Shown: positions 1 through 64,000 of the stretch, in pieces
How positions within the stretch are numbered: the stretch's first letter is position 1
Layout of the letters: each line of letters opens with the position of its first letter
Source: an uncultured Candidatus Rokubacteria bacterium
GTDB lineage: Bacteria; Methylomirabilota; Methylomirabilia; Rokubacteriales; DASRDR01
Assembly (NCBI GenBank): GCA_963799055.1
Contig: CAWCVP010000009.1
Coordinates: forward strand, 2,299 to 66,298
DNA length: 64,000 nucleotides
Reading direction: 5' to 3'
The notes under the pieces: model-generated
Databases searched by the model: none
Told to the model about the DNA's origin: nothing
Seen by the model: only the letters and a program-made list of their open reading frames with translations
Translations under genes and position numbers: made by a program

Positions 1-793
1 ACGCGCTCAGGAAGTCGCGAACCAGCGGGGCGACCGCGTCGGGCTGCTCCAGGTGGGGCGCGTGCCCCGCCTGGTCCACGATCTCCACCCGCGCCCCGGC
101 GATGCGGCGAGCGAACTCCTCCGCGTAGACGGGCGGTACGAGCCGGTCCTCCTTGCCCCAGACGAGGAGGGTCGGGGCCTGGACGCGGTGGATGCGCTTC
201 CGGAGCCCCTTGTCCGGGATCGGCCAGAGGAACTTCCCCGTGGCGCCCATGGCCCACTGGAGCCCGACCCGCGCCATGATCCGCGCCTCCGGGTCCTCCG
301 GAGGCACGAACATCCGGCGCGCGGCCTCGCCGTCGGCGTCCGAGAAGACGTGGCCGGCGAGATCGCCGTGGGGCAGGAGCATCCAGTTGGGGATGGGGGC
401 GTCATCGCGCCAGAGGCCGAGCGCGTCGATGAGCACCAGGTGGCTGACCCGACGCGGGGACGCGGCCGCGACCTCGCAGGCCACCATCCCCCCGAACGAG
501 TGGCCCACCAGCGCCGCCCGCGTGAGCCCGAGCCCGTCGAGCAGCTCCTCGTAGCACGAGACCAGGTCCCACATGCCGTCGAGCGCGTAGATGTCGTCCG
601 GCCGTCCCGGGCTCGTGCCGGGATGCTCCGGGGCGTGGACGGTGAAGCCCCGCGCGAGCTCGTCGAGGAACGGATCCCAGTGGAGGCCCCACGGGCCGTG
701 GAAGAACACGAGCGCTGGCCCCCGGCCCTTGGACAGGACGCGCAGGTGGACCTGGTCCTGCCAGACGGGGACGGTCCGCGCCTCCGGCGCCAT
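1..793 (-). CDS. alpha/beta-fold hydrolase; C-terminal end lies beyond the left window edge
   Basis: Manual minus-strand translation from ATG (793..791): MAPEARTVPVWQDQVHLRVLSKGRGPALVFFHGPWG...LVGHSFGG (nucleophile elbow)...LLVWGKEDRLVP...QAGHAPHLEQPDAV. There is no stop before position 1, so it is absent from the ORF track. ATGA overlap with the upstream gene's stop at 793..795. Confidence 0.8.
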   Translation of the reverse strand, partial: MAPEARTVPVWQDQVHLRVLSKGRGPALVFFHGPWGLHWDPFLDELARGFTVHAPEHPGTSPGRPDDIYALDGMWDLVSCYEELLDGLGLTRAALVGHSFGGMVACEVAAASPRRVSHLVLIDALGLWRDDAPIPNWMLLPHGDLAGHVFSDADGEAARRMFVPPEDPEARIMARVGLQWAMGATGKFLWPIPDKGLRKRIHRVQAPTLLVWGKEDRLVPPVYAEEFARRIAGARVEIVDQAGHAPHLEQPDAVAPLVRDFLSA

Positions 794-2037
794 CAGGCGG
801 TCGCGTGCGCCGCCGGTCTCGGCGCGGCGTCCCGGAGCCGTCGCGGCCACCAGTCGTTCACCCAGCCCTCGTCGTCCCAGATTCCCCGGAGGTAGGGCAA
901 GACCTCCCGACCGAGGAGGGTGATGTTCTTCATGGTCAGCTCGTGGGGCATGGAGCCGATCTGCACCAGCAGCATGAGGTTCCCCACGCGCAGCGTCTTC
1001 ACGACCTCCTCCTCGAGGCGCTGGCGGACCGTGGCCGGACTCCCGGCGATGACGTATCCCTTCTCGACGAAGTCCCGATACCTGAGGTCCTTCGGGTTCT
1101 CCGGCCGGCGCACCGGATTGCGTATGGAGGCCATCAGGCTCCGGTAGTCCTGGTTCCCGGGCGGCGAGAACCAGGGGCCCGGGATGTGGAGGCACTTGTG
1201 ATAGAAGTACTCGACGTGCCGCGCGTACTCCTCCTCGGCGCGGGCGTCGGTCTCGGACACGGCGACCAGCTGGAGGAATCCGGCGCGGTAGGGATTCGGC
1301 TCCCGCCCCCTCTTCGACACCACGTCCCAGTACCCGTCCATCAGGACCTTGGCCGAGCGGGCGCCCGAGTAGCTGAGGAAGCAGTAACAGACCTCGTTCT
1401 CGACGGCGAAGTCGAAGGTGCTGACGCTCCCCGAGCCCGGGACCCACACCGGGGGATGGGGCTCCTGGATCGGCCGCGGCCAGAGGTTCACGTTCGCCAG
1501 CTGGTAGTACCGCCCGTTCCAGGCGAAGAGCTCGCGCGCCTGCCAGGCCTTCAGCGTCAGGGCGAACGCCTCCCGGTAGCGCTCCCGCTGCTCCATGGGC
1601 GTGATGCCGTAGCAGAGGTTCACGTCCATGGGGCTGCCGAGCGGCAGGCCGGCCACCAGCCGCCCGCCGCTGATGCAGTCGAGCATCGCGTACTCCTCGG
1701 CGACGCGGATGGGCGGGTTCGACGTGGGGAGCGTGGAGCCCATCTGGACGATGGCGACGTCCATGCCCTGGGTGAGCTTCGCCAGGACGCTCCCCATGAG
1801 GTTCGGGCTCGGCATGAAGCCGTAGGCGTTCTGGTGGTGCTCGTTCGTGCAGACCCCGTCGAAGCCGGAGCGGGCCGCGTGGAGGAGCTCGTCCAGCGTC
1901 CAGTTGTAGTACTGGCCCACCCGGCGGGCGTCGGCCAGCTCCCACCACGGCGGGGTGACCCAGACGGACTCGTAGCGGTCTTCGAAGTCCGCCGGCAGCT
2001 CCCGGTGCGGCATCAGGTGGAACGCGCTGATCTTCAT
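793..2037 (-). CDS. LLM-class (luciferase-like) flavin-dependent oxidoreductase
   Basis: C-terminal 414 aa of track ORF 793..3750, starting MKISAFHLMPHRELPADFEDRYESVWV. G-rich SD-like run just upstream of ATG 2037. The rest of the 985-aa ORF is Arg/Pro-rich non-coding read-through. Confidence 0.85.
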   Translation of the reverse strand: MKISAFHLMPHRELPADFEDRYESVWVTPPWWELADARRVGQYYNWTLDELLHAARSGFDGVCTNEHHQNAYGFMPSPNLMGSVLAKLTQGMDVAIVQMGSTLPTSNPPIRVAEEYAMLDCISGGRLVAGLPLGSPMDVNLCYGITPMEQRERYREAFALTLKAWQARELFAWNGRYYQLANVNLWPRPIQEPHPPVWVPGSGSVSTFDFAVENEVCYCFLSYSGARSAKVLMDGYWDVVSKRGREPNPYRAGFLQLVAVSETDARAEEEYARHVEYFYHKCLHIPGPWFSPPGNQDYRSLMASIRNPVRRPENPKDLRYRDFVEKGYVIAGSPATVRQRLEEEVVKTLRVGNLMLLVQIGSMPHELTMKNITLLGREVLPYLRGIWDDEGWVNDWWPRRLRDAAPRPAAHATA

Positions 2038-2190
2038 GGAACCCCCTTCGAGACGGCGCGTCCACCGTACGAGGGCCCTCGCGCCGCTGTCAATCCCGCT
2101 GCTGGTCGAGAACCGTGACGACGAGGCTGCTGTTGCAGTGGGCGCGGGCAGTGCCCTATCCTGCCCCCGCGACCAGTAGGCGAAGGAGGG

Positions 2191-2577
2191 ATCGGTCTGC
2201 TCGAGGTCCGGGACATCCACACCAGCAGCACCGACGCGGTGTTCCAGACCCGCGTCGCGCCGAAGTTCGAAGCGCCGCGACGCCGCCGTGCAGTTTCTCC
2301 GGGGCTGGATCGCCACTGCGCGGATCTTCCGCGACGATCCCCAGCGGGCCGCGACCGTCGTGACCGAGTGCTGAACGAGCGGGGCTACCAGGTGACGCCG
2401 GCGGTGGTGCGGAAGGCGCTGGGACGCTTCGACGTCAAGGTGGAGATGAGCCCGGAGTTCCGCGCCTACACGGCGGCCGAGGCCGAGAGCCTGATGAAGG
2501 CGGGGCGGATCAAGACCATGCCCGACTGGGACAAGACCCTGCGCCGCGACCTGCTCGAGCAGGCGATGAAGGGTTGA
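2191..2577 (+). pseudogene. C-terminal fragment of an NMT1/SsuA-like substrate-binding protein, with two compensating frame changes
   Basis: Three pieces read as one protein tail: ...DAVFQTRVAPKFEA / AAVQFLRGWIATARIFRDDPQRAATVVTE (other frame, about 2282..2365) / LNERGYQVTPAVVRKALGRFDVKVEMSPEF...LLEQAMKG. GC3-rich codons. There is no room upstream for the about 200-aa N-terminal domain. Confidence 0.4.
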
Positions 2578-2604
2578 GCGGCCCGGGGCCCATGTGAGTT
2601 TCCG

Positions 2605-3579
2605 GTGAGCCGGCTGCGACTCCTTCTCGCCCTGTGCCTGCTGGGCCCCTGGAGTGCGAGCGCCCAGCCCTCCAAGCCGGTGCCCCGGATCGGGATCCTG
2701 GAGACCGGCTCCCTCGCGGGCCGGGCGCCGCTCTGGGATGCGTTCCGCCAGGGGATGCACGAGCTGGGATATGTCGAGGGCCAGACCGTGATCTTCGAAG
2801 CCCGGGGCGCCGATGGGAAGCCTGAGCGGCTGGCGGCGCTCGCGGCCGAGCTCGTCCGGCTCAAGGTCGACGCCATCGTGACGGCGGGCACGTCCGCCAT
2901 TCCGGCCGCGCGGCAGGCGACGGCGACGATCCCCATCGTCATGGCGACCGGATCGGACCCCGTCGGCCTTGGGGTCGTGGCGAGCCTCGCGCGGCCGGGC
3001 GGGAACGTGACCGGCCTCACGACGCTGAACCCTGAACTCACCGCGAAGCGGCTCGAGCTGGCCTGGCAACTCGTCCCCGGAGCCTCCCGCGTGGCGCTCC
3101 TCGGGGACGCCGGGAGTACGGCCACCGCTATTCTGGTCCAAGAGGCGGAGGCGGCGGCGCAGACGCTGGGGGTGCGCCTCCACCTCGTCACCGTCCGGGG
3201 TCGAGCCGAATTCGCCGGCGCTTTCTCGACGATCTCGAGGGAGCGTCCTGTGAGCCTCTTCGTGGTCAACAGCCCATTGTTTTTCGGAGAGCGCCAATAC
3301 CTGGCCGAGCTGGCCTTGAAGCATCGGCTTCCCACTGTGTACAGCGGGCGGGACTACGCGGAGGCCGGGGGCCTGATCGCCTACGGAACAAAGGTCGCGG
3401 AGCTGTTCCGTCGCGCCGCCGTATATGTCGACAAGATCCTCAAGGGTGCGAAGCCGGCCGATCTGCCCGTGGAGCAGCCGACGAAGTTCGAGCTGATCGT
3501 GAACCTCAGGACCGCGAAGGCGCTGGGGCTGACCATCCCCCAGTCGATCCTGTCCCGAGCGGACGAGGTCATCCGATGA
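2605..3579 (+). CDS. ABC transporter substrate-binding protein (ABC_sub_bind / PF04392-like)
   Basis: Track ORF 324 aa, GTG start. Signal peptide MSRLRLLLALCLLGPWSASAQ. RIGILE..., VDAIVTAGT, IPIVMATGSDPV, GGNVTG and KPADLPVEQPTKFELIVNL are typical of this family. Confidence 0.85.
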   Translation: MSRLRLLLALCLLGPWSASAQPSKPVPRIGILETGSLAGRAPLWDAFRQGMHELGYVEGQTVIFEARGADGKPERLAALAAELVRLKVDAIVTAGTSAIPAARQATATIPIVMATGSDPVGLGVVASLARPGGNVTGLTTLNPELTAKRLELAWQLVPGASRVALLGDAGSTATAILVQEAEAAAQTLGVRLHLVTVRGRAEFAGAFSTISRERPVSLFVVNSPLFFGERQYLAELALKHRLPTVYSGRDYAEAGGLIAYGTKVAELFRRAAVYVDKILKGAKPADLPVEQPTKFELIVNLRTAKALGLTIPQSILSRADEVIR

Positions 3580-3607
3580 GCCGCGGGGTCGCAGCGGTTG
3601 CGCCACC

Positions 3608-3730
3608 GTGATGATGGGCGTGCTCGTCGTCATCGGCGGCCTCGGCCTCCTCTTCGAGCGGGTCATCTTCCAGACGCTCGAGGCCCGCTCGGTCGCGCGC
3701 TGGGGGATGCTCCGGGCCGTCAAGGCGTGA
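3608..3730 (+). pseudogene. remnant of the C-terminus of an ABC permease (SsuC/TauC-like)
   Basis: 40-codon ORF VMMGVLVVIGGLGLLFERVIFQTLEARSVARWGMLRAVKA resembles the last TM and tail of nitrate/sulfonate-type permeases. The upstream frame is not permease-like. Too short for the ORF track. Confidence 0.35.
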
Positions 3731-3831
3731 AGGTGAGGACCGGCGACCAAGCTCGTGATCGGCGAGTCGTGCTAGAGTCCCTCGCGACCCGCCCCTTGCT
3801 ACGTGCGATGCCTCGACACGGAGGAGGGCCC

Positions 3832-4791
3832 ATGCTTCGGATCATCTCCACCGCGTTGCTGCTCCTGACCGTGACCGCCTGGCCGGCGGCCGCTCAGTAT
3901 CCCGAGCGTCCACTCACGATCCTGACCGGCTATCCGGCTGGAGGCATGGTGGACATCGTGGCCCGCGCGCTCAACGAGGGCCTCAAGAGCAAGTTCCCGA
4001 AGGGCGTGGCCATCGTGAGCCGGCCGGGTGCGGGCGGCTCGCTGGCGGTGGCGGAGCTCGTCCAGGCCAAACCCGACGGCTACACGATCATCCTCGCGCC
4101 GCTCTCCACCCTCGTCATCCACCCGCAGCTCACCGACCTGCCGTACAAGACACCGGACGACTACGAGCCCATCATCAACGTCGTCTCGTACTACCCGCTG
4201 CTCGCGGTGAGGGCCGACGCACCCTGGAAGTCGGTCCAGGAGTTCGTCGGCGCCGCCAAGGCCAGTCCGGGCAAGCTGCGGGTGGGCTCCCCGGGCGAGG
4301 GCACCTCCAGCCACTTGAACCTCGAGGAAGTGAAGCGCCTGGCCGGCGTCGACATCACCCACGTGCCGTTCTCGGGCTGGGGCGAGTCGAGCCCGGCCCT
4401 TCTCGGCGGCCACATCGAAGGGCTGGTCGCCCAGCCCGGCGAGGTCAAGCCGCTGGTGGACGGCGGGAAGATGCGGGTGCTCACGGTCTTCCAGCCCAAG
4501 CGCCACCCGTACTTCCCCGAAGCACCGGCCGCCAAAGAGGTGGGCTGGGACGCCGCCAACGGTGTGTGGTTCATGTTCGTGGCGCCCAAGGGCACGCCCG
4601 CACCCGCCCTGAAGTTCCTGCACGACGCAGCGCGGGCGGCCATGGAGGAGCCGCAGTTCGTCAACACGATCAAGCAGCGGGGGATCGACATCGACTACCG
4701 CGCCGGCAACCAACTCCGCGCCGACCTCTGGAAGGAGTACAAGGCGCACACCGATATCCTGATGCGCCTCGGGATGATCAAGAAGCCGTAG
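3832..4791 (+). CDS. tctC: Bug-family tripartite tricarboxylate transporter substrate-binding protein (TctC), set 1
   Basis: Internal ATG of track ORF 3598..4791, preceded by GGAGGAG. MLRIISTALLLLTVTAWPAAAQ signal, then YPERPLTILTGYPAGGMVDIVARAL...KPDGYTIILAP. Confidence 0.9.
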   Translation: MLRIISTALLLLTVTAWPAAAQYPERPLTILTGYPAGGMVDIVARALNEGLKSKFPKGVAIVSRPGAGGSLAVAELVQAKPDGYTIILAPLSTLVIHPQLTDLPYKTPDDYEPIINVVSYYPLLAVRADAPWKSVQEFVGAAKASPGKLRVGSPGEGTSSHLNLEEVKRLAGVDITHVPFSGWGESSPALLGGHIEGLVAQPGEVKPLVDGGKMRVLTVFQPKRHPYFPEAPAAKEVGWDAANGVWFMFVAPKGTPAPALKFLHDAARAAMEEPQFVNTIKQRGIDIDYRAGNQLRADLWKEYKAHTDILMRLGMIKKP

Positions 4792-4795
4792 GCCG

Positions 4796-5240
4796 ATGAC
4801 GGAGCGGCTGCTGGCGCTCGCCGTGCTCGTGGCGAGCGGCGCTGTATCTCGCCAACGCGCTGCCGCTGCCCCGGGGCACGGCGGCGCGGCCCGGAGCCGG
4901 CTTCTTCCCCGTGGCCGTCGGTGCGTTCGGGGTCGTCGTCGCGCTCGCCTGGGTCGTGAGCGCGTTCCGGCGGGGGCCGGTGGCCGCCGGTCGCCTGGCT
5001 CCAGGCGAGGGACGCGGGCGGGTCGCCGCCACGGTGGTTCTCCTCGTCGGCTTCTGTCTGCTCCTGCCCTGGACGGGATACCCAGTCGCCGCGCTTCTCT
5101 TCGTCGGTCTGATGCTGCGCTGCCTGGGGGCCGGATGGGCGGCAGCCGGGGGAACCGCCCTGGCGTGCGCCCTGGTCTCCTATTACGTCTTCGGCGTGCT
5201 GCTGGGCGTACCGCTTCCGCGCGGCGTGCTCCTCGACTGA
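4796..5240 (+). CDS. tctB: TctB small membrane subunit, set 1, with an apparent +1 frame break near 4841
   Basis: ATG 4796 gives MTERLLALAVLVASG. Homology then continues one frame over as LYLANALPLPRGTAARPGAGFFPVAVGAF... (track ORF 4911..5240). The joined product of about 147 aa parallels the intact paralog at 7766..8209. The stop overlaps the tctA ATG. Confidence 0.7.
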
Positions 5241-6754
5241 TGGGCCCCCTCGAGGGTCTCGCGTACGGCTTCTCCGTCGCGCTGATGCCGACCAACCTCG
5301 TGGCCTGCTTCGCGGGCGTCCTGGTCGGCACGATCGTCGGTATCCTGCCCGGCATCGGGCCGGTCGGAGCCATGGCATTACTGCTGCCGTCGACGTTCTC
5401 CCTCGAGCCGGCGACGGCCCTCATCATGCTGGCCGGCATCTACTATGGCTCGATGTACGGCGGCTCGACGACGGCGATCCTGGTCAACGTCCCCGGCGAG
5501 GCGGGGTCCGTCGTCACCGCCCTCGACGGCTATCAGATGACCAGGAACGGGCGGGCCGGGGCGGCCCTCGCGGTGGCGGCGGTGGGCTCGTTCGTCGCCG
5601 GCTCGCTCGGCGTCGTGGGCATCGCGGTGGCCGCCTCCTGGCTGGCCGACCAGGCGCTGCGCTTCGGTCCACCCGAGTACTTCGCCATGGCGGCGGCGGG
5701 GCTGCTCCTCCTTTCGCGCCTGTCGGGCGGGTCGGTGATACACGCCTTCCTCATGGTCGCGATCGGCCTGGCCCTGGGCACCGTCGGCATGGAGCCGATC
5801 TCGGCCGTGCGACGCTTCACGTTCGGCTCCACCCAGCTCTCCCAGGGGATCGAGCTGGTGCCGGTCATCATGGGGCTCTACGGCGTGGCCGAGGTGCTGC
5901 TGATCGCCGAGTCGGGTCTCAGGAAGGCCCACATCGCCGCGGTGCGGCTTCGCGAGCTGCTGCCAACGCGCGCCGAGTGGAAGCTGTCGGCGTTGCCGAT
6001 CGCGCGCGGCTCCGCGGTCGGGTTCCTCACGGGCCTCATCCCTGGCCCCGCCACCGTCCTGTCCACCTTCATCGCCTACAAGCTCGAGCGCAAGGTCTCG
6101 AAGCACCCCGAGCGGTTCGGTCATGGCGCCATCGAGGGCGTGGCCGGACCGGAGGCCGCCAACAACGGCGCCACCGCGGGCGCGATGGTGCCGCTCCTGT
6201 CGCTGGGCATTCCGTTCTCGCCGGCCACGGCCATTCTCCTCGGCGCCCTGATCATCACCGGCATCCAGCCAGGGCCCCTTCTGATCAGCCAGCGACCCGA
6301 GGTGTTCTGGGGGGTCGTGGCCAGCATGTACGTGGGCAACCTCATCCTGCTGGTCCTCAACCTGCCGCTCGTCGGGCTGTTCGTCAGCGTGCTGCGGCTT
6401 CCGCAGCACCTTCTGGCCACGCTGGTCTTGCTGCTCTGCCTGGTGGGCGCCTACAGCCTCAACAACAGCCAGCTCGACCTCTGGGTGCTCGTCGTCTTCG
6501 GGATCTTCGGCTACGGGCTCCGGAAGCTCGCCATCGATCCGTCCCCGCTCGTGGTCGCGCTCGTCCTGGGTCCGCTCATGGAGAAGACACTACGGCAGAC
6601 GCTCTTCATGGAGCGCGGTAACCTCCTCGCGATCCTCGGACGGCCCCTGACGCTGACCTTGCTCCTGCTGGGCGTGCTGGCCGTCACCGTACCCCCGCTC
6701 GTCCGGCTGCTGCGCCCGCGGCCGGTGGCCGCCTCCCTGGCGGCGGGGCCGTGA
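5240..6754 (+). CDS. tctA: TctA large permease subunit, set 1
   Basis: Last 504 aa of track ORF 4796..6754, from MGPLEGLAYGFSVALMPTNL. GILPGIGP, YYGSMYGGSTTAILVNVPGE and GVAGPEAANN motifs. Confidence 0.9.
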   Translation: MGPLEGLAYGFSVALMPTNLVACFAGVLVGTIVGILPGIGPVGAMALLLPSTFSLEPATALIMLAGIYYGSMYGGSTTAILVNVPGEAGSVVTALDGYQMTRNGRAGAALAVAAVGSFVAGSLGVVGIAVAASWLADQALRFGPPEYFAMAAAGLLLLSRLSGGSVIHAFLMVAIGLALGTVGMEPISAVRRFTFGSTQLSQGIELVPVIMGLYGVAEVLLIAESGLRKAHIAAVRLRELLPTRAEWKLSALPIARGSAVGFLTGLIPGPATVLSTFIAYKLERKVSKHPERFGHGAIEGVAGPEAANNGATAGAMVPLLSLGIPFSPATAILLGALIITGIQPGPLLISQRPEVFWGVVASMYVGNLILLVLNLPLVGLFVSVLRLPQHLLATLVLLLCLVGAYSLNNSQLDLWVLVVFGIFGYGLRKLAIDPSPLVVALVLGPLMEKTLRQTLFMERGNLLAILGRPLTLTLLLLGVLAVTVPPLVRLLRPRPVAASLAAGP

Positions 6755-6773
6755 CGGGGCTCGGCCGCCGGTA

Positions 6774-7763
6774 GTGCGCATCGACCTGCACACCCATGTC
6801 GTGCCGGAGCGCTGGGAGGACTTCGCCAGCCGCTACGGCGGCGGCCGATGGCCGCGGCTGGTCCATCGGGACGCCTGCCGGGCCACGATCATGACGGGCG
6901 ACGCCGTCTTCCGCGAGGTCGACGACCGGTCGTGGCGGCCGGAGCGACGCATCGAGGACATGGACCGGCTGGGGATCGACCGCCAGGCGCTCTCGCCGCC
7001 CCCGGTCATGCTCTGCTACTGGGCGGACGCCCGGGCGGGGCAGGCCTTCGCCCGGATGCAGAACGAGAACGTGGCCGCCGTGGTCGCTCGCCATTCGCGG
7101 CGCTTCGTGGGGATGGCGACCGTGCCGCTCCAGGACACGGGGCTGGCGATCGAGGAGCTGCGGCACGCCCGTGAGCGGCTCGGCTTGCGCGCGGTCGAGA
7201 TCGGGACCTGCCCGGGCGGGCGGGACTTCGATGATCCGGCGCTCTTCCCGTTCTTCGCGGCCTGTCGGGATCTCGACGTCGCGATCTTCGTGCACCCGGC
7301 CGCGCCACAGGTCGGCCAGGAGCGAATGACGAAGTACTACTTCCCGCTGATCGTCGGCAACCCGCTGGAGACGGCCCTGGCCATCTCGAAGCTCATCTTC
7401 GGTGGCGTGCTGGAGCGCCTGCCCGATCTGCGGATCTGCTTCGCGCACGGCGGCGGGGCGTTCCCGTTCACGCTCGGGCGGCTCGACTACGGCTGGTCGG
7501 TGCGCCCGGAGGGCCCGGAGGCCATCCCCAGGCGGCCACGCGACTACGCGCGGCTGCTCTACTTCGACTCGCTGACGCACAGCCCGGCGAACCTCCGGTT
7601 CCTCGTCGCCGAGTTCGGCGCCGACCGGGTGGCGATGGGGAGCGACTACCCGTTCGACATGGGGAGCGCGGACCCGGTGGCGGCGATCGCGGAGGCGAAG
7701 CTCGGCGCGGACGACGGCGCGCTGATCGAGGGCGGCACCGCGGCGAGGTTCCTCGGCCTCTGA
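6774..7763 (+). CDS. amidohydrolase-2 family protein (ACMSD-like metal-dependent decarboxylase/hydrolase)
   Basis: Track ORF 329 aa, GTG start. MRIDLHTHVVP (HxH metal site), FVHP, CFAHGGGAFPF, MGSDYPFD. Confidence 0.85.
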   Translation: MRIDLHTHVVPERWEDFASRYGGGRWPRLVHRDACRATIMTGDAVFREVDDRSWRPERRIEDMDRLGIDRQALSPPPVMLCYWADARAGQAFARMQNENVAAVVARHSRRFVGMATVPLQDTGLAIEELRHARERLGLRAVEIGTCPGGRDFDDPALFPFFAACRDLDVAIFVHPAAPQVGQERMTKYYFPLIVGNPLETALAISKLIFGGVLERLPDLRICFAHGGGAFPFTLGRLDYGWSVRPEGPEAIPRRPRDYARLLYFDSLTHSPANLRFLVAEFGADRVAMGSDYPFDMGSADPVAAIAEAKLGADDGALIEGGTAARFLGL

Positions 7764-7765
7764 GC

Positions 7766-8209
7766 ATGGTCACGGTCGACCGGGTGGCTGGGCTCGGACT
7801 CGTGGCGCTCGGCGCCTTCACGCTGTGGGAGAGCCGGGCGCTGCCGCTCGGCACCCTGACGAACCCCGGCCCCGCGGCCGTCCCGGCGGCGCTCGCGCTG
7901 CTCGTCCTCGGGCTGGGAGCCCTCATCGGGATGCTGGGCGCCGGGACGCCGCCGCTCGGGCGGCCGGACTCGCGGGAGTGGCGGCACGCGGTGGCGATCC
8001 TGGGGGTGTGCGTGTTCGCGGCCGTCGCGCTGGAGCGCGTGGGGTACCGGACCACGATGGGCGTGGCGCTCGCATTCCTCGTCGGCGCCGTCGAGCGCAA
8101 GGGAGCCCTGGCCGCCGTCGTCTTCGCGACGGCGATGGCCGCCGGGTCCTTCTTCCTCTTCGACACCGTGCTCCGGGTCCCCCTGCCAAGAGGGCCCTTC
8201 GGTTTCTGA
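7766..8209 (+). CDS. tctB: TctB small membrane subunit, set 2
   Basis: Track ORF 147 aa, hydrophobic four-helix pattern. Ends LRVPLPRGPFGF like the other TctB copies. Confidence 0.8.
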   Translation: MVTVDRVAGLGLVALGAFTLWESRALPLGTLTNPGPAAVPAALALLVLGLGALIGMLGAGTPPLGRPDSREWRHAVAILGVCVFAAVALERVGYRTTMGVALAFLVGAVERKGALAAVVFATAMAAGSFFLFDTVLRVPLPRGPFGF

Positions 8210-8217
8210 TCGGCGGG

Positions 8218-9747
8218 ATGCTCGAGACCTTCCAGAACCTCCACCTGGGATTCTCGGTCGCCCTGAGCCCGGGCGTCCTGCTCTACGCGTTCGTCGGGTG
8301 CGTGGTCGGGACGCTGGTCGGGGTGCTGCCCGGGATCGGCCCGCTCGCGGGCATCAGCCTCTTGCTGCCCGCGACGTTCGGGCTGGACGCGACGCGGGCC
8401 GTCGTGATGCTGGCGGGGATCTACTACGGCGCCATGTACGGCGGCTCGACGACGGCGATTCTCATGCGGATCCCCGGAGAGGCCGCCTCGGTGATGACCT
8501 GCATCGACGGCTACGCGATGGCGCAGAAGGGCCGGGCCGGCGCGGCGCTGGCGATCGCCGCCGTCGGCTCGTACGTCGCGGGGACGGCCAGCGTGGTCGC
8601 GCTGATGTTCCTCGCGCCGCCTCTCGCGGCGGTCGCGCTCAGCTTCGGCCCGCCGGAGTACTTCGCCCTCCTCCTGCTGGGGCTCCTCGTCCTCGCCTAC
8701 CTGGGATCGGGCTCGATGCTGAAGTCGCTGGCGATGGCGGCCCTGGGCCTCCTGCTCGGGATGGTCGGCATCGATCAGATGAGCGGGTACTTTCGCTTCA
8801 ACTACGGCGTCGTGGAGCTGGGCGACGGCCTGGGCGTCGTCCCGGTGGCCGTGGGACTGTTCGGCCTCGCCGAGGTCCTCGCGACCGCGGGTCGGCTGAC
8901 GCCGCCCGCCGTGATCCGGCCTCGATTGCGGGAGCTGCTGCCGACGCGCCAGGAGTGGCGGGCGTCGACCGCGCCGATCGGGCGCGGGACGGTGCTCGGG
9001 TTCCTCATCGGCATCCTGCCGGGGTCGGCCCACATCGTGTCGAGCTTCGTCTCGTATGCGCTCGAGCGGCGGCTGTCGAGGCAGCCCGGGGAGTTCGGCA
9101 AGGGCGCGGTGGCGGGCGTGGCGGGCCCCGAGGCGGCCAACAACGCGGCGGCCTCGGGCGCCTTCGCGCCGATGCTGGCGCTGGGCGTGCCGTCGGGCCC
9201 GATTCCGGCCGTGATGCTCGCCGCACTGATGGTCCACGGCGTGACACCGGGGCCGCTCCTGATCCAGAACCGGCCGGACCTCTTCTGGGGATTCATCGCG
9301 TCGATGTACGTGGGCAACGTGGTGCTCCTGATCCTCAACCTGCCGCTCGTCGGCCTGTTCGTGAACCTGCTCCGGGTGCCCTATTCGTACCTGTATCCGG
9401 CGATCCTGATGTTCGCGGTCGTCGGAGTCTATGCAGTGAACGGCAGCGTCGTGGACGTCTGGATCATGCTCGGGATGGGGGCGCTCGGCTACGTGCTGCG
9501 CAAGCTCGACCTCGAGCCCGCGCCGATCGTGATGGGGGTCGTTCTGGCTCCGCTGATCGAGTTCAGCTTCCGTCAGTCGCTCGCGATGTCGGACGGGGCG
9601 TACGCGATCTTCGTGACTCGCCCGATCGCGGCGACCCTGCTCGGGGCGGGACTCGTGCTGCTCTCGCTGAACGTCCGTTCGTTCATCCTGCGTGCCGTCG
9701 ACTGGCGCGCTCGGCTCGCGCTCGTCGCCAAGGGAGACCGGATATGA
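8218..9747 (+). CDS. tctA: TctA large permease subunit, set 2
   Basis: In-frame ATG inside track ORF 7825..9747: MLETFQNLHLGFSVALSPGVLLYAFVGCVVGTLVGVLPGIGP... 509 aa. Confidence 0.9.
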   Translation: MLETFQNLHLGFSVALSPGVLLYAFVGCVVGTLVGVLPGIGPLAGISLLLPATFGLDATRAVVMLAGIYYGAMYGGSTTAILMRIPGEAASVMTCIDGYAMAQKGRAGAALAIAAVGSYVAGTASVVALMFLAPPLAAVALSFGPPEYFALLLLGLLVLAYLGSGSMLKSLAMAALGLLLGMVGIDQMSGYFRFNYGVVELGDGLGVVPVAVGLFGLAEVLATAGRLTPPAVIRPRLRELLPTRQEWRASTAPIGRGTVLGFLIGILPGSAHIVSSFVSYALERRLSRQPGEFGKGAVAGVAGPEAANNAAASGAFAPMLALGVPSGPIPAVMLAALMVHGVTPGPLLIQNRPDLFWGFIASMYVGNVVLLILNLPLVGLFVNLLRVPYSYLYPAILMFAVVGVYAVNGSVVDVWIMLGMGALGYVLRKLDLEPAPIVMGVVLAPLIEFSFRQSLAMSDGAYAIFVTRPIAATLLGAGLVLLSLNVRSFILRAVDWRARLALVAKGDRI

Positions 9748-10740
9748 GACGCAATCTGGCGTACGCCTTCGCCATCGCGCTCGTCCTCACGACGGCCGGC
9801 ATTGGCGCCACTGCCGTCATCGCCCAGGAGGTGTTCCCGGCGCGGGCGATCACGATCGTCGCCCCGTTCCCGCCCGGCGGCGTGGCCGACCTCACGGCCC
9901 GCCCCGTTGCCGCGGCTCTGGAGAAGACGCTGAAGAGCCCGGTGGGCGTCGTCAACAAGACGGGGGCCGCGGGCGCCGTCGGCATGCAGTTCGTCGCCAC
10001 GAGCAAGGCCGACGGGTACACGCTGCTCCTCGCGCTGTCGTCGATCTCGATCATTCCGGAGGCCGACAAGCTCTTCAACCGGACGCCCGCGTTCACGGTC
10101 GACCAGTTCGCGCCGATCGCCCTGATCTCGGCGGACCCGACGATCCTGGTAGTGCGCGCGGAGTCGCCGTGGCGGACCGCGCAGGAGTTCATCGCGGACG
10201 CGAAGAAGCGCCCGGGCGAGATCTCCTACAGCTCGTCGGGGATCTACGGGACCTTGCACATGGCCATGGAGCTGCTCGGGCACGCGGCCGGGGTCAAGCT
10301 GCGCCATGTCCCGGCGCAGGGTGCCGGCCCGGCGTTGAACGCCATCCTGGGCGGGCACGTGGACGCGCTCGCCTCGGGCCCGGCGGTCGTGATCCCGCAC
10401 ATCAAGGCGGGCAAGCTGCGTCCCTTGGCGGGCTGGGGCGACAAGCGGGTGGCCGCGCTCCCCGACATCCCGACGTTCAGGGAGCTCGGATATCCCGGAC
10501 GCCGAGTTCTACATCTGGGCGGGCCTCTTCGCGCCGGCGGCGACCCCGGAGCCGGTCCTCGCGCGGCTCCGGGACGGCGTGCGGGCGGCCGTCGAGGATC
10601 CGGACTTCAAGACGGCCATGGACCGGCTGGAGACGCCCGTCACCTTCAAGCAGGGCGAGGAGTTCCGCCGCTTCTTCGAGGCGGACGCGGCCCGGCTCGC
10701 GGAAGGGGTCCGACGCGTCGGCCGCGTCGAGGCGAAGTGA
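9744..10740 (+). CDS. tctC: Bug-family TctC substrate-binding protein, set 2, with an apparent +1 frame break near 10497
   Basis: ATGA overlap with tctA. MRRNLAYAFAIALVLTTAGIGATAVIAQ signal...FPPGGVADLTARP...RELGYP. After TATCCCGGAC the family sequence continues one frame over: DAEFYIWAGLFAPAATPEPVLARLRD...VGRVEAK, stop 10738..10740. Confidence 0.8.
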
Positions 10741-10771
10741 CGCGGGACGGATCGGGCCGAGACCGCCCGTC

Positions 10772-11989
10772 CTACAGGCGCGAGCTCCAGGATGTACAGG
10801 CCGCCGGTGAAGCGGTCCACGGTGTAGACGACGCCGCGCTCGTCGACGAAGACGTCGTTCAGCTGGGCCGCGCCGCGCGGTGAGCCGCGCGGCGGCGGCG
10901 GGACGTAGTGGGCGACTTCCCGAGGGCGGAACGGGTCGGAGAGGTCGAAGGCGCGGACGCCGCCGTTGAAGAACGTGCCGACCACGAGCGTCTCCGAGAT
11001 CCAGGATCCCGGCGCCGGCCGGTTCTCGTGGAGGTTGTGGGCCCCATAGCGGCCGCCGCGCCCCGCGAAGTCGGCGACGGGGGGGAGCGGGACAGGTGCT
11101 GATCGGGACCAGGTTCGCCTCGTCGCGGGCGTCCAGGACCCACACGAGCTTGGGCCAGTCGGCCCCGCCGTCCGCCGTGGACTCGTCGGAGACCACGAGC
11201 AGCTCCCGGTCGAAGAGCGGCAGGAGCGTGTGGGTGAAGCCCGGGAAAGGGCGGATGGTAGTCCCACCGGCTGACCAGCCGCGGACGCGCCATGTCGGAG
11301 ATGTCGAGGATGATCGCGCCGCCGTCGATGTATCCGACGTAGGCGCGGTCGGGCCGCCGGGGATAGACGTTCGTGTTGTGGGCGCGGAAGCCCATGTCGA
11401 ACCTGGGGTGTCGCGTCGGCGGGGGCTCCGCGTCGCCGTCCCGGGTGCCGGGCAGCCACCATCGGCCCACCTCGTGAGGGCGGCTGGGGTTTCGGACGTC
11501 GACGATCCGGTAGCACTGGTCGTCCTTCGGGTTGCGCGGGACGAAATCGGCCGCGCCGCCGCTCAGGTGGACGTAGCTGCCGTCCACGAACCAGAGGTGG
11601 TGGACGCCACGGGAGGCCGGCCCGGAGGCGTCGAACGTCGCCACCGACCGCGGGCGGGCCGGGTCGGCCACGTCGAAGATCTCGAACCCGGCCGGCTGCA
11701 TCCCGGGCCGGCTCGTCTGGTAGGCCACCACGAGGAGATCGCCGACCAGATCGAGCGAGTTGGAGCGCATCTCGCGGTGCGGCAGGTCGGTCTGGAGGAC
11801 GATCGTGGGCTTCCGCGGATCCGTGACGTCGACGGCCGTCACGTTCTTCGGGGGCGACTCGTGGGCGAGCCACAGGATGCGCCGGCCGTCCCGCGCCATC
11901 TGGATGGCCATGCCCTCGCCGCAGTTGCCGAAGCCGTTCAGGTCGTCGTGAGCCAGGAGCGGCATGCTGCGCGAGGATTCGGTCGTCAT
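10772..11989 (-). CDS. LVIVD-repeat beta-propeller protein, with about 3 frame breaks
   Basis: Track ORF 10859..11989 begins MTTESSRSMPLLAHDDLNGFG with repeated xxDVxDP units (AVDVTDP, FEIFDVADP, IVDVRNP, ILDISD). Continuity jumps frames at about 11243 (CCCGGG) and about 11082 (7-C run). It probably jumps again at about 10778 to reach the stop at 10772. Confidence 0.65.
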
Positions 11990-12042
11990 GGTCTCCCGAT
12001 TCTAGCTCGGGGTCGGACCGCGCATACCGGCCGCCCCGGGCG

Positions 12043-13016
12043 CTAGGTGTCGAGCAGGGACTCGCAGAACAGCTCCCTCGGCGTGAGAGCGGCGCGACGC
12101 CAGCCCCTGGCGGAACGAGTACCCCGCCAGCGTCTCCACGGCTCTTCCGGGTCCGGGCGACGCCGTAGGGAAAGGGGTCGTCGCCCATCAGCGCCCGGGT
12201 CTCCTCCACCTCCGCCACGAGCCACGGCAGGACGTAGGGCAGCACCGCCGTGTCCGAGAGGCGCTGGTAGGCCAGGCGCTTGGCCTCGACGAACGCCTCG
12301 TAGAGGGCGAGCGGCAGCCACGGGTGCTGCTGCGCCAGCTCCTCCTTGAGGACGACCGTGTGCATGACCGGGAAGATCCCGGTCTTCTCGTAGTAGGCGC
12401 GCTCCACGCGGCGGAACTCGGGGAACAGCCGGCGCACGGGCGCGACGCCTCCCGCGCCCCCGGGCCGGCGGGCGCCGATGAAGACATCGAGCTCGCCCGC
12501 GCGCAGCATGTGGCCGAGCGTGCGGTCGCCGGGGACCACCTCGTGCCGGAGCCCGGCCGGCAGCGTCACGTCGACCTCCTTCACCGCCGCGCCCTCGCCC
12601 CCCTCGAACCAGTGGAGGTCGCCCGGCGCGACGCCGTACTCGTCCTCCAGGATGCCGCGGACCCACACCGCCGCCGTCATGTGGTACTTCGGCACGCCCA
12701 CGCGCTTGCCGACCAGGTCCCGGGGCTCCTGGATCCCCGCGCCCTCGCGCACCCAGATCGCCGAGTGCCGGAACGCGAACGACGGGAACACCGGGATGGC
12801 GACCAGGGGCTCGCCGCGCGCGCGCAGGATGGTGTAGGTGGACAGGGAGAGCTCCGCGACGTCGAAGTCGCGGAGGCGCGCCATGCGGTAGAACATCTCC
12901 TCGGGCTCGAGGGGGAGGACCCGGAGCTCCACGCCGCGCGGCTTCACGGCGCCGGTCCGGAGCGGGAGGGTGCGGTCGTAGTCGCCGCAGGCGAGCGTGA
13001 GCGTCAGCGCGGTCAT
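12043..13016 (-). CDS. PhtD-like (4,5-dihydroxyphthalate decarboxylase family) protein, with two frame breaks near the 3-prime end
   Basis: N-terminus of track ORF 10509..13016: MTALTLTLACGDYDRTLPLRTGAVKPRGVELRVLPLEPEEMFYRMARLRDFDVAELSLSTY. The tail is recovered as ...VETLAGYSFRQGLASRR / LTPRELFCESLLDT via shifts at about 12141 and about 12088. Confidence 0.75.
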
Positions 13017-13051
13017 GGTCGGGTTGACGGTTCCCGGCTTCGTAACCTAGC

Positions 13052-15139
13052 ATGCCTCCCGGGTCGGCGAAACCCGCAGAGCGCCGGACCCGGACGCGCG
13101 GCCGCCACCGCCAAGCTCGGGGAGCACCGCCGATCGCCGACTTCCTCCACGCCGCGCTGACCGGGCTGGTCCAGGTCTTCACGTGGCCCTCGTTCGGCCT
13201 CATGCTGATCGGGGTCGCCATCGGGTTCGTCGTCGGGCTCCTGCCCGGCCTCGGCGGGCCGACCACGCTCGCCCTCATGCTGCCGTTCGTCCTCAAGATG
13301 ACGCCGGTGGAGGCGTTCGCGTTCCTCCTCGGCATGCTGGCGGTCACGCACACGACCGGCGACATCACGTCGATCCTGTTCGGCATCCCCGGCGAGCCGA
13401 CCTCCGCCGCGACGATCGTGGACGGCCACGCCATGGCCAAGCGAGGGGAGGCCGGCCGGGCCCTGGGGGCGGCGATGATGAGCTCGCTCATCGGCGCCAT
13501 CTTCGGCGCGCTGGTCCTCGGGCTGGCCATTCCCGTCGTGCGCCCGCTGGTGCTCGCGCTCGGGTCTCCCGAGTTCTTCATGCTGGCGGTGCTCGGGATC
13601 ACCTTCGTCGCCGCCCTGAGCGGCCAGGCGCTCCTGCCGGGGCTGGTGGCCGGCGGCCTCGGCCTGTGGCTGGCCACCATCGGGATGGATCCCATCTCCG
13701 GGACCCAGCGGTACACGTTCGGCCAGCTCTTCCTCTGGGACGGCATCGGGCTCGTCCCGGTCACGATCGGCTTCTACGCGATTCCCGAGCTCGTGGACCT
13801 GGCCGTCAGGCGCTCGAGCATCGCGCCGCTCGACGTGAGTCGCGTCGGCGGCGTGGGGCAGGGGGTCCGGGACACCTTCCGGCACTGGTTTCTCGTGCTT
13901 CGCTGTAGCGCCGTCGGCACGTTCGTGTCGGTCATCCCGGGCCTCGGGGCCGCCACCACCCAGTGGGTGGCCTATGCCCATGCGGTCCAGAGCTCGCCCG
14001 ACCGGGAACGCTTCGGGAAGGGCGCGGTGGAGGGGGTCCTCGGCCCGGGCGCCGCCAACAACTCGTCGCTCGGGGGGAGCCTCGTCACCACGGTGGCGTT
14101 CGGCGTGCCCGCCAGCGTGAGCACGGCCATCCTCATGGGCGCCTTCTTCATCCAGGGACTGGTCCCCGGGCCCGCGATGCTGGCCCCGGCCCCGCGGGGT
14201 CACCTGGCCGTGACGCTGGCGATGGTGTGGACGATCGTGGTGTCGAACGTGATCGCGGTGGCGGCGTGTCTGGCCTTCATGGGCCGCCTGGCTCGCATCA
14301 CGCAGGTCCGCGGCACGCTCCTGGTTCCCCTCATCCTGACCCTCGTCTGGGTCGGCGCCTTCGCGGAGAAGAACGTCATCCAGGACCTCGGCATCGTGCT
14401 GGTCTTCGGCGTCCTCGGCCTCTGCATGGCGCGCCTCGACTGGCCGCGGCCCCCGCTCCTCCTGGGGCTCGTCCTCGGGCCGCTGGCGGAGAACCGGCTG
14501 TTCCTGTCGACGGACAACTACGGCCTGGCTTGGCTTCTCCGGCCGGGCGTGCTGCTGCTGCTCGGCCTCGTCGCGGTCGGCCTCATGGTGCCGATTCTGA
14601 GGAGCCGCGGCCGCCGCCAGGTCCCGCCGGCGCTCGGAGGCGAGGGCGAGCCACCGCGCGGCCTTCGTTTCGACGGTCGAGCGCTGTTCAGCCTGGCGAT
14701 CGTGGGCGTGCTGCTCTGGGCGCTCTGGCAGAGCCGAGGGTTCGCGGTGCGCGCCGGGCTCTTCCCGTGGGCGGTGATCGCCCCGACGCTCGGTCTCGCC
14801 ATCGTCCAGCTCGCCCGCGATCTCGGCGGGAGACGGCCGGCCGGCGACGCCGACGCTCACGAGCCCGGCCTCGGCGTGTCGCCGGCCGAGAATGCGCGCC
14901 GGACCGCGGAGATCGCCGCGTGGATCGTGGGCATGCTGGGGGCGATCTGGCTGGTCGGCTTCCCGATCGCCACGCTCCTGACGACGTTCCTCTACCTCAG
15001 GCTCGGCGCCCGCGAGGGGTGGACGATCAGCGTGGCGCTCAGTCTCGGCGGGTTCGTGTTCGTCCACGGGCTCTTCGCGCGCCTGCTCGGGGTGCCGTTC
15101 CCGCCGGGGCGGTTGTTCGAATGGCTCGGCTACGGCTAG
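13052..15139 (+). CDS. fused TctA-TctB permease (TTT set 3)
   Basis: Track ORF 695 aa in one frame. A TctA-like body (GLLPGLGGPTT, GDITSILFGIPGEP, GVLGPGAANN) is followed by a linker and a TctB-like tail (GRALFSLAIVGVLLWAL...LLGVPFPPGRLFEWLGYG). Start uncertain: the paralog's start aligns near 13142, where there is no canonical start codon. Confidence 0.8.
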   Translation: MPPGSAKPAERRTRTRGRHRQARGAPPIADFLHAALTGLVQVFTWPSFGLMLIGVAIGFVVGLLPGLGGPTTLALMLPFVLKMTPVEAFAFLLGMLAVTHTTGDITSILFGIPGEPTSAATIVDGHAMAKRGEAGRALGAAMMSSLIGAIFGALVLGLAIPVVRPLVLALGSPEFFMLAVLGITFVAALSGQALLPGLVAGGLGLWLATIGMDPISGTQRYTFGQLFLWDGIGLVPVTIGFYAIPELVDLAVRRSSIAPLDVSRVGGVGQGVRDTFRHWFLVLRCSAVGTFVSVIPGLGAATTQWVAYAHAVQSSPDRERFGKGAVEGVLGPGAANNSSLGGSLVTTVAFGVPASVSTAILMGAFFIQGLVPGPAMLAPAPRGHLAVTLAMVWTIVVSNVIAVAACLAFMGRLARITQVRGTLLVPLILTLVWVGAFAEKNVIQDLGIVLVFGVLGLCMARLDWPRPPLLLGLVLGPLAENRLFLSTDNYGLAWLLRPGVLLLLGLVAVGLMVPILRSRGRRQVPPALGGEGEPPRGLRFDGRALFSLAIVGVLLWALWQSRGFAVRAGLFPWAVIAPTLGLAIVQLARDLGGRRPAGDADAHEPGLGVSPAENARRTAEIAAWIVGMLGAIWLVGFPIATLLTTFLYLRLGAREGWTISVALSLGGFVFVHGLFARLLGVPFPPGRLFEWLGYG

Positions 15140-15173
15140 CCTTGCACGAAGACCCACGGAGGAGCTGATCGCC

Positions 15174-15896
15174 ATGAACCTCGAGGCGGCGCTGAGCGAC
15201 CTGGTCATCGCCAATCGCATTCTCGCCAACGAAGGCGTGATCGACGCCTTCGGTCACGTGAGCCTCCGGAACCCGGCGCGGCCGGATCACTACTTCCTGG
15301 CCCGCTCGCGGAGCCCGGAGCTGGTGGAGCGCGGGGATCTGATGGAGTTCGACCTCGACAACCGGCCCGTCGATCCCCGGGACCGGACGATGTACTCGGA
15401 GCGGCCCATCCACGGATCCATCTACCGGGCGCGTCCGGACGTCGCGTCGGTGTGCCACAACCACGCCCGCTCGCTCGTCCCGTTCAGCGTCACCGGGATC
15501 CCGATCCGGCCGATCTGGCACATCGCCGGCTCGATCGGCGCCGAGGTCCCGATCTGGGACGTCCGCGACGAGTTCGGCGACACCGACCTCCTCGTGACCA
15601 CGGCGGCGCTGGGCGATTCCCTGGCCCGGAAGCTCGGGCCGAACCGCGCGTGCCTGATGCGGGGTCACGGCGCCGTCGTCGCGACCCACGACCTGAAGGC
15701 CACCGTGTTCGTCTCGATCTACCTCATGATCAACGCCGCCCTCGTGAAGGAAGCGCGCGAGCTGGGCGAGGTGACCTACCTGAGCGAGGGGGAGATCCGC
15801 CTCACGGAGCAGATGAACTTCCGGGCGCGGTCCCAGAACCGGGCCTGGGAGTACTGGGCCCGCCGCGCCGGCTTCACGACCACGGTCAACGACTGA
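15174..15896 (+). CDS. class II aldolase/adducin-family protein
   Basis: Track ORF 240 aa with GGAGGAG SD. GHVSLRNP, HGSIYRARPDVASVCHNH and MRGHGAVV motifs. Confidence 0.85.
   Translation: MNLEAALSDLVIANRILANEGVIDAFGHVSLRNPARPDHYFLARSRSPELVERGDLMEFDLDNRPVDPRDRTMYSERPIHGSIYRARPDVASVCHNHARSLVPFSVTGIPIRPIWHIAGSIGAEVPIWDVRDEFGDTDLLVTTAALGDSLARKLGPNRACLMRGHGAVVATHDLKATVFVSIYLMINAALVKEARELGEVTYLSEGEIRLTEQMNFRARSQNRAWEYWARRAGFTTTVND
15849..15896. repeat. direct repeat copy A (3-prime end of the aldolase gene)
   Basis: GAGTACTGGGCCCGCCGCGCCGGCTTCACGACCACGGTCAACGACTGA matches 16646..16693 at 43 of 48 positions. Confidence 0.85.
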
Positions 15897-16041
15897 CGCC
15901 GACGCGAGGCGGCAGCGCCGAGGCCAGCCCTTGGTGCGGGTAACGCCCGCGGTCACCGGCCGGGGCGAACAACGCGAGTCCCGGTCCGGTGCACTGCGGA
16001 GTTCGACCCACGGCCGCCACCGTAGGGTGCGAGTTCCTCTC

Positions 16042-16284
16042 TCACCACCTGCCGGACACGTCGAGGGTCGAGCGCCGGTGGACGTACTCCAGTAGGGCCT
16101 CGTTTATCAGAGTCTGGTAGTTGCCGCCGCCGGCCTTCTCTACCACCCCGCGAAAGTAACCGAGGACTGCGTTGTCCAGGCGGATGGAGATCTTGGTCTT
16201 CCCGGGTTCGGGTCGGACGGCTGGCCCCCGTTTCGCGCCCGAGAAGTCGATGTCGCGATATCTCTCAGCTGCGGCCTTTTTCAT
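16042..16284 (-). CDS. brnA: BrnA-family antitoxin
   Basis: Internal ATG of track ORF 16042..16386: MKKAAAERYRDIDFSGAKRGPAVRPEPGKTKISIRLDNAVLGYFRGVVEKAGGGNYQTLINEALLEYV. The ATG overlaps the 3-prime end of brnT. Confidence 0.75.
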   Translation of the reverse strand: MKKAAAERYRDIDFSGAKRGPAVRPEPGKTKISIRLDNAVLGYFRGVVEKAGGGNYQTLINEALLEYVHRRSTLDVSGRW

Positions 16285-16544
16285 AGAGCACCCTCTGGCG
16301 CTTGTTCGCCTTCCAGGCAGAGACCACTCGAATCGTGTCAGGCTCTCGATACCCGTACACGACGACCAGCAGGTTCCCAACATCACTCAGCCCCAAGGTC
16401 ACGAACCTCGGCTCGTCAGGCGCCGTGGTCTTCCCGAGTCAGCGGGTAAGTCTCGCCAAAGGAATCTGGCGCCTCCTGCAAGGCTCGCAGGCGAAGCTCT
16501 CGGTGGAGGCACACCTCCCGTGGCTCCAACCTTCGAAGGTGCAT
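16265..16544 (-). pseudogene. brnT: BrnT-like (DUF497) toxin, frame-broken near 16418, with an atypical N-terminus
   Basis: C-terminal frame: DEPRFVTLGLSDVGNLLVVVYGYREPDTIRVVSAWKANKRQRVLYEKGRS. An upstream 42-codon ORF from ATG 16544 ends ...YPLTREDHGA one frame away. The usual FEWD..K..N..KHG start is not recognisable. Confidence 0.5.
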
Positions 16545-16573
16545 TGGGACCCTTGGCTAGGATTGGTGGAATC

Positions 16574-16592
16574 TGTTTCAGCCCGCGAAACA
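16574..16592. promoter_or_regulatory. inverted repeat TGTTTC-N7-GAAACA upstream of brnT (possible TA operator)
   Basis: Perfect 6-bp arms, 30-50 nt upstream of the brnT ATG. Confidence 0.3.
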
Positions 16593-16645
16593 CAGCATGA
16601 CCCGGCCACCTATCCCGCCGCGGTTGAGTCGAGGCGGGGCGAGCC

Positions 16646-16693
16646 GAGTACTTGGCCGGCTGCACCGGCTTCACGACCACGGTCAGCGACTGA
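16646..16693. repeat. direct repeat copy B (orphan duplicate of the aldolase 3-prime end)
   Basis: GAGTACTTGGCCGGCTGCACCGGCTTCACGACCACGGTCAGCGACTGA would encode EYLAGCTGFTTTVSD-stop, versus EYWARRAGFTTTVND-stop in copy A. Confidence 0.85.
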
Positions 16694-16726
16694 GTTCCGC
16701 GGAGCGGTCCGCCGGGTCGGGCGACC

Positions 16727-18232
16727 TCAGGCGCGCGAGGGGACGACGTACCCGTAGCGCAGGTTGCTGCGGGAGCCGCCGCCCCGCTGGTACTCCTCCT
16801 TCAGCCGGGCGATGCGGTCGGTGGCGAGGGCGGCGCGCGGCTTCTGCTCGTACTTGTAGATCCGCGCGTTGTTCCCGCCGAAGATCGCCGTCTTGACGCG
16901 GCCGTCGGCCGGCCCGAGGGGCTGGAAGCCGTACTTCTTCTGCATGTCCTCCGGGATCTTGAGCCGCCGCAGCGCCTCGATCTGCCACTGGGGCGAGCCG
17001 GTCCAGATGGCGTCGGTGCCCCACACGACGTGGTCGGCGCCGAGCCCCCGGATGAGCTGGCCCAGCATCGCCGCACAGACGCGCGGGTCGGCCACGGTGG
17101 ACTGGGCGAAGATCTGGCCGAGGTCGGCGTAGACGTTGGAGACCCCGAACTTCGCCGGGATCTCGGCGAAGTCGGTCACCCACTCGATGCGCCCGGTCTT
17201 CTCGAACTGGTCCCAGGCGTCCTCCACCTTCCCGCCGCCCGCGAAGCGGTACGCCGAGTGATAGATGACGAAGTTGAGCTGTGGCCAGTCCTTGGCCGCC
17301 TTGCCGACGTCCCGCACGTCCGAGTAGGCCAGGAGGTGCGGGAACTGCTGCTCGACCGACGGCGGGAAGAGCCCCTTGTGGACGCAGACGTTGACGAGCC
17401 CCGCCTTCTGGAACTTCTCGTAGCCCTTGTAGGCGACCTTCTCGTCGTCCATGCGCCAGGGGTACTTGCCGGTGGCCTTGTTGGTGTTGTCGCCGATCGT
17501 GTAGCCCTTGAACGAGTCGGGTTTGAGGTCGGCGATCACCCGGTCGATCGACTCGAGCCACCCCGGCTGCCCCGGGGTGAAGATGGCGTGGCTCAGCATC
17601 CGCCGCGAGCCGGCGTCCTTGTTCACCCGCGCCCGCGCCTCCGCCTTCATCTCGTTGGTGAGGAACCAGTCCTGCGGGACGTCCGAGGGAGAGCCGGAGA
17701 TCAGCGCCACCTTGGTGTCGCTGTCGAGGAAGATCTCCTTGTAGTAGTTCGCGAACTTGAGGTCCTCGATCGTCTGGTCCTTGCCGACCAGGGCGGGGTT
17801 CCAGCCGGCCTTGCCCACCGCCTGACGCTGCCGCACGAACGTCATGATCTTGGTGTCGTCGCGCAGGAAGTGGGTGTGGCAGTCCATGATGAACTGCTGG
17901 GCGAGCGACTGCGCGCGCTCGACCGCCATCTCGGGCGTCGCGGCCTCGGCGGGGCTCACGGCGTAGAGCGAGCCGTAGACCTCGTTCATCGCGAGGAAGG
18001 CGGCCGCCATGCCGGAGGCGCTGGCGAGGAACTGCCGCCGCGTCAGCCCCTGCTTCCGCGCGAGCTCGCCGCCGAGCTCCTTGATGCGCGCCTCGAGCCG
18101 GCGCTGCTTCTTGGTCTGGGGCGCGGGCATGAACTCGTCGCTGGACACGCTCTGGGTCGGGACCGGCCCCGGGAACGCCGCGGTCTCGGCCGGTTCCAGC
18201 GCCCGGAGCTCGGCATCACTGAGCAGTCTCAT
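16727..18232 (-). CDS. amidohydrolase-family protein with a twin-arginine (Tat) motif
   Basis: Track ORF 16727..18280. Preferred start is MRLLSDAEL (AAGAGGAG SD upstream). LTRRQFLASASGMAAAFLA Tat motif, then DCHTHF..., GTDAIW. An alternative start at 18130 (MPAPQTKK) is possible. Confidence 0.85.
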   Translation of the reverse strand: MRLLSDAELRALEPAETAAFPGPVPTQSVSSDEFMPAPQTKKQRRLEARIKELGGELARKQGLTRRQFLASASGMAAAFLAMNEVYGSLYAVSPAEAATPEMAVERAQSLAQQFIMDCHTHFLRDDTKIMTFVRQRQAVGKAGWNPALVGKDQTIEDLKFANYYKEIFLDSDTKVALISGSPSDVPQDWFLTNEMKAEARARVNKDAGSRRMLSHAIFTPGQPGWLESIDRVIADLKPDSFKGYTIGDNTNKATGKYPWRMDDEKVAYKGYEKFQKAGLVNVCVHKGLFPPSVEQQFPHLLAYSDVRDVGKAAKDWPQLNFVIYHSAYRFAGGGKVEDAWDQFEKTGRIEWVTDFAEIPAKFGVSNVYADLGQIFAQSTVADPRVCAAMLGQLIRGLGADHVVWGTDAIWTGSPQWQIEALRRLKIPEDMQKKYGFQPLGPADGRVKTAIFGGNNARIYKYEQKPRAALATDRIARLKEEYQRGGGSRSNLRYGYVVPSRA

Positions 18233-18283
18233 GGCGATCTCCTCTTTTCCCGCGGGGGACGGCGACGTCTGGGCGAGCACGGC

Positions 18284-19080
18284 TCATCTGCGTGGACCTA
18301 TCCAGTGGGGTGCCGGTGGATCGACTCTGCGCCGCCCTCGAATGGCTGTCAATCGTGTCCGCGGAGCCTCGATGCGCCACTCCCGGTAGTCGAGGCCGGC
18401 GGCCGCGAGCCTGGGCCTGAGCGCGGGGCGCGCGAGGTACGGCGATCAGGGCGCGGGCCGGCTCGGGCGCCGCGCTCCTGGCGGAGAGCCCGGCCGCGTA
18501 GGTGGTGACCTTCTGGAGCGCCGGGGGCAGGGGACCCACGAGCGTGACTCCCTCGACGGCGAGGATCTCGCTCATCTGGTGCACGACCAGCTCCGCCTGG
18601 CCCCGGACGACCGCCTCGGCGGCGGAGCCCCCGGGCCAGAGCACCGCCTTGTCGCTCACGGCGTCGGCGATCCCGAGGCGCCGGAGGACGCCGGCGAAGT
18701 GGATCCCGCTCGTCCCGCCGTGCGCCGGGTCGATGTACGCGATCGAGGAGGCCCGCAGGAGGGTGTCACGCAGGGCCTCGGCGCTCGAGATGTCGGGCAG
18801 GGGCGCCCCACGCCTGACGCCCACGCCGACGGCCGTGCGGGCCAGGTCGACGCGGCTGCCCGGCCTCGACGATCCCGCGTCCCGTCAGCTCGTCGATGGC
18901 GACGTCGGTCAGGACGAGGACGTCCACCGGCGCGCCCGCGGCGGCCTGCTCCTTCAGCGCGCCCACGGTGCCGACCGTCAGATCGACGGCGCAGCCGGTC
19001 TCGCGGTGGAACGTCGCGGCGACCTCGGCGACGATCCGCCGCATCACGCCAGCGCTCAGCACCTGGAGCGAGGTCGTCAC
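18284..19080 (-). CDS. ModA-like periplasmic-binding-fold protein (SBP_bac_11-like) without a signal peptide, with two frame breaks
   Basis: GTG 19080 after GGGAGGG: VTTSLQVLSAGVMRRIVAEVAATFHRETGCAVDL...DVLVLTDVAIDELTGRGIVEAG / SRVDLARTAVGVGVRRGAPLPDISSAEAL...(track ORF 18216..18824) / YLARPALRPRLAAAGLDY. Shifts at about 18860 (GCCGGGC) and about 18441. Confidence 0.6.
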
Positions 19081-19203
19081 GTCATGCCCTCCCGTGCCGT
19101 CAGGGGTCACCGCTAGGGGGGCGCCGATCCGTCGTCAAGCCGCTCCGGCGGCGGCCGTCTCCCGCGAGCGCGTTTCCGTGTAGACTGGCCCGGGCGCGCA
19201 AAG

Positions 19204-20721
19204 ATGCTCGACGCCTTCGTCGACGGGCTCGTCCTGGTCCTCCAGTGGAAGGCCTTCAGCCTCATGCTCGTCGGCATGGGGACCGGGTTCGTGGTCGGGC
19301 TCCTGCCCGGCATCGGCGGCGCCGCCAGCCTCGCCCTGATGCTCCCGTTCGTGTTCACCATGACGCCGGTGGAGGCGTTCGCCTTCCTCCTCGGCATGCA
19401 CTCGGTGGCGGCGACCACCGGGGACATCACCTCCATCCTGTTCGGCGTGCCGGGGGAGGGGCTCTCGGCGGCCACGGTCGTCGACGGCCACCCCATGGCC
19501 AAGCGCGGGGAGGCGGGCCGGGCGCTCGGCGCCGCCCTCATGAGCTCGCTGCTGGGCGCCCTCATCGGGGCGGCGACCCTCGCCGTCTCCGTCCCGATCG
19601 TCCGTCCGCTCGTGCTGACGTTCGGGTCTCCCGAGCTGTTCATGGTCTCGGTCGTGGGCCTCGCCTGCATCACCTCGCTCAGCGGGCTGGGGGTGCGAGG
19701 CCAGCTCCGGGGCTGCGCGATGGGGCTCCTCGGCCTCCTCCTCTCGACGATCGGGCAGGAGCGGCAGTCGGGAGCCCTCCGGTTCGACATGGGCCTCACC
19801 ACCCTCTGGGACGGCCTCGACCTCATCCCGGTCCTGGTCGGGATCTTCGCGATCCCGGAGCTGGTCGACCTGGCGGTGCGCAGGACCACGATCGCGGGGG
19901 ATCGACCCCCGGAGGCGCTTCGGGCCGGCGTCCTGGAGGGCGTCAAGGACACCTTCCGCCACTTCTGGCTGGTCGCGCGCTGCTCGGCGATCGGCGTCTT
20001 CGTCGGGATCCTCCCCGGCGCCGGCGGCGGCGTCGCCCAGTGGATGGCGTACGCCCACGCCGTCCAGAGCGCCCGCGACGCGAAGGAGCGGCAGGGCTTC
20101 GGCAAGGGGGACATCCGGGGTGTCCTCGGGCCCGGCGCCGCGAACAACTCGAAGGAGGGCGGCGACCTCATCCCGACCATCGCCTTCGGGGTCCCCGGCA
20201 GCGGGGCCATGGCGATCCTCCTCGGCGCCTTCATGATCATGGGGCTGGTCCCGGGACCGGACATGCTGACCAAGCACCTCGCGGTCACCTTCTCCATGGT
20301 GTGGACCCTGGTGATCGCGAACATCATCACGGTGCTGCTGTGCCTCCTCGTCCTGAACCACCTGGCGAAGGTGACGCAGATCCGGGGCGGGCTGATCATC
20401 CCCTTCGTGCTGCTCCTGGTCTTCGTGGGGAGCTACACCGCCAACGGCCAGTTCACGGACCTGATCATCACCGTGGTCTTCGGCGTCCTCGGCTACTTCA
20501 TGGTCCGCTTCGGCTGGCCCCGACCGCCGCTGGTGCTGGGCTTCGTGCTGGGGCGCCTCGCCGAGACGTACCTCTTCATCTCGGTGGCGCGCTACGGCAT
20601 GGCGTGGCTCGGCCGCCCGATCGTCGCCTTCCTGATCGTTCTCACGGTGTTCGTCCTCGTCTACCCGTTCCTCCAGGAGCGGCGCCAGGGCCGCGCCAGG
20701 GCGGTGGCGAGTGCGGCCTAG
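19204..20721 (+). CDS. TctA-like large permease (TTT set 4), paralog of 13052..15139
   Basis: Track ORF 505 aa: MLDAFVDGLVLVLQWKAFSLMLVGMGTGFVVGLLPGIGG..., GDITSILFGVPGEG, GVLGPGAANN. Confidence 0.85.
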   Translation: MLDAFVDGLVLVLQWKAFSLMLVGMGTGFVVGLLPGIGGAASLALMLPFVFTMTPVEAFAFLLGMHSVAATTGDITSILFGVPGEGLSAATVVDGHPMAKRGEAGRALGAALMSSLLGALIGAATLAVSVPIVRPLVLTFGSPELFMVSVVGLACITSLSGLGVRGQLRGCAMGLLGLLLSTIGQERQSGALRFDMGLTTLWDGLDLIPVLVGIFAIPELVDLAVRRTTIAGDRPPEALRAGVLEGVKDTFRHFWLVARCSAIGVFVGILPGAGGGVAQWMAYAHAVQSARDAKERQGFGKGDIRGVLGPGAANNSKEGGDLIPTIAFGVPGSGAMAILLGAFMIMGLVPGPDMLTKHLAVTFSMVWTLVIANIITVLLCLLVLNHLAKVTQIRGGLIIPFVLLLVFVGSYTANGQFTDLIITVVFGVLGYFMVRFGWPRPPLVLGFVLGRLAETYLFISVARYGMAWLGRPIVAFLIVLTVFVLVYPFLQERRQGRARAVASAA

Positions 20722-21191
20722 CGGACGCGCGCTCTTCAGCCTGTTCCTGGTCGCGGTGGGGGCGTTCGCCGTCGTGTCGGCGTGGCGCTGGCCCTTCAAG
20801 GCCGCCCTCTTCCCGCTGGCCGTCGGGATTCCGCTGGCCGTCGTGGCCGGGCGTGCAGCTCGTGCTCGACCTCCGGGGCCGGGGCGAGCCGGAGGCCGGG
20901 CCGGCGGTGGATCTCCAGTTCGGCGGCGACGTGCCGGACGACGTCGCTCGCCGGCGGGCGGGGACGCTCTTCGCCTGGATCGTGGGTTTCGTCGCGCTGG
21001 TGTGGCTGGTCGGCTTCCCGATCGCCGTCCCCGTCTTCATGGCGTCATACCTCTTGTTGCGGAGTGCGACGGACTGGCGGGTGGCCGCCGGCCTCACCGC
21101 CGCGGCGTGGGCGTTCTTCTACGGCGTGTTCCAGTGGGCGCTCCGGCTGCCGTTCGAGACGGGCTGGCTCCAGAGCCGGATGGGCTGGTGA
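20711..21191 (+). CDS. TctB-like small subunit (set 4), frame break near 20851; possibly fused to the preceding TctA
   Basis: RPSGRALFSLFLVAVGAFAVVSAWRWPFKAALFPLAVGIPLAVVAG, then one frame over VQLVLDLRGRGEPEAG...LFAWIVGFVALVWLVGFPIAVPVFMASYLLL...ETGWLQSRMGW (tail of track ORF 18579..21191). It aligns with the C-terminal domain of the fused paralog. Confidence 0.65.
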
Positions 21192-21215
21192 GAGTGTGAC
21201 CAAAGGAGGAAAGAG

Positions 21216-22226
21216 ATGACCCGCACGCGCATCGTCCTCGTCATGATGGCCATCGCGGCGCTCCTCGTGGCGCCGATGGCCCAGGCGCAGGCCCCGTTCT
21301 ACGAGGGCAAGACGGTCACGGTCGTGATCGGCGCCACCGGCGGCAGCCTGAACGTCGGCGCCCGGATCGTCGCCCGCCACCTGGGCAAGCACATTCCCGG
21401 CAACCCGACGGTGATCGTCCAGAACATGACGGGAGCCGCCCACCTCGTGGCGACGAACCACGTGTTCAACGTCGCGAAGCCGGACGGCCTGACCCTCCTG
21501 GCCGCCAACCCGAACGTGGGCATCGCCCAGCTGTCCAAGGTCGATGCCGTGCGCTTCGACGTCCGGAAGTTCGAGTGGCTCGGCTCGTCGGGCGCCGACG
21601 GCGTGGTGATGGGGATCCGCGCCGACCTGCCGTACAAGACCTTCGAGGAGATGCGGAAGGCCGACCGGGAGCTGGTGGTGGGCACGACCGGCCCGGGGTC
21701 GAACGCCCACGACTTCCCGCTTCTCCTCAAGGAGTTCGCCGGCGCCAAGTTCAAGTTCGTCTCCGGTTACCCGGCCAACGCCGACGTCCTCCTGGCCATC
21801 GAGCGCAAGGAGGTGGACGTGTGGGCCGCGTTCGCGTCGACGGTCCGACCCGCGGTGGAGCGCGGGGCGGTGCGACCCGTCGTGCGGAGCCGCGTGCCCG
21901 CTCCGGGCTTCGCGCAGCTGCCGGTCGACGAGGACCTGACCACCGACCCGATCGGGAAGGCGATCATGGGAATCCGCGCCGTGCCCCAGGCCATCGGGCG
22001 GGCGTTCGCGGCGCCGCCCGGCACCCCCGCCGACCGCGTGGCGATCCTCCGGGAGGCGCTCGCCAAGGCGTTGCGGGATCCGGAGCTGAAGGCCGAGGGC
22101 GACAAGGCCCAGATCGAGTTCCAGCTGATCTCGCACGAGGAGGTCGCCAAGGGCTTCGGCACCCTGCTGGAGCAGCGGCCGGAGGTGCTCAAGGAGATGG
22201 AGAAGTACATCAAGTTCGGTAGCTGA
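21216..22226 (+). CDS. Bug/TctC-like periplasmic substrate-binding protein
   Basis: Track ORF 336 aa, AAGGAGG SD, signal MTRTRIVLVMMAIAALLVAPMAQAQ. FYEGKTVTVVIG...HIPGNPTVIVQNM...AKPDGLTLL. Paralogous to 23174..24202. Confidence 0.8.
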   Translation: MTRTRIVLVMMAIAALLVAPMAQAQAPFYEGKTVTVVIGATGGSLNVGARIVARHLGKHIPGNPTVIVQNMTGAAHLVATNHVFNVAKPDGLTLLAANPNVGIAQLSKVDAVRFDVRKFEWLGSSGADGVVMGIRADLPYKTFEEMRKADRELVVGTTGPGSNAHDFPLLLKEFAGAKFKFVSGYPANADVLLAIERKEVDVWAAFASTVRPAVERGAVRPVVRSRVPAPGFAQLPVDEDLTTDPIGKAIMGIRAVPQAIGRAFAAPPGTPADRVAILREALAKALRDPELKAEGDKAQIEFQLISHEEVAKGFGTLLEQRPEVLKEMEKYIKFGS

Positions 22227-22275
22227 GGCGGTCGGCCGAGGCGCCGGACAGGGGAGCGACCCCGTCCTGCTCCGA

Positions 22276-23196
22276 GTGCGCGTATTCCCTGGCGTGCAGA
22301 ACCTTGCGTTCTTCGCGGGCCAGGCCAAGGGTCTCTTCGCCCGGCAGGAGCTCGCGCTCGACCTCCAGCTGACGACGAGCTCGCAGGCGCTGAGGGACGG
22401 CCTCGCGGCGGGCGACTTCGAGATCGCCCACGCCGCGGTGGACAACGCGATCGCGATGGTCGAGACGGCCGGCATCGACGTCGTCGTCGTGATGGGCGGC
22501 AGCGACGGGCTGAACGAGCTGGTCGTTCAGCCCGGGATCCGCTCGGTCGCCGATCTCCGGAGCAGGACGGTGATCGTCGATGCCCCGAACACCGCCTACG
22601 CGCTCCAGCTCCGGAAGATCCTCCTCACGCATGGGCTGGTCGCCGGCCGGGACTACACCGTCCGGGCGATCGGAGGCACGGCCCTTCGCCTCGAGGCGAT
22701 GCTGGCGAACCGGGAGTACGCCGCGTCGATGCTGAACCCGCCGTTCTCGATTCTCGCCGAGCGGGCAGGCCTCGGGAGCCTGGGGCTCGCCGTGAGCATT
22801 CTCGGCCCGTATCAGGCCACCGCCGGCTTCGTGCTCCGATCGTGGGCTGAGGCCAACGCGGCGACGCTCGAGCGCTACATCCGCGCCCACGTGGAGAGCC
22901 TGCGGTGGGCGCTGGCGCCGGCCAACCGCGAAGAGGTGGTGGCCCTCCTGGCCGCCCGCCTCGATCTGGCGCCGGACGTCGCCGCGGTGACCTACGCCCG
23001 GGCGGTCGATCCGGTGGGCGGTCTGGCGCCCGACGCTCGACTCGACCTCGACGGGCTCCGGGCCGTCCTCAGGCTCCGCGCCGAGCTGGAGGGAGGCTCC
23101 GGCGATCGGCCGCCGCCCCCGGCGTCCCGCTACTACGACCCCCGGTACTACGAGCGGGCGCTCGCCGGGGCGCTCAGTTCTGGAGGATGGCCTTGA
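22276..23196 (+). CDS. NMT1/THI5-like binding-fold protein (no signal peptide)
   Basis: Track ORF 306 aa, GTG start. Two-lobed SBP-like pattern (AGQAKGLFARQELALDL...GDFEIAHAAVDNAI...VIVDAPNTAYALQLRKIL). Confidence 0.65.
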   Translation: MRVFPGVQNLAFFAGQAKGLFARQELALDLQLTTSSQALRDGLAAGDFEIAHAAVDNAIAMVETAGIDVVVVMGGSDGLNELVVQPGIRSVADLRSRTVIVDAPNTAYALQLRKILLTHGLVAGRDYTVRAIGGTALRLEAMLANREYAASMLNPPFSILAERAGLGSLGLAVSILGPYQATAGFVLRSWAEANAATLERYIRAHVESLRWALAPANREEVVALLAARLDLAPDVAAVTYARAVDPVGGLAPDARLDLDGLRAVLRLRAELEGGSGDRPPPPASRYYDPRYYERALAGALSSGGWP

Positions 23197-24202
23197 GCTT
23201 GGCGACGAGGGCGGGGTCGAGCTTGAAGAGATCGCCGATCATCTTCTCCAGCTCCTCGCCGGTCACGGGGAGGATGGTCAGCTTGGCCTTCTCCACTTCC
23301 GCCAGGAAGGCGGCGTCCTTCAGCGTGTCCTGGAAGGCCTTTCGGAGCACCTGAACCCGCTCCTTCGGGGTGCCCGGCGGCAGGACGAAGGGGCGAGCGT
23401 ACGCGGCGGCGTCCTGGGCTCCCACCTGGATCAGGCGGCGCGCCTCGTCGGTCTTGGCCAGGGCGATCGCCAGAGGGACGTTGGGAAGATCCGGGAAGGG
23501 GCGAGCCGTCACCTGCAGGACCGGGATCACGTCGCCCGCCTCGAGCGCGTTGCGCCACGTCGCCCGCATCGACTCCCAGGACCAGCAGGCCCCCGATACC
23601 TCGCCGCCGTCCGCGGCCAGCCGGATCTCCGCGGTGCCCTTGTAGCCGGAAACCAGGTGGATCGGCAGGCCGAGGGTTGCTTTCAGGATCAGCGCGGTGT
23701 TGTTCGGCGGCGCTCCCGGGGCGAGACCGCCCAGCTTGACGGGTGTCCCGGACGCCATCCACTTCTCCGCGCTCGTGACGCCACTGGCCTTCGTGAGCGC
23801 GCAGGCCACGTCCTCCGTGACGGCGGCGCCGATGAACTCGAACTTCCGCCCGTCGAACTCGATTCCCGGCTGCCCGAGGACCTGGCCGAGGATGAGCGAC
23901 CCGCTGAACTTGCCCACGGTCAGGCCGTCCGGCTTGGCCACCTTGAAGAGGTGATTGGCGGAGATCAGGCTCCCCGCTCCGGGCATGTTCTCGACGACCA
24001 CGGTGGGGTTCCCGGGAATGTGCCGGCCCAGGTGACGCGCGACCACCCGCGCATACGTGTCGTAGCCGCCTCCCGGCGCCAGGCCGACGATGATGCGGAC
24101 CGTCTTGCCCTCGTAGAACGACTGGGCGTCGGCGGTCCGTCCGGCGCCGACCGAGGCGAGTGCGACGAGCGTCGTCAGGACCGTGAGGAGCCGGCTCAGC
24201 AT
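23174..24202 (-). CDS. Bug/TctC-family periplasmic substrate-binding protein
   Basis: Internal ATG of track ORF 23174..24529, after GGGAGG. MLSRLLTVLTTLVALASVGAGRTADAQ signal; IIVGLAPGGGYDTYARVVARHLGRHIPGNPTVVVENMPGAGS...AKPDGLTV. Confidence 0.8.
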   Translation of the reverse strand: MLSRLLTVLTTLVALASVGAGRTADAQSFYEGKTVRIIVGLAPGGGYDTYARVVARHLGRHIPGNPTVVVENMPGAGSLISANHLFKVAKPDGLTVGKFSGSLILGQVLGQPGIEFDGRKFEFIGAAVTEDVACALTKASGVTSAEKWMASGTPVKLGGLAPGAPPNNTALILKATLGLPIHLVSGYKGTAEIRLAADGGEVSGACWSWESMRATWRNALEAGDVIPVLQVTARPFPDLPNVPLAIALAKTDEARRLIQVGAQDAAAYARPFVLPPGTPKERVQVLRKAFQDTLKDAAFLAEVEKAKLTILPVTGEELEKMIGDLFKLDPALVAKLKAILQN

Positions 24203-24355
24203 GGGGGCCTCCCTGGGAACAGAGTGTGGCCAGGATAGCGCACCTGGAGGCGGGCGAACCAGGCGTCCAGGGCCCGGCGCCCGCGAGGCGCGATCGTCTC
24301 CCCGCGGCCCGGCCGGCTTGACAAGGGTCGGCATCCTTGGCAGGTTCGCCTCGGT

Positions 24356-24613
24356 GTGAGCGTCTATCAGGTTCAGAAGCTGCTCTTTCACGTCAACCGG
24401 GACCGACAGGTCCGTGACCGGTTCCTGACCGAGCGCGACGCGCTGGTGAGGGAGTACGGGCTCACGGAGGACGAACGGCGCGCGGTCCTCGAGGTGGACT
24501 TCCACGACCTCTACCGGATGGGCGTGCACTCGCTCCTCTTGGCGCCGCTCGCGGCGACCCTCGAGGTGAGCTTCCCCGACTACCTGGCGATGATCCGGGG
24601 GACCAAGCCGTGA
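24356..24613 (+). CDS. LigA-like small subunit of a class III extradiol dioxygenase
   Basis: Track ORF 85 aa: VYQVQKLLFHVNRDRQVRDRFLTERDALVREYGLTEDERRAVLEVDFHDLYRMGVH. Overlaps the LigB-like gene by 4 nt. Confidence 0.7.
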   Translation: MSVYQVQKLLFHVNRDRQVRDRFLTERDALVREYGLTEDERRAVLEVDFHDLYRMGVHSLLLAPLAATLEVSFPDYLAMIRGTKP

Positions 24614-25422
24614 GCCTCGTGGGTGCCTTCGCCGCGAGCCACGCGCCCGGGATCACCGGGCGCCCCAACCAGCCGCCTCCCGAGCAATCGGCGCCCGTCC
24701 TCGGCGGTTACGCCGAGCTCCGGCGCCGGCTCGAGGCCGCGCGTCCCGACGTGCTCGTGGTCGTCTCCCCGGAGCACTGGGCCAACTTCTTCCTCGATCA
24801 CATGCCGTCGTTCTGCATCGGTCTGGCCGACGAGTACTGGGGGCCGACCGACGAGGAGTTCGTGAAGATCCCGCGCCGCGCGGTCCGGGGCCATGCGCGG
24901 CTCGGGCGCGCGCTGGCCGCCGGCATCGCCGAGGACGTCGACCTGTGCACGTCCCAGGAGCTGGCGTTCGACCACGGGGTGATGGTGCCGCTGCATCTTC
25001 TGGGCACCGACCTCCCGGTGATCCCGATCATCGTGAACTGCCTCGCCGGGCTCCCCGCGCCGCTCCACCGTTGCCACGCGCTCGGCGTCGCGCTGCGCCG
25101 CACGGTGGAGCGCTGGCCGGAGCGGGTGGCGGTCCTCGGCACGGGCGGGCTCTCTCACTGGCCGGCGATGCCGGAGTCCGGGCGGATCGGGGCCGACTTC
25201 GACCAGCGCTTCCTCGAGGCGTTTCTCGGTGGCCGCATCGAAACCTTCCTGCGCTATTCGCGCGAGAGGCTGGAGGCGGAGGCCGGACCGGGGGGACACG
25301 AGATCCGCACCTGGATCGCGGTGGCCGGCAGCGCCGGCGACGGTCGTGGCTCGTTGCTGGCCTATCAGGCCGTGCCGGCCTGGTCCACCGGGTGTGCGGT
25401 CGCGGCGCTCGAGCCTCGCTAG
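24610..25422 (+). CDS. LigB-family (class III) extradiol ring-cleavage dioxygenase catalytic subunit
   Basis: Track ORF 270 aa: GAFAASHAPGI..., VVVSPEHWANFF, AFDHGVMVPL, GTGGLSHWP. Confidence 0.85.
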   Translation: MSLVGAFAASHAPGITGRPNQPPPEQSAPVLGGYAELRRRLEAARPDVLVVVSPEHWANFFLDHMPSFCIGLADEYWGPTDEEFVKIPRRAVRGHARLGRALAAGIAEDVDLCTSQELAFDHGVMVPLHLLGTDLPVIPIIVNCLAGLPAPLHRCHALGVALRRTVERWPERVAVLGTGGLSHWPAMPESGRIGADFDQRFLEAFLGGRIETFLRYSRERLEAEAGPGGHEIRTWIAVAGSAGDGRGSLLAYQAVPAWSTGCAVAALEPR

Positions 25423-25512
25423 GGCCGTCGTCGCCCGCCGTGAATTGCCCGCGGCACCCGCGGCCGTCGCGTCCGGGATCGGCCTGCGCGCGCCTCTGAT
25501 CGGCCGGCACTG

Positions 25513-27846
25513 ATGGGTCCGTTCGGCATCGGGCAGGCGGTCCGGCGATTCGAGGACGTCCGCCTGGTCCGGGGCGGGGGACGGTTCCAGGGCGACGTCA
25601 ACGTGCCCGGCCAGGCCCACGCCATCGTCCTCCGATCGATGCACGCCCACGCGCGCATTCGGGCGATCGACACGTCGGCGGCGCTCCGGGCTCCCGGTGT
25701 CCTCGCGGTCTTCACGGGCCAGGACCTGGCCGAGGCGGGGCTCGGCGCGACGCGGACGACCCTGTCCCGCACTCGGCCCGACGGCTCACCGATGTTCGCG
25801 CCCGTCCATCCCGTCCTCGTACGGGACCGGGTGCGATGCGTGGGGGATCCGGTCGCTTTCCTGGTCGCGGAGTCGGTGGCCCAGGCGGAGGACGCCGCCG
25901 AGCTGGTCCGGATCGAGTACGAGGCCCTTCCCTCGGTGACCGCGACGGCCGAGGCGGCCCGGCCGGGGAGCCCTCCCGTGTGGGACGAGTGCCCCGACAA
26001 CGTCTCGAACGTTTTCGAGACCGGAGAGCAGGCGGCCACCGACGCGGCCTTCGCCCGGGCCGACCATGTCGTCCGGCGCCGCTACGTCATCACCCGTGTC
26101 CATGCCCAGTACATGGAGCCCCGGGGGGCCCTCGGCGTCTACGATCCGGGCGAGGACCGCTACACGCTCCACGCCGACGTGCAGTACCCGCACCGCGTGC
26201 GCAGCGTCCTGGCCTCGGCCGTCTTCCGGGTTCCCGAGCACCGGATCCGCGTCGTCGCGGGCGACATCGGCGGCGCCTTCGGGACCAAGGGCTGGCAGTA
26301 TCCCGAGCACCGTCTGGTCCTGTGGGCGGCCCGGAAGCTGGGGCGCCCGGTCCGGTGGGCTTGCGAGCGCCGCGAGGCGATCCTCGCCGACGAGCACGCG
26401 CGGGACACGGTGAGCGAGGCCGAGCTGGCCCTGGACGCGCGGGGTCGCTTCCTGGGGCTCCGCGTCCGGACCGTCGCGAACGTGGGCGCCTACGTGTCGT
26501 CGGACCGGAACCTCCTCGCGACCTTCATGAACGTCGCGACGCTGGTCGGCGTCTACACGATTCCCACGGCGCACGTCCACGTCACCTGCGTGCTGTCCAA
26601 CGTGAACTCCACGGCGCCCTATCGCGGGGCTGGCCGCCCGGAGTCGACCTACGTCATCGAGCGCCTCATCGACGACGCGGCCCGCGAGCTCGGCCGGGAC
26701 CGGATCGAGCTCCGGCGGATCAATCTGATCCCAGCCGCGGCGATGCCGTATCGGACGGCACTGAAGGCGACCTACGACAGCGGGCACTTCGAGAAGAGCA
26801 TGGACAAGGCGCTCGGGCTGGCCGACGTGGCCGGGTTTCCGGCCCGGCGCGAGGCATCACGCCGTCAGGGCCGGCTGCGGGGCCTGGCGGTCGTCAACGC
26901 GATCGAGCGGGCGGCCTCGCCTCAGCCCGAGTTCGCCGAGATCCGGTTCGACCCGAGCGGGGGCGTCACCCTCCTCATGGGCACCAAGAACCAGGGGCAG
27001 GGCCACGAGACGACGTTCAAGCAGGTGCTCCACGAGCGGCTCGGCCTCGCCCCTGACGCGGTCCGGTACATCGACGGCGACACCGACCGGGTCGCCTTCG
27101 GTACGGGGACGATGGGGTCCCGCTCCACGGTCGTCGGCGGCTCGGCGCTCTGGCTCGCCGCCGACAAGGTGATCGCCAAGGGAAAGCTGATCGCCGCGCA
27201 TCTGCTGGAAGCCGCCGAGGCGGATCTCGTGTTCGCCGACGGTCGGTTCCGGGTGGCGGGGACCGACCGGGGCGTGACCGTCACCGAGGTCGCGCGCGCT
27301 GCCTTTCAGCCGGCCCAGCTACCGCCGGGGCTCGAGCCCGGCCTCTACGAGACCGGGACCTTCGTGCCGAAGCAGGACACGTGGCCGAACGGCTGCCACG
27401 TCTGCGAGGTGGAGATCGACCCGGACACTGGCGCCGTCACGCTGGTGACCTACGTGGTCGTGGACGACGTCGGGACGGTCGTCAACCCGCTGACGCTCGC
27501 GGGCCAGATTCATGGCGGTATCGCACAGGGCGTCGGGCAGACTCTCATGGAGGAGGTCGTCTACGATCGCGAGTCCGGCCAGCTCCTGACCGCGTCGTTC
27601 ATGGAGTATGCGATCCCGCGAGCCGACACGCTGCCCGACATGGTGATCGGGAGCAATCCGGTGCCGACGGCGCTCAACCCGCTCGGCGCGAAGGGGGCAG
27701 GGGAGGCGGGCACGGTCGGCGCGCTCCCCGCGGTGATGAACGCCGTCATGGACGCGCTGGCGCCGCTCGGCGTCCGACACCTCGACATGCCGGCGACACC
27801 GGAGCGAGTGTGGCGCGCCATCCGGGAGGCCCGGACCTCGACCTGA
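25513..27846 (+). CDS. xanthine dehydrogenase/CoxL-family molybdopterin-binding large subunit
   Basis: Track ORF 777 aa: GQAVRRFEDVRLVRGGGRFQGDV, APYRGAGRPE, GGAFGTKG, GQGHETT, GAKGAGEAGT. Confidence 0.9.
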   Translation: MGPFGIGQAVRRFEDVRLVRGGGRFQGDVNVPGQAHAIVLRSMHAHARIRAIDTSAALRAPGVLAVFTGQDLAEAGLGATRTTLSRTRPDGSPMFAPVHPVLVRDRVRCVGDPVAFLVAESVAQAEDAAELVRIEYEALPSVTATAEAARPGSPPVWDECPDNVSNVFETGEQAATDAAFARADHVVRRRYVITRVHAQYMEPRGALGVYDPGEDRYTLHADVQYPHRVRSVLASAVFRVPEHRIRVVAGDIGGAFGTKGWQYPEHRLVLWAARKLGRPVRWACERREAILADEHARDTVSEAELALDARGRFLGLRVRTVANVGAYVSSDRNLLATFMNVATLVGVYTIPTAHVHVTCVLSNVNSTAPYRGAGRPESTYVIERLIDDAARELGRDRIELRRINLIPAAAMPYRTALKATYDSGHFEKSMDKALGLADVAGFPARREASRRQGRLRGLAVVNAIERAASPQPEFAEIRFDPSGGVTLLMGTKNQGQGHETTFKQVLHERLGLAPDAVRYIDGDTDRVAFGTGTMGSRSTVVGGSALWLAADKVIAKGKLIAAHLLEAAEADLVFADGRFRVAGTDRGVTVTEVARAAFQPAQLPPGLEPGLYETGTFVPKQDTWPNGCHVCEVEIDPDTGAVTLVTYVVVDDVGTVVNPLTLAGQIHGGIAQGVGQTLMEEVVYDRESGQLLTASFMEYAIPRADTLPDMVIGSNPVPTALNPLGAKGAGEAGTVGALPAVMNAVMDALAPLGVRHLDMPATPERVWRAIREARTST

Positions 27847-27941
27847 CCCGTCCGGCGCCGGCACATCTTCTGCAAAGATTGACCTCGATTGGCGATGGAG
27901 CACGAGGCGGCATGGCGGTCCCGTTCGAGGGGCCGCATTCC

Positions 27942-27971
27942 TTGACAACGTCGAAGACGGGCACGTATCGT
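27942..27971 (+). promoter_or_regulatory. sigma-70-type promoter candidate upstream of the GalT-like gene
   Basis: TTGACA (27942..27947), 18-nt spacer, TATCGT (27966..27971), in a lower-GC intergenic stretch. GGAGG SD before ATG 28019. Confidence 0.45.
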
Positions 27972-28018
27972 GAGGCAAAGATTGGCGTTTTCACCATCCG
28001 ATCGGAGGTTGGCCATTC

Positions 28019-29026
28019 ATGCGCGGTGAGCTGAGGAAGGATCCCGCGACCGGCAAGTGGGTGCTCGTCCGGCCTCGGGTACGTAACAATGGGGGACCCG
28101 GCCCGGGCGGTTGTCCCTTCTGCCCCGGGAACGAACACCACACTCCCCCCGAGATCGCTGCCTATCGTCCCCCGGCGGGCTCGAACGGCGACGGGTGGGA
28201 GGTGCGCGTCTTTCCCGAGCGGGATCCGTACTTCGTCATCGAGGAGAACCTGGTGCGCGAGGGCATCGGCATGTTCGACCGCATCTCGACGCGCGGGGCG
28301 AGCGAGATCGTGGTGGAGAGCCCTGACCACCACATGACGCTCGAGAGCGCGCAGGAGGTGCAGATCGAGCGGGTCCTGTGGATGTACCGGGATCGCGTCA
28401 AGGACCTCAAGCGGGACCTGAAGATCCGGAACGTGGTCGTCACGCGCCGGTACGGGAAGCCCGGGGCCCGTATCCGCCATCCGTACTCCCGCATCCTGGC
28501 GGCGCCGATCGTCTTCGACGACCTCCGGACGGAGCTGACCCAGGCGCGTGAGTACTACGCCTACAAGCACCGCTGCGTCTTCTGCGACACGATCCGGGAG
28601 GAGGTGGCGTCCGGGGACCGTCTGATCCAGGCAACGCCCCACTTCGTCGCGTTCGTGCCGTACGCCGCCCGGGTGCCGTTCGAGGTCCGAATCCTGCCGC
28701 GTCGTCATGCGCCGGCGTTCGAGGAGATCCTCCCCGAGGAGGTGACCGACCTGGCCCGGATGCTGAAGACCCTGGCCGGGCTCCTGGCCAAGGCGATCGG
28801 CGACCCCTCGTACGAGATCACGCTGCATACGTCCCCGAACCTGGCGATCAAGATCGTCCAGGGCGAGTGGGACACGATCGACCGCGACTACCACTGGCAC
28901 CTCGAGATCCTGGTCGGCCTGGAGCGCGCCATGGCGGTGTCCGGAATCGCGGTGACCGACATGCTCCCCGAGGAGGCCGCCCGGACCCTGCGAGAGGCCG
29001 GGTCGTCCGCCAGCCAGCCGGACTGA
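28019..29026 (+). CDS. GalT-like HIT-superfamily hexose-1-phosphate nucleotidyltransferase
   Basis: Track ORF 335 aa: CPFCPGNEHHTPPE zinc motif, CVFCD, and YHWHLEI (HxH active-site-like motif). Confidence 0.75.
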   Translation: MRGELRKDPATGKWVLVRPRVRNNGGPGPGGCPFCPGNEHHTPPEIAAYRPPAGSNGDGWEVRVFPERDPYFVIEENLVREGIGMFDRISTRGASEIVVESPDHHMTLESAQEVQIERVLWMYRDRVKDLKRDLKIRNVVVTRRYGKPGARIRHPYSRILAAPIVFDDLRTELTQAREYYAYKHRCVFCDTIREEVASGDRLIQATPHFVAFVPYAARVPFEVRILPRRHAPAFEEILPEEVTDLARMLKTLAGLLAKAIGDPSYEITLHTSPNLAIKIVQGEWDTIDRDYHWHLEILVGLERAMAVSGIAVTDMLPEEAARTLREAGSSASQPD

Positions 29027-29194
29027 CGTCCCCCGCCCAGGCCTGATCCCGCGCCATTCGTTCGGGCACTCCTGCCCGGACCGAATGTCGGTATGGTGAC
29101 ACTGGGCTAGGTGTCAGGGCGACAGGATCCCACCCGGGGTGGATTCGCCCGCCCCAAATGCTGAATTCTCCTACGGTTCCAAGCAGTTCTGGCC

Positions 29195-29223
29195 TTGACA
29201 GCCCCAGACCCCCGTGGCATCTT
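29195..29223 (+). promoter_or_regulatory. promoter candidate of the isc operon
   Basis: TTGACA (29195..29200), 17-nt spacer ending in TGG (extended -10 TGn), then CATCTT (29218..29223). Confidence 0.4.
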
Positions 29224-29228
29224 TAAGT

Positions 29229-29245
29229 CCGACCGAAATGGTCGG
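29229..29245. promoter_or_regulatory. perfect palindrome CCGACC-N5-GGTCGG between the promoter and iscR SD (candidate IscR/Rrf2 operator)
   Basis: CCGACCGAAATGGTCGG directly downstream of the -10 candidate and 16 nt before the GTG start of iscR. Confidence 0.45.
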
Positions 29246-29260
29246 CGATCGGAGGGGTCG

Positions 29261-29707
29261 GTGTTACGGTTCAGCAAGAAGGCCGACTACGGACTGATGG
29301 CGGTGCACTACATCGCCTTCCATCAGCACGACGGCGTCGTCAACGCCAAGCGGATCGCCGAAGACCTGGGAATCCCGGGGGAGCTCCTGGCGAAGATCCT
29401 TCAGCGTCTCGCGAAGGGGAAGCTGATCGCCAGCGTGAACGGCCCCAAGGGGGGATACGTGCTCGCACGGGAGCCCGGTCAGATCCGGGTCAGCGAGGTG
29501 CTGCGAGCGATCGAGGGACCGCTCGGCCTGGTGGGCTGCTACCGGACGATGCAGTGCGCGCAGCTCGAGCGCTGTAACATCCGGCGCCCGGTCCTGGCGA
29601 TCCAGACCGGCATCGAGCGGCTTCTGGAGACCATGACGCTGGAATCGATGAATACCCTGAGCGAGCCGCCGGCCGTGGTGCCGGGACTCGTCGCGATGCG
29701 GCACTGA
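29261..29707 (+). CDS. iscR: Rrf2-family Fe-S cluster regulator IscR
   Basis: GTG after GGAGGGG inside track ORF 29195..29707: MLRFSKKADYGLMAVHYIA...AKRIAEDLGIPGELLAKILQRLAKGKLIASVNGPKGGY. Three Cys (CYRTMQCAQLERC) as cluster ligands. Confidence 0.85.
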   Translation: MLRFSKKADYGLMAVHYIAFHQHDGVVNAKRIAEDLGIPGELLAKILQRLAKGKLIASVNGPKGGYVLAREPGQIRVSEVLRAIEGPLGLVGCYRTMQCAQLERCNIRRPVLAIQTGIERLLETMTLESMNTLSEPPAVVPGLVAMRH

Positions 29708-29720
29708 GGAGACGGCACTC

Positions 29721-30951
29721 ATGGCAGTGAAGTTCCCGATCTTCATGGACAGCAACTCGACCACTCCGGTCGATCCTCGGGTGCTCGAGGCGATGATCCC
29801 GTACTTCACGGAGCGGTTCGGGCATCCCGGAAGCCGCAACCACTCGTTCGGGTGGGAGGCGGAGTCCGGCATGGAGCGGGCCCGCGAGCAGCTGGCCCGG
29901 CTGATCGGGGCGCGCGACCCCAAGGAGCTGGTCTGGACCTCGGGAGGCACCGAGGCGGACAACCTCGCGATCAAGGGCGTCGTCGAGATGTACCGGGAGA
30001 AGGGCGATCACATCGTCACGGCGATGACGGAGCAGCGCGCCGTCCTCGACCCCTGCCGGCGACTCGAGAAGCAGGGCGTCGCCCGGGTGACCTATCTGCC
30101 CGTGGACGCGATGGGCGTGGTCGATCCCGAGGCGCTCCGCCAGGCCATCACCGACCGGACCGTCCTGGTCTCCATCATGCTCGCCAACAACGAGATCGGG
30201 ACCATCCAGGCGGTTTCCGGACCTGAGCCGTGTCGCGAAGGAGCGGGGCGTCCTGTTCCACACGGACGCGACCGAGGCCGTCGGCAAGATCCCGGTCGAC
30301 GTCGAGAAGATGGGCATCGATCTCCTCTCGTGCACCGCGCACAAGATCTACGGCCCCAAGGGCATCGGGGCGCTGTACGTGCGCCGGCGCAACCCGCGTG
30401 TCCGGATCGCGCCCATGATCGACGGCGGCGGCCACGAGCGCGGCGCCCGCTCCGGGACGGTTCCCGTGGCGCTGGCGGTGGGCTTCGGCCGCGCGGCCGA
30501 GATCTGCCGCGAGGTCATGCCCGAGGAGGCGACCCGGTTGGCCCGGCTCCGTGACCGGCTGCAGGACCGGATCCTGTCCTCGGTGGACGAGGCGTACCTG
30601 AACGGCCACCCCGAGCGCCGGCTGCCGCACACCCTCAACATCTCGTTCGCGTACGTCGAGGGTGAATCGATCCTGATGGGGCTCAACAAGGAAGTCGCGC
30701 TGTCGTCCGGGTCGGCCTGCACCTCGTCCACCCTCGAGCCGTCGTACGTCATCCAGGCGCTCGGCGTGGGCGCTGACCTCGCGCACTCCTCGATCCGGTA
30801 CGGCCTGCACCGGTTCACGACGGAGGACGAAGTGGACGTCGTGGCGGATCGGACGATCGACGTCGTGAAGCGGCTCCGTGAGATGTCGCCGCTCTACGAG
30901 CTGGCGAAAGAAGGCGTGGACATCAAGTCCATCCAGTGGAAGGCTGAGTAA
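29721..30951 (+). CDS. iscS: cysteine desulfurase IscS, with an apparent +1 frame break near 30220
   Basis: Track ORFs 29721..30554 and 30310..30951 join at TCCGGACC: ...MLANNEIGTIQAVS / DLSRVAKERGVLFHTDATEAVGKIPVDVEKMGIDLLSCTAHKIYGPKGIGALY...SSGSACTS...SIQWKAE. Confidence 0.9.
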
Positions 30952-30965
30952 AGGAGACGCCGCCC

Positions 30966-31382
30966 ATGGCCTACAGCGATAAGGTGATCGACCACTACAG
31001 CAACCCCCGGAACGTCGGGTCCTTCGGCAAGGACACGCCGGGTCTCGGGACCGGGCTCGTCGGCGCGCCCGAGTGCGGCGACGTGATGAAGCTGCAGATC
31101 AAGGTCAACCTGGACACCGGCGTCATCGAGGACGCCAAGTTCAAGACCTTCGGCTGCGGCTCGGCCATCGCCAGCTCGAGCCTGGCCACCGAGTGGCTCA
31201 AGGGCAAGAGCGTCGACGATGCCCTGAAGATCAAGAACACGGACATCGTGAACGAGCTGAAGCTGCCGCCGGTCAAGATCCATTGCTCGGTGCTGGCCGA
31301 GGACGCGATCAAGGCGGCGATTCGAGACTTCCAGGAGAAGTGGGCCGAGAAGCAGGCGCTGGCGGCTCAGGCCCAGCAGTAG
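30966..31382 (+). CDS. iscU: Fe-S cluster scaffold IscU
   Basis: Track ORF 138 aa: MAYSDKVIDHYSNPRNVGSF...GAPECGDVMKLQI...FKTFGCGSAIASSS...LPPVKIHCSVLAEDAIKAA. Confidence 0.95.
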   Translation: MAYSDKVIDHYSNPRNVGSFGKDTPGLGTGLVGAPECGDVMKLQIKVNLDTGVIEDAKFKTFGCGSAIASSSLATEWLKGKSVDDALKIKNTDIVNELKLPPVKIHCSVLAEDAIKAAIRDFQEKWAEKQALAAQAQQ

Positions 31383-31420
31383 GGCCGACGCGGAAACGAT
31401 TCGAGGGAGGACGGACGACC

Positions 31421-31747
31421 ATGGCCGTGTCGATGACGCCGGTGGCGGTCAGCCGGGTCAAGGAGCTCATGACCGCCCAGAAGCTCGACAACGCCTTCCT
31501 GCGCATGGGCGTGCGGGGCGGCGGCTGCTCGGGCATGTCCTACGACCTCCAGTTCGACAGCGAGCTGCGGAAGCACGACAAGCAGTTCGAGGTCGACGGG
31601 GTCAAGGTGGTCGTGGACGTGAAGAGCTACCTCTACCTGAACGGGACGACGCTGGACTTCGTCACCCAGGGTCTGACCGGCGGCTTCACCTTCGTCAATC
31701 CAAAGGCGAAGTCGAGCTGCGGCTGCGGCACGTCGTTCACGGCCTGA
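31421..31747 (+). CDS. iscA: A-type Fe-S carrier IscA
   Basis: Internal ATG of track ORF 31073..31747: MAVSMTPVAVSRVKELM...LRMGVRGGGCSGMSYDL...FVNPKAKSSCGCGTSF. Confidence 0.9.
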   Translation: MAVSMTPVAVSRVKELMTAQKLDNAFLRMGVRGGGCSGMSYDLQFDSELRKHDKQFEVDGVKVVVDVKSYLYLNGTTLDFVTQGLTGGFTFVNPKAKSSCGCGTSFTA

Positions 31748-31811
31748 GCGGGTAACGGGGGCGGGGCGAGCGGCATCCCGACCTGAGTCGAGGCGGAGCG
31801 GACAGGGATCT

Positions 31812-31846
31812 GACCGGGCCTCCTCCTCGAGGCCCGGTCGGCGTTT
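31812..31846 (+). terminator. intra-operon stem-loop with a short T tract between iscA and hscB
   Basis: GACCGGGCCTC (31812..31822), 6-nt loop, GAGGCCCGGTC (31829..31839), then GGCGTTT. Perfect 11-bp stem. Confidence 0.5.
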
Positions 31847-31859
31847 GAGGGGTCAATCG

Positions 31860-32546
31860 GTGGGTGAGGCGGAGCGGAACGGATCGAAGTGCTGGAGCTG
31901 CGGCGCGGCGGCGCCTCCGGGAGACGCTTGCCCGGAGTGCGGCCGGCTCCAGCCATTCGCGCCCGGGAGCGACCACTGGACCGTGCTGGGGCTGACGCGA
32001 CGGCTCCGCCTGGACCGTGGTGACCTCGAGCGGCGCTTCCACGCGCTGAACCGGCGGCTTCACCCGGACTACTTCCGCCTGCGCTCCCCGGAAGAGCAGG
32101 CCATCAGCCTCGAGGCGTCGGCGGCGGTGAACTCGGCGTATCGCGCGCTGCGCGATCCGGTGAGCCGGGTGGAGTACCTCCTGGAGCTGGAGGGTCTGGG
32201 GCTCGGCACCGCCGGTCAGGCCAAGCCGCCGGCCGACCTCTTCGAGGAGATCCTGGAGCTCCAGGAGGCGCGGATGGAGCTTCCCATGGCCGGGCCCGAC
32301 GAGGCGCCCGCGCTCCGAGCCCGCCTGGAAGGCGCGCGGGCGGAGTTCGCGTCCCGCCGGAACGGTGCCGAGGCCGAGCTGGCCGCCCGCTTCCCGGAGT
32401 GGGACGACGGCGACACCGCGACGCGCCGGCGCCTTCTCGAGGCGATGCGGGACGTCCTGGCGACCCGGGCCTACCTGCGGACCGTCCTCCGCGACCTGGA
32501 CGCCGCGCTGGCCGTCTCAACCGATGGAGGACCGACGGACCGATGA
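31860..32546 (+). CDS. hscB: J-type co-chaperone HscB with an N-terminal CxxC...CxxC zinc-finger-like segment
   Basis: Track ORF 31845..32546; GTG 31860 preferred (GAGGGG SD). [18 protein letters not shown], then J-domain HWTVLGL...RRLHPDYF...[18 protein letters not shown]. Confidence 0.8.
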
Positions 32547-34411
32547 CGGATGCGACGATCGGCGAGACCCCGGCGGAGGTGATCGTCGGGATCGACCTGG
32601 GAACGACCAACAGCCTGGTCGCGTACATGGACCGGGGAGTGCCCCGCGTGATCCGGGACGCCGAGGGCCGGGGCCTCGTGCCGTCGGTGGTCGCGTTCGG
32701 GCCGGCCGGCGCCGTGGTCGGCGACGCGGCCCGGCGAATGCTCGTGCGCAACGCCGAGCGCGCGGTGTACTCGGTCAAGCGCTTCATGGGCAAGGGCTTC
32801 GAGGACGTCCGGGAGGAGCTCCGGTACTTCCCCTTCCAGGTCACTCCGAGCCAGGAGATCGTGCGCATCCGGATCGGTGACCGCGAGCTCACGCCGCCCG
32901 AGATCTCGGCGCTCATTCTCCGGGATCTTCGGTCGCGGGCGGAGCGGCACCTCGGACGCCCCGTGGAGAAGGCGGTCATCACCGTGCCCGCCTACTTCAA
33001 CGACGCGCAGCGCCAGGCCACGAAGGACGCGGGCCGGATCGCCGGCCTCGACGTGCTGCGGATCGTGAACGAGCCGACGGCCGCGTGCCTGGCCTACGGC
33101 CTCCAGCGGCGGAAGGAGGGCGTGATCGCCGTCTACGATCTGGGCGGCGGCACGTTCGACGTCTCGATCCTGAAGGTCAAGGACGGCGTCTTCGAGGTGC
33201 TCGCGACCAACGGCGACACGCACCTGGGCGGGGACGACTTCGACCGGGCGCTGGTCGATCTGGTGCTGGACGAGCTCCGGACGCGGCACCGGGTCGACGT
33301 GGCGTCCGAGGCCGACACCGTGCAGGAGATCCGCCTCGGCGTGGAGGCGGCCCGCGTCCTCCTCTCGAGCGAGGAGCGGACGGTGTTCGCCCTCCCGCTG
33401 CCGCAGCACGGTCTGACGTACCGCCGCGAGCTGACGCGGTCCGAGCTGGAGTCGATCATCGGTCCGATCGTGGACCGGACGCTCCAGCCGTGCCGGGCGG
33501 CCATCGCGGACTCCGGCCTGCCCGCCGCGGAGATCGACGAGGTCGTCCTCGTCGGCGGCGCCACTCGCACGCCGCTCGTGCGGCGACGAGTGCAGGAGCT
33601 GTTCGGCCGGATGCCGCACTCGGAGCTGAACCCCGACGAGGTCGTGGCCCTCGGAGCCGCCGTCCAGGCCGACATCCTCGCCGGCGGAACGACCCACATG
33701 CTGCTCCTCGACGTCACGCCGCTGTCGCTCGGGATCGAGACGCTCGGCGGCGCGGTGAGCGTCCTGATCCCGCGCAACACGACGGTTCCGACGTCCGCCA
33801 ACGAGGCGTTCACGACCTCGGTGGACGGGCAGTCGATCGTCGACATGCACGTCGTCCAGGGGGAGCGGGACCTCGCCAAGGACAACCGCAGCCTGGCCCG
33901 GTTCGACCTTTCGGGCATCCCGCCCATGCCGGCCGGGTTGCCCCGCATCGAGGTGACCTTCCTGATCGACGCCAACGGCATCCTGGGCGTGACGGCGAAG
34001 GAGGTCCGGAGCGGGACTCAGGCCTCGGTCGAGGTGCGGCCGACGTACGGGCTGAGCGAGTCCGAGGTCGAGCGGATGATCGACGAGTCGCTCGAGCACG
34101 CCGAGGCGGATGTCCGGGCCAGAAGCCTGATCGACGCGCGGAACGAAGCCGACACCGTTCTGCGGGCGACCGAGAAGGCGCTGGTCCAGGGGGCGGAGTA
34201 CCTCGATCCGGAAGAGGCGACGCGGATCCGCGCGACCGTGGCCGCCCTCGCCGGGGCGAGAGCAGGGGAGGATGCCGACGCGATCCGGGACGCGACGGCT
34301 CGCGTCAACGAGGCGACGCAGCGGCTGGCGGAGCACCTGATGGACTCCGCCCTCCGGGACACGCTCCGCGAGCGGCGCGTCGCCGACCTGCCGGCCGGAG
34401 AGGGGCGCTGA
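32543..34411 (+). CDS. hscA: Hsp70-type Fe-S chaperone HscA
   Basis: ATGA overlap with hscB; in-frame ATG in track ORF 32399..34411: [13 protein letters not shown]..., [46 protein letters not shown]. Confidence 0.95.
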
Positions 34412-34414
34412 CCG

Positions 34415-34738
34415 ATGGCCCGATACCGAGTCACGTTCAAGTCGGCCGACGTCACCGTCGAGGTCGACGACAAGGACTTTCCGTACGGCGACCACGGGAG
34501 GCCGGGCTCATTGCTGGACATCGCGCTGCACCACGGGATCCGGATGGAGCACAACTGCGGCGGCAACTGTGCGTGCACGACGTGCCACGTCGTCGTCCGG
34601 CAGGGCGAGGAGAACCTCTCGCCCATGGAGCAGGACGAGGAGGATCGCCTGGACACGGCGACGGGGCTGACCCTCCACTCCCGGCTCGGCTGCCAGGCGA
34701 TCGTGCAGGGGGACGTCGTCGTCGACATCATCGACTGA
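34415..34738 (+). CDS. fdx: ISC-type [2Fe-2S] ferredoxin
   Basis: Track ORF 107 aa: HNCGGNCACTTCHVVV...HSRLGCQAIV. Confidence 0.9.
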   Translation: MARYRVTFKSADVTVEVDDKDFPYGDHGRPGSLLDIALHHGIRMEHNCGGNCACTTCHVVVRQGEENLSPMEQDEEDRLDTATGLTLHSRLGCQAIVQGDVVVDIID

Positions 34739-34752
34739 CAGGCGAGGGGACC

Positions 34753-35004
34753 ATGGGACTCACGTGGCAGGACTCCGAGGACATCGCGCTCGCGCTGGCG
34801 GAGCGGCATCCCGAGACCGACCCCCTGACGGTGCGGTTCACCGATCTCCACCGGTGGGTCACCGAGCTGCCGGGGTTCTCCGACGATCCGAAGGGATCGA
34901 CGGAGGGCAAGCTCGAGGCGATCCAGATGGCGTGGCTCGAGGAGTACCGCGCGGGCCGCGACGGAGCGGGCGACGCCGACGCCGCCCTACCAGGTGACGA
35001 CTGA
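34753..35004 (+). CDS. iscX: Fe-S assembly protein IscX
   Basis: In-frame ATG at the tail of track ORF 33085..35004: MGLTWQDSEDIALALAERHPETDPLTVRFTDLHRWVTELPGFSDDPKGSTEGKLEAIQMAWLEEY. Close to the E. coli IscX pattern. Confidence 0.85.
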   Translation: MGLTWQDSEDIALALAERHPETDPLTVRFTDLHRWVTELPGFSDDPKGSTEGKLEAIQMAWLEEYRAGRDGAGDADAALPGDD

Positions 35005-35250
35005 GTCGGCCGCGAAGATGAGGTCGAGGAGCTCTGGCGGTCCGATCGTGCGGGAGCCGGGCGCCGGCGGGAGACCGGTGTGGTCGCCGGACAGCCGGTA
35101 GACATCGCCCGGGAGGGGCTCCGCGAGGCCCAGGGCGTCCTGCATGAGCACGACCGAGAGCCGGACCTGCGGGTCGGCCGCCTGCGCGCGGATCACGTCG
35201 AGCGCGACGGCGTTGGCGGGGTCCTTGACGAGATGCAGAACGTGGGGCAC
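34987..35250 (-). CDS. DsrH/TusB-like sulfur-relay protein
   Basis: Track ORF 87 aa: MPHVLHLVKDP...VVLMQDAL...VYRLSGD...ADSVVTW (family-typical start and ..TW end). Confidence 0.6.
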   Translation of the reverse strand: MPHVLHLVKDPANAVALDVIRAQAADPQVRLSVVLMQDALGLAEPLPGDVYRLSGDHTGLPPAPGSRTIGPPELLDLIFAADSVVTW

Positions 35251-35256
35251 GGGCGC

Positions 35257-35619
35257 CTAGAAGGTCAGTGTTCGGCGGCTTCCGCTCAGGAGGCCGGCGA
35301 GGTCCGCCCGGTCGATCGGCGTCACCGCGACTCCGGCCGGGTTCCAGCCGGCGTCCGGCCGGATGGCGCGCCGCTCGACGTGGAAGCGCTGTCCGAGCTT
35401 CTTGAGCGTCGCCAGGTGCCTGGCCAGATCTTCCCCGTCCACGTAGTCCTCCACGTCGGCATCCAGCACCTTCGCGCCGGCTCCCAGGAGGGCGATGCTG
35501 ACGGCGTTCTCACCGGCCAGGATGCCGAGCGCGATGCGCACGGCTTCGTTGGCGCGGTGCGAGCTCTCGGGGTCGACGGACACGACGACGAGGACGGGGG
35601 TCTCGGTCTCGGGGGTCAT
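35257..35619 (-). CDS. DsrF/TusC-like sulfur-relay protein
   Basis: Track ORF 120 aa: VLVVVSVDPESSHRANEAVRIALGILAG...IALLGAGAKVL...RTLTF. Confidence 0.6.
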   Translation of the reverse strand: MTPETETPVLVVVSVDPESSHRANEAVRIALGILAGENAVSIALLGAGAKVLDADVEDYVDGEDLARHLATLKKLGQRFHVERRAIRPDAGWNPAGVAVTPIDRADLAGLLSGSRRTLTF

Positions 35620-35646
35620 GGGACGTCGACGGCTTTCCGGGTGCGG

Positions 35647-35937
35647 TCAGTTGAGCGCGACGAAGCGCTCCGTACCGTTGATCAGGTCGGTCAGCACGAC
35701 GAGGCCGCAGTACGTCGCCTTGTCGGTGATGGGCAGGCGACGCCGCTGGCAGCCGTAGGCGCAGACGAAGAGCTTCGCGCCGTGCCGACCCAGCGCGAGA
35801 ACGCGGTCGTCGTCGATGTTGCGGACGCCGTCGTCCACCAGGTAGAGGTAGAGATCCACGCCGCGGTCGAGGGCGGCTCGCGCAAGCGCGAGGCCGGTCT
35901 CCAGGTTGGGGTGCTGGGGATCCGTGGAGAGGAGCAT
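35647..35937 (-). CDS. DsrE/TusD-like sulfur-relay protein (short form)
   Basis: Internal ATG of track ORF 35647..36015: MLLSTDPQHPNLETGLALARAALDRGVDLYLYLVDDGV...KLFVCAYGCQRRRL (Cys at the TusD active-site-like position)...ERFVALN. Confidence 0.6.
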   Translation of the reverse strand: MLLSTDPQHPNLETGLALARAALDRGVDLYLYLVDDGVRNIDDDRVLALGRHGAKLFVCAYGCQRRRLPITDKATYCGLVVLTDLINGTERFVALN

Positions 35938-36010
35938 CCCGAGCTTGCGGCCGCGCAGATCCTGACTCGCGACCTGCCGCTGTGTGGGCCGCTCATCGCG
36001 CGCTAACGCT

Positions 36011-36029
36011 AGCATCCGGCCGGTATGCT
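36011..36029. promoter_or_regulatory. palindrome AGCAT-CCGGCCGG-T-ATGCT in the divergent dsrE-like / nifS-like intergenic region
   Basis: 5-bp arms flanking a self-complementary CCGGCCGG core. Overlaps a TATGCT -10-like hexamer (36024..36029). Confidence 0.3.
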
Positions 36030-36100
36030 GTCAACGCGCGGAGCCCCTCCCGGGCGTTCGAGCGGACGCGAGCCGGCCGCGTCACCAGGTGAGGAACGCC

Positions 36101-37255
36101 ATGCGCCGTGTCTATCTCGATCACAATGCCTCGACGCCGGTCCATCCCGACGTCCTGACCGCGATGCTGCCCTACTTCTCGGAGCGCTTCGGCAATGCGT
36201 CGAGCATCCACGGGTTCGGGCGCGAGGCGCGCGACGCCGTCGAGGCGGCGCGGGAGTCCATTGCCGTCTTCCTCGGGGTTTCGCCGGACGAGATCGTCTT
36301 CACCTCCGGCGGGACGGAATCGGACAACCTCGCCGTCAAGGGTGTCGCGGGCGCCCGACCCGGGGGGCACATCATCACGACCCAGGTCGAGCACCACGCC
36401 GTGCTCCGGACCTGCCAGGCGCTGGAGAAGGCCGGCCACCCGGTGACGTACCTGCCGGTGGACGGCGAGGGCTTGGTGGATCCGGACGACGTGCGCCGGG
36501 CGCTGCGTGCCGACACGGCCCTCATCTCCATCCAGTCGGCCAACAGCGAGGTCGGCACCGTGATGCCCATCGCGGAGATTGGCCGGGTCGCGGCGGATCG
36601 GGGCATCCCGCTCCACGTCGACGGTGTCCAGACCGTCGGCAAGCTTCCCCTGTCGGTCCGGGACGCCGGCGTGGCGCTCCTGTCGATGTCCTCGCACAAG
36701 ATCTACGGCCCCAAGGGCATCGGCGCGCTCTACGTCCGGAAGGGCACCCGGATGGTCTCCATCCAGCACGGCGGCGACCACGAGCGTCGGCGTCGGGCGG
36801 GCACGGAGAACGTGCCGGCCATCGTCGGCTTCGGCCGGGCGGTCGAGCTTCGCGCGCGCGACATGGCGGAGGAGGCCGGGCGGGTCTCGGCGCTTCGCGA
36901 TCGGCTGTGGGACGGGGTGCGGCAGGCCGTGCCGGACGTCAGGCTGAACGGCCACCCCGCGCGGCGGCTGCCCGGCACGCTCAACATGAGCTTCCGGGGC
37001 CTCGAGGCCGAGTCCCTCATCCTGGCGCTCGATCTGAAGGGCATCGGCGTCTCGGCGGGCTCGGCCTGCACGTCGGGCAGCCTCGAGCCGTCCTACGTGA
37101 TCACCGCCATGGGCGTTCCGCCCGAGTGGTCGCTCGGCGCCGTCCGCACGTCGCTCGGGGGCGGCACGACGGTCGACGACGTCGACTACGTGCTCGAGAT
37201 CCTGCCGGCGGCCGCCCACCGGATCCGCACCCTGTCGCCCGCCGGGGCGGCCTGA
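36101..37255 (+). CDS. NifS-like class I cysteine desulfurase (second copy)
   Basis: In-frame ATG of track ORF 35984..37255: MRRVYLDHNASTPVHPDVL..., FTSGGTESDNLA, SSHKIYGPKGIGALY, SAGSACTSGSLEPS. Confidence 0.9.
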   Translation: MRRVYLDHNASTPVHPDVLTAMLPYFSERFGNASSIHGFGREARDAVEAARESIAVFLGVSPDEIVFTSGGTESDNLAVKGVAGARPGGHIITTQVEHHAVLRTCQALEKAGHPVTYLPVDGEGLVDPDDVRRALRADTALISIQSANSEVGTVMPIAEIGRVAADRGIPLHVDGVQTVGKLPLSVRDAGVALLSMSSHKIYGPKGIGALYVRKGTRMVSIQHGGDHERRRRAGTENVPAIVGFGRAVELRARDMAEEAGRVSALRDRLWDGVRQAVPDVRLNGHPARRLPGTLNMSFRGLEAESLILALDLKGIGVSAGSACTSGSLEPSYVITAMGVPPEWSLGAVRTSLGGGTTVDDVDYVLEILPAAAHRIRTLSPAGAA

Positions 37256-37291
37256 CGGAGTCGAGGGGCGCGAGGGCCGCCTCCGGGTACC

Positions 37292-37678
37292 ATGTACAGC
37301 GAGACGCTCCTGGATCACTTCCGCGCGCCGCGCAACGTCGGGATGATGCGGAGCGCGGACGCGATCGGGGAAAGCGAGGATCCGACCTGCGGCGACCTGG
37401 CGCGCTTCTATCTTCGGATCGAGGGCGACCGCGTGCGGGAGGCTCGGTTCCAGACGTACGGCTGCGGGCCGTCGATCGCGGCGTCGAGCCTCGCCACGGA
37501 GTTGGTGCGCGACCGGCCCGTCGACGCCCTGGGGGAGTTGACCTCCGAGGCGGTCGAGTCGGCCCTCGGAGGGTTGCCGGACGACCGGCGCCACGCGGCC
37601 ACCCTGGTCGTGGATGCGCTCAGGGGCGCCCTGCGTAGCTACCGGGCGGGTGGATCCCGGGAGACGAGACATGCTTGA
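37292..37678 (+). CDS. IscU/NifU-N-terminal-like scaffold lacking the third conserved cysteine
   Basis: Track ORF 128 aa: [35 protein letters not shown], but [16 protein letters not shown] where IscU has ...IHCSVLAEDAI. Confidence 0.8.
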
Positions 37679-38348
37679 GGCGATTCGTCGGGATGTGGCG
37701 GCCGCGATGGAGCGCGACCCGGCGGCCCGCAGCCGCCTGGAAGTCGTGCTCTGCTATCCCGGTATCCACGCGCTGGCCTTCCATCGTCTGGCGCATCGCC
37801 TCTGGGGCGCGGGATGGGTGGTGCCGGCGCGGCTCCTGTCGCACCTGTCGCGATTCCTCACGGGTATCGAGATTCATCCGGCGGCGCGCATCGGAGCAGG
37901 GGTCTTCATCGACCACGGAATGGGGGTAGTGGTCGGCGAGACCGCCGAGGTGGGCGACGACGTCACCCTCTACCAGGGCGTGACGCTCGGGGGCACCAGC
38001 CTCAAGCGCGAGAAGCGACACCCCACCCTCGAGCGGAACGTCGTGGTGGGCACCGGCGCCGCGGTGATGGGTGCCCTGCGGGTGGGCGAGGGGGCCCGCA
38101 TCGGCGCCGGCTCGGTCGTCGTGGCCGACGTGCCGCCGAATTCGGTCGTCGTGGGCGTTCCGGGCAAGGTCATCTACCGGGACGGCAAGCGCGTCTCGCC
38201 CCGCGTCGATCTCGAGCACGCCGACTTGCCGGATCCCCTCACGGAGGCGGTCGAGCAGATGCTCGATCGCATCCATGCGCTCGAGTCGGAGGTCCGGGCG
38301 CTGCGCCAGGCCGTCGACCAGCCGGTGGAGCCCGACCGCCGCTCGTGA
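37671..38348 (+). CDS. cysE: serine O-acetyltransferase
   Basis: In-frame ATG of track ORF 37614..38348: [19 protein letters not shown]...[16 protein letters not shown]...[28 protein letters not shown]; hexapeptide repeats. Confidence 0.9.
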
Positions 38349-38352
38349 GCCC

Positions 38353-39618
38353 ATGGCGGGGGCCATGGACGAGCCGCCTCGCCAGGACCTGACCCCCGAC
38401 GTCGCGGCGGCCTTGCGCGCGACCGGGGCCTCGCGCGTCATCCTGCACGTCGACATGGACGCCTTCTACGCGTCCGTGGAACAGCGAGATCAGCCAGATC
38501 TTCGCGGACGGCCCGTGGTGGTCGGCGCGGATCCTCGCGGCCGGGGGGTGGTCTCGGCCGCCTCCTACGAGGCCAGGCGCTTCGGGATCCATTCGGCGAT
38601 GCCGATCGGCCGCGCGTACCGGCTCTGCCCCACCGCCGTCTTCCTTCCGGTCGCCATGGACAAGTACGCGCGCGAGTCCGAGCGGATCATGGCCATCCTC
38701 GCCCGGTTCACGCCCCTGGTCGAGCCGTTGTCCCTGGACGAGGCGTTTCTGGACGTCGGCGCCTCCCGGGACCTCCACGGCTCCGGGATCGAGATCGCAC
38801 GCCAGATCAGAGCGCGCATCCGGGCCGAGGTGGGTCTGACCGCCTCTGCGGGCGTCGCGCCGAACAAGTTTCTCGCGAAGATCGCCTCGGATCTCCGGAA
38901 GCCCGACGGCCTGGTCGAGGTCTCGCCCGGCGAGGAGGCGACGTTCCTCCGCGACCTGCCGCTGCGCCGGCTCTGGGGCGTCGGGCCGTCCGCCGAGCGG
39001 GACCTCGCCGCGCTGGGCGCGCGCACCATCGGCGACCTCGTCCGTCTCGGTCGGGCCCGGCTCAAGGCGCGCCTCGGCGCGTCGGGCGCCCACCTCTGGG
39101 AGCTGGCGCAGGGGATCGACGACCGACCCGTCGTGCCGTGGCACGACCCCAAGTCGATCGGGGCGGAGGAGACCTTCGGACGCGACACGCGGGACGTCGC
39201 GCGCATCCGGACGACGCTCCTGGCCCAGGCCGATCGGGTGGCGGCCGAGCTCCGCGCCGCGGGGCTCCGGGGCCGTACCGTCACGCTCAAGCTTCGGTTC
39301 GCGGACTTCCGGACGCTCACCCGACGGGGGACCGAGGACGCGCCCACGGCCGACGGGGGCGAGATCTTTCGCCGGGCGTGGACCGCCTTCTCGAAGATTC
39401 CCCGACCTCAGGCGATCCGGCTGGTCGGCCTGTCCGTGTCGGGATTCGGCCCGGCCGGCGAACCGGGGCAGCTCCCGCTGTTCGGCCGCCCCGACCGCAC
39501 GGAGCGGATCGGGCGTGTCACCGACGAGGTGCGGACGCGCTTCGGGCCGGAGGCACTGGTCAGGGGCAGCCTCCTCGGGCCGGGCCGGCCTCGCGCGCGC
39601 CCGGGCAGGAGGCGGTGA
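38353..39618 (+). CDS. dinB: DNA polymerase IV
   Basis: In-frame ATG of track ORF 38071..39618: ILHVDMDAFYASVEQRD...SAASYEARRFGIHSAMP...SLDEAFLDV...ASAGVAPNKFLAKIASD. Confidence 0.9.
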   Translation: MAGAMDEPPRQDLTPDVAAALRATGASRVILHVDMDAFYASVEQRDQPDLRGRPVVVGADPRGRGVVSAASYEARRFGIHSAMPIGRAYRLCPTAVFLPVAMDKYARESERIMAILARFTPLVEPLSLDEAFLDVGASRDLHGSGIEIARQIRARIRAEVGLTASAGVAPNKFLAKIASDLRKPDGLVEVSPGEEATFLRDLPLRRLWGVGPSAERDLAALGARTIGDLVRLGRARLKARLGASGAHLWELAQGIDDRPVVPWHDPKSIGAEETFGRDTRDVARIRTTLLAQADRVAAELRAAGLRGRTVTLKLRFADFRTLTRRGTEDAPTADGGEIFRRAWTAFSKIPRPQAIRLVGLSVSGFGPAGEPGQLPLFGRPDRTERIGRVTDEVRTRFGPEALVRGSLLGPGRPRARPGRRR

Positions 39619-39643
39619 CAGGTCGGGACCGGCTGCCTATAAT
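39615..39643 (+). promoter_or_regulatory. strong sigma-70-type promoter candidate for the liv-type transporter operon
   Basis: GTGACA (39615..39620), 17-nt spacer, TATAAT (39638..39643), about 50 nt upstream of ATG 39696. Confidence 0.55.
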
Positions 39644-39695
39644 CCTCCCAACGGTCGCCCACCTTTCGACAACTCCCGCAGCGAGGAGGGTCTCC

Positions 39696-40895
39696 ATGAT
39701 TTCGAGACTCGTCACGACGCCGCTCCTGATCCTGCTCCTTTCGGTGACCTCGGCCTTCGCCCAGGCGAAGGTGCCGGGCGTCACCGATACCGAGGTGGTC
39801 CTCGGCATCACGACGCCCCTGTCCGGGCCGGCGGCCGCGTGGGGCACCACGGGCATCGCGGCCGAGGCGTGGGCCAAGCACGTCAACGAGCAAGGCGGCG
39901 TCCACGGACGGAAGCTCCGGATCGTGATGAAGGACGACGGCTACGTCCCCGGGCGGGCGGTGGCCAACGTCACCGACATGAAGGACAGCGTGTTCGCGAT
40001 CGTGGGCCTTCTCGGCACCGCCGTGATGAACGCGAGCAAGGACATCGTCACCGAGGCCAAGATCCCCACGATCTATCCCTACGGCGACCCGCAGATCTGG
40101 GCGAAGCTTCCCAAGGACAGGCAACGCTACGTGTTCGCCATCTACACGAACTACGTGGACGAGGGCGAGTTCATCGTCCAGCAGGCGGCCAAGATCGCCA
40201 GCGCGAAGAAGATCGCGATCTTCTACCAGAACGACGACTTCGGTAAGGGGTACGTCGAAGGGGTCAAGCGCGCGATCCAGGCGCTCGGCGGCAAGGTTCA
40301 GCTGGCGGCCGAGGTCCCGCACGAGGTCCAGGACCGGGAGCTCGGAACGCATGCCCTCAAGCTTCGCGACTCGGGAGCTGACGTCGTCATCCCGGTCGGG
40401 ACGGTGACGGCGGGCGCGAACCTCCTGAAGGAGATGGCCAAGGTCGGCTACAAGCCGCAGATCTTCGCCCCGTTCCCGTACGGCGATCACCAGGTCATGT
40501 TCCGCCTGCTGGGCGAGCTGTGGGAGGGCGTCCACTACAACGGGAACATCCCCTCGCCGACCGATCCCGAGTCGGCGAAGATCATCCAGGCGATGATCAA
40601 GCAGGACGAGAAGCTCAAGGGGCGGGAGAGCTTCGCCCTCGCCGGCGGGATCGCCATGGCGACGGCGGTGGAGGGGCTCAAGCGCGCCGGGCGCAACCTG
40701 ACCCGCGAGGGATACGTCGAGGCCATGGAGGGCATCCGGAACTGGGTGCCCGAGGGGCTCAAGTGGGCGCCGATCACGTTCGGGCCGGGGCGTCACCACG
40801 GCCTCAACACCGTTCGGCTCTACCGGGCGAACAAGGCGGCTGACCAGTCGTTCGTGCCGATCACGGAGTTCCAGACCTTCCCGCCTCTGTTCTAG
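39696..40895 (+). CDS. branched-chain amino acid-type (PBP1) ABC substrate-binding protein
   Basis: In-frame ATG after GAGGAGGG in track ORF 39138..40895. Signal MISRLVTTPLLILLLSVTSAFAQA; VVLGITTPLSGPAAAWG; FYQNDDFGKG. Confidence 0.85.
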   Translation: MISRLVTTPLLILLLSVTSAFAQAKVPGVTDTEVVLGITTPLSGPAAAWGTTGIAAEAWAKHVNEQGGVHGRKLRIVMKDDGYVPGRAVANVTDMKDSVFAIVGLLGTAVMNASKDIVTEAKIPTIYPYGDPQIWAKLPKDRQRYVFAIYTNYVDEGEFIVQQAAKIASAKKIAIFYQNDDFGKGYVEGVKRAIQALGGKVQLAAEVPHEVQDRELGTHALKLRDSGADVVIPVGTVTAGANLLKEMAKVGYKPQIFAPFPYGDHQVMFRLLGELWEGVHYNGNIPSPTDPESAKIIQAMIKQDEKLKGRESFALAGGIAMATAVEGLKRAGRNLTREGYVEAMEGIRNWVPEGLKWAPITFGPGRHHGLNTVRLYRANKAADQSFVPITEFQTFPPLF

Positions 40896-40909
40896 GACGC
40901 TCGCACCTG

Positions 40910-40935
40910 CCCGGAGGGGGTCGATCCCCTCCGGG
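40910..40935 (+). terminator. 10-bp GC stem-loop between the binding-protein gene and the ATPase genes (attenuator-like, no T tract)
   Basis: CCCGGAGGGG (40910..40919), 6-nt loop, CCCCTCCGGG (40926..40935). Confidence 0.35.
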
Positions 40936-40944
40936 CCGCGCCCA

Positions 40945-41697
40945 ATGGGAACGCTCCTGGAGGTGCGAGGGCTGTCGCTGAGCTTCGGGGGCATCCGGGC
41001 GCTCGCGGGGGTGGACGTGTCCCTGGCGGCGGGGGAGACCCTGGCCATCATCGGACCCAACGGGTCCGGCAAGACCTCGCTGTTCAACTGCATCACGGGC
41101 GTCTACCGGCCCGACGCCGGCACCATCACCTTCGCCGGGGAGACCCTGCTCGGCCGCACCCCGGACGGCGTGACGCGACGGGGTGTGGCGCGCACCTTCC
41201 AGAACCTGCGGCTCTTCCACAACATGTCGGTGCTGGACAACCTCCTCCTGGGCCGGCATCTCCACTTCCGGCGGCGGCTTTCGGCGGCGATCCTGCGCCG
41301 TCGCGGCGAGGAGATTCGCCATCGAAGAAAGTGCGAGGAGCTGATCGACTTCCTGAACCTCCAGCCCTACCGGAAGAGCCGTGTGGCGGACTGCCCCTAC
41401 GGCGTCCAGAAGCGCGTGGAGCTCGCCCGGGCCCTCGCCACCGAGCCCCGGCTCCTCCTGCTCGACGAGCCGGTGGCCGGGCTCACCGCCGAGGAGAAGG
41501 AGGAGTTCGCCTACTGGGTGCACGAGCTGAGCGGACGGCTCGGCATCACCGTGCTCCTGGTCGAGCACGATCTCCGGGTGGCGTCGCGGCTGGCCGGGCG
41601 CATGGTGGCGCTCGATCACGGGGTGAAGATCGCCGAGGGCACGCCCGCCGAGGTGCAGCGGGCGCCCGAGGTGATCCGAGCGTACCTTGGCGACTGA
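40945..41697 (+). CDS. livG: ABC transporter ATP-binding protein (LivG-type)
   Basis: Track ORF 250 aa: GPNGSGKTSLFNCITG (Walker A), ARTFQN, LLLDEPVAGL. Confidence 0.9.
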   Translation: MGTLLEVRGLSLSFGGIRALAGVDVSLAAGETLAIIGPNGSGKTSLFNCITGVYRPDAGTITFAGETLLGRTPDGVTRRGVARTFQNLRLFHNMSVLDNLLLGRHLHFRRRLSAAILRRRGEEIRHRRKCEELIDFLNLQPYRKSRVADCPYGVQKRVELARALATEPRLLLLDEPVAGLTAEEKEEFAYWVHELSGRLGITVLLVEHDLRVASRLAGRMVALDHGVKIAEGTPAEVQRAPEVIRAYLGD

Positions 41698-42487
41698 CCG
41701 CCCGGGCTCCCCGCCTCTGCTGTCCGTCTCGAGCATCGAGACGCTCTATTTCGATCGCATCCATGCGCTGCTGGGCGTGTCGCTCGAGGTCGGGGCCGGC
41801 GACGTCTTCGCCGTGCTCGGGCCGAACGGGGCGGGGAAGACCACGCTGCTCCGGACGATCGCGGGCCTTCTGAAGGACCAGCCGAAGAAGGGCGAGATCC
41901 GGTTCGCCGGGCAGCTCATCGAGCGGCGCCCTCCGGAGCGCATCGCGAACCTCGGGGTCGTCTACGTCCCCGAGGACCGCGGGCTGTTTCGCGAGCTGAC
42001 GGTGGAGGAGAACCTGCGGCTCGGGCTGTGGGGCCGGCGAGACGGGAACATTGCCGCCGATCTCGACTTCGTCTACGGCATGTTCCCGATCCTGCGCGAG
42101 CGAACGCGCCAGGACGCGGAGACGCTGTCGGGCGGCGAGCAGCAGATGCTGGCGCTGGCCCGGGCCATGCTGCGCCGGCCGCGGCTTCTCATGCTGGACG
42201 AGCCGTCCCTCGGGCTCGCCCCGCAGGTCGCCAAGACCGTGTTCGAGGCGCTCACCGTGATCAGCGGACGGGGCACGACGATCCTCCTGGTGGAGCAGAA
42301 TGCCCGGCTGGCCCTCCGGATCGCCCGCCACGCGGCGATCCTGGAGTCGGGTCGCATCGTGCTCCAGGGACCGGCGGCGGAGCTTGCGGAGAACCCGGAC
42401 GTGCGCGAGGTGTACCTGGGGGTGGGCGGTACCGACGCCGCCTCGCCCAAGGGCTGGCGGCTCTACCGCAAGCGGAGGCGATGGTGA
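41687..42487 (+). CDS. livF: ABC transporter ATP-binding protein (LivF-type)
   Basis: Track ORF 266 aa: GPNGAGKTTLLRTIAG, LSGGEQQMLALARA, LMLDEPSLGLAP. Start codon uncertain (TTG 41687). Confidence 0.9.
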   Translation: MATDRPGSPPLLSVSSIETLYFDRIHALLGVSLEVGAGDVFAVLGPNGAGKTTLLRTIAGLLKDQPKKGEIRFAGQLIERRPPERIANLGVVYVPEDRGLFRELTVEENLRLGLWGRRDGNIAADLDFVYGMFPILRERTRQDAETLSGGEQQMLALARAMLRRPRLLMLDEPSLGLAPQVAKTVFEALTVISGRGTTILLVEQNARLALRIARHAAILESGRIVLQGPAAELAENPDVREVYLGVGGTDAASPKGWRLYRKRRRW

Positions 42488-44296
42488 TGGAGACGATCAC
42501 GCCGGTGGCGGGCACCTTCCCCGAGCTGTTCTTCTCGCAGGTGCGGAGGCAGGGGCCCGCCCTCGCGCTCCGGCACAAGGTCTTCGGCATCTGGCAGCGC
42601 GTCTCGTGGGCCGAGTACGGGGAGGCGGTCGAGCGTGTGGCCGGCGGCCTCCTGGCCGCGGGACTCGCCCCCGGGGAGCGGGTGGCCATCCTGGGCGACA
42701 ACCGTCCCGAGTGGCTCTATTGCCACCTGGGGACCATGGCGGCCGGCGGTGCCACGTGCGGGATCTACGCGACATCGTCACCGGAGCAGATCCGGTACCT
42801 CCTCCAGCACTCGGAGGCCCGGTGCCTCTTCGTGGAGAACGAGGAGCAGCTCGAGAAGGTGCTCACCGTGGTCGGCGAGACGGCAATCACGCGGGTCGTC
42901 GTCTGGGACGCGAAGGGGCTCTGGGGGTTCGCCGACGAGCGCGTGACCTTCTTCGAGGACTTCCTGAAGCAGGGACAGGCCTTCCTGGAGGCGAACCCCG
43001 GGCGGCTCGACCGGGCGCGGGGCGGCGATCGGGCCGGACGACCTCGCGATGATCATCTACACGTCGGGCACGACGGGCCCGCCCAAGGGGGCGATGCTCT
43101 CGCACCGGAACATCCTGTGGGAGATCGAGTCGCTCTCGCAGGCGGTGCCGCTCGAGCCCGGCGACGAGGTCGTCTCGTACCTGCCGTTCGCCCACATCTT
43201 CGAGAACTTCACCTCGGTGTTCTGGCCGGTCCGCCTCGGGATCGTCGTGAGCTTCGCCGAGAGCGTGGACACGCTCTTCCAGAACCTGCGCGAGGTCTCG
43301 CCGACGTACTTCGCGGGGCCCCCGCGGATCTGGGAGAAGCTGGCCTCGACCCTCGACCTGCGCATGGCCGACTCGACGCCGCTCAAGCGCGGGCTGTATC
43401 GCTTCGCCGTGGCGGTGGGCCGCCGTCACGCCCGCGCGCGCCGGGCGGGGCACGTCGGCGTCGGCCTCGGCCTGGCCTACCGGCTGGCCCACGCCGCCGT
43501 GCTCTACCCCTTGAAGCGTCGGCTGGGCCTCGAGCGGACCCGGATCGCGGTGTCGGCGGCGGCGCCGGCGGCGCCGGAGCTGTTCGAGTTCTATCACGCG
43601 CTCGGCGTGCCGCTCTTCGAGGTCTACGGCCAGACCGAATCCACCGGTGTCATCACGGCCGGCCGACCCGGCCGGGACCGGGTCGGCACCGTGGGCGAGC
43701 CGATCCCCGGCATCGAGGTGAGGCTCGGGGAGGACGGCGAGATCCTGACGCGCGGGCCGCACGTGTTCCGGGGATACTTCCGGGACCCCGAGCTCACGGC
43801 GCAGACGATCGATGCCGAGGGCTGGCTCCACACCGGCGACGTGGGGGCCTGGGAGGGCGGGCACCTCCGGATCCTGGACCGGAAGAAGGACATCATCATC
43901 ACGGCCGGCGGGAAGAACATCACCCCGGCCTACATCGAGAACAAGCTCAAGTTCAGCCCCTACGTCCAGGACGCGGTCGTGATCGGCGACCGGCGCAAGT
44001 ACGTCGTGGCGTTGATCCTGATCGACGAGGACGTCGTGACCCAGTTTGCCCAGGAGCACCGGATCCCCTTCGCGACGTTCGCGGACCTGACCCAGCACCC
44101 CGAGGTCCACCGCCTGATCAAGGAGGAGGTGGACAAGGTCAACCGCACCCTGTCCCAGGTCGAGTCGATCAAGCGGTTCGCGCTCCTGCCGCGGCGCTTC
44201 TACGAGGAGGAGGGGGACGTGACGCCGACGAAGAAGGTGAAGCGCCGGAGCGTCGAGCGCCGCTACGGCGACCTCATCGAGTCCCTCTACCGCTGA
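42487..44296 (+). CDS. AMP-dependent synthetase/long-chain acyl-CoA ligase, with a +1 frame break near 43020
   Basis: METITPVAGTFPELFFSQVRRQGPALALRHK... (track ORF 42028..44313 frame) joins IIYTSGTTGPPKGAMLSH...YGQTES...TGDVG...GGKNI (track ORF 43049..44296) across a GGGG run. GGAGG SD before ATG 42487. Confidence 0.85.
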
Positions 44297-44298
44297 CC

Positions 44299-44373
44299 GG
44301 GGTCAGACTTTGACTTCCCGACAGTTCGTGCCGCGCCGCTCCCCGAAGTGTAGGGAAGTGAAAGTCTGACCCC
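44299..44373. repeat. palindromic intergenic repeat element, copy 1 (75 bp)
   Basis: Arms GGGGTCAGACTTTGACTTCCCGACAGTTCG and CGAAGTGTAGGGAAGTGAAAGTCTGACCCC are complementary at 27 of 30 positions. Fills the whole gap between the ligase stop (44296) and the livM ATG (44374). Confidence 0.8.
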
Positions 44374-45354
44374 ATGGACCTCGTCGAGAGCTACGCCGAC
44401 GATCTCCGGTTCGCGCGGAAGCCGATCTCGCGGGTGCTCCTGGCCGGGCTGGTCGGCGCCCTGGTGGCGCTGCCGGCGTATGCCGACGCGGCGTGGCTGG
44501 TGCGGGCGAGCCTCATCTGGCTCACCGCGGTCGGCGTCATCGGCCAGAACCTCCTGATCGGCTACACCGGGCTCATCTCGTTCGGCCAGGCGGGGTTCCT
44601 CGCCATCGGCGCGTACACCTTCGGCCATCTGCGCATCGCCGGGGTCCCGCTCCCGCTGGCCCTCCTGGGCGGCGGGGCGGCGGCCGCGCTCGCCGGGGCG
44701 GCGGTGGGGTTCCCGTCGCTCCGGCTGAAGGGCCCGTACCTGGCGATCGCCACCCTCGGGTTCGGGGTCGCCACGTACCAGGTGGTCGCCAACGTGGAGT
44801 GGATCTCGGGGGGCCGCAACGGGCTCGCGGTGCCGCGCCTGGCGGGGCCCGCGGGGATCTCCCGCGAGATGTTCGTCTACTACGTGTACCTCGCCGTCCT
44901 GCTCGTCTTCACCGCGATCGCGTACAACCTGGTCTCCTCGTACGTCGGCCGCGCGTGGGTGGCGATCCGGGACAGTGACGTCGCGGCCGAGGCCATGGGC
45001 GTGAACCTCACGCGGTACAAGCTCCTCGCCTTCGCCGTCTCCTCCTTCTACACGGGAGTCCAGGGGGCGCTCTACGCGCTGTTCCTCGGCCATCTCGAGC
45101 CCCAGACCTTCAATCTCTCGGAGTCGATCACGCTGTTCGTGGCGGTGATCGTCGGCGGCCTCGCCTCGATCGAGGGATCGATCCTGGGCGCGGCGTTCGT
45201 CATCCTGGTGCCGGCGCTCCTCAGCGAGACCCGCTGGCTGGTCCCGATCCTCTTCGGCGTCGGGATCATCGTGGTGCTCGTCTTCGAGCCGCTCGGGCTG
45301 GCCGGGCGGTGGCTCAAGACGCGCCTGTACTTCCAGCTGTGGCCCTTCCGGTGA
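44374..45354 (+). CDS. livM: branched-chain amino acid ABC permease (LivM-type)
   Basis: Track ORF 326 aa, multi-TM: NLLIGYTGLISFGQAGFLAIGAY. Confidence 0.9.
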   Translation: MDLVESYADDLRFARKPISRVLLAGLVGALVALPAYADAAWLVRASLIWLTAVGVIGQNLLIGYTGLISFGQAGFLAIGAYTFGHLRIAGVPLPLALLGGGAAAALAGAAVGFPSLRLKGPYLAIATLGFGVATYQVVANVEWISGGRNGLAVPRLAGPAGISREMFVYYVYLAVLLVFTAIAYNLVSSYVGRAWVAIRDSDVAAEAMGVNLTRYKLLAFAVSSFYTGVQGALYALFLGHLEPQTFNLSESITLFVAVIVGGLASIEGSILGAAFVILVPALLSETRWLVPILFGVGIIVVLVFEPLGLAGRWLKTRLYFQLWPFR

Positions 45355-45370
45355 GCGAGCGCCCGGCCCC

Positions 45371-46252
45371 ATGACGCGGTTCCTCCAGTACGCCTTGACC
45401 GGCCTCTCGGCGGGCAGCCTCTACGCCCTGGTGGCGCTGGGGATCGTGCTCATCTACCGGTCGACCCGCGTCCTCAACTTCGCGCACGGCGCGGTCGCGA
45501 CCTTCGGGACCTTCGTGGCCTTCGGGCTCCTGACCTCGGGCGCGCCGTTCGCGGTCGCGTTCCCGCTGGCGCTCCTGGCGGGAGCGCTGATCGCCGTCGT
45601 CTTCTACTTCATCGTGCTCGTGCCGGCGCAGCGCCAGGGCGCGACCCTCCTGAGCCAGGTGATCCTGACGCTCGGGCTGGCGCTGATCTTCGAGGGCGTG
45701 ATCGTCTACCGGTGGGGCGCGGAGCCCGACCGCTTGCCGTTCCCCCTGTCGGACACGCGGACGTGGCGTCTGGGCTCCCTGTTCGTGAGCGAGCTGAGCG
45801 TGGGGACGCTCGCGGTGAGCCTGGTGGCCAGCGGGCTGCTCTACGTCCTGGTCCAGCGGACGCGGCTCGGCCTGGCGATGCGGGCGGCGTCGGAGAACCT
45901 GCAGGCCGCCCAGACCCTCGGGATTCCGACCCGGCGCGTCCTCGGCCTGTCGTGGGCGGTGGCGTCGGCGCTCGGCGTTCTCGCCGGGATCTTCCTGGCG
46001 CCGGCGCTGCTCCTGGACCCGTTCTTCATGCTCGACCCCTTCCTCAAGGGGTTCGCGGCGGCCGTCCTCGGAGGGCTGAACAGCCTGCCGGGCGCGGTGC
46101 TGGGCGGCGTGATCCTGGGACTCGCCGAGAGCCTGGCCGGCGCCTACCTGACGATCCAGTTCAAGAACACCCTGGCCTTCCTGGTGATCATCGTCGTGCT
46201 GCTGGTCCGGCCGGATGGGCTGCTGGGCCGCCCCTTCAAGGAGCGCGTGTGA
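45371..46252 (+). CDS. livH: branched-chain amino acid ABC permease (LivH-type)
   Basis: Track ORF 293 aa: MTRFLQYALTGLSAGSLYALVALGIVLIYRSTRVLNFAHG. Confidence 0.9.
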   Translation: MTRFLQYALTGLSAGSLYALVALGIVLIYRSTRVLNFAHGAVATFGTFVAFGLLTSGAPFAVAFPLALLAGALIAVVFYFIVLVPAQRQGATLLSQVILTLGLALIFEGVIVYRWGAEPDRLPFPLSDTRTWRLGSLFVSELSVGTLAVSLVASGLLYVLVQRTRLGLAMRAASENLQAAQTLGIPTRRVLGLSWAVASALGVLAGIFLAPALLLDPFFMLDPFLKGFAAAVLGGLNSLPGAVLGGVILGLAESLAGAYLTIQFKNTLAFLVIIVVLLVRPDGLLGRPFKERV

Positions 46253-46278
46253 CAGCCGGGCCGGGCGCTCGGGCGCCG

Positions 46279-46308
46279 TTGCCCGCGGCGCCGGGGCCGG
46301 GATAGAAT
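46279..46308 (+). promoter_or_regulatory. promoter candidate placing the transcription start at or next to ATG 46316 (leaderless mRNA?)
   Basis: TTGCCC (46279..46284), 18-nt spacer, TAGAAT (46303..46308). Only 7 nt separate the -10 from the ATG, and there is no SD. Confidence 0.45.
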
Positions 46309-46315
46309 CCCTCGC

Positions 46316-47072
46316 ATGGAACGGCCGATCGCCTACGACAAGCTGGCGCGGGAGGACCGGTTCGTCCGGATGCGCGCCCGCCGGGTAGGGGAGCTGCAGA
46401 GCGGAGCAGGGCTTGCCGCTCATGCCCGACCTCTCGTCGACCGAGTCGATCCGGGAGCGCGTCCACGGGATCCTCGTGGGCGAGCTCCAGGCGATGGAAG
46501 GCGCCGGCCGCACGGTCTACGACTTCCCGGACGCGCCGTGGGAGTTCACGATGGACATGGCGCGCCAGACCTGGGACGAGTCGCGCCACGTCGAGGTCTT
46601 CAGCCGCCTGCTCGAGCATCTCGGCGGCTACATCGGGGAGTTCCCGGAGACGACGATCCTCTGGCGCTGCGCCTGCGCGGAGGACGCCGCCGCGCGGGTG
46701 GCGGGCGTGAACCGGGGGCTCGAGGGGCTGGCCTGCGACGTGTTCGTCCAGCTGGTCGAGATCGCCCGGCGCCTGCCGGACCCGACGATCGCCCAGGCGG
46801 TCGACTACGTGCTGGCCGACGAGATCACGCACGTGCGCATGGGCTCCTACTGGCTCAACAAGCTGACGGAGGGCGATCCGGAGCGACGCCAGCGCGCCGT
46901 CGAGTTCCAGGAGACCATCGACGATCGGTTCAATCTCGGCGGCATGCGCCGGGAGGGACCCGCCGACCAGGTGCCGATCGCGATCGCGACCGAGTACCGG
47001 AAGCTCGCGGGCTTCACCGACGAGGAGATCGCGCGGCTCGTCAAGAGCACGCAGCGCAGCCCGGTCTACTGA
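46316..47072 (+). CDS. DUF455 ferritin-like (putative di-iron) protein, with a +1 frame break near 46411
   Basis: MERPIAYDKLAREDRFVRMRARRVGELQSGAG (ATG 46316 frame) joins track ORF 46413..47072. Two ExxH motifs (DESRHVEVF, ADEITHVRMG). Confidence 0.7.
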
Positions 47073-47075
47073 GCC

Positions 47076-47681
47076 GTGACCGGAGGCGCATCCCCGCCCG
47101 CCGACTCGCCCAGCCGGGAGCTGGCCGGGCACCTTGGTGTCGAGGCCACCGCCCGTCAGGTGCGCCACTACCGCTACGCCGAGGAGCGGATGATGCGCGT
47201 GATGGCGGGGTGGATCGCGCTCACCCCCGAGATTCCCGCCAAGCTCCTGCTGGGCCGGCAGGTGTGGGACTGCGCGCAGCACGCGGATCTCTGGGGCAAG
47301 CGCCTGCCCGAGCTGCGTGCGCCCGGGCAGGTCTCCGAGCCCTCGGGGCCCGGGTTCGTCCGGTTCCTGGACGCGCTGGAGTCGCGCGAGGCCTGGGGCG
47401 AGACCATCGAGCGGCTGACCGGCGTCTACCGGGTCCTGAAGCCGCACCTGGTCTCCGCATACGACGCCCACCTCGGCCGGACCAACTCGGTGTACGAGCC
47501 GCCCACCCGGCGGATCCTGGAGCGCTGCCTCGGCGACGAGCGCCGCCACCTGGCCGAGGGCGCGGCCGTCCTCGAGTCCCTCGCCCGCACGCCGGCCGAG
47601 CGGGCGCGCCTCACGGCCTGGGAGCGCGAGCTGCGAGGGATGCTCGACGCCCACGGCGGGGTGACCGGGGGAGGGGGATGA
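47076..47681 (+). CDS. second ferritin-like four-helix-bundle protein (putative metal-binding)
   Basis: Track ORF 201 aa, GTG start 4 nt after the previous stop. YAEERMMRV, WDCAQHADLW, GDERRHLAEG (ExxH). Confidence 0.55.
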   Translation: MTGGASPPADSPSRELAGHLGVEATARQVRHYRYAEERMMRVMAGWIALTPEIPAKLLLGRQVWDCAQHADLWGKRLPELRAPGQVSEPSGPGFVRFLDALESREAWGETIERLTGVYRVLKPHLVSAYDAHLGRTNSVYEPPTRRILERCLGDERRHLAEGAAVLESLARTPAERARLTAWERELRGMLDAHGGVTGGGG

Positions 47682-48047
47682 GTCGCGGCCGCGCTGCCGG
47701 GAGCGACGAGCCCGAGCGGGCGGCTCGGGCTCATGCCGAGCGGATCGCCGGCCGAGACCGGAGCGCGCTTGGCGGATCTCGCGCCGGGCGCGGAGGTCAC
47801 CCCGCCGGACCTCCTCGAGTGGCTGATGGGATGCCGGTTCCGGGCCGCCGAGCTGGTGGCCCACGCCCGGATCGGGACCCATCACGTCCTCAAGACGAAG
47901 TTCGTCGGGGCGACCACCGTCGTGGTGCAGGCGCGATGGGTGGCGGACGACGCCGGCCGCTGGCTCATCCGTGAAGCGGAGATCGCCCGCGTGGAAGGCG
48001 CGCCGGCGGGGTCGCCCCGGCCCGTGTCCCGGCCCGGAGAGGTCTGA
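47678..48047 (+). CDS. small hypothetical protein (possibly NTF2/SnoaL-like); frame break near 47750, or an alternative start at 47733
   Basis: ATGA overlap with the previous gene: MSRGRAAGSDEPERAARAHAERIA, then one frame over AETGARLADLAPGAEVTPPDLLEWLMGCRF...WVADDAGRWLIREAEIARVEG (track ORF 47733..48047). Confidence 0.5.
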
Positions 48048-48067
48048 TCCTGTTCGACTCCCTCCTG

Positions 48068-49384
48068 GTGGCCAACCGGGGTGAGATCGCCCTCCGGATC
48101 ATCCGCACCTGTCGACGGCTCGGGATCGCGACGGTCGCGGTCTACTCGGAGGCCGACGCCGGCGCCCCTCACGCTCGGGCGGCCGACCGCGCGCTGGCCA
48201 TCGGACCGGCGCCCGCCCGCGAGAGCTACCTGTCGATCGACCGCCTGCTCGGGGCGGCCCGGGAGGCCCGCGTGGCCGCGATTCACCCGGGCTACGGGTT
48301 CCTGTCGGAGAACTGGCGCTTCGCGGAGGCCTGTCGCGAGGCGGGCGTCACGTTCGTGGGGCCGCCGCCCGAGGTGTTGCGGACCATGGGCGACAAGACG
48401 GAGGCGCGCCGAATCGTGGGCGGCGCCGGCGTTCCGGTCCTGCCGGGCTCCGACGGCCCCGTCGGGAGCGCGGGGGCGGCGCGGGAGGCCGCCGACGCGA
48501 TCGGCTATCCGGTCATGCTCAAGGCCGCCGCCGGGGGAGGCGGGATCGGGATGGCGCTCGTCCCCGATCCCGCGCGGATCGAGGCGGCCTTCGCCGCCGC
48601 GCAGCGGCGCGTCCAGTCCGCCTTCGGGGAGGCGGCGGTCTACGTGGAGCGGGCCATCGAGCGTCCGCGCCACATCGAAGTTCAGATCCTCGCCGACGGG
48701 CACGGACCCCCGATCCACCTCTTCGAGCGAGACTGCTCCATCCAGCGGCGGCATCAGAAGCTCGTGGAGGAGTCGCCGGCACCCCAGCTCGACCCCGGTC
48801 TTCGATCGCGGCTGCACGAGGCGGGCGTGCGGGCGGCGGCCGCCGCCGGATACCGGAACGCCGGCACCGTCGAGTTCCTGGTCGACGGTGATCGGTTCTA
48901 CTTCCTCGAGGTGAACGCGCGCCTCCAGGTGGAGCATCCGGTAACGGAGGAGATCGTCGGGTGCGACCTCGTCGAGGCGCAGCTCCGGATCGCCGCCGGG
49001 GACCCGCTCGGATGGACTCAGTCGGACGTCATGGCTCGCGGCGCCGCGATCGAGTGCCGGATCTATGCCGAGGACCCGGACCGGGGCTTCCTCCCGTCAC
49101 CCGGCACCGTCACCGTCGTCGACCTGCCCGAGGGGCCCGGACTTCGTCACGAATGTGGGGTCGAGCCGGGGAGCGTGATCGGCGTCCACTACGACCCGCT
49201 CCTGGCGAAGGTGATCGCCGCCGGGCGGGACCGGGCCGAGGCCATCGGGCGGCTGGCCGGGGCGCTCGAGCGCTACCGGATCGATGGGGTGAAGACCACG
49301 GTGCCGCTCCACCGGCGGATCCTGGCGAGCCCGGCGTTCCGGGCCGGGGCGGTGCACACGCGGTTCCTCGAGGGAGGGCTCTGA
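48068..49384 (+). CDS. accC: biotin carboxylase (AccC-type ATP-grasp)
   Basis: Track ORF 438 aa: ANRGEIALRIIRT, GYPVMLKAAAGGGGIGM, HIEVQILADGHG, ERDCSIQRRHQKLVEE, EVNARLQVEHPVTE. Homology (ILFDSLLV) extends upstream of the GTG to about 48047 without a canonical start. Confidence 0.9.
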   Translation: MANRGEIALRIIRTCRRLGIATVAVYSEADAGAPHARAADRALAIGPAPARESYLSIDRLLGAAREARVAAIHPGYGFLSENWRFAEACREAGVTFVGPPPEVLRTMGDKTEARRIVGGAGVPVLPGSDGPVGSAGAAREAADAIGYPVMLKAAAGGGGIGMALVPDPARIEAAFAAAQRRVQSAFGEAAVYVERAIERPRHIEVQILADGHGPPIHLFERDCSIQRRHQKLVEESPAPQLDPGLRSRLHEAGVRAAAAAGYRNAGTVEFLVDGDRFYFLEVNARLQVEHPVTEEIVGCDLVEAQLRIAAGDPLGWTQSDVMARGAAIECRIYAEDPDRGFLPSPGTVTVVDLPEGPGLRHECGVEPGSVIGVHYDPLLAKVIAAGRDRAEAIGRLAGALERYRIDGVKTTVPLHRRILASPAFRAGAVHTRFLEGGL

Positions 49385-49388
49385 GACC

Positions 49389-49604
49389 ATGGCCGAAGAG
49401 GTGCGCGCCCACATCACGGGCGTCGTGTTCCAGGTCGTCGCCGGCGTGGGGGAGAAGGTCGCGGCGGGCGACCCGATCCTGATCCTGGAGTCGATGAAGA
49501 TGGAGATCCCCGTCGAGGCGCCGCGCGCGGGGGTGGTGCGCGAGCTCCGGGTGGCCGAAGGGCAGACCGTCCAGGAAGGCGAGGTCGTCGCGACGCTGGA
49601 CTAG
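49389..49604 (+). CDS. minimal biotinyl-domain carrier protein (BCCP-like, 71 aa)
   Basis: Track ORF: ...GDPILILESMKMEIPVEAPRAGVV...; (A/S)MKM biotinylation motif. Confidence 0.85.
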   Translation: MAEEVRAHITGVVFQVVAGVGEKVAAGDPILILESMKMEIPVEAPRAGVVRELRVAEGQTVQEGEVVATLD

Positions 49605-49607
49605 GTC

Positions 49608-49700
49608 GGGTCAGGCTTCGCGCTTCCCGACATTTCACGCTGCCCGGCCGACCAGGGTCGGGCGCGGCCGAAATGTCGGGAAGTGACAAGTCTGGACCCC
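49608..49700. repeat. palindromic intergenic repeat element, copy 2 (93 bp)
   Basis: Left arm GGGTCAGGCTTCGCGCTTCCCGACATTTC and right arm GAAATGTCGGGAAGTGACAAGTCTGGACCCC. Inner 14 bp are perfectly complementary. The arms are homologous to copy 1. Fills the gap between the convergent BCCP and rpoD stops. Confidence 0.8.
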
Positions 49701-49702
49701 GA

Positions 49703-51295
49703 TCAGTTCTCGACGAAGCTCCGCAGTCCGCGGCCGCGGAGCGGCGAGCGCAGCTTACGGAGCGCCTTCGCCTCGATCTGTCGGATGCGCTCGCGCGTCA
49801 CGTCGAAGCGCTGCCCGACCTCCTCCAGCGTGTGCTCGCCTTCCTCGCCGATCCCGAACCGGAGCCGGAGGATCTGCGCCTCCTTCTCCGAGAGACCGGA
49901 GAGGGCGCGCTCCACCTGCGCGGTGAGGTCGTCGGACAGGAGCGACTCCACCGGCGAGGGCGTGCGCTTGTCCTCGAGGAAGTCCCCGAGGTCGGAGTCC
50001 TCCCCGATCGGCGTCTCGAGCGACAGCGGCTTCTTGCACGACTCCATGATCAGCCGGACCTTGCGGAGCGGCAGCTCGCACCGGTTCGCCAGCTCCTCCG
50101 GGGTCGGCTCCCGCCCGAGCTCCTGGAAGAGGCCCCGGTTCACCCGCGCCAGCCGGTTCAGCGTCTCGATCATGTGCACCGGGATGCGGATCGTCCGCGC
50201 GTGGTCGGCGATCGCCCGCGTGATCGCCTGGCGGATCCACCAGGTCGCGTAGGTCGAGAACTTGAAGCCGCGGCGGTACTTGAACCGGTCGACGGCCTTC
50301 ATGAGACCGATGTTGCCCTCCTGGATGAGGTCCAGGAGCGGCATGTCGTGGTTCAGGTAGCGCTTGGCGATGGAGACCACCAGACGGAGGTTCGCCTCCA
50401 TGAGGGCCTTCTTCGCCACGCGCACCTCGAACTCGCCCGCGTCCAGATCCCGCATGACCGCGACGGCACGCTTGGGAGGCAGCCCGAGCTCCGCCTCGAT
50501 CGCCCGACCGCGCTTCCGCAGCTCGGCCTTCGATCCCTTGTCGGTCAGGGTCTCGATCTGCTTCTGGAGGCCAGCCAGCTCCTGGGCCAGGGTGCGGAAA
50601 CGTCCCACCCAGCGGTCGACGACCATCGGCTTCAACGGAAGGTCGCCCAGGAGACGCACCCGATCCTGATGGTTCTGCGCCATCCAGTCCTGGATCGCCT
50701 TGATCGTGGAGTCCTTGCGCGCCCGATTCCGCGACGCCTGGAGCTCGCCGAGCTCGCGGTCCAGCCTCCGGATCTGAGCGAACACGCCCAGCACCCGCCG
50801 GAGCTCGGTCTCCGTGAGCTCGGTACCGTCGAGGGCCTCCAGGTACTGATCCGGCTCGGCCTCGTGCTTCCGCAGCCGCTCGGCCAGCTCCATGAGCAGC
50901 GTCCGGATCATCGGGACGGCCATGATGGCCCGGCGGACCCGCTCCTGGCCTCGCTCGATCTGCTGGCCGAGGCTGACTTCCTGCTCGGAGTTGAGGAGGT
51001 GGATCCGCCCGATCTCCCTCAGGTAGAGACGAACAGGGTCCTCGGGGGCCAGGCTCTCCTCGACGGGCTCGTCGTCTTCCTCGACCGCGCGCTCGAACTC
51101 GTCCGACGCTCCGGTCAGGCTGTCCTCGCCCTCGGCCGCCGCCGGCAGCTCTAGATTGCGAAGGACTTCCTCGACCTTGTCGGCCGGAACGAGCTCGCCA
51201 GGAGTCTGACCAAGGCCATCCTCGGTCTTGGCCTGTCGAGTTCTGGACACGGCCACCGAGGAGATCCGCTCATTCGGCGTAACACGCTGGAGCAT
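49703..51295 (-). CDS. rpoD: primary sigma-70 factor RpoD
   Basis: Track ORF 530 aa: [82 protein letters not shown]. Confidence 0.95.
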
Positions 51296-51591
51296 TCGTC
51301 ACCGCCCTCCGGTTCCTCTGAGCCCACCGCTTCTTCCGCTTTGCCCACTATGAGACGGACGAGAGGCCCGGAAAGTTTCCACGAGGGCCTCTTTTCCATG
51401 TCCTGCCAGGCTGGTTCAGAGGGCATGGCTCAACTTGCTGGTGGATTAAGGTGAATCTTGATTCAATGGGCCATGTCCTGCTCGAGAATGCCCGGGAAAC
51501 TCGACGGGCCTCGCACCCATTCTGTTCACGTTGCAAACAGCTCGCCCGCCAGAAGAGGCGGGCTCCCGTGTGCTAACATGCCGCCCGACTC

Positions 51592-52791
51592 ATGCGCGCC
51601 GAGATCGTCAGCGTCGGCTCCGAGCTGCTCCTCGGGCAGATCGTCGACACCAACGCCGCCTTCATCGCCCGACAGCTGGCCGCCTTGGGCCTGGATCTGT
51701 TCCACAAGACGACCGTCGGCGACAACCTCGACCGCGTCGCCGCCGCGCTGGAGGGAGCCCTCGGGCGGGCCCAAGTGGTGATCACGACCGGCGGACTCGG
51801 GCCGACCGAGGATGACGTGACGCGCGAGGCCGTCTCCAGGGCGATGGGTCGAGAGCTCGTCTTCCAGCCCGACCTCCTGGGGGACATCGAGCAGTTCTTC
51901 CGAGCCCGGGGCTTGCCCTTGTCGCCGTCGAACCGCAAGCAGGCCTACATTCCGCGAGGCGCGATCCCGGTTCCGAACCCGGTCGGGACCGCTCCCTGCT
52001 TCATCGTCGAGGAGGGCGATCGCACCCTGATCGTCCTGCCCGGGGTGCCGCGCGAGATGGAGCACCTGCTGCTGTCGCGGGCCCTCCCGCACCTCCGTAC
52101 CCGCTATGGCCTCCAGGCGGCCATCGTGTCGCGCCTGGTGCGGGTGGCTGGGCTGGGTGAGAGCCGCGTGGGAGAGCTCCTGGTGGATCTCATGGCCAAG
52201 AGCGGCAATCCCACGGTCGGCACGATGGCCCATCCGGGGCAGGTCGACGTTCGCATCGCGGCCAAGGGAGCGGACGAGGCGGCGGCGCGCGCGCTGATCG
52301 CTCCCGTGGAGGCGGAGGTTCGCTCGCGCCTCGGCGACGCGGTCTTCGGGACGGACCGGGAGAGCCTCGAAGGAGTGGTCGCCGCGCGGTTCGTGGGCGA
52401 GGGACGGACCCTGGGCCTCGTCGAGGTGGGCACCGGGGGCATCGTGGCGGAGCGGCTCACCAGCGTTCCCGGGATGGCTGCCCTCCTGGAGTCGCTGGTG
52501 GCCAGCCTGGAGGCGGCGCAGCGTCGCCTCGGCACCTCGTCGGAATCGGCCGCGGAGCTCGCCCGGGCGGTCCGGCTCTGGGCCGGGACCGACGTGGGGG
52601 CGGCCGTGGTCATGGGGAAGGCCGAGGACGACGGCCCGAATCCCGTCCATCCCACCCGGATCGGCGTGGCCACGGCCGATACCGCCGGCGAAGTCCAGCA
52701 CCGGCCCGGTGGCGATCTCCGTCAGGTGCGCCTTCGCGCCCTGGTCCTGACCCTCGACGGCCTGCGTCGCGCGCTTCCCGGGCGGGTCTGA
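51592..52791 (+). CDS. cinA: CinA-family competence/damage-inducible protein (MoCF domain plus PncC-like domain)
   Basis: Track ORF 399 aa: MRAEIVSVGSELLLGQIVDTNAAFIA...VITTGGLGPTEDDVT...LPGVPREM. Confidence 0.9.
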   Translation: MRAEIVSVGSELLLGQIVDTNAAFIARQLAALGLDLFHKTTVGDNLDRVAAALEGALGRAQVVITTGGLGPTEDDVTREAVSRAMGRELVFQPDLLGDIEQFFRARGLPLSPSNRKQAYIPRGAIPVPNPVGTAPCFIVEEGDRTLIVLPGVPREMEHLLLSRALPHLRTRYGLQAAIVSRLVRVAGLGESRVGELLVDLMAKSGNPTVGTMAHPGQVDVRIAAKGADEAAARALIAPVEAEVRSRLGDAVFGTDRESLEGVVAARFVGEGRTLGLVEVGTGGIVAERLTSVPGMAALLESLVASLEAAQRRLGTSSESAAELARAVRLWAGTDVGAAVVMGKAEDDGPNPVHPTRIGVATADTAGEVQHRPGGDLRQVRLRALVLTLDGLRRALPGRV

Positions 52792-52795
52792 CCCC
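52766..52795. repeat. possible internally deleted third copy of the palindromic repeat, overlapping the cinA stop
   Basis: CGCGCTTCCCG (52770..52780, identical to the copy 2 left arm) followed 5 nt later by GTCTGACCCC (52786..52795, identical to the copy 1 right end). The cinA TGA lies inside it. Confidence 0.4.
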
Positions 52796-52808
52796 GCCCG
52801 ACCCCGGC

Positions 52809-54083
52809 GTGTCCCATCCCGTCGGCGTCGAGGAAGCGATCGGGCGACTCGACCCGGGCATGCGGGTCCTGCTGCCGCCGGGCTGCGCGGAGCCGACGCC
52901 GCTGATCACCGAGATCCTGCGCCAGGCGGACCGGCTGCGGCCGCTCACGCTCATGGGCGGCCTCCATCTCGGCGGGCACCCCTTCTGCGCGCCGGAGTAC
53001 GACGGGCGTCTCCGATGGGTGACCTTCCACGCCATGCCCGGGCTGGGGGACGCCCTGGCGCGAGGTCAAGCGGAGTTCATCCCGCTCCGGTACTTCGACG
53101 CCCCGCGGGCGTTCGGCGCCGGCGGGCCGTGGTCGGCCGATGCGGTCCTCGTGCAGACGGCACCTCCGGATCCTGCCGGCCGGCTCTCCCTGGGCGTGTC
53201 GACCAGCTATCCCTTGCCGGTCGCGCGCCAGGCGCCTCTCGTGATCGCCGAGGTCAACCACCGCATGCCCCGCACCCTCGGGGACAGCACGATCGCCCTC
53301 GACCGCGTCGCCGCCTGGATCGAGACCGACCGCCCCCTGGTCCCGTACCCGTCGCCCGGGGTGGGGGAGGTGGAGGAGCGAATCGCCGCCCACGTCGCCG
53401 AGATCGTTCCCGACGGGGCGACCCTGCAGGTGGGCGTCGGGGCCGTGCCCGAGGCGATCGTTTCGGGGCTCGGCGGCCACCGGGACCTGGGCGTCCATTC
53501 ACTCCTGGTCGACGCGATGCTGCCCCTCCTCGAGCAGGGCGTCATCACGGGGACGCGAAACCGCCGGCATCCGGGCTGCCTCGACCTCGGCGAGATCATG
53601 GGCACCGAGCCCCTGTTCCGCTGGGCGCACGAGAACGCGCGGGTCTACATGGAGCCCTCGACCGTCATCCACGATCCGGTGGTGGTGGCGGGGCTCGATC
53701 GCTTCGTGTCGGTCAACTCGGCGATCGAGATCGACCTGACGGGCCAGGTGAACGCCGAGGCGCTCGGGCCGCGGCAGATCTCGGGAATCGGCGGTCAGTT
53801 CGACTTCGTGGCGGGGGCGGCTCTGGGCGGGGGGCGGTCCGTCATCGCGCTGCCGTCGACCGGGCGGCGGGGAGAGGTCTCGCGCATCGTCGCGCGCCTC
53901 GGAGCCGGCACGCCGGTCACGACGCCGCGCCACCTCGTCGACTGCGTCGTGACCGAGTTCGCCCGCGCCGAGCTACGGGGGCTCAGCGATATCCAGCGCG
54001 CCCGGGAGCTGACCCGCATCGCCCACCCTCGCTTCCGAGAGGGGCTCGAGCGCGACTGGCGAGCCCGGCATCAGGCCTTTTGA
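52809..54083 (+). CDS. acetyl-CoA hydrolase/transferase-family protein (4-hydroxybutyrate CoA-transferase-like)
   Basis: Track ORF 424 aa, GTG start: ...VNSAIEIDLTGQVNAE...SGIGGQFDFVAGA... Confidence 0.85.
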   Translation: MSHPVGVEEAIGRLDPGMRVLLPPGCAEPTPLITEILRQADRLRPLTLMGGLHLGGHPFCAPEYDGRLRWVTFHAMPGLGDALARGQAEFIPLRYFDAPRAFGAGGPWSADAVLVQTAPPDPAGRLSLGVSTSYPLPVARQAPLVIAEVNHRMPRTLGDSTIALDRVAAWIETDRPLVPYPSPGVGEVEERIAAHVAEIVPDGATLQVGVGAVPEAIVSGLGGHRDLGVHSLLVDAMLPLLEQGVITGTRNRRHPGCLDLGEIMGTEPLFRWAHENARVYMEPSTVIHDPVVVAGLDRFVSVNSAIEIDLTGQVNAEALGPRQISGIGGQFDFVAGAALGGGRSVIALPSTGRRGEVSRIVARLGAGTPVTTPRHLVDCVVTEFARAELRGLSDIQRARELTRIAHPRFREGLERDWRARHQAF

Positions 54084-54301
54084 TGGCTCCGGATCTGAGC
54101 GAAGATCTCCTCGTTCGTGGGGAAGCGATACGTCTCGTCCTTCGAGTAGATGCGCTTGCCGTCGAGCACGACGTCGAACACCCCGGCGTGCCCGCCCTGG
54201 AGACTAGCGGTGACTCCGAACTCCTGCTTGATGGCGGCCTGCAGACTGGAGGCCTGGGGGTAGTAGTCTCATTCGGTGCAGTAGGTGATCTGGATGTTCA
54301 T
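54071..54301 (-). CDS. SelW/Rdx-family (SelW-like) protein with in-frame TGA at 54269..54271: candidate selenoprotein (CxxU)
   Basis: AGGAGG SD 7 nt before ATG 54301. Translation: MNIQITYCTE-U-DYYPQASSLQAAIKQEFGVTASLQGGHAGVFDVVLDGKRIYSKDETYRFPTNEEIFAQIRSHQKA. GC3-rich codons continue after the TGA. Both halves are below the ORF-track length cutoff. Confidence 0.7.
54236..54254 (-). other. candidate bacterial SECIS-like hairpin downstream of the in-frame UGA
   Basis: mRNA GGCCU-CCAGUCUGC-AGGCC starts 17 nt after the UGA. 5-bp stem with GU in the 9-nt loop. Weak on its own. Confidence 0.3.
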
Positions 54302-54448
54302 CGGTGTCCTCCTTTCCGAGTGAGTGTCCGTCGATCGGACCATTCGGATGATACCAGACCGCCGCGCCCGCGGCCGTGAATCGTGCCGGCCCGCGGCGGA
54401 AGTCAGACGGGCAGGGGAGCCGGAGAGCGTCATGAGCGGGGAGGCACA

Positions 54449-55414
54449 GTGGCCAGGGTCTGCGTGATCGGCAGCTCGAACCTCGACTTCACCGTGTCGG
54501 TGCCCCGGCTTCCCGGCGTCGGCGAGACCGTGTCCGGCGGGACGCTGGCGACGTCGCCCGGTGGCAAGGGCGCGAACCAGGCTGTCGCCGCGCGACGGCT
54601 CGGCGCGGAGGTCAGCTTCGTCACCTTGCTGGGGGCCGACCCCATGGGGGACCGGCTCGCGGCGGTGCTGGCCGAGGAGGGTCTGCCGTCAGAGCCGATC
54701 GGACGCACGCAGGAGACGGCGACCGGTGTGGCCCTGATCTCGGTGGATCCGGAGGGGCGCAACCAGATCGCGGTCGCGCCGGGCGCGAACCACCAGCTGA
54801 CAGTCGAACGCGTCCGTACTCATGCCGGCCTGCTGGCCTGGGCAGACGTCGTGCTCCTCCAACTAGAAACCCCGATCGATACGGTGCGCTGGGCGCTCGC
54901 GGAGGCCAGGCGCCTCGGCAAGCGCACCGTGCTCAATCCGGCCCCCGCGCGCGTGCTGCCGCTTCCTGCCGATCTCTTGCCGCTGGTAGACTACCTGACA
55001 CCGAACGAGGTCGAGGCGGGGCTCCTGACCGATCGCGTGGTGCGAAGCCTGGACGAAGCGGAGGAGGCGGCCCGCCTGCTCGTCGCTCGGGGCGTCTCGA
55101 CCGTGGTCGTGACGATGGGCGCGGTGGGGGCGGTGGCGGTCAGCGCATCAGGCGCCCTCCGGGTGCCGGCCTTTCCGGTCGAGTCGATCGACACGGTGGG
55201 GGCCGGCGATGCCTTCAGCGGCGGGCTCGCCGCGTGCCTGGCCGCCGGGGCGCCTGTCGAGGATGCGCTCGTCGTGGCCAGCGCGGCGGGAGGTCTGACG
55301 TGCACGCGGCGCGGAGCCGTCGAGGCTCTGCCCACGCGAGAAGAGGTCGACCGGCTGATGGATCGCCACGATCGACGGCCGAGCTCGGTTCGGGGAACGG
55401 AGTGGACCCGATGA
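54449..55414 (+). CDS. rbsK: ribokinase (PfkB family)
   Basis: GTG after GGGGAGG inside track ORF 54383..55414: VARVCVIGSSNLDF...GGKGANQAVAA...DTVGAGDAFSGG. Confidence 0.85.
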   Translation: MARVCVIGSSNLDFTVSVPRLPGVGETVSGGTLATSPGGKGANQAVAARRLGAEVSFVTLLGADPMGDRLAAVLAEEGLPSEPIGRTQETATGVALISVDPEGRNQIAVAPGANHQLTVERVRTHAGLLAWADVVLLQLETPIDTVRWALAEARRLGKRTVLNPAPARVLPLPADLLPLVDYLTPNEVEAGLLTDRVVRSLDEAEEAARLLVARGVSTVVVTMGAVGAVAVSASGALRVPAFPVESIDTVGAGDAFSGGLAACLAAGAPVEDALVVASAAGGLTCTRRGAVEALPTREEVDRLMDRHDRRPSSVRGTEWTR

Positions 55415-56695
55415 TGACGCGCAGCGCGGGACGCATCCACTACGCATGGATCGTTCTGGCCGGGACGGCCATCGCGCTCCTCGCGGCCTCCGGAGTGCGG
55501 AGCGCCTTCGGCGTGTTCATCAAGCCGATGGAGGCGGAGTTCGGCTGGGACCGTACGGCGCTCTCCCTGGTCGCCTCGATATCGTTCGTGTTCAACGGGG
55601 CCACCGGGCCCATCGTCGGTCGGCTCGCCGACCGCTGGGGCGCCCGCGTGGTCCTGACCGGTTCGGGCGTCCTCCTCGGCGTCGGCGCCCTCGGCGCGGC
55701 GTTGGTCGTCTCGCTCTGGCAACTGTACGCGACCGTCGGGGTCATCATCGCCGTCGGCGCCGGCAGCGCGTCGGCGGGGATCGCCGCGGTCATCGCGTCC
55801 CGCTGGTTCGAGGCGCGGCGTGGCTTGGCCATCGGGATCGCCGGCGGGGCCATGGCGGCCGGCCAGCTCCTCGTCGTTCCGCTGGCCATGTGGCTCACGC
55901 GTCGGCTGGGGCTGGCGGACGGCGTTCGTGGCCCTCGGGGCGGGCTTCCTCGCGATCATCCTGCCGCTGATCCTGGCGCTCATCCGGAACGATCCGCAGG
56001 ACATGGGTCTCCAGCCCTACGGCGCCGCCCCCGGCGCCCGGGCCGACAAGCGCGTGGACCCGTCGATCGAGCGCACCACGCTCCGGGAAGCGATCGGGAC
56101 GACGCCGTTCTGGCTCCTCTGCGGGAGCTTCTGGGTCTGCGGCTACACCAGCACCGGGCTGGTCCTCACCCACCTGATCCCCCACGCCACCGAGCACGGA
56201 TTTCACGGGGGCCAGGCGGCGCAGGCCCTCGGCGTGATGGGCGCCTTCAACATCGTGGGGACGATCGCGTCCGGCTGGATCTGCGACCGCTACGGGCTGA
56301 AGGGTCCCCTGGCCGCCTACTACGGCCTGCGCGGCCTGTCGCTCCTGTTCCTCCCCTACGTCGGGACCGTGCCCGGGCTGTTCGCGTGGGCGGTGGTGTT
56401 CGGCCTGAACTACATTTCCACGGTGCCGGCCACGACCGCGCTCACGGCGAAGATCTACGGACGGTATTCCGTGGGCGAGCTGTCGGGCTGGATCTTCTTC
56501 TCGCACCAGATCGGGTCGGCCGTGGGGGCGCTGGTCGGCGGCCACTTCTACGATCGCTTCGGTGACTACACGGTCGCGTTCCACTCGGCGGCGCTGGTGG
56601 CGTTCGCGGCGACCATCATGGTGCTGGCGATCCGGGAGCGCCCGGTCACCCGGCGGCCGCCCGCGGTCGTCGTCGCCCCGGCACCCGGTGTCTGA
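55411..56695 (+). CDS. MFS transporter, with a +1 frame break near 55907
   Basis: ATGA overlap with rbsK. MMTRSAGRIHYAWIVLAGTAIALL...LAMWLTRRLG (track ORF 55234 frame) joins WRTAFVALGAGFLAIILPLIL... (track ORF 55820..56695) across a GGGG run at 55906..55909. Confidence 0.85.
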
Positions 56696-56710
56696 CGGGG
56701 CACGGAGGGC

Positions 56711-57502
56711 GTGACGATGGAAGCCCGCACGATCCTGACGGCCTGCTCGGACGGCGTGGCCACGATCACGCTGAACCGGCCGGAGGTGCGCAACGCGTTC
56801 GACATGACGATGCGGCAGGATCTCGAGGCCGCCCTGGTGGCGCTCGACGGGGATCCGGGCGTGCGGGTGGTGGTGGTCCGCGGGGCCGGGGAGCACTTCT
56901 GTGCCGGCGGCGACGTCAAGCTGATGCGCGACAACCCCATGACGGCGGCGGAAGGGCAGTCCCGGGTCGAGGCGATCAACCGCGCCATCCTGGCCCTCGC
57001 GCGCTTCCGCGCGCCCACGATCGCCATGGTCGACGGGGCCGCGGCCGGCGCGGGCTGCAACCTCGCGCTCGCGTGCGATCTCGTGGTCGCCTCGGACCGG
57101 GCGCGCTTCGGGGAGGTGTTCGCCCGGATCGGTCTGATCCCCGACGCGGGGGGCACGTACTTTCTCCCGCGCCGGGTCGGTCTCGCGCGGGCGAAGGAGC
57201 TCGTGTTCACCGCCGACATCGTCGACGCGCGCGAGGCGGAGCGGATCGGGCTGATCAACCGCGTGGTCCCGGCCGCCGACCTCGAGCGGGAGGCCTACGC
57301 GCTCGCGCGTCGGATCGCGGACGGTCCGCCCCGGGTGCTGGCCGCCGCCAAGGCGCTCCTCGACCGCGCGGCCGGCCTCGATCTCGAATCGGCGCTCCAC
57401 TGGGAGGCGCTCACGCAGGGGGCCATGATCTCGGCCGCCGACCATCGTGAAGGCCTCCGAGCGTTCTTCGAGAAGCGGCCGCCTCGGTTCACGGGCGCGT
57501 GA
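56711..57502 (+). CDS. enoyl-CoA hydratase/isomerase (crotonase) family protein
   Basis: Track ORF 263 aa: ITLNRPEVRNAFD, FCAGGDVK, VDGAAAGAGCNLALACD, EGLRAFFEKRPPRF. Confidence 0.9.
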   Translation: MTMEARTILTACSDGVATITLNRPEVRNAFDMTMRQDLEAALVALDGDPGVRVVVVRGAGEHFCAGGDVKLMRDNPMTAAEGQSRVEAINRAILALARFRAPTIAMVDGAAAGAGCNLALACDLVVASDRARFGEVFARIGLIPDAGGTYFLPRRVGLARAKELVFTADIVDAREAERIGLINRVVPAADLEREAYALARRIADGPPRVLAAAKALLDRAAGLDLESALHWEALTQGAMISAADHREGLRAFFEKRPPRFTGA

Positions 57503-57547
57503 ACGTCGCCCGACGCAAGTTGTCGCCGCGAAAAGGATTCCCAATCC

Positions 57548-57577
57548 TTGACAGCTTTTGCGAGCGGGTAGTAGGCT
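57548..57577 (+). promoter_or_regulatory. promoter candidate upstream of the fabH-like gene
   Basis: TTGACA (57548..57553), 18-nt spacer, TAGGCT (57572..57577). Confidence 0.4.
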
Positions 57578-57614
57578 GGCGGCGGCTGTAACCCTCCGAT
57601 CGCGAAAGGCAGCC

Positions 57615-58709
57615 ATGCGGAAAGCCAAGATCATCGGGACGGGAATGGCGGTGCCCGATTGCGTGGTGGACAACCACCTGCTCGCGCGCTGCTTCACCAC
57701 GTCCGACGAGTGGATCACCCAGCGCACCGGGATCAAGGAGCGCCGGGTGCTGCCGAGCACCTTCCGGTTCCTGCAAAGGCTCGCGGTGGAGCCGGACAAG
57801 GCCGCGTACGTCCGGGAGGTCTTCGATCAGGGCGTCGACGGGCAGATCGACGCCGAGCTCACGCCCGCCGACCTCGGGCGCGAGGCGGCCGAGATGGCGC
57901 TCAAGAACGCCGGGCTCCAGATCGACGACATCGACTTCATCATCGTCACGACGACGATTCCCGAGTACGCCTACCCCCACACCGGGGCCGTGATGTCGGC
58001 GAAGTTCGGCCTCACCTCCACCCCGGTGCTGAACCTCCAGCAGGGGTGCTCCGGATTCGTCTACGCGCTGGCGGTGGCCGACGCGTTCATCCGGATCGGC
58101 ACCTACCAGAAGGTGCTCGTGGTCGGGGCCGAAGGGCTGTCGACGATGCTCGAGTACTCGGATCGGGGCCGTGACATGGCCGTGCTCTTCGCCGACGGAG
58201 CGGGGGCCGCCGTGCTCCAGTCCGTCGACCAGAGCTCGCGGAGCGGGTTCATCTCCCACCACCTCCACCAGGACGGCACGATCCTCGACAAGCTCGTCGG
58301 CGAGATCTACGGGTCCTCGACCTATCCGATCGTGTCGAAGAAGAAGATCGACGACGGCCGGGCCAGGCCGACGATGAACGGCCGTGGCGTGTTCACCCAC
58401 GCCGTGCGGCGCTTCAAGGAGGTCATGCGGGAGGCGCTGGAGGCCAACGGGCTGACGCCCGAGGACGTGGACTTCTTCCTGTTCCACCAGGCGAACCAGC
58501 GGATCCTGGACGCGATCGCCGAGTACGCCAAGATCCCGGAGCACAAGATGTTCAACAACGTGCACAAGTACGGGAACACCTCGGCGGCCTCGGTCCCCAT
58601 CTGCATCCACGAGGCCTTCACGGCGGGGCGGATCCGGGAGGGCGACCTGGTCCTCACGGCCGCCTTCGGCGCCGGGTTCGCCTGGGGGGCCTCGCTCTTC
58701 CGCTGGTAG
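57615..58709 (+). CDS. fabH: 3-oxoacyl-ACP synthase III (FabH/KAS III-like) with an N-terminal-region insertion
   Basis: In-frame ATG of track ORF 57558..58709: MRKAKIIGTGMAVPD...SDEWITQRTGIKERR. Catalytic triad contexts QQGCSGFVYAL, FHQANQRIL and YGNTSAAS. Confidence 0.8.
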   Translation: MRKAKIIGTGMAVPDCVVDNHLLARCFTTSDEWITQRTGIKERRVLPSTFRFLQRLAVEPDKAAYVREVFDQGVDGQIDAELTPADLGREAAEMALKNAGLQIDDIDFIIVTTTIPEYAYPHTGAVMSAKFGLTSTPVLNLQQGCSGFVYALAVADAFIRIGTYQKVLVVGAEGLSTMLEYSDRGRDMAVLFADGAGAAVLQSVDQSSRSGFISHHLHQDGTILDKLVGEIYGSSTYPIVSKKKIDDGRARPTMNGRGVFTHAVRRFKEVMREALEANGLTPEDVDFFLFHQANQRILDAIAEYAKIPEHKMFNNVHKYGNTSAASVPICIHEAFTAGRIREGDLVLTAAFGAGFAWGASLFRW

Positions 58710-58746
58710 GTCGCCGCCCGGCCAGCGCCGGACTCGGCGCCCGCTA

Positions 58747-59401
58747 CTACGGCGTCGGCGGCGGCGTCGTGCGTGGTCCCGCAGCTCGGCGGCGCCGGTT
58801 CGTCGCCGGTCACGAAGACGACCGTGGCGGCGCCCTCGGTCTCGACCGAGTTCCCCCGGCCGTCGCGGCCGCGGAACTTCACCTGCGCCGTCGCGACGAG
58901 CGGGAGCTGGTTCGGAGGGCGCACGCGAGGGTCTTGCTTCACCGACGCCGGCACCAGGACGATCGGGAACGTCGCCGTGCCGGGCGTCAGGACGTTCATG
59001 GCCGCCACCGTAGCTGGGCGGCACGATCACCGCGGTCCCGAAGGTGAAGGGCCCCGGCAACGCGCCGCCGCTCACCGGGGTGAGCGTCACCGTGTACGAC
59101 TGGATGACGACGTTGTCGAGCGCGGTGGACGACGTGATCGTGGGGTTCTTCAGATTGTTCCGGAGGGTCGCGCAGGCGAGGGTCGTCGTCCCCGTGTTGA
59201 TGGACGAGTTGACGGTCCCGGTGCTCGTCGCTGCGCTCGTCCCGTGCCGATCGAGTCGACAGACAGGAAGACGAACGCGCTTCCGCTCTGACCGGAGCCG
59301 CCCTCGCAGCCGGCGAGGAGAGCCGCGACGGCCAGGAGCAGGACGCCGGCACGCGCGTGGAGCGGTCGGGGGCGAGCGGCGCGCGTGGACAGCCAGGCCA
59401 T
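58747..59401 (-). CDS. lipoprotein of unknown function, translationally coupled to the secretin gene; about 3 frame breaks
   Basis: ATGA overlap with the secretin stop. MAWLSTRAARPRPLHARAGVLLLAVAALLAGC (lipobox) EGGSGQSGSAFVFLSVDSIGTG / TSAATSTGTVNSSINTGTTTLACATLRNNLKNPTITS...VTLTPVSGGALPGPFTFGTAVIVPPSYGG / AAMNVLTPGTATFPIVLVPASVKQ...VVFVTGDE. Probable tandem TAG TAG stop at 58744..58749. Confidence 0.5.
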
Positions 59402-61782
59402 CACGGCTGGGGCGGCGTCCGCTCGGGCCGCAGGATGCTCGGGTGGACGCGCAAGTCCTTCTCCAGGCCCGGACGCTGCCCGCGCACCTGCTGGTAGATC
59501 TCCTGCCCCTCGCTCGGGTCTCCGATCACGCGGGGGGTGATCAGCAGCAGGAGCTCGGTCCGCTCCATTCGGTCGACGGTGGCACCGAACAGCCACCCGA
59601 TGACCGGGATCTTGGACAGCCAGGGAATGCCTTGCTTCGTGCTGGCCCGCCGGCTCCGGATCAGCCCTCCGAGCACCAGCGTCTGGTTGTCTCGAAGCAC
59701 GACGGACGTCTCCGCCTCCCGCTTGATGATGTCCGGGGAGAGGCTCGGGGGCCGGGGGTCGCCGACGTCGTTGACCGTCTGCTTCACGTCGAGGGCGACG
59801 ACCCGCTTGTCGCTGATGCGGGGCGTGACGGTCAGGATGATGCCGGCGTCGCGATACTCGACGCTCTGGGTGAGGACCTGCGAGGGGACCTGCTGCTGCT
59901 GCACCACCTGCCCGACGGCCGTCGACGCCGAGACCTGCTGCTGCGTGACGATCGGCACCGAGTTCGACACGTTGATGACGGCCTTCTTGTTCTCGGACGT
60001 CATGATCGTCGGGCTCGAGAGGACGGTCAGCTGGCCGTAGTTGGCGTAGAGGTTGAGCAGGCTGAGGAAGCGGTCGGTCTCGAACAGGAGCAAGCTGAAC
60101 CCCGCCGGGTCGGCACGGCCGCCCCGAGCCCCCCCAGGAAGGGCAGGGCCGCCGTCGCCGGGAGCGTCGACGGCGGCCCGACGTCGACGCGGGACACCGA
60201 GCCGACGTTGTAGGGGGTCCCGTTGACCGTGATGTCGCGCTGGCTTCGGAGCGTCCACTCGAGACCGAGGCGGTTCTCGTCGGTCAGACCGACCTCGGCC
60301 ACGAGCACCTCGATGAGGACCTGCTTCGGCGTCCGGTCGAGCCGCCGGATCGTGTCCTCGATGAGGGGCCAGTTGCGGGGGAACGTCGTGACGATGAGGG
60401 CGTTGTTGGGCTCGTCGGCGACGACCTTGACCTGGCCCTCGACCACGTTGGGCTCGAGATCGCCCCCGGTCGCGGCGACCGCCACGAAGCCGGGAGGCGC
60501 GGTCCCCGGAGGGACGGCGGCTCCCGGCGGGATGTAGCCGGGCGCGCCCGGCGGCAGGTCCCGGCGCTCCGGGCGCGCCGCACCCTCCCCGGGCTTCCCG
60601 AAGATCTCGGTCAGCGTCGCCCCCAGCTCCTTGGCCTTGACGTTCTCGACGTAGTAGACGAAGACGCGCTTGTTCGCCTGCGTGTCCACGTCGAGCTGAC
60701 CGATCAGCTTGGAGGTCATGTCGACGTCGGACCGGCGCCCGGAGACGATGAGCGCGTTCGTGCGCTTGTCGGGGAGGATCAGCGGCGGCCGGTCCCCGGA
60801 ATCGGCCGCGGCGCCGGGGAACGCCGGCGGCGCGGCCGGCGCCCCGGGACGCGGGGGGGCCGGACCGGGCGCGGGGGGCGCGGACACCGAGGTCCGGACC
60901 CGCCGGCCGGCGAAGAACTCGCTCAGTATCCGGCCCAGCTCGACCGCGTCCGCGTATCGGACGGGGATCAGCCGGAGCTCGTCGGTCGCGATCTCCACGT
61001 CGAGCACGCCGACGATCTGGAGCAGCCGGGCGATGTTGGCGGCGGTGTCGGTGACGATCAGCAGGTTGCCCTGGATCGACCAGGTTGCCGCCCTGTACGA
61101 AGGGCCGGAGCGTGGCCGCGATCCGGTCCGCCGGGGCGTGCTGGAGCGGCACGATCTGCGTGATCACCTCGTCGTCGCGGCGGGTGGGATCCGCCTGGGC
61201 GCCGATGACGGTGGGCAGGGGCCGCTCGCGGACGGCGGTCGTCGGCAGGATCTTGTAGAGGTTGCCGGCGCGGATGGCCGTGACGCCGTTGACCTCCAGC
61301 ACGGCCAGGAGGACGTTGAAGACCTCGTCCTCCGGGATCCGGCCCGACGTCTGGATCGTCACCTTCTTGCCGGCCACGCCCGGGCCGATCGTGTAGTTGA
61401 ACCCGGCGATCTCGCTGGCCGCCTGGATGACCGCCTCGATATCGGCATTGTCGAAGTTGAGAACGATCTGGCGCCCTGGTCGCGCCGGGGGCGTGATGGG
61501 CCGTCCGGGCGGCGCCTGGGCCAGCCCGGCGCCGGGCCGGGGGCCTGCGGGCGTCGGCACCGGGGCGGCGGCGCCCGGCTCCGTCCGGGGCGGGACGCTG
61601 GGCAGGGCGACCGGCCCCCCCGGCACGGGAGGCGTGGTGGGGGCCGCCGTCACGGTCACCACGGGGGCCGGCGTCGGAGGGGGTGTGGCCGCCGGAGGTC
61701 CGCTGGCTTTGGGTCCGGCGCACCCGCCCAGGACGGCGAGGCCGAGGACGGCGATTCGGCGACGCGCCAGCTGGCCGATCAT
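59401..61782 (-). CDS. pilQ: secretin (PilQ/GspD family) with a lipobox signal; two frame breaks (about 61078 and about 60115)
   Basis: Track ORF 59401..61782 carries the true N- and C-termini: MIGQLARRRIAVLGLAVLGGC; N0-like IVLNFDNADIEAVIQAASEIAGFNYTI; secretin core LTVLSSPTIMTSENKKAVINV...GIPWLSKIPVIGWLFG...LLITPRVI. The middle is in track ORF 60027..61007. Confidence 0.85.
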   Translation of the reverse strand: MIGQLARRRIAVLGLAVLGGCAGPKASGPPAATPPPTPAPVVTVTAAPTTPPVPGGPVALPSVPPRTEPGAAAPVPTPAGPRPGAGLAQAPPGRPITPPARPGRQIVLNFDNADIEAVIQAASEIAGFNYTIGPGVAGKKVTIQTSGRIPEDEVFNVLLAVLEVNGVTAIRAGNLYKILPTTAVRERPLPTVIGAQADPTRRDDEVITQIVPLQHAPADRIAATLRPFVQGGNLVDPGQPADRHRHRRQHRPAAPDRRRARRGDRDRRAPADPRPIRGRGRAGPDTERVLRRPAGPDLGVRAPRARSGPPASRGAGRAAGVPRRRGRFRGPAAADPPRQAHERAHRLRAPVRRRHDLQADRSARRGHAGEQARLRLLRRERQGQGAGGDADRDLREARGGCGAPGAPGPAAGRARLHPAGSRRPSGDRASRLRGGRRDRGRSRAQRGRGPGQGRRRRAQQRPHRHDVPPQLAPHRGHDPAARPDAEAGPHRGARGRGRSDRREPPRSRVDAPKPARHHGQRDPLQRRLGVPRRRRAAVDAPGDGGPALPGGARGGRADPAGFSLLLFETDRFLSLLNLYANYGQLTVLSSPTIMTSENKKAVINVSNSVPIVTQQQVSASTAVGQVVQQQQVPSQVLTQSVEYRDAGIILTVTPRISDKRVVALDVKQTVNDVGDPRPPSLSPDIIKREAETSVVLRDNQTLVLGGLIRSRRASTKQGIPWLSKIPVIGWLFGATVDRMERTELLLLITPRVIGDPSEGQEIYQQVRGQRPGLEKDLRVHPSILRPERTPPQP

Positions 61783-62476
61783 TCTTCCTCGTTCGGCTCC
61801 TGTTCCTCCGTGCCGGGAGGTGGCACGGGAGGCGGTGTGGGCGCGCGGGGCCGCCCGGGAGCCGCGGAGCCCCGGTGCCCGGTGACGGCGTGGGTGCGGG
61901 TGGCCTTCGGATCACCGGACGTCCCGCAGCTCCAGTCTCCGGCGATTGTACGCCGGAGGGTGCGGCGGCCTGGCGAGGTTTCGCAGGGTCGTAGAGCAGG
62001 ACCTCGAAGGTCTCGCCCCCCCGGCGCAGCACCACCCGGTCGGCCTTGATCTGCTCGAGCCGAGCGTCTCCCACCAGGTCGCCCACCGAGTACGCGAAGA
62101 CGCGTCGCCGCTGGACGTCCTCCAGATAGGCGCGGCCCCGCCCCTCGGGGAGCAGCACGATCCCGTGCAGACGGGGCCGCGGGGCGGGCGGCGCGACCGG
62201 AGCTCCGGTCCCGGTCGCGGGCCGGGGCGGCTCCGGTGGCGCTTCGGTCCGAGTCGCGCTGAAGAGATTCCGCTCGGCGACGGCCGCATACGCGGTGAGG
62301 GGGGGCCGCGTCGGGGCTGCCTGAGGCGCCGGTGCGGCGTCGCCCGTCGCGGGCGCGGCGGCCTCCGGCGGCGCGGCGGGGGGCCGCGCGCTCCACGTCT
62401 CGTACAGGCGGACGCCGAGGAACATGGCCGCGATCAGGAGGAGTCCGTTGGCGAGGTAGAGGAGACGTCGTCCCAC
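61779..62476 (-). CDS. PilP/GspC-like secretin-interacting protein; frame break near 61870
   Basis: MGRRLLYLANGLLLIAAMFLGV (TM), Pro/Ala linker, then LHGIVLLPEGRGRAYLEDVQRRRVFAYSVGDLVGDARLEQIKADRVVLRRGGETFEVLL. The likely true tail ...PPPVPPPGTEEQEPNEEE ends in an ATGA overlap with the secretin start. Confidence 0.6.
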
Positions 62477-62481
62477 GGTCG

Positions 62482-63114
62482 TCAGGCTCCGGGCCGAACG
62501 GGCGGCGCGGCGGTGGGCGGACGCGTGGCCCCCCCCGACCCTCCCGGAGCGAGGGTTCCGGCGGGGGCGGGAATGAAGCCGCTGAGCGCGATCGTGGCCG
62601 ACAGGTCGCGGGCGCCGCCGGTCGCCGGCGCCCGCACCTTGAGGTCGGTCAGGGCGAGCAGGATGGGTGCCGCTTCCAGCCGGTGCAGGAAGGCCGTCAG
62701 TCCGCGGATCGGCCCCGCCAGGGTCACCTCGACGGGCACCTCCGCGTATCCGCCGCGGTCCACCGGCACGAGGATCCGCTCGCTGCGGACCTCGATGCCG
62801 GACTCCTGGGCCGTGGACTTGACCAGCTTCTGGATCTCGGACGCGGCGACGGGCGCCTTCTCTCCGGCAAGAAGCCGCGCACGGCGGCGACCGATCTCCT
62901 CCTGGAGCACCGCGAGCTCACGGCGATACGCGTCCGTCCGGGTGACGAGGCGCTGCTGACGGGCGAGCAGTCCGCGCCGGGCGACGACGAGGTCGCGCGT
63001 CGCCGCGTGCGCCTCGATGAGGGGCTCGACGACGTAGATGTAGCCCACGACTCCGAGCGTGAGCAGGCCCGCGACAAGGAGTAGCCGGCGCTCGCGCGGA
63101 CGCAGTGCGGCCAC
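62482..63114 (-). CDS. PilO/GspM-like inner-membrane assembly protein
   Basis: Track ORF 210 aa, GTG start. N-terminal TM LLLVAGLLTLGVVGYIYVV, coiled segment, then the ferredoxin-like periplasmic pattern ...VEVTLAGPIRGLTAFLHRLE. Confidence 0.6.
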   Translation of the reverse strand: MAALRPRERRLLLVAGLLTLGVVGYIYVVEPLIEAHAATRDLVVARRGLLARQQRLVTRTDAYRRELAVLQEEIGRRRARLLAGEKAPVAASEIQKLVKSTAQESGIEVRSERILVPVDRGGYAEVPVEVTLAGPIRGLTAFLHRLEAAPILLALTDLKVRAPATGGARDLSATIALSGFIPAPAGTLAPGGSGGATRPPTAAPPVRPGA

Positions 63115-63115
63115 C

Positions 63116-64000
63116 TCAGCGACCTCCGCCCCGCCGTTCCCAGGTCGCGCGAAGCCGGAACTGCTCGCGATCCCGGCCCTTCGTCACCGGCGACGTGAAC
63201 TCCACGCGCTCGAAGCCCGGGGAGGCCTCCAGAAGCGGAATGAGCTGGGCGGCGGCATTGGCGAATCCGCCGAGCTCGAGTCCGCCACGGTCCACGGACA
63301 GATTCGTCAACCACGCGTCCGCCGGCAGGGTGTCGGTCAGCTCCTGGAGAACCGGAAGCGGTCGGAGGCCCTGGTCCTCGAAGGAGCGGAGCGTCGTGAC
63401 CTCGCGCCGGGCGCGCTCGACCTCGGCGGCGAGCTGCTCGGCTCGCCGGACCTCGGGGCCGAGCCGCGAGATGTCCGCCTCCAGCGCCGCCAGCACCCGG
63501 CGCTCCTTCACGAAGGTCACCGCGGGGATCGCGATCCCGATGCCGAAGGTGAGGAGGGCGAGCGCAGCGGTGGCGGCGAGCGGCCACGGGAACGGACGAG
63601 GGCGGAGCTCGTCGGGCAGGAGGTTTGCCACGAACGGCTTCTTCCCGGGGCGCTCCAGCGCGACGGCCAGGGCCGGCAGGCTCGCATCTTCGGGTGCCGC
63701 GACGCCGGGCAGGGCGGCGGCCCCGACGCGCACCGGAAGCCCGTCGACGGACACGGTCGTCGGGGCCGAGCCGGCGACGACGACCTCCGCGACCTCGGTC
63801 CGGTCAGCCTCGGGAAGGGCCGCGAGCGTCCGCGCCAGCTCCGTCGCCAGCGCTTGCTCCCGCGCCTCCCCCTCCGCGGGCAGTGGGAAGGCCCGGCTTC
63901 CCACCACACGGCCTTCGACGACGACGGCCAGCTCCGCGTCGGTCGCGTCGACCCAGACGACGATCCGTCCGCGCGTGTCGTCCTCGGCGATCCTGGCGAG
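63116..64000 (-). CDS. PilM-PilN fusion (GspL-like) assembly protein; N-terminus beyond the right window edge
   Basis: The frame of track ORF 63116..63907 stays open to position 64000. PilN-type FVANLLPDELRPRP plus a TM and periplasmic domain, preceded by an actin-like PilM C-terminal half (...VVVAGSAPTTV...). Confidence 0.6.
   Translation of the reverse strand, partial: LARIAEDDTRGRIVVWVDATDAELAVVVEGRVVGSRAFPLPAEGEAREQALATELARTLAALPEADRTEVAEVVVAGSAPTTVSVDGLPVRVGAAALPGVAAPEDASLPALAVALERPGKKPFVANLLPDELRPRPFPWPLAATAALALLTFGIGIAIPAVTFVKERRVLAALEADISRLGPEVRRAEQLAAEVERARREVTTLRSFEDQGLRPLPVLQELTDTLPADAWLTNLSVDRGGLELGGFANAAAQLIPLLEASPGFERVEFTSPVTKGRDREQFRLRATWERRGGGR

Follow-up and report, generated by a model that had tools for sequence, protein, structure and literature searches.

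A gene end displaced by incoming DNA has been described for the rhs orphan tips and for T6SS effectors of V. cholerae, where homology-facilitated illegitimate recombination was proposed (PMC5361080). In E. coli, e14 affects the metabolic gene icd, and recombination between the icd copies restores a single gene (PMC13626634). Here, we analyzed a 64-kb stretch of a soil Rokubacteria chromosome (hereafter the window) in which the last 48 nt of a class II aldolase gene recur downstream, behind the remains of a BrnT/BrnA toxin-antitoxin (TA) system. The remnant shares with the type II TA systems of this family (PF04365/PF14384) the order of toxin before antitoxin and the overlap of both genes, and the C-terminal part of BrnT is recognized; unlike in these systems, both genes are broken in the window, the native promoter is gone, and the BrnA of the cassette family found here carries a C-terminal tail of ~30 aa overlapping a DNA hairpin.

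The two repeat copies (A and B; Table 1) match at 43 of 48 positions in an ungapped alignment, confirming the direct repeat reported in a first-pass annotation of this DNA. They share the exact 21-mer CCGGCTTCACGACCACGGTCA, found at just these two sites of the 64 kb with up to three mismatches allowed (two occurrences observed versus zero expected; none in 100 shuffles). The repeat homology is limited by the stop codon on the right, exactly, and by GAGTAC on the left; proposed extensions beyond the 48 nt were not significant. Likewise non-significant, in comparison with dinucleotide shuffles (p 0.29-0.87), were a degenerate third copy of the aldolase end (15987-16045), a motif resembling the hairpin X to the left of copy B, and a derivation of X from the aldolase coding sequence. 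Copy A agrees with the conserved C-terminus of the aldolase, whose orthologs in Rokubacteria MAGs (84-90% on amino acid level) all end in ...WEYWARRAGFTTTVND. A codon-by-codon reading of the alignment revealed all five differences of copy B from copy A to be nonsynonymous. Copy B is orthologous to positions 9383-9428 of the related locus L003, with the derived substitutions G8T and C13G common to both loci and the later ones being lineage-specific; these shared derived changes indicate one duplication event. The ancestral copy B departs from copy A in the left arm only (positions 8 and 13) and agrees with it at all synonymous sites variable among orthologs. An assembly chimera was ruled out as the source of copy B, since L003 carries the same copy on a 4-Mb contig from another sample. 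Occupied alleles, i.e., those with copy B, amounted to two among the loci examined, the window and L003. Among 158 aldolase loci, the only aldolase-end duplicate besides L003 was a 274-nt repeat (98%) in L157, a distant lineage, with its second copy reaching the contig end. It was set aside as unrelated, a tandem duplication or an assembly artefact being the probable cause.

Table 1. Features of the aldolase-amidohydrolase region, given in window coordinates.
Feature	Position	Strand	Remarks
Class II aldolase/adducin-family gene, 240 aa, intact	15174..15896	+	PF00596, 88 bits
Copy A	15849..15896	+	Functional aldolase end: last 16 codons and stop; same 48 nt in sister L163
GC-rich 39-nt spacer, aldolase stop to cassette end	15897..15935		Common to L163 only (90%)
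brnTA cassette remnant, 3′ 509 nt of a ~650-nt unit	15936..16444	-	94.8% to L164, 90% to L165, 86% to L168
Imperfect hairpin X, overlapping the brnA 3′ end	15942..16003		Fold, z about -1.9
brnA pseudogene	15953..16284	-	PF14384; 1-nt deletion at 16058/59 cuts product to 80 aa
brnT 3′ two-thirds, codons ~34-92	16265..16444	-	2-nt deletion at 16418/19; end overlaps brnA start
5′ end of an unrelated gene (95 nt, codons 1-32), joined to truncated brnT	16450..16544	-	See L169/L170
101 nt without assigned origin, holding an inverted repeat	16545..16645		TGTTTC-N7-GAAACA at 16574-16592
Copy B	16646..16693	+	Putative displaced, decaying original aldolase 3′ end; 43/48 to copy A
Old aldolase-amidohydrolase intergenic spacer	16694..16726		Homologous to L003 without a break (92.9%), from copy B into amidohydrolase
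Amidohydrolase gene, convergent on aldolase	16727..18280	-	PF04909; adjoins aldolase directly in L002, L161

Empty sites were found in two relatives (L002 and L161), in which the aldolase stop is followed by 64 nt and the stop of the convergent amidohydrolase gene; a third relative (L162) has a spacer of 244 nt. All three carry one repeat copy, supporting the earlier proposal that an insertion displaced the aldolase 3′ end and supplied a working replacement. The outcomes named with that proposal as refuting it did not occur. The adjacency of both genes is also recorded on two further contigs, as judged from gene tables alone. The amidohydrolase of the window, for which an exact-sequence look-up gave no record, probably starts at 18232, resulting in a product of 501 aa. 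Alignments of the aldolase end with all relatives reach 15896-15906 and then diverge, leaving homology on one side. In all relatives without the amidohydrolase, homology to the window ends at most 5 nt away from the stop codon of the aldolase. Downstream, nearly all relatives differ, with remnants of a convergent gene for a PF04392 binding protein among the sequences there, and in most of them (L001, L151, L081, L004-7, L015, and L084) the aldolase runs directly into the region starting at 23172 in the window.

Identity matrices revealed different relationships on both sides of the junction. On the right flank, the window and L003 are sisters (TctA2 92.7% versus 86.6% to L002; amidohydrolase 93.9%). 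On the left flank, TctA of the window and L003 share just 81.0%, and the nearest more distant relative of the window is L001 (87.4%). The phylogenies of the flanks are discordant at the junction, and both sides have evidently had different histories. The sister locus L163 (96.7% identity to the window) shares the aldolase-brnA junction, with copy B and the amidohydrolase missing. It lacks the sequence corresponding to 16348-19142 but retains TctA2 onwards (19143-22252); this gap looks like a secondary deletion. In L003, the cargo in front of the displaced copy B consists of four other genes within an insert of 2.7 kb. A brnA 3′ remnant of ~50 nt abuts copy B there, represented by a homolog of hairpin X (L003 9329-9382, 80-84%) as the sole remainder of the cassette.

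The insert has a GC content of ~0.61 between the copies versus ~0.72 outside. Regarding its TA genes, the BrnA domain claimed in the first-pass annotation was recovered (PF14384, 39.3 bits versus a cut-off of 26.1); the break of its frame by the 1-nt deletion had been overlooked there. Homologs of BrnA comprise 110 aa, and repairing the deletion restores this length with 105 of 110 residues identical to P0135; the lost base is present in four other copies (L163, L164, L165, and L168). An assembly error is possible at this position, yet the window and L163 align without indels from 12143 to 15902, TctA and aldolase included. An exact-sequence look-up of the window BrnA returned no record. The frame break noted for brnT was verified, and the damage goes further: its first ~33 codons and native promoter are absent, with the fragment of an unrelated gene in their place, and the window lacks the upstream block CTGCACTTGAG...GACAATCGTCTATACACTC conserved in L163, L164, L165, and L168. 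The cassette-derived part matches PF04365 profile positions 38-76 of 77 only, with the 92-aa BrnT of L164 serving as the intact reference. Judged from its reading frames, the TA cargo is inactivated at this locus, with brnA frameshifted and brnT beheaded, and the term “decayed remnant” used for it before was right. The breaks in brnT differ between two sister genomes, suggesting that inactivation of such cargo is quick.

The fragment fused to brnT shares 90.5% nucleotide identity with L169 8001-8095 and is also found in L170; in both loci, the source gene belongs to an array of small genes, more than 20 in number and sharing one orientation. It has no Pfam match, leaving a guess at a GNAT N-terminus without Pfam support. 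Reading 16416-16544 as the true brnT N-terminus raised the Pfam score from 34.6 to 39.7 bits only, and it was rejected, with the DNA matching the L169/L170 gene and no intact cassette. The adjacent 101 nt were unmatched in all loci examined and elsewhere in the window. The inverted repeat TGTTTC-N7-GAAACA described before is present therein, but it lies upstream of the foreign fragment instead of in the brnTA promoter region of intact copies, and a chance origin of its 6-nt arms is, by our estimate, not unexpected.

Outside of this locus, the brnTA cassette is widespread. Copies with 95-96% identical BrnA occur in three unrelated contexts (L164; L165-167; L168), none of them beside an aldolase, with L175 providing a fourth context for a more diverged copy. 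Homologs number more than 3300, the best 120 being at least 84% identical. Searches of plasmids, phages, and viral contigs with the cassette gave no DNA match, and viral contigs contain BrnA relatives at 48-56% only. Five copies set the cassette end at 15936, 39 nt from copy A, and the truncation point at 16444 is located 200 nt from copy B. Apart from L163, no relative has a homolog of the 39-nt spacer downstream of its aldolase. The cassette limits, the other contexts, the states of L003 and L163, and the discordant flanks do not support the earlier view of the brnTA pair as the integrating unit that made the repeats. By the same comparisons, the duplication predates the present arrangement of the cargo and does not depend on it. 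Mobilization of a very small cassette in trans via the 48-nt repeats, considered at the same time, found no support. The reported lack of a recombinase was borne out for the insert and about 9 kb around it; reading the four ORFs of the L003 insert revealed none either. With respect to attachment sites, the 64-kb window contains no tRNA, and a tmRNA/Rfam scan gave sub-threshold Rfam matches only.

We tentatively regard the 48-nt pair as an old 3′-end displacement scar, caused by recombination anchored in the aldolase gene and containing decayed TA cargo, and grant this reading slightly less than an even chance. The mechanism and the order of events we infer are as follows. In the ancestor, the aldolase would have converged directly on the amidohydrolase, an arrangement kept in L002 and L161. 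Incoming DNA, consisting of a homologous aldolase 3′ end and non-homologous downstream sequence, would have recombined into the locus, with the aldolase as homologous anchor; at the far end, an illegitimate joint would have formed 48 nt ahead of the resident stop codon. This would correspond to homology-facilitated illegitimate recombination or, equivalently, to a Campbell-type single crossover of a circle with that homology. Copy A would represent the incoming end, keeping the aldolase functional, and copy B the resident last 48 nt, shifted downstream and subject to neutral decay. The brnTA genes may have been a passenger from an abundant cassette family instead of the agent, inactivated afterwards, and the L003 and L163 states could have arisen by later deletions or replacements at the same junction.

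Since homology among the relatives ends so close to the stop codon, the import of an aldolase gene would yield precisely a duplicate that terminates at the stop. The composition of the insert, a mosaic of truncated pieces without recombinase, also counts in favor of displacement, as do the single-copy empty sites, the copy B orthologous in L003, the discordant flanks, the cassette limits and other cassette contexts, and the variable downstream sequence. Against it stands that, to our knowledge, no natural transformability has been described for Rokubacteria. Homology-facilitated illegitimate recombination is rare at least in the experiments reported in PMC3240628. The donor arrangement was not found among the loci examined, which counts against a displacement scar, and the synonymous-site match between both copies is easier to reconcile with a very close donor, an event within the genome, or an attP mimic than with a diverged donor. 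Sliding-identity mapping of a crossover inside the aldolase gave no clear breakpoint. The flank discordance could alternatively be due to ordinary homologous recombination at a later time, with one end at the margin of the variable region.

The displacement scar has a serious, although in our view unlikely, rival in a decayed integrase-mediated island (e14/icd-icdC type). An attP mimicking the last 48 nt would have entered the aldolase 3′ end, and the integrase and most genes would have been deleted later, with brnTA and fragments remaining here and other cargo in L003. Foreign DNA between duplicated gene 3′ ends is the classical signature of such islands and counts against the displacement scar, and TA modules are typical island cargo. 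Direct repeats made of a gene 3′ end with an exact stop-codon limit and a 21-nt identical core, single-copy empty sites in relatives, and the lower GC content of the insert agree with an island, as do the left-arm differences of ancestral copy B, expected for a P arm. There is also the precedent of e14 located between icd and the icdC C-terminal pseudogene (PMC13626634). However, neither occupied allele nor the surrounding 9 kb or so contains a recombinase or phage/ICE gene, the single origin of the duplication gives no sign of site reuse, and the 39-nt spacer and the cassette limits are unlike element ends. The cassette is without plasmid or phage matches, and the flank discordance would require an extra event. 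Clearly less probable is the import of a block that began raggedly with copy B as the last 48 nt of a donor aldolase, continued with the amidohydrolase, an SBP gene, TctA2 and onwards, and was placed downstream of brnTA in a genome of the common “aldolase then TctC” type. This would be in line with the direct transition of most relatives from the aldolase into the 23172 region, with L001, one of these relatives, being nearest to the left block of the window, and with the gap in L163. Yet L163 keeps TctA2 onwards, so its gap resembles a secondary deletion; copy B and the brnA remnant shared with L003 imply a junction predating the window lineage; and the amidohydrolase adjoins the aldolase in L002, L161, L162, and the two gene-table contigs.

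The brnTA unit could finally be an integron-like, attC-bearing cassette inserted at a secondary site by a trans-acting integrase, the 48-nt repeat being a by-product of this traffic; we consider this highly improbable. What speaks for it is a sharply bounded unit of ~650 nt that recurs in many contexts with BrnA identities of 84-97%, and an imperfect hairpin over the brnA 3′ end with a few compensatory changes by eye. Further points are a second brnA 3′-end copy that directly precedes the cassette in L165 and, in part, in L163, a boundary between CG and TT in several copies, and the small-gene arrays around the source gene of the 95-nt fragment. On the other hand, the hairpin, though present in four of five intact cassette 3′ ends folded, reached z values of only -1.7 to -2.0, with z about 0 in three of seven stretches folded, and it is absent from the diverged cassette in L175. 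The boundary motif GTTCGCC differs from GTTRRRY, the L169 array showed no attC-like inverted repeats, an IntI gene was not seen near the locus, and integron insertion does not produce a 48-nt target duplication. Our literature search gave no publication on integrons in Rokubacteria. An equally small probability is given to the broader idea that the unit belongs to a family of small Rokubacteria cassettes mobilized site-specifically at the brnA 3′ hairpin by an integron-like or other recombinase. If a mobile cassette were involved, the aldolase-amidohydrolase junction would be a recurrent landing pad, and recombination, not deletion, would account for the brnA remnant in L003 and the extra hairpins in L165 and L163.

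Returning to the displacement scar as the preferred reading, the locus would be an ordinary recombination scar and not a new kind of mobile element. It would provide a clean natural case, from an uncultivated soil phylum, of a conserved gene end as recombination anchor with a short orphan copy left behind. For annotation, it cautions that a TA pair between repeats need not be a mobile unit. The near-identical brnTA cassette itself is abundant in soil metagenomes and is possibly worth a dedicated study.

In comparison with known systems, the cassette resembles integron TA cassettes in its small size, its own promoter, an imperfect palindrome at its end, and its occurrence in many contexts; unlike for those, intI, attI, canonical R′/R″ cores, and an attC family were not detected. 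With e14, the locus has in common that the 3′ end of a metabolic gene is hit, a replacement end is supplied, and a C-terminal pseudogene remains on the far side (PMC13626634). It differs in its insert of 0.75 kb without recombinase and with ordinary chromosomal or TA cargo, compared with an integrase-bearing element of about 15 kb. The displaced piece is part of a metabolic gene and just 48 nt long, no immunity gene selects for its retention, and the pair would be a neutral scar of inferred mechanism, unlike the functional arrays of rhs and T6SS loci. Common to these loci and, as proposed here, to the window is an incoming segment with anchor homology that brings its own 3′ end and new downstream DNA, a resident 3′ piece kept downstream as an orphan, the lack of a dedicated recombinase, and a mosaic that varies among close relatives.

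The class II aldolase gene ends in 48 nt (copy A) that recur after 749 nt as a displaced copy B, and this repeat is real rather than a chance match. The repeat of 43 identities noted in the first-pass annotation was confirmed and sharpened. The alignment is ungapped, and an exact 21-mer common to both copies (CCGGCTTCACGACCACGGTCA) occurs at these two sites only, even with three mismatches allowed (0 in 100 shuffles). The window belongs to a Rokubacteria (Methylomirabilota) chromosome with a GC content of ~0.72 compared with ~0.61 between the copies, and the nearest aldolase relatives (84-90% amino acid identity) are all Rokubacteria MAGs. Codon-by-codon reading of the window and its relatives by eye gave an inferred ancestral copy B differing from copy A at two sites, followed by three further changes in the window and, in the relative L003, by one change plus loss of the first two bases. 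All five differences of the window copy are nonsynonymous, and copy A encodes exactly the conserved ...EYWARRAGFTTTVND; copy B is a neutral relic, copy A is under selection. In a distant homolog (48% amino acid identity; contig L157), a segment of 274 nt that contains the 3' end of the aldolase (2628-2901) is repeated 791 nt downstream (3419-3692, 98% identical) with a truncated binding-protein gene in between; since the second copy reaches the contig end, the repeat is either an artefact of assembly or a tandem duplication.

Features of the aldolase junction and of related loci (window positions unless a locus is named)
Feature	Position	Strand	Remarks
Class II aldolase gene	15174-15896		PF00596
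Copy A	15849-15896		final 48 nt of aldolase gene
Spacer, 39 nt	15897-15935		common to L163 only
brnT-brnA cassette, 3' 509 nt	15936-16444		94.8% identical to intact L164 cassette
brnA	15953-16284	minus	PF14384 above cut-off
brnT, codons ~34-92 only	16265-16444		2-nt deletion at 16418/19
5' fragment of unrelated gene, 95 nt	16450-16544		90.5% identical to L169 8001-8095
Inverted repeat	16574-16592		inside 101-nt segment 16545-16645
Copy B	16646-16693		43/48 identities to copy A, ungapped
L163 sister allele of brnTA junction	5560-6400		ENA ERZ27257135 k141_2334607
L003 copy A	6676-6723		4-Mb contig
L003 copy B	9383-9428		adjoins amidohydrolase
L164 cassette			beside IS256-type transposase and HicB-like gene
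L165-167 cassette			after glyoxalase gene, near IS481-type transposase
L168 cassette			among esterase and racemase genes
L175 cassette, more diverged			between cupin and enoyl-CoA hydratase genes

The empty site predicted for relatives, with the aldolase followed directly by the amidohydrolase, was found in two genomes (L002 and L161), where 64 nt separate the two stop codons and the 48 nt are present once. A single copy also precedes a 244-nt spacer in L162, and one further contig has the same spacing of 65 nt according to its gene table. These single-copy sites, together with a repeat that holds on alignment, mark the window locus as an insertion. The earlier picture is supported in part: an insertion took place, the end of the gene was displaced and what remains is decayed. 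The second occupied allele, L003, shares with the window an unbroken 92.9% homology from copy B into the amidohydrolase as well as two derived changes in copy B (position 8 G>T, position 13 C>G), which shows that the B copies are orthologs going back to one event. Its cargo differs, comprising a PF04392-type binding protein, a luciferase-like oxidoreductase and a DUF433/DUF5615-like pair (ORFs read without a Pfam scan). A stretch of ~50 nt abutting its copy B is 84% identical to the cassette 3' end and represents a brnA remnant, so that brnTA lay between the copies already in the common ancestor of both alleles.

In most other relatives the aldolase is directly followed by the region starting at 23172 in the window, although some retain pieces of a convergent PF04392 gene between the two. 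The DNA 3' of the aldolase is thus a hotspot where sequence is gained, lost and replaced. Remnants of the PF04392 ABC substrate-binding gene converging on the aldolase were seen in L001 (6802-7658), L081 (931-1077) and L151 (392-538), and on the contig of P0122 the gene is intact between amidohydrolase and aldolase, which suggests an older aldolase/binding protein/amidohydrolase arrangement decayed differently by lineage. Beside the window's amidohydrolase, a SBP_bac_11 solute-binding gene (18219-19110, minus strand) is broken into a pair of overlapping ORFs, 18769-19110 covering profile positions 1-73 and 18219-18824 positions 84-219, and is probably another frameshifted pseudogene of this block.

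The sister contig L163 and five further copies of this TA module served as the references from which the anatomy of the insert was derived. Homologs of BrnA have 110 aa; the window brnA carries a 1-nt deletion at 16058/59, not found in four other copies, whose repair yields a 110-aa protein with 105/110 residues identical to the homolog P0135. The brnT gene, described earlier as frame-broken, indeed is, and its 5' third is also replaced: the promoter block and the first ~33 codons are missing, their place being occupied by the 95-nt foreign fragment. Given these lesions, both TA genes are pseudogenes. The following 101 nt have no match in the loci compared or elsewhere in the window, and the inverted repeat, although present, lies within this segment and therefore is not the brnTA operator. 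L163 is 96.7% identical to the window over 10912-16347 and shares the aldolase/spacer/brnA junction; its brnA is intact (110 aa) and its brnT differs by an internal deletion of 83 nt and an insertion of 1 nt, both specific to L163, so that the toxin was broken independently in two sister lineages. Window positions 16348-19142 (copy B, amidohydrolase, binding-protein gene) are absent from it. The cassette frameshifts are probably real, with an assembly error as a possible alternative, because 12143-15902, including TctA and the aldolase, is free of indels between both sequences. Six single-nucleotide indels fall into ~1 kb at 11092-12143 and none into the next 3.7 kb; the LVIVD-repeat gene contains at least two of them, and another two lie where the neighboring gene of L163 maps. 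They are either local frameshifts or errors in the sequence of one assembly.

BrnA has more than 3300 homologs, the best 120 of which are 84-97% identical and mostly on short contigs; the family, extremely abundant in soil metagenomes, has a C-terminal tail of ~30 aa past the RHH domain. Cassettes with 95-96% identical BrnA occur in three unrelated contexts, none beside an aldolase. The conserved unit, extending from about ...GCGTTCGCCCCACGGGC-AGCACTTGAG... upstream of brnT to ~10-20 nt beyond the brnA stop, neither contains nor is bounded by the 48-nt repeat, and the cassette DNA matched no plasmid or phage and only distant relatives among viral contigs. The TA pair is cargo, and the proposal that it was mobilized with the repeats as its ends does not hold.

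The flanks of the junction have different histories. To the right, window and L003 are sisters (TctA2 92.7% identical, compared with 86.6% and 87.2% to L002; amidohydrolase 93.9%). To the left, their TctA genes are 81.0% identical, no closer than any other pair, and the nearest relative of the window beyond L163 is L001 (87.4%), a genome without the amidohydrolase; L002 and L161 are ~90% identical on both sides. This discordance marks the junction as a recombination breakpoint; within the aldolase itself, scanning at higher resolution gave no clear crossover.

Since the insertion lies 48 nt before the stop and the aldolase gene is nevertheless complete, its own end must have come in with the inserted DNA. 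We tentatively favor, as the leading but far from assured explanation, recombination anchored in the aldolase gene, by which a homologous aldolase end would have been imported together with foreign downstream DNA, either by homology-facilitated illegitimate recombination or by a Campbell-type crossover of a circle with the homology. This choice rests on the discordant flanks, on a homology with relatives that stops at the stop codon anyway, on the single origin of the duplication and on both occupied alleles being mosaics of ordinary genes and fragments; moreover, the reported lack of a recombinase was confirmed, as neither recombinase nor phage genes lie in or near either allele. A site-specific element with an attP resembling the aldolase end, as in the precedent of e14 in icd/icdC (PMC13626634), is the less likely runner-up: the anatomy is a classical att signature, and the ancestral copies show no synonymous difference, contrary to what one would expect of a diverged donor. 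Import of a block on the right-hand side, leaving a ragged edge, seems improbable.

Least probable of all is integron-like cassette traffic, suggested by a hairpin overlapping the brnA 3' end, an extra hairpin copy that precedes the cassette in L165 and, in part, in L163, and a foreign fragment whose source is a gene type found in arrays of small genes sharing one orientation (L169, L170). However, hairpin z-scores reach -1.7 to -2.0 at best, L175 has no hairpin, attC-like repeats were absent from L169, and neither an intI nor literature on integrons in Rokubacteria was found. The second hairpin sequence (L165 1988-2063, also in L166 and L167; partly L163 5673-5715) lies in L165 directly upstream of the brnT promoter, after the glyoxalase gene, so that this cassette has its own 3' end directly repeated on either side; the upstream copy may represent a recombination site or what is left of a tandem cassette after truncation. 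The arrays (L169 1-12518, L170 1-6231; GC ~0.62) hold more than 20 small co-oriented genes of unrelated functions, e.g., glyoxalase, DUF1801, GrpB and methyltransferases, many without a Pfam match, and look like cassette arrays, yet no attC-like repeats were found.

The logic of the preferred explanation, recombination anchored in a gene end, has also been proposed for rhs tips and T6SS effector-immunity arrays (PMC5361080). In kind, the locus is a scar of a known type in an organism new for it.

Follow-up and report, generated by a model that had tools for sequence, protein, structure and literature searches.

Among the Y1 transposases that are linked to dispersed repeats, classical RAYTs are flanked by REPs of the GTAG type and TIRYTs by long terminal inverted repeats, or TIRs (Di Nocera, De Gregorio and Rocco, 2013; PMC3733652). 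The TIRs of some TIRYTs start with GGGGWSAS, TIRs can make up families of moderate abundance in which singles and dimers occur, and published examples of TIRtrons and their TIRYTs include ORFs 1152 and 4509 of Stenotrophomonas maltophilia K279a and ORF 1552 of Koribacter versatilis (PMC3733652). Most TIRYTs fall into subclass 2.1 of the TnpA-Y1 proteins, in which the 2.1.2 members carry a C-terminal extension of the Bac_DnaA_C/HTH kind; the survey that defined this grouping reported no REP-like sequences beside subclass 2.1 genes (Quentin et al., 2018; PMC6006769). The REPINs of Pseudomonas, in turn, have a spacing that is fixed at 71 or 110 bp (Bertels and Rainey, 2011; PMC3116915).

The element that we describe here belongs to a Candidatus Rokubacteria MAG (G000; 4.06 Mb in 23 contigs, 71% GC, about 71% complete) and was found in a 64-kb stretch of it, C9:2299-66298, which we refer to as the window. 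It is a copy of a dispersed non-coding inverted-repeat family linked to a TIRYT gene, and thus small mobile DNA of a known kind. As in the TIRtrons, a Y1/HUH gene is bracketed by long inverted repeats without the GTAG tag, whose start, GGGGTCAG, fits GGGGWSAS; the ORF extends into the 3' TIR, and the TIRs are dispersed between genes as singles, dimers and clusters. The protein, too, is of the TIRYT type, which is longer than RAYTs and has an MARxPR...YHVxxRGN N-terminus and an HTH C-terminal extension. The Rokubacteria family differs in its host phylum, which is new for such repeats (Candidatus Rokubacteria/Methylomirabilota), in a copy number that is high for this class, with at least 127 arms in a 4-Mb MAG that is only about 71% complete and 114 in the congener G002, and in the coexistence of arm subtypes, unique dimer spacers and a subtype that varies between genomes at one orthologous site. 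An HUH-Y core with a C-terminal extension like Bac_DnaA_C/HTH_23 is shared with TnpA-Y1 subclass 2.1.2, whereas the flanking arms, which also form an abundant dispersed family, set this gene apart from those described for subclass 2.1. Our literature search found no paper linking Rokubacteria with Y1-transposase-linked inverted repeats; an abundant and previously unannotated repeat of this uncultured soil phylum is now placed in that class.

The palindrome between the ligase and livM genes

Pfam profiles recover, in this order, a Peripla_BP_6 binding protein, two ABC ATPases, an AMP-binding ligase and two BPD_transp_2 permeases that resemble livM and livH. The original prediction held that the 77 nt separating the ligase stop from the livM start are almost entirely one long imperfect palindrome, and gave the element its arm and loop lengths and its type of mismatch; all of this stands on re-examination of the sequence. 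The features concerned are the following:

43049..44296, plus strand: acyl-CoA ligase gene, C-terminal two-thirds (AMP-binding profile positions 166-384 and AMP-binding_C_3); the N-terminal part lies upstream in another frame
44294..44296, plus strand: TGA stop of the AMP-binding acyl-CoA ligase gene, with 2 nt between it and the stem
44299..44373, no strand: copy 1 of the TIR-dimer element, comprising all 75 nt of the palindrome, from repeat and fold analysis (C9:46597-46671 in the genome-wide family)
44299..44328, plus strand: left arm GGGGTCAGACTTTGACTTCCCGACAGTTCG, starting with the GGGGWSAS-type motif GGGGTCAG (motif from PMC3733652), with G at arm position 14
44329..44343, no strand: locus-specific GC-rich spacer or loop TGCCGCGCCGCTCCC, 15 nt
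44344..44373, minus strand: right arm, reverse complement GGGGTCAGACTTTCACTTCCCTACACTTCG, with C at arm position 14 as in the abundant A subtype
44374..45354, plus strand: livM-type branched-chain amino-acid permease gene (BPD_transp_2), its ATG adjoining the last base of copy 1
49608..49700, no strand: TIR-dimer element copy 2 (arms 49608-49636 and 49670-49700, 33-nt spacer), between convergent BCCP-like and rpoD genes

The two 30-nt arms of copy 1 are complementary at 27 positions, the exceptions being G-G oppositions at positions 14 and 26 and a G-A opposition at position 22; as a hybrid, the copy combines a B-like arm on the left with an A-like one on the right (subtypes are defined below). 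The stem begins 2 nt past the ligase TGA (44294-44296) and its last base abuts the livM ATG at 44374, so that the element fills the gap. Copy 1 is the top-ranked inverted repeat of the window, and copy 2 (49612-49694 in the repeat search) is the second. Folding, which had been proposed as a check, bears out both hairpins: the RNA minimum free energy of copy 1 is -49.3 kcal/mol compared to -22.0 +/- 3.3 kcal/mol for shuffled sequences (z -8.3; 0 of 200 shuffles as good), and copy 2 reaches -71.5 kcal/mol (z -9.2 against its shuffles). No U-tract follows the copy 1 stem, which has ATGGACCTCG next on its 3' side, and a terminator scan around the element returned only a trivial 5-bp stem at 44293-44306. 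The only Rfam match, to the animal microRNA precursor mir-1256 over 44298-44375, scored 40.1 bits, below the gathering score of 70, and was set aside as a generic artefact of long hairpins.

The element at 49608..49700, pointed out earlier as a homologue of the ligase-livM palindrome, proved to be a true second copy of the family. At the BCCP/rpoD junction (49605-49702 in the window; loci L100 and L138-L148), G002 and 11 of 12 further congeners, the exception being G004, possess a strong terminator-like hairpin, mostly CCGGCCGGCCAGTC-N-GACTGGCCGGCCGG; G000 and G004 alone bear an A-type doublet instead. The copy 2 spacer bears a faint resemblance to the old hairpin of this junction.

Two further observations concern the neighbouring genes. 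The ligase gene (42478-44296) shows a net +1 indel at 43026-43034 relative to the intact G002 orthologue, which leaves its N-terminal third (METITPVAG...) out of frame with the C-terminal 415 aa; this could be either a real pseudogene or an assembly indel. The sole sigma-70-like promoter match in 43800-50200 lies at 46279-46308 (TTGCCC-18-TAGAAT), in the gap after the second permease gene, and is followed by a 552-aa ORF (46316-47971) without a Pfam match.

A dispersed arm family and its linked transposase

The original prediction proposed that both arms be used to search the genome for further copies. The 20-nt arm core GGGTCAGACTTTGACTTCCC gave 127 matches genome-wide when up to 4 mismatches were allowed, whereas two control words gave 1 each; 0 chance matches were expected in the window. 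Most of the matches form convergent, that is, inverted pairs, from which we catalogued 51 clean doublets of 68-129 nt without a dominant length class; many of the 25 matches classed as singles have a more diverged partner arm. Conservation extends over about 29 nt of the arm in these doublets, with the consensus GGGGTCAGACTTT[G/C]ACTTCC.GACA[T/A]TTC, and the arms enclose GC-rich, locus-specific spacers of 10-71 nt. The motif GGGGTCAG opens 50 of the 51 left arms and as many of the right arms, and the bases next to the doublets are mostly C on the left (36/51) and G on the right (41/51). Subtype A (GACTTTCACTTCCCGACATTTC, with C at position 14) is the most abundant; the others are B (GACTTTGACTTC..AACAATTC), C (GGCCTTGACTTCCAAACAATTC) and a fourth subtype that bears an insertion. 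A single arm could fold at best into a 5-bp hairpin, GTCAG-NNN-YTGAC, which is strengthened by the T-to-C variant GTCAGGCCCTGAC and loses a central pair in the commonest subtype, GTCAGACTTTCAC.

The family is confined to the space between genes, and the intergenic bias that the prediction had thought worth checking is pronounced: open frames that show coding-like GC3 on each side run across 0 of the 51 doublets, as compared to 49% of 3000 random segments. Within the limits of incomplete gene calls, 15 of the 51 have a called stop codon no more than 15 nt away, as against 2.3% of random gene-free segments. Target-site duplications, which had been raised as a further check, do not occur, since no direct repeats flank any of the 51 copies.

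The genome contains a single Y1_Tnp Pfam match (C13:183882-184148), and this match is enclosed by inverted arms at 183715-183734 (plus strand) and 184711-184730 (minus strand); the locus is the only longer arm-bounded unit in G000. The reading frame is broken by several frameshifts; when read through with X, the protein matches NCBIfam NF047646 (REP_Tyr_transpos) over its full length with 73.9 bits (cut-off 80) and Y1_Tnp with 47.6 bits. Seven congener loci (L082, L084-L088 and L090) encode intact orthologues of about 300 aa, each bracketed by inverted arms whose subtype tracks the transposase clade, and their ORFs end in ...EVKV-stop inside the right arm (GAAGTCAAAGTCTGA). In G000 (C13:184690-184730) and at L082, L084 and L090 the ending reads ...C(L/P/R)EVKV-stop, and the right arm takes in the last five codons together with the TGA, an overlap that couples the arm sequence to the C-terminal peptide.

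NHVH and RY(I/V)HxNP, which represent the HUH motif and the catalytic tyrosine, are invariant in the eight aligned sequences. Blastp against reference sequences taken from the PMC3733652 supplement gave 41% identity (E 1e-41) to the S. maltophilia TIRYT sml1152 and 36% (E 5e-37) to Geobacter gbm2474, as compared to only 21% (E 7e-4) to the E. coli RAYT. Single-sequence searches of the PDB with the transposase returned nothing; with an eight-sequence profile, the C-terminal third matches DnaA domain IV (3pvp, E 1e-5) and the N-terminal half weakly matches TnpA-REP (4er8, E 0.02). By these sequence comparisons the transposase is of the TIRYT type, TnpA-Y1 subclass 2.1, with a predicted N-terminal HUH/Tyr nuclease domain and a predicted helix-turn-helix that resembles DnaA domain IV.

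The association between arms and transposase extends to other genomes, of which 19 were searched (14 congeners, 4 from other genera of the family and 1 from the same order): arms are present in all 8 genomes with a transposase match, and the 6 genomes without arms have no such match. Twelve of the 14 congeners carry arms; over all 14 the counts range from 0 to 114 (the latter in G002), as compared to 123 in this MAG. In G011, G012 and G030 arms are present and no transposase was detected, and the most abundant subtype, A, flanks none of the transposase genes seen. The genes covered by a 9.8-kb alignment with G002 are not enriched in uncompensated 1-nt indels, so that the frameshifts in the G000 transposase may be real; the ligase gene has a frameshift as well, however, and assembly error may instead be the cause. 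Given that the MAG is only about 71% complete, an active transposase copy may or may not exist.

Site histories, spacers and arm subtypes

Comparison with related genomes dates the insertion at the ligase-livM site. In 11 of 13 loci from more distant Rokubacteria/Methylomirabilota livM starts 0-5 nt after the ligase stop (e.g., TGAcggATG, TAAggGTG, TAG|ATG), and the two remaining loci have longer, unrelated gaps (13 nt at L051 and 48 nt at L037); the 0-5-nt junction is the empty site. In the two nearest species this site is filled: G002 (locus L002; LivM 91% identical) has a 75-nt B-type copy there, with a spacer of equal length that is identical to that of copy 1 at 9 of 17 positions as counted by eye, and G004 (locus L003) has a decayed copy. 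As the element occupies the same site in G000, G002 and G004, its insertion is older than the split of these three species. Of 37 doublets in G002, 23 have collinear flanks in G000, where 20 of the sites are occupied, 1 is empty, 1 holds unrelated sequence and 1 is a poor match. Three further G000 copies correspond to empty sites in other congeners, with 1-11 nt between convergent stops (e.g., TGA-CCCC-CTA, TGAcc-GGGG-gTCA). The comparison of filled with empty sites uncovered no target-site duplication at any of the four loci for which it could be made, the ligase-livM junction among them. In G011, the orthologous copy at the C12 site has decayed while the genes were kept.

The spacers behave differently from the arms. 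At orthologous sites they drift while the arms stay near the consensus; each genome has its characteristic arm subtype there, which is B for the most part in G002 and either A or C in G000. Spacers are 78% GC and not self-complementary (mean z +0.25), and they are mutually unrelated save for one pair, whose arms differ in subtype. Arms are more alike within a doublet than between doublets, and 0 of 10000 permutations reach the observed value. The BCCP/rpoD site had suggested that spacers might be native terminator hairpins embraced by two arms; this was rejected as a general rule on account of the lack of self-complementarity and of the empty sites, which at 0-11 nt (four loci) are too short to have supplied spacers of 17-26 nt. 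Spacers copied from other elements were likewise considered and set aside, with only one related pair among the 51 doublets, and unique spacers argue against the copying of doublets as whole units.

Closely related strains differ in arm subtype at orthologous sites. The contig G002:C5 (33 kb; loci L184 and L185) duplicates a region that is also present on the main G002 chromosome, C8. It matches G000 C14 with about 93-95% identity over the best-aligned stretches and 80-95% overall, as against 84-87% for C8, and probably comes from another, closer strain whose sequence was binned into the G002 MAG. Two orthologous sites on G002:C5 have both arms and the spacer unlike those of G000, with nearly identical immediate flanks, and at the site C14:59912 arms of types A, B and C occur in three sequences with the same left boundary. 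Where strains share about 93-97% identity in the adjoining DNA, the two arms change subtype together. Unique spacers are not what simple copy-and-paste of entire doublets would predict, nor are concerted switches of subtype what simple neutral decay would. We speculate that resident elements could have been overwritten or converted in place, either by the transposase or by hairpin-directed repair, with the unpaired loop changing fast; this proposal is tentative and we regard it as somewhat unlikely. If true, the TIRYT or hairpin-directed repair would represent a repeat-maintenance or gene-conversion system that overwrites resident elements and not merely a seeder of new sites, and the loop would be its hyper-mutable by-product. 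The dynamics of spacers and subtypes are the only part of this family that might hold something new, and the 15 genomes (the MAG and 14 congeners), with their filled and empty orthologous sites and their subtype switching, offer a natural data set on the persistence of TIRYT repeats.

Probable origin of copy 1 and its possible effect on the operon

Taken together, the arms, their distribution and the locus at C13 make it very probable that copy 1 is a non-autonomous TIR dimer of a TIRYT-linked family whose arms bracket the only Y1 gene of the genome. From the distribution of the family we infer that it is mobile. By analogy with TnpA(REP) and the IS200/IS605 enzymes, the transposase would recognize the arms as single-stranded hairpin DNA, perhaps in addition to duplex arm DNA via its HTH, and would cut and rejoin them, which would allow arms to spread and to be re-homogenized. 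Copy 1 entered the 0-5-nt ligase/livM junction in the common ancestor of G000, G002 and G004 and has since been passed on vertically.

A host-selected RNA or DNA structure, for instance a terminator, an mRNA stabilizer or a protein-binding site to which the transposase is linked only incidentally, would account for the position of copies just downstream of stop codons, for an element in the place of the terminator-like hairpin that G002 and 11 other congeners have at BCCP/rpoD, and for arms that remain near the consensus at orthologous sites while the spacers drift. We nevertheless consider it improbable, given that the stem lacks a U-tract, that the same 29-nt arms recur at more than 60 unrelated loci as well as around the transposase gene, and that many sites are empty in congeners; moreover, orthologous copies decay where the genes are retained (the G004 livM site and the G011 C12 site), and copy 1 was inserted into a coupled intra-operon junction of 0-5 nt, where a terminator would be harmful. 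A chance local palindrome, the outcome that the original prediction had kept in reserve, is refuted by further copies in the genome: with z -8.3 and 0 of 200 shuffles as good, 127 arm matches compared to 1 per control word, and arms in 12 of 14 congeners, its probability is virtually nil.

The remaining alternatives concern the class of mobile element. The comparison with REP/BIME-type repeats, drawn in the original prediction, is correct in that the family is dispersed, strictly intergenic and palindromic, but it does not extend to the GTAG type. REPIN-RAYT systems do share with the Rokubacteria family the inverted doublets with a predicted hairpin, the strictly extragenic placement, the single-copy cognate Y1 transposase flanked by repeats and a mostly vertical inheritance with copies at orthologous sites in related species, and REP_Tyr_transpos is the best NCBIfam model for the protein. 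A canonical GTAG-type REP or REPIN of the sort that classical RAYTs mobilize in E. coli or Pseudomonas is still very improbable: arms open with GGGGTCAG instead of GT[AG]G and are not clear imperfect palindromes, the 5-bp hairpin that an arm can form at best being broken in the commonest subtype; the spacing varies over 68-129 nt and is not fixed at 71 or 110 bp, with unconserved spacers that are unrelated save for one pair; and the protein is far nearer to TIRYTs than to the RAYTs of E. coli or Pseudomonas. The MITE-like origin that the terminal inverted repeats had suggested likewise survives in part, in that the element is MITE-like in kind, without target-site duplication. A MITE derived from an insertion sequence with a DDE transposase that shares its terminal inverted repeats would fit the 29-nt repeats and the short non-coding interior, and yet it is extremely improbable, as neither the 51 copies nor the four empty-site loci show target-site duplications, the interiors are mutually unrelated and the only longer arm-bounded unit in the genome is the Y1 transposase locus.

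For the TIRYT-linked dimer at the ligase-livM junction, a side effect on expression is plausible. On the mRNA, copy 1 is predicted to form a hairpin of -49 kcal/mol that would reach from 2 nt past the ligase stop to position -1 of the livM ATG. The likeliest phenotypic effect would be a by-product of the insertion, that is, a weaker or altered translational coupling of livM together with a barrier to 3'-exonucleases for the upstream message. The hairpin would bury the region in which the livM ribosome-binding site is expected; some coupling could survive, since ribosomes that finish the ligase gene would melt the foot of the stem. In E. coli, REPs between malE and malF block 3'-5' exonucleases. 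Copy 1 shares with the operon-borne REP/BIME elements of E. coli a stable intercistronic hairpin near the upstream stop codon; it differs in abutting the downstream start codon and in replacing a coupled 0-5-nt junction. By the same analogy, the hairpin could shield the message upstream of it and reduce expression downstream. That it was designed as a signal to partition the operon is unlikely, because the hairpin is a secondary insertion into an ancestrally 0-5-nt junction and lacks a U-tract. Hairpins of -50 to -70 kcal/mol at 0-15 nt from stop or start codons are nonetheless relevant to the prediction of operon expression in these organisms.

Two minor observations bear on the family outside the window. 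Many arm matches in the short-read MAGs G004 and G030 lie in the first 10-60 nt of contigs (e.g., G004 C65:20-38, C71:3-21 and C89:12-30); the family appears to break assemblies, and repeats at contig ends limit the assembly of such MAGs. At G000 C18:1175-2269, a TIR dimer whose G002 counterpart (L116) is uninterrupted has taken up about 1 kb of inserted DNA with an HTH/integrase-like transposase ORF, so that insertion into the dimers is open to an insertion sequence as well.

Follow-up and report, generated by a model that had tools for sequence, protein, structure and literature searches.

The 64,000-nucleotide window (the whole stretch of DNA that was analysed) comes from an uncultured soil bacterium (Rokubacteria) and contains five co-directional plus-strand frames that encode a DUF455 protein (g1), a second helical protein (g2), a small protein (g3), a biotin carboxylase (BC) and a biotinyl carrier (Table 1). 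The junctions from g1 through g2, g3 and BC to the carrier consist of 3 nt, an ATGA overlap of the g3 start with the g2 stop, 2 nt and 4 nt, respectively, in agreement with the tight spacing described in an earlier note on this DNA; however, g1 and g3 are both broken as assembled. In g1, ATG 46316 and the DUF455 frame are offset by +1, and an extra base near 46396-46400 is missing in 20/20 aligned relatives, in which g1 is a single ORF of 251 aa beginning MERPIAYDKLAREDRF. A second +1 break occurs in g3 near 47762-47770 (alignment with 8 relatives), and in close relatives g3 is about 122 aa long. The upstream acyl-CoA ligase gene is also frame-broken (43040-43089), and with these three breaks the assembly therefore appears to be indel-prone; the 1-nt breaks in g1 and g3 are probably assembly errors. 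Downstream of the string, the long palindromic hairpin (MFE -73 kcal/mol, z -10.8) is probably a bidirectional terminator for the carrier and rpoD.

Table 1. Features of the gene string and its flanks, in positions of the window.
Feature	Position	Strand	Basis or remark
Promoter TTGCCC-18-TAGAAT	46279..46308	+	sigma-70-type
g1, DUF455 di-iron subunit (putative)	46316..47072	+	PF04305; open DUF455 frame 46413-47072
g2, degenerate DUF455 paralog, 201 aa, ferritin-like bundle	47076..47681	+	hhalign vs g1
g3, NTF2-like domain protein	47678..48047	+	Foldseek; open frame 47733-48047
Biotin carboxylase (BC), 444 aa, CTG start	48050..49384	+	three BC Pfam domains
Biotinyl carrier, 71 aa, SMKM	49389..49604	+	PF00364, NF004547
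Long palindromic hairpin	49604..49705	.	between convergent carrier and rpoD genes

The assignment of g1 to DUF455 was confirmed by a match to PF04305 (E 5.7e-28, 98.6 bits vs a gathering cut-off of 34.3 bits), and both of the ExxH motifs claimed for it are present (WDESRH and ADEITH). Its ligand set is complete (E56, E88xxH91, E136 and E169xxH172) and invariant in 14 sequences. The structure model of g1 was poor (pLDDT 54), PDB profile searches with g1 and g2 returned marginal matches only, and the Pfam similarity of both to characterised di-iron enzymes was also marginal. In a library built from public genomes and metagenomes, clustering at 50% identity gave 1,437 representatives of the ferritin-like DUF455 family (PF04305, COG2833) at E <= 1e-3, and no functional study of the family was found in the literature searched. 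Within this family g1 is a clear member and g2 a remote, degenerate relative; the subfamily of g1 differs in that it would work as a g1/g2 pair or a g2-g1 fusion.

The second helical protein, g2, carries the one ExxH motif reported for it (DERRH) and had no match above threshold in Pfam or NCBIfam, its DUF455 hit being sub-threshold at 16.5 bits. Alignment by hhalign identified g1 and g2 as paralogs (E 2.5e-5) and showed that g2 has lost two ligands, with g1 E88 replaced by C, N or S and E136 by K, and has retained the helix-D ExxH. The best matches of the g1/g2 searches were weak (NF006200, E 2.5e-4; PDB 7qbk, E 0.09), as was that of g2 in Foldseek (5uxg, TM 0.62), and some JGI records label g2 ‘1,2-phenylacetyl-CoA epoxidase catalytic subunit’. 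For g3, Foldseek gave NTF2/KSI/SnoaL matches with a probability of 1.0. In 64/82 loci g2 and g3 are a single fused protein (AF2 model of a fused ortholog, pLDDT 87), and the operon, counted as five genes in the earlier note, is therefore ancestrally one of four. This degenerate paralog, g2 (with g3), is most likely a non-catalytic partner of the DUF455 subunit.

A paralogous ferritin-like pair, one member with full ligands and the other degenerate, in an acyl-CoA metabolic setting is reminiscent of the PaaA/PaaC core of phenylacetyl-CoA 1,2-epoxidase and of other two-subunit di-iron oxygenases in which a ligand-poor subunit accompanies the catalytic one, and the g1 and g2 genes lie side by side as catalytic and degenerate subunits. 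However, the PaaA_PaaC match reached only E 0.07 (12.7 bits vs a 28.5-bit cut-off), PaaB, PaaD and PaaE-like reductase partners are absent, the g1 and g2 subunits are far smaller, and the degenerate subunit here bears an NTF2-like domain. The operons of the window and of loci L003, L024 and L064 contain no reductase or ferredoxin gene. R2-like ligand-binding oxidases and aldehyde-deformylating-oxygenase-like proteins, to which the weak best matches above belong, are likewise ferritin-like proteins of small size with a di-metal site, and fatty acyl chains are their ligands or substrates, but their similarity to g1 and g2 is marginal and constitutes no evidence of membership.

The fourth and fifth genes are what the earlier note had taken them to be: BC contains all three BC Pfam domains and matches BC structures in the PDB at about 1e-139, and the carrier matches PF00364 (E 1.6e-18) and NF004547 (86.5 bits vs 75). 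The BC catalytic motifs HQK, EVNARLQVEH and ECR are intact and its glycine loop has the lineage-specific form GGGGIGM, while the SMKM motif of the carrier is found in 68/68 loci. No ATG, GTG or TTG is available ahead of the conserved N-terminus of BC, and the gene starts at CTG 48050, which lies 7 nt after GGAGG and is conserved in 9/9 close relatives. A canonical efp-accB-x-accC cluster (C8) and accA (C15) are present elsewhere in the genome, and BC and the carrier do not fit a sole housekeeping AccB/AccC set, in which accB encodes some 150 aa and precedes accC, the carrier having 71 aa and lying downstream of BC.

Conservation of the unit extends to 80 species of the Rokubacteriales, with g1 and g2 adjacent in 80/80 loci; g2 was found in 156 of the 251 genomes of the phylum, all within the window's order. 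This order-wide conservation bears out the view that the string is a real operon rather than one that happens to lie beside housekeeping ACC genes. Where loci were bounded (n=57), the carrier was present in 56, a full BC in 45 and a DinB-family gene in 41. In several species an insert of ligase, SDR and ACAD (acyl-CoA dehydrogenase) genes separates BC from the carrier, in 16/69 loci a livKGF-ligase-livMH cluster immediately precedes the operon, and the rpoD/cinA synteny downstream is likewise conserved. In four loci (L023, L036, L053 and L066) the carrier is kept beside g2g3 though BC and the carboxyltransferase (CT) are gone, an observation that a pure view of two independent modules does not predict.

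The window itself contains no CT, as the earlier note had observed, the nearest being about 25 kb downstream and outside the window. That this absence is a design feature of the operon, however, does not hold: the commoner operon form continues past the carrier with a DinB-family gene and then a full PccB-type CT of 516 aa, which was found in at least 24 of the 57 bounded loci. This CT is of the PccB/12S/MmdA type (PF01039, E 1e-175; PDB 1vrg, E 2.5e-159). A relocated copy was sought elsewhere in the window genome and its clade and was not found: none of six window-clade genomes held an ortholog, the best matches being 46–49% identical, and the assembly encodes a single PccB-like CT, which shares 46% identity with the operon CT of the relatives. 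Unlinked PccB-like CTs do exist: in the window's clade one PccB adjoins methylmalonyl-CoA mutase and the second CT is an orphan, neither with a BC nearby. The clade has lost both the CT and the DinB-family gene, and the absence of the CT is a lineage-specific loss, which removes the false lead of a new CT-less biotin enzyme. In this CT-less clade BC and the carrier are under purifying selection (dN/dS 0.15 and 0.13, respectively).

The order accC-BCCP-CT together with a short carrier matches the arrangement of split three-subunit acyl-CoA carboxylases, and the relatives' operon resembles these in having BC, short carrier and CT in order, a CT with full-length PF01039, and the BC catalytic motifs and biotinyl-lysine MKM motif retained. 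The closest solved CTs include those of T. maritima (1VRG), S. tokodaii (1X0U) and the P. shermanii 12S subunit (1ON3). The operon differs from the split carboxylases in the DinB-family gene between carrier and CT in relatives, the GGGGIGM loop of the operon BC, the sharing of the operon with a putative di-iron enzyme and, in the window's assembled genome and in six clade relatives, the lack of a cognate CT. An Atu/Liu-like pathway, suggested by the ligase/SDR/ACAD insert and a TetR regulator, was rejected as a general interpretation because the CT is PccB-type (1e-159) and not MccB or GCC (1e-91 and 1e-78) and because the insert is limited to a subset of species.

The sequence TTGCCC-18-TAGAAT, proposed earlier as the promoter of the operon, is the sole promoter-like site in 45800-49800 (4 kb), where 0.1 would be expected by chance. 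No Shine–Dalgarno (SD) sequence accompanies the g1 start, and with the -10 box ending 7 nt ahead of ATG 46316 the transcript is predicted to be leaderless. The TAGAAT box is conserved at the same distance in the window clade though the flanks diverge. Across 76 loci, 26 have a TAGAAT/TATAAT-type box 5–10 nt before the start and no operator, with an SD-like motif in only 4 of the 26, and 47 carry an upstream operator, TGAAC-N4-GTTCA, with an SD in 44 of them; this comparison supports the predicted leaderless g1 transcript. A first search for the operator with the pattern CTGAAYNNNNGTTCAG was too strict and returned no match. In relatives the same operator precedes an acyl-CoA dehydrogenase gene and the gene of a repressor close to B. 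subtilis FadR/YsiA (PDB 1vi0/3whb, E 4e-41), so that one palindrome is common to the operon, an ACAD gene and the gene of the FadR-like repressor, in the manner of the B. subtilis FadR (YsiA) regulon. The window clade differs in using the TAGAAT promoter predicted to be leaderless: the operator is absent upstream of g1 and from the whole window assembly, searches of the clade gave no gene for a FadR-like repressor, and the regulatory argument is therefore drawn from the relatives only. A LexA/SOS interpretation, suggested by the GAAC-N4-GTTC core, which is like the Gram-positive LexA box, and by the DinB-family gene in the operon, was rejected on the positions of the remaining exact matches across five genomes: three lie before a FadR/YsiA-like TetR gene, three in an ACAD/M20-amidohydrolase divergon and one beside a DNA-ligase-like ORF, with none before lexA or recA.

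Outside the order, the g1/g2/g3 module has orthologs in Binataceae and g1/g2 pairs occur in two other contexts; in these three settings g2 orthologs adjoin g1 orthologs (E 4e-60, 4e-39 and 4e-35), and in Polyangiaceae and Bacteroidota single proteins combine a g2-like domain with a DUF455 domain (Polyangiaceae protein P0241, hhalign E 1e-11). Neither BC nor BCCP was found within 8–10 kb of the pair, or less where the contig ends, in any of the four contexts sampled (Binataceae, two unassigned metagenome contigs and Polyangiaceae, the last being the fusion). An ACAD gene adjoins the pair in locus L105, and the neighbours elsewhere vary from a polyamine-gene context to a natural-product-like cluster and housekeeping genes. 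The coupling of di-iron and biotin proteins put forward in the earlier note thus stands as a conserved operon across Rokubacteriales, but the DUF455/partner pair does not need biotin proteins.

Overall, we favour, with moderate confidence, the interpretation that a single operon for acyl-CoA catabolism houses two modules, one a di-iron oxidase and the other an acyl-CoA carboxylase of three subunits. The first module would be a heteromeric di-iron carboxylate enzyme, possibly a heterodimer, in which g1 with its E/ExxH/E/ExxH set would be catalytic and g2 its degenerate paralog, and the NTF2-like domain of g3, normally fused to g2, could provide a pocket for a ligand. If PaaA/PaaC and the other di-iron oxygenases built of two subunits are a guide, the enzyme may carry out an O2-dependent hydroxylation or desaturation, perhaps on a substrate that is hydrophobic and of the acyl or acyl-CoA type. 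The second module would be part of a split acyl-CoA carboxylase with three subunits, namely its BC and its carrier of 71 aa, which in the ancestral operon would have served the PccB-type CT encoded two genes downstream. In the window clade BC and the carrier appear from their sequences to be functional and would most likely act in trans with one of the two unlinked PccB-like CTs.

The alternative that the two modules are functionally unrelated, being co-transcribed through a gene order inherited in Rokubacteriales with BC and the carrier as spare subunits for scattered CTs, is possible but rather doubtful. It gains from the quite different contexts of the g1/g2 pair elsewhere, from the mosaic gain or loss of BC, DinB and CT, and from the downstream rpoD/cinA synteny, which suggests that local gene order is simply stable; however, tight or overlapping junctions and a single promoter or operator serve the whole string across the order, and both modules are repeatedly accompanied by the acyl-CoA-type repressor site and by ACAD and ligase genes. 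An improbable alternative is that BC and the carrier serve the di-iron enzyme directly, as a new biotin-dependent system without a CT, in which g1/g2/g3 might bind a substrate that receives carboxybiotin, or the cofactor on the carrier might itself be the target of the di-iron enzyme. Consistent with this, no gene accompanies g1-g2g3 more constantly than the carrier, which persists in loci without BC and CT and is, like BC, under purifying selection in the CT-less clade, and the operon BC has its own glycine loop; against it, the Binataceae module, the two other g1/g2 contexts and the fused myxobacterial form are all without a nearby biotin protein, the commoner operon form has a canonical PccB-type CT, and unlinked CTs are available in trans. 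More improbable still is that the cluster is decaying in this genome, with genuine g1 and g3 frameshifts and a dead di-iron module: both +1 breaks are relative to all relatives aligned, and BC is shortened or lost in other species, which shows that decay does occur in the operon, but the third break, in the adjoining ligase gene, lies within 6.5 kb, an estimated completeness of 70.6% in only 23 contigs suits an indel-prone long-read assembly, and g1 outside the breaks is 96–97% identical to its relatives, without stops and with a dN/dS of 0.05.

Returning to the reading of two modules in one acyl-CoA catabolic operon, a more specific proposal, which we advance only tentatively, is that DUF455 and its partner constitute a new O2-dependent di-iron family acting on fatty-acyl or acyl-CoA substrates and sharing a pathway or contact with the carrier and BC in Rokubacteriales. 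If true, the operon would encode an undescribed oxidation-plus-carboxylation route and would provide the first functional handle on DUF455. Apart from this proposal, the locus and its relatives offer three clues to the function of DUF455, namely that the active unit would be a catalytic subunit with a degenerate paralog, often with an NTF2-like pocket, that in Rokubacteriales this unit is predicted to be co-transcribed with an acyl-CoA carboxylase module, and that the regulator, where readable, is a FadR-type acyl-CoA-responsive repressor; together, these suggest that fatty-acyl or acyl-CoA oxidation is where the function of the family should be sought.

In the window, a DUF455 gene (g1), a gene for a ferritin-like partner (g2), a small NTF2-like gene (g3), a biotin carboxylase gene (BC) and a biotinyl carrier gene (BCCP) all lie on the forward strand, as expected from the earlier note, which described five co-directional genes, but g1 and g3 are frame-broken as assembled. 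The ATG at 46316, which encodes the conserved g1 N-terminus MERPIAYDKLAREDRF, is in frame +1 relative to the DUF455 frame, and near 46396-46400 the window has one base more than any of the 20 aligned relatives, all of which encode a single 251-aa g1 protein. Similarly, g3 contains an extra base near 47762-47770 compared with eight close relatives, where g3 encodes ~122 aa and its start codon overlaps the stop codon of g2 (GTGA/ATGA). The acyl-CoA ligase gene further upstream is read in two frames at 43040-43089, and its ortholog in the window-clade relative L007 is unbroken there. Three breaks (ligase gene, g1 and g3) within 6.5 kb, together with the low estimated completeness of this Methylomirabilota/Rokubacteria-type MAG in few contigs (4.06 Mb, 23 contigs, 70.6% estimated completeness, ~71% GC), suggest that the assembly is indel-prone. 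The CTG start of BC lies 7 nt 3' of GGAGG, is kept in 9/9 close relatives and gives the N-terminus (M)FDSLLVANRGEIA. Because the TGA stop codon of g3 directly precedes this CTG (48050-48052 in the window; also in the window-clade relatives L005-L013), translational coupling of g3 and BC is suggested. The liv/ligase cluster directly upstream of the operon occupies the same place in 16 of 69 relatives and is a recurrent uptake/activation neighbour.

Features of the operon and its flanks in the window, with dN/dS for the window clade
Feature	Position	Strand	Description	dN/dS
liv/ligase cluster	39708-46252		livK-livG-livF-acyl-CoA ligase-livM-livH	
Promoter-like site	46279-46308		TTGCCC-18-TAGAAT	
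g1	46413-47072 (open frame)	+	DUF455, PF04305 E 5.7e-28	0.05
g2	47076-47681	+	201-aa protein, without family match	0.18
g3	47733-48047	+	104-aa ORF, without family match	0.21
BC	48050 (start CTG)	+	biotin carboxylase, BC domains 3/3	0.15
BCCP	49389-49604	+	71-aa biotinyl carrier, SMKM, NF004547 above cut-off	0.13
Hairpin	49604-49705		palindromic, -73 kcal/mol, z -10.8; fills gap between carrier gene and convergent rpoD	

The only promoter-like site within 45.8-49.8 kb ends 7 nt 5' of the ATG at 46316, from which a leaderless transcript had been proposed. Scoring of promoter types over 76 loci agrees with this prediction: 26 loci carry a TAGAAT/TATAAT-type box 5-10 nt 5' of the start codon without an operator, an SD-like motif is seen in 4 of them, and these 26, the window included, form a type predicted to be leaderless. 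At 47 of the 76 loci, TTGCCT-N17-TAGACT is followed by the palindromic operator TGAAC-N4-GTTCA, with an SD in 44 of the 47. Two contigs of one MAG (L087 and L097 in G016) each contain the operator and the start of a g1 gene, which points either to a second copy of the operon or to a bin that mixes two strains. When other exact copies of the palindrome were surveyed in five genomes, three were located 5' of a TetR gene whose product closely resembles FadR/YsiA of B. subtilis (E 4e-41) and three inside a divergon of acyl-CoA dehydrogenase (ACAD) and M20 amidohydrolase genes; given these locations, a LexA box was rejected as the identity of the palindrome. The window genome, where the operator site is also absent, yielded no FadR-like gene, and neither did eight TAGAAT-type relatives.

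The association of these genes is kept in other genomes. A g2 profile search returned 80 loci from 80 species records, of which 75 are labelled Rokubacteria, Methylomirabilota or just 'uncultured bacterium' and the other five Verrucomicrobiia, Dormiibacterota, Limnocylindria, Deferrimicrobiaceae and Acidoferrum; g1 adjoins g2 in all 80. Within the phylum, g2 is present in 156 of 251 genomes, every one inside the window's order. A downstream boundary is available for 57 loci, of which 56 have the carrier and 45 a full BC (truncated in 6, absent from 6); 41 contain a DinB-family gene and at least 24 a full carboxyltransferase (CT). The 516-aa CT of one such operon (L024:11062-12612) matches PF01039 over the full length (E 1e-175), and the operon CT is of the PccB/12S/MmdA type (1vrg, E 2.5e-159, versus MccB, 1e-91). 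The commoner operon form is therefore g1 - g2g3 - BC - BCCP - DinB - CT, facing rpoD. Several species have acyl-CoA ligase, SDR and ACAD genes inserted between BC and the carrier gene. In several species BC is reduced to its C-terminal half or absent (L003:10990-11661; L023, L031, L036, L053, L066), and there the 71-aa carrier is intact directly 3' of g2g3 or g3.

The earlier note's observation that no CT is nearby thus holds for the operon in the window, but does not describe the commoner form, whose PccB-type CT was lost in the window clade. The window and L005-L013 lack both DinB and CT, and no ortholog of the operon CT was found in six clade genomes (5.3-9.1 Mb), where the best matches were 46-49% identical; the corresponding value in genomes keeping it is 76-78%. 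Purifying selection nonetheless persists on all five operon genes in this clade, and the catalytic motifs of the operon BC are kept. Of 60 operon BCs, 57 have GGGGIGM as the glycine-rich ATP loop (residues 162-168, about 48533-48553 in the window), and the two BC paralogs of the window genome have GGGGRGM and GGGGKGM instead. Elsewhere, the window genome contains accA, a canonical efp-accB-x-accC and, close to sucCD, an alpha subunit in which BC and BCCP are fused. The earlier note had proposed a genome search for an orphan CT, and an orphan PccB-like CT lies at a distance of ~25 kb from the operon; in one clade relative a second PccB adjoins methylmalonyl-CoA mutase without BC nearby. Genes for acyl-CoA carboxylases are thus scattered in the window clade, and pairing in trans with unlinked CTs would be the economical explanation for the CT-less BC/BCCP pair.

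The ligand set of g1 (E56, E88xxH91, E136, E169xxH172) is invariant. The second four-helix-bundle ExxH protein and the small protein that had been noted beside it are both present; however, they are one fused protein of ~320 aa, encoded by a single ORF, in 64 of 82 loci, and the g2/g3 split is confined to the window's clade. Comparison by hhalign identified g2 as a remote DUF455 paralog (E 2.5e-5), with RQVWDCAQH aligned to RQVWDESRH in g1; it has C/N/S at the g1 E88 position and K at the E136 position, and retains the last ExxH. An AF2 model of the g2g3 fusion (pLDDT 87, pTM 0.74) has a ferritin-like bundle, matched by Foldseek to the ADO-like protein 5uxg, and an NTF2-like domain, matched to NTF2, ketosteroid isomerase and SnoaL folds (probability 1.0). 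The window genome also encodes, downstream of peptide deformylase (L107, G000:C16:199500-202500, about 1240-1977), another ferritin-like protein, which carries two ExxH motifs (GDEAKH, PDERHH) and shares 32% identity with g2 across 131 aa.

The g1/g2 pair also recurs outside the order. In Binataceae (L101:7790-12324) the order is TetR - g2 ortholog (E 3.6e-60) - two g3-like - two DUF455 - DUF1329, and one DUF455 copy is 61% identical to g1. This module is expanded, as both the g3-like NTF2 protein and a full DUF455 occur twice beside the single g2 ortholog; it is flanked 5' by the TetR gene and 3' by DUF1329, a LolA-like lipoprotein. Two unassigned metagenome contigs carry FabH-like - ACAD - DUF455 - g2-like (E 4e-39; L105) and g2-like (E 4e-35) - DUF455 - polyamine genes (L104), and in Polyangiaceae a single 475-aa protein combines g2-like (E 1e-11) and DUF455 domains. 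The Polyangiaceae cluster (L103:4793-17138), which looks like a small-molecule biosynthetic cluster, also contains homocitrate-synthase-like, HemN-like radical SAM, aconitase large and small subunit, aminotransferase, AMP-ligase and methyltransferase genes. Biotin proteins were not found within 8-10 kb of the pair, or up to a nearer contig end, in these four contexts; the g1/g2 unit is therefore autonomous, and the association with BC and BCCP is a Rokubacteriales-specific feature. A 443-aa Bacteroidota DUF455 protein has a similar two-part layout and housekeeping neighbours, with a canonical accB fragment ~7.5 kb off.

Direct coupling of biotin and di-iron chemistry has a low probability, and is kept alive as a rival because the carrier is constantly retained beside g2g3. 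Overall, the results best fit one operon with two modules, in which the first would be a DUF455-type heteromeric di-iron enzyme, by analogy probably an oxidase, and the second would contribute the biotin carboxylase and carrier subunits to a split acyl-CoA carboxylase of the PccB type. We infer that both modules are co-regulated in acyl-CoA catabolism across most of the order.

Follow-up and report, generated by a model that had tools for sequence, protein, structure and literature searches.

A probable SelW-like selenoprotein gene with a conserved in-frame TGA and a putative SECIS hairpin in a Rokubacteria-type bacterium

The question raised by this locus is whether a TGA codon that interrupts a short minus-strand reading frame terminates translation or encodes selenocysteine (Sec). 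The locus lies in a 64-kb window, a term used here for the whole stretch of DNA that was analyzed, and the initial annotation had read it as a gene for a small Rdx-like protein with a CxxU motif. The coding sequence occupies positions 54071..54301 of the minus strand (76 codons and a stop). It starts with the ATG at 54299–54301; 10 sense codons (MNIQITYCTE) lead to the TGA at 54269–54271, the putative Sec codon for residue 11, and 65 further sense codons run up to a stop TGA at 54071–54073. Each of these elements was found where the initial annotation had placed it. The Cys8 codon, TGC at 54278..54280, specifies the first residue of a C-T-E-U redox motif, and the conceptual product reads MNIQITYCTE-U-DYYPQASSLQAAIK...HQKA. 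The stop codon has no hairpin behind it, and this gene end is kept in the closest orthologs. Since the same gene ends in TGA, this triplet is not a general sense codon here. The Shine-Dalgarno sequence AGGAGG was read directly at 54308..54313 (minus strand); its spacer to the A of the ATG measures 6 nt rather than the 7 nt given before, a trivial difference. GAGGAGG-type sites are also located upstream of the start in the ortholog loci inspected. The conventional open reading frame (ORF) that precedes the TGA is 54 aa long (starting at an in-frame ATG further upstream, 54433), while the one that follows it is 36 aa long (from its first start codon, GTG); neither half therefore reaches 60 aa, as had been pointed out.

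To score the product with profile hidden Markov models, the TGA was replaced by Cys. Alignment to Pfam Rdx (PF10262), which had been proposed as a check of the family assignment, yielded 64.2 bits (E = 1.3e-17) against a cutoff of 22.6. The match is a single domain that covers residues 2–71 of 76, on both sides of the TGA, and profile positions 1–73 of 74. The NCBIfam model TIGR02174 "CXXU_selWTH" also scored above its cutoff (54.2 versus 34.2 bits), in agreement with the proposed Rdx (SelW/SelT/SelH-like) identity. The NF041051 SelTWH_Campy equivalog model gave 76.8 bits, below its cutoff of 88; by this score, the protein is related to the Campylobacter-type subfamily but outside it. All sequence relatives found in the PDB (2ljk, 2oka, 2fa8, 3dex, 2obk, 2ojl, 2npb, and 2p0g) are Rdx proteins, the best match being MIEN1 (2ljk, E = 1.4e-5). 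Residues C8 and U11 of the window protein align on the CxxC motif of these proteins (YCTQCNW/YCTQCQW of 2fa8 and 2oka). The TGA is thus located exactly at the second redox position, as the initial annotation had it, opposite the second CxxC cysteine of Rdx proteins whose structures have been solved. The same alignment was obtained with the second Cys of five distant full-length homologs (P0059, P0061, P0065, P0073, and P0053).

The fold was modeled on a full-length ortholog, P0025, which is 57% identical to the window protein and carries Trp at the Sec position. The AlphaFold2 model of this ortholog (pLDDT 97.1) has strand 1 at residues 3–8 and helix 1 at residues 14–28, with the redox motif C8-T-E-U11 in the loop between them. 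When the model was used as a Foldseek query, all 21 top PDB matches were bacterial SelW-related/Rdx chains with TM scores of 0.8–0.9, followed by lower matches to MIEN1, SelW, and thioredoxins. A thioredoxin-like β-α-β-β-β-α fold is thus predicted for the ortholog. The Cys-type Rdx structures from Agrobacterium (Atu0228, 2fa8), Pseudomonas aeruginosa (2oka), P. fluorescens (2obk), Bordetella (2ojl), Vibrio (2p0g), and Streptomyces (3dex) share this fold (TM 0.8–0.9 and rmsd of 1.1–1.7 Å to the P0025 model), and their redox motif is in the same place. They differ in having CxxC (YCTQCNW), in being ~25–30 residues longer and only 19–30% identical, and in lacking both UGA and a selenocysteine insertion element (SECIS). 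Mammalian SelW (2npb) and MIEN1 (2ljk), a paralog of it with Cys, also belong to the Rdx family and carry CxxU/CxxC in the strand 1–helix 1 loop. Eukaryotic SelW, in contrast to the window gene, depends on a 3′-UTR SECIS with a kink-turn core and on SBP2/eEFSec, whereas the window gene has a small hairpin in the coding sequence, as in bacteria.

The initial annotation had called for a check of orthologs for Cys or Sec at the TGA position. The ortholog set comprised 80 species-level genomes, 91 loci, and 83 distinct genes; the genomes are labeled Rokubacteria/Methylomirabilota, with the exception of "uncultured bacterium" (n = 5), "Binatia" (n = 1), and "Acidoferrum" (n = 1). Codon 11 was TGA in all 80 species genomes and in 90 of the 91 loci, and it was nowhere a Cys codon; the single exceptional locus, L010, has TTA. 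Protein identities among the orthologs go down to 55%. The downstream frame of 64–65 codons is open in all of them, with an RFP motif at a fixed offset. Cys8 is invariant in all 83 distinct genes while its codon alternates synonymously between TGC and TGT, and Y7, C8, and E10 upstream of the TGA as well as G40, V44, T57, R59, and P61 downstream are also kept despite synonymous variation. The ratio dN/dS was under 1 before as well as after the TGA. Because the same ratio resulted for a +2 control frame, this measure does not discriminate between frames here and was dropped as proof of the reading frame. True CxxC homologs appeared only at ~39–47% identity, and in these, the QASSLQA stretch is relaxed.

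The ortholog data bear directly on another explanation, namely, a pseudogene or a Cys codon (TGC or TGT) that was mutated to TGA or misread as such in sequencing or assembly. Defects of this sort do occur: the window contains at least one apparent frameshift, in iscS at ~30.2–30.3 kb, so the assembly or the genome is flawed in places, and ortholog L010 has TTA at the Sec position. Sequencing error is excluded, nevertheless, because the TGA recurs in 80 of 80 independent species assemblies, from many projects and technologies, and in each of them, the downstream frame is open and conserved. The cross-species census effectively refutes this explanation, leaving it a probability close to nil.

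The TGA could also be a genuine stop, with codons 1–10 forming a leader peptide or remaining untranslated and a 57-aa product starting at an internal TTG (Leu20). Most database entries are indeed 57-aa calls that start with LQAAIK or MQAAIK, and codon 20 is TTG in 78% of orthologs; in 22% of species, including that of the window, it is CTG, which is not a start codon, and the longest conventional ORF after the TGA in the window is 36 aa. The Shine-Dalgarno sequence precedes codon 1, not codon 20, and codons 1–10 and 12–19 are kept in frame (I5, Y7, C8, E10, Y13, and P15). Both the Pfam domain and the predicted fold, moreover, need strand 1 (residues 3–8) and the redox motif. We therefore regard termination at this codon as extremely improbable.

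Sec insertion in bacteria involves a hairpin downstream of the UGA, and one had been noted at 54236..54254. The sequence GGCCUCCAGUCUGCAGGCC (19 nt) is present at exactly these positions on the minus strand; it is unique in the window even when two mismatches are allowed, with 0 chance matches expected. It can be drawn as GGCCU-C-C[AGUCU]G-C-AGGCC and constitutes a putative bacterial SECIS, a designation that rests on sequence constraint and on agreement with the bacterial SECIS (bSECIS) consensus. The published consensus calls for a 3–9-nt apical loop, an upper stem of 4–16 bp, a G in the first two loop positions, a distance of 16–37 nt from UGA to loop, and a minimum free energy (MFE) of −7.5 kcal/mol or lower (PMC13188914, Fig. 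2A). The hairpin begins 14 nt downstream of the UGA, and 21 nt separate the UGA from the apical loop (54243–54247). This loop, AGUCU, is 5 nt long, has G as its second nucleotide (54246) followed by U (54245), and conforms to an N1-G-U-N-N2 pattern in which A and U are able to pair as N1 and N2. The stem consists of 6 bp with one C-C mismatch. The MFE is −8.1 to −8.5 kcal/mol in context, the value of −8.5 depending on the flanking bases; the bare 19-mer, at −7.1 kcal/mol, falls just short of the threshold. In its context, the hairpin at 54236–54254 thus agrees with the published consensus.

The significance of the hairpin comes from cross-species conservation, not from folding energy. Single-sequence folding was no better than that of shuffled sequences (z = −1.05 in a 33-nt context and +1.0 to +1.35 in contexts of 50–91 nt). 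The exact motif, by comparison, was found in 86 of 91 loci, and codons 16–22 show no synonymous change at all among the 83 distinct genes; one of the invariant codons is AGU for Ser, a rare choice in a genome of 71% GC. Within the hairpin, dS was 0.09 versus 0.59–0.72 in flanking codons, i.e., ~7-fold lower. The constrained block coincides with hairpin columns 18–36; free variation resumes at the nearest third codon positions on either side (columns 15 and 39). The hairpin of the initial annotation is thus under strong constraint at the nucleotide level. Covariation analysis of 80 sequences was uninformative, since the element is almost invariant and no pair is altered on both sides. In four species with Glu22 variants, two basal pairs are lost and a 6–7-bp stem is re-formed in a shifted register; the same 5′ arm is used, and the loop still begins with AGU. 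These four variants probably go back to a single evolutionary event.

An alternative RNA element for the same selenoprotein, model B, pairs C13-G34, C14-G33, C16-G30, A17-U29, G18-Y28, G19-U27, and C20-G26 around a CUCCA loop. RNAalifold prefers this structure; its pairs are present in 100% of the 80 sequences, and the one stem position that varies remains paired throughout (G-U in 61 sequences, G-C in 18, and A-U in 1). Model B is nonetheless weaker than the 54236–54254 hairpin, model A (−2.5 to −5.2 versus −8.1 to −8.5 kcal/mol), and fails the bSECIS consensus because its apical loop has no G. It leaves unexplained why the third position of Ala22 (column 36) never varies and why the rare AGU is never AGC, which would turn G19-U27 into a G-C pair. 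Its C16-G30 pair is broken in locus L052, and it can be extended in only two of the four Glu22 variants, whereas a stem of the model A type is re-formed in all four. We consider it unlikely that model B is the functional element and retain the 54236–54254 hairpin.

The gene product of this Rokubacteria-type bacterium is very probably a SelW-like selenoprotein of the Rdx family with 76 residues, and the in-frame TGA most likely encodes Sec. The loop context of the window gene, AGUCUGCA, resembles what we take to be its counterpart in Escherichia coli fdhF, AGGUCUGCA. The fdhF SECIS (PMC8659212), like the element here, follows closely on the UGA as a small hairpin whose apical loop contains an essential G-U. 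If the U of UGA is taken as position 1, this dinucleotide is G23/U24 in fdhF and G26/U27 in the window gene, and the hairpin begins 11 nt after the UGA in fdhF versus 14 nt here. Where fdhF has a bulged U17, the window hairpin has a C-C mismatch; the lower stem by which the fdhF element extends back to the UGA has no evident equivalent in the window gene.

In the proposed course of translation, ribosomes would initiate at ATG 54301, behind the strong Shine-Dalgarno sequence, and meet the UGA at codon 11. The AGUCU loop of the coding-region SECIS hairpin would present the G-U dinucleotide, and by analogy with fdhF, SelB, the elongation factor dedicated to Sec, would bind to the hairpin with Sec-tRNA(Sec) as its cargo. 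Sec would then be inserted at the UGA in place of termination, and translation would continue through 65 codons to end at the second TGA, which has no hairpin behind it. In the product, Cys8 and Sec11 of C-T-E-U, situated in the predicted loop between strand 1 and helix 1, may cycle between a selenol/thiol and a selenenylsulfide. The protein is most likely a thiol-dependent oxidoreductase with a small thioredoxin-like fold. The part played by SelB and tRNA(Sec), as well as the redox chemistry and the physiological substrate, is inferred.

The same gene and hairpin could serve the insertion of Cys, if UGA were read by a SelC*-type tRNA (tRNA-ReC) delivered by SelB, producing a CxxC Rdx protein. 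Such tRNAs read UGA as Cys given a downstream SECIS and occur in ~13–17% of surveyed genomes (PMC13582414, citing Vargas-Rodriguez et al. 2018), and the content of the window does not distinguish between the two insertions. In the same survey, tRNA-ReC-like tRNAs are named in Armatimonadota, Desulfobacterota, and JAPLJL01 but not in Methylomirabilota (PMC13582414). Were Cys the product, a plain TGC or TGT codon would be cheaper, yet 0 of 80 species have one; SelW-like proteins are, moreover, a classic Sec family (PMC1088965). Insertion of Cys at this codon is, in our judgment, very unlikely, and we keep to Sec.

Sec machinery was looked for both in the window and in related sequence. ARAGORN, Rfam, and Pfam searches (the last on ~58 ORFs) revealed no tRNA, no Rfam match, and no SelA, SelB, or SelD in the 64-kb window. 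Scans of the 91 ortholog loci detected only tRNA-Arg and tRNA-Glu and no tRNA-Sec near the gene, and tblastn of 1.37 Mb of related sequence with approximate E. coli SelD and SelA queries gave no match; overall, none of selA, selB, selC, and selD was found in the window or in this related sequence. An exact-match look-up of three window proteins returned no record. For Methylomirabilota, published Sec use is documented only at the level of the phylum, and numerous selenoprotein genes have been reported from metagenome-assembled genomes (MAGs) of this phylum (PMC13188914 and PMC13582414). For one such MAG, 63 selenoprotein genes are claimed, the primary source of the figure being Deng et al. 2026, Cell Rep. 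Selenoprotein reports specific to Rokubacteria were not found in the literature searched. We also screened the window and related sequence, crudely, for a second selenoprotein gene by looking for in-frame TGA codons with a coding signal in GC3 on both sides and then for cross-species alignments spanning the TGA. No such gene was found. The candidates were of three kinds: antisense shadows of real genes, read-through from the stop of the CoA-transferase gene into sequence antisense to the Rdx gene, and neighboring genes in a common frame, e.g., DUF455 and the next ORF at 47072/47076.

The Rdx gene is flanked by two plus-strand genes. Convergent to it is an acetyl-CoA hydrolase/transferase-family gene (52809..54083; Pfam AcetylCoA_hyd_C, 6.9e-52), and the 13-nt 3′ overlap between the two, described in the initial annotation, is real (54071–54083). 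In 87 of 90 loci, the CoA-transferase gene and the Rdx gene are within 3 kb of each other, with an overlap of 11–14 nt in 61 of 90. On the other side, a PfkB-family kinase gene (54383–55414; Pfam PfkB, 7.5e-66) adjoins the Rdx gene in 75 of 90 loci. The divergent intergenic region between the Rdx and PfkB genes is 81 nt long (54302..54382) and presumably contains the promoters of both; a promoter and terminator scan of the locus detected no sigma-70 consensus and no terminator-like sites. A more far-reaching proposal is that the Rdx gene of this lineage is an obligate selenoprotein gene, with a SECIS frozen across a phylum-level radiation and a 3′ end interlocked with the CoA-transferase gene, and that either the interlock reflects functional or regulatory coupling or UGA is decoded as Cys through a tRNA-ReC-type pathway. 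We think this very unlikely to be correct. If the coupling were true, selenium-dependent translation of the Rdx gene could, for example, affect expression of the antisense-overlapping CoA-transferase gene.

The window gene is a new member of the established SelW/Rdx selenoprotein family, a real but ordinary gene for a small redox protein, and it changes nothing in known selenoprotein biology. Bacterial SelW-like selenoproteins with a CxxU motif have been recognized since 2005 (Zhang, Fomenko & Gladyshev, PMC1088965), and a "SELENOW-like protein, PF10262, CxxU" is among the selenoprotein families listed in a table of PMC13188914. The window gene shares with them the domain, the size (~75 aa), a CxxU with Sec in second position, a coding-region SECIS directly after the UGA, and the fate of being systematically missed or truncated by gene finders. 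Unlike those from marine plankton or Campylobacter, the window gene belongs to a soil/groundwater Rokubacteria-type lineage in which no Cys form was seen among 80 species and the SECIS hardly varies.

Because of the in-frame TGA, gene finders skip or truncate the Rdx gene, here and in 80 related genomes. Public entries are either N-terminally truncated (57–62 aa) and devoid of the active site or full length, with Trp wrongly placed at the Sec position by code-4-type gene calling on short contigs. Elsewhere, there is no call at all, as expected in the window. The gene has thus been missed or mis-modeled across a large, uncultured lineage of soil and groundwater, which amounts to a systematic annotation gap, and the corrected gene model brings back the catalytic CxxU motif. 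Since TGA and the hairpin occur in 80 of 80 species genomes, the Rdx gene is a convenient sign of dependence on selenium and the Sec machinery. The 19-nt hairpin could, in turn, seed searches for further selenoprotein genes in this lineage, for which very large selenoproteomes have been reported.

Direct reading of the minus strand and translation reproduced the putative SelW-like (Rdx) gene proposed at 54071–54301 in the initial annotation. The frame opens with an ATG (54301–54299), continues through codons 2–10 (AAC ATC CAG ATC ACC TAC TGC ACC GAA), and reaches an internal TGA at 54271–54269; 65 sense codons then lead to a terminal TGA at 54073–54071, and the 76–amino acid (aa) conceptual product is identical to the translation reported initially. 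The strong Shine-Dalgarno sequence claimed ahead of the start codon is present (AGGAGG, 54313–54308), with a spacer of 6 nt rather than the 7 nt given, a cosmetic correction. Since conventional open reading frame (ORF) finding yields only a 54-aa fragment, running from an in-frame ATG at 54433 to the internal TGA, and a 36-aa fragment with a GTG start well past it, gene callers would miss the gene here. Both fragments are shorter than 60 aa, as had been stated.

To place the product in a family, it was scored with Cys substituted for the TGA. Pfam Rdx (PF10262) was matched with an E value of 1.3e-17 and 64.2 bits, above the cutoff of 22.6, as a single domain covering residues 2–71 on both sides of the TGA, which bears out the proposed family assignment. 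TIGR02174 (“CXXU_selWTH”) scored 54.2 bits (cutoff, 34.2), while the cutoff of the Campylobacter-type equivalog NF041051 was not reached (76.8 versus 88 bits). A sequence search of the PDB returned the Rdx proteins 2ljk (MIEN1), 2oka, 2fa8, 3dex, 2obk, 2ojl, 2npb (mouse SelW), and 2p0g, together with two weak unrelated chains (E > 0.3). Cys8 and U11, the residue at the internal TGA, align to CxxC in 2oka and 2fa8, with U11 at the second Cys; the TGA thus sits at the second redox position, as claimed. For P0025, a full-length ortholog with 57% identity to the window protein, the AlphaFold2 model (pLDDT 97.1) consists of a strand (residues 3–8), the redox-motif loop, a helix (14–28), three strands, and a C-terminal helix. 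Its top structural matches in the PDB were bacterial SelW-related proteins (TM 0.8–0.9, rmsd 1.1–1.7 Å), followed by MIEN1, SelW, and thioredoxins. The most defensible mechanism, taken from the family, would have Cys8 and Sec11 form a selenenylsulfide/selenol-thiol couple on a thioredoxin-like scaffold, with a predicted role as a thiol-dependent oxidoreductase.

A census of orthologs using one genome per species (GTDB) gave 80 loci, of which 73 are labeled Candidatus Rokubacteria, Rokuibacteriota, or Methylomirabilota, 5 “uncultured bacterium,” 1 “Binatia,” and 1 “Acidoferrum.” The codon at the Sec position was TGA in all 80 species genomes (locus L052 included) and TGC or TGT in none, in agreement with the selenoprotein claim. 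Protein identity to the window among these orthologs goes down to 55%, and the window has a GC content of 71%. The window species lies outside the representative set, since its nearest relative examined (L018) is only ~82% identical at the DNA level over 20 kb.

Several observations bear on whether the TGA is translated. Conserved residues with synonymous codon variation occur both upstream (I5, Y7, C8, and E10) and downstream of it (G40, V44, T57, R59, F60, and P61), and the start codon (92% ATG, the remainder GTG) and Shine-Dalgarno sequence are conserved among orthologs. Leu20 is encoded by CTG in 22% of species, the window among them, so the internal TTG start used by gene callers is unavailable there. 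This organism does not use TGA as a sense codon in general, given that the Rdx gene itself terminates at TGA. The dN/dS values (0.35 upstream and 0.45 downstream of the TGA) were set aside as evidence because they were matched by the +2 control frame.

Public entries reflect the difficulty of reading such a gene. A protein search over 5.8 billion sequences found 42 relatives, nearly all of them 55- to 62-aa calls starting just past the TGA position; many are named “selT/selW/selH-like putative selenoprotein” by JGI. Of the three full-length entries, two (P0025 and P0026) have Trp at the Sec position, yet the DNA of their loci (L007 and L011) reads TGA; we infer that a code-4–type model was applied to short metagenomic contigs. 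The third has Leu from TTA (412–414), one base off TGA, in a 637-bp singleton contig (L010) whose SECIS hairpin is intact, and a near-identical protein is encoded with TGA in another locus (L033). This TTA probably reflects either misassembly or an allele that recently lost function. A search for distant homologs covering 1.84 billion cluster representatives turned up genuine CxxC forms only at ~39 to 47% identity (P0059, P0061, P0065, P0073, P0172, P0187, and P0053); their QASSLQA stretch is relaxed. Many further matches were truncated or “CxxW,” suggestive of Sec forms in additional lineages; public “CxxW” Rdx entries probably conceal selenoproteins. In two distant full-length homologs (P0086 and P0116), both redox positions are W (“YWGMWNY”), and these proteins could be UxxU (double-Sec) forms read under code 4.

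The QASSLQA stretch corresponds to codons 16–22 (CAG GCC UCC AGU YUG CAG GCC), which never differ synonymously among 83 distinct genes: All 83 use GCC for Ala17 and UCC for Ser18, and AGU, a rare codon, encodes Ser19 in 82 of 82. Third-position entropy at four-fold sites elsewhere (Ala32, Gly37, Gly40, and Thr57) is 1.3 to 1.6 bits, and dS is 0.09 in codons 16–22 versus 0.59 to 0.72 in the flanks. Numbered from the U of UGA, the constrained block spans columns 18–36; at the flanking third positions (columns 15 and 39), variation is unrestricted. The block coincides with the hairpin proposed initially as a candidate SECIS (54254–54236, minus strand), which starts 14 nt after the last TGA base and not 17, again a cosmetic change. 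In this fold (model A), G18-C36, G19-C35, C20-G34, C21-G33, U22-A32, and C24-G30 pair, C23 and C31 are mismatched, and C24-G30 closes the apical loop A25-G26-U27-Y28-U29. The motif occurs once in the window and verbatim in 86 of 91 related loci.

The published consensus for bacterial SECIS elements has a loop of 3 to 9 nt with G within its first two bases (typically N1-G-[G/U]-N-N2), a stem of 4 to 16 bp, a UGA-to-loop distance of 16 to 37 nt, and a minimum free energy of −7.5 kcal/mol or lower (PMC13188914). Model A agrees throughout: The second base of its 5-nt loop is G, the stem has 6 bp, the loop lies 21 nt from the UGA, and the energy in context is −8.1 to −8.5 kcal/mol (−7.1 for the bare 19-mer, against −7.5). 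A competing fold with the loop CUCCA (model B) is favored by RNAalifold, and its pairs form in every sequence. However, this weaker alternative has no G in the loop, reaches only −2.5 to −5.2 kcal/mol, loses one pair in the Lys16 variant of L052, and leaves invariant C36 and U27 unexplained: An AGC codon would strengthen model B yet never occurs. No classical covariation was seen in the almost invariant hairpin, as expected since every stem base is also codon-constrained. One informative natural variant is shared by four species (L047, L058, L073, and L085; columns 34–39) in which Ala22 GCC is replaced by GAG. The change abolishes two basal pairs, and the 5′ arm (18–24) re-pairs perfectly with columns 33–39 (7 bp, −15.3 kcal/mol; 6 bp in L058; range over the four, −11.9 to −15.3 kcal/mol). 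In all four, the loop still begins AGU. The apical loop of the E. coli fdhF SECIS carries G23 and U24, and SelB is described as contacting G23 and bulged U17 (PMC8659212); the corresponding G-U of the window hairpin is at 26/27, and the hairpin starts 14 nt after UGA compared to 11 nt in fdhF.

As to decoding machinery, no tRNA genes were found in the window, no Rfam matches (tRNA-Sec models included) were found in the window or in a permissive scan of the Rdx locus, and Pfam annotation of ~58 window ORFs revealed no SelA, SelB, or SelD. The flanks of 91 related loci (1.37 Mb including the window) likewise contained no tRNA-Sec and, by tblastn with approximate E. coli queries, no SelD or SelA homologs. 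Sec use in the phylum Methylomirabilota is documented from the literature only: For one Methylomirabilota metagenome-assembled genome, 63 selenoprotein genes are predicted (PMC13188914), and Sec-type [NiFeSe] hydrogenases are present in the phylum (PMC13582414). selABCD occurs in about 90% of Sec-type genomes, a figure pooled across phyla and not specific to Methylomirabilota (PMC13582414). As a minor alternative to Sec insertion, the UGA might be decoded as Cys by tRNA-ReC, which is able to read SECIS-marked UGA in this way (PMC13582414).

The Rdx gene is flanked by a divergent PfkB-family kinase gene, across 81 nt in which no sigma-70 consensus was found, and by a convergent acetyl-CoA hydrolase/transferase-family gene (52809–54083, plus strand). 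The 13-nt 3′ overlap with the latter (54071–54083) is as initially described and measures 11 to 14 nt in 61 of 90 loci; no terminator-like site between the two genes emerged from the locus scan. Of 90 loci, 87 have the CoA-transferase gene and 75 the kinase gene within 3 kb of the Rdx gene. Being convergent or divergent rather than co-directional, these neighbors reveal little about function. Besides them, the Pfam inventory of the window comprises Tct transporters, an isc Fe-S operon, a second cysteine desulfurase, a branched-chain amino acid ABC system, a sigma-70 gene, CinA, fatty-acid genes, and type II secretion/pilus genes. Within the isc operon, iscS, which encodes a cysteine desulfurase (29721–30951, plus strand), appears split over two frames, with ORF 29721–30554 covering Aminotran_5 profile positions 1–158 and ORF 30310–30951 positions 190–370, which points to a frameshift near 30216–30310 (assembly indel or pseudogene). 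Downstream of the operon, 35984–37255 (plus strand) encodes a second class-V aminotransferase (Aminotran_5, 1.3e-82), cysteine desulfurase/selenocysteine lyase–like. Enzymes of this family can also mobilize selenium; nothing in the window links this one to Sec metabolism. At 46413–47681 (plus strand), a DUF455 gene ends with TGA (47070–47072), and a same-frame ORF starts 3 nt on at GTG 47076; the stop and the sequence on either side of it are retained in 13 relatives, and we read these as tightly packed adjacent genes, not read-through. Tripartite tricarboxylate transporter genes are unusually dense over about 21 kb (3598–24529): TctA occurs four times, once fused to TctB, and there are three TctC-family receptors, with amidohydrolase, LigB-type dioxygenase, and class II aldolase genes scattered among them. 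This mixture is suggestive of a catabolic island for aromatic compounds or organic acids.

A 2005 study described SelW-like CxxU proteins as bacterial selenoproteins and counted 48 Sec and 7 Cys forms in the Sargasso Sea, where they outnumbered every other selenoprotein family (PMC1088965). The family is listed in current catalogues (PMC13188914), and truncated Rokubacteria entries already carry its name in public pipelines. The Rdx gene is well supported as a further SelW-like CxxU selenoprotein of an already known family. It is of modest added interest in that Sec is kept in 80 of 80 species genomes examined and the Cys form is found in none, that the SECIS is almost frozen and is preserved in one register-shift variant, and that public annotation of this gene is poor across the lineage.
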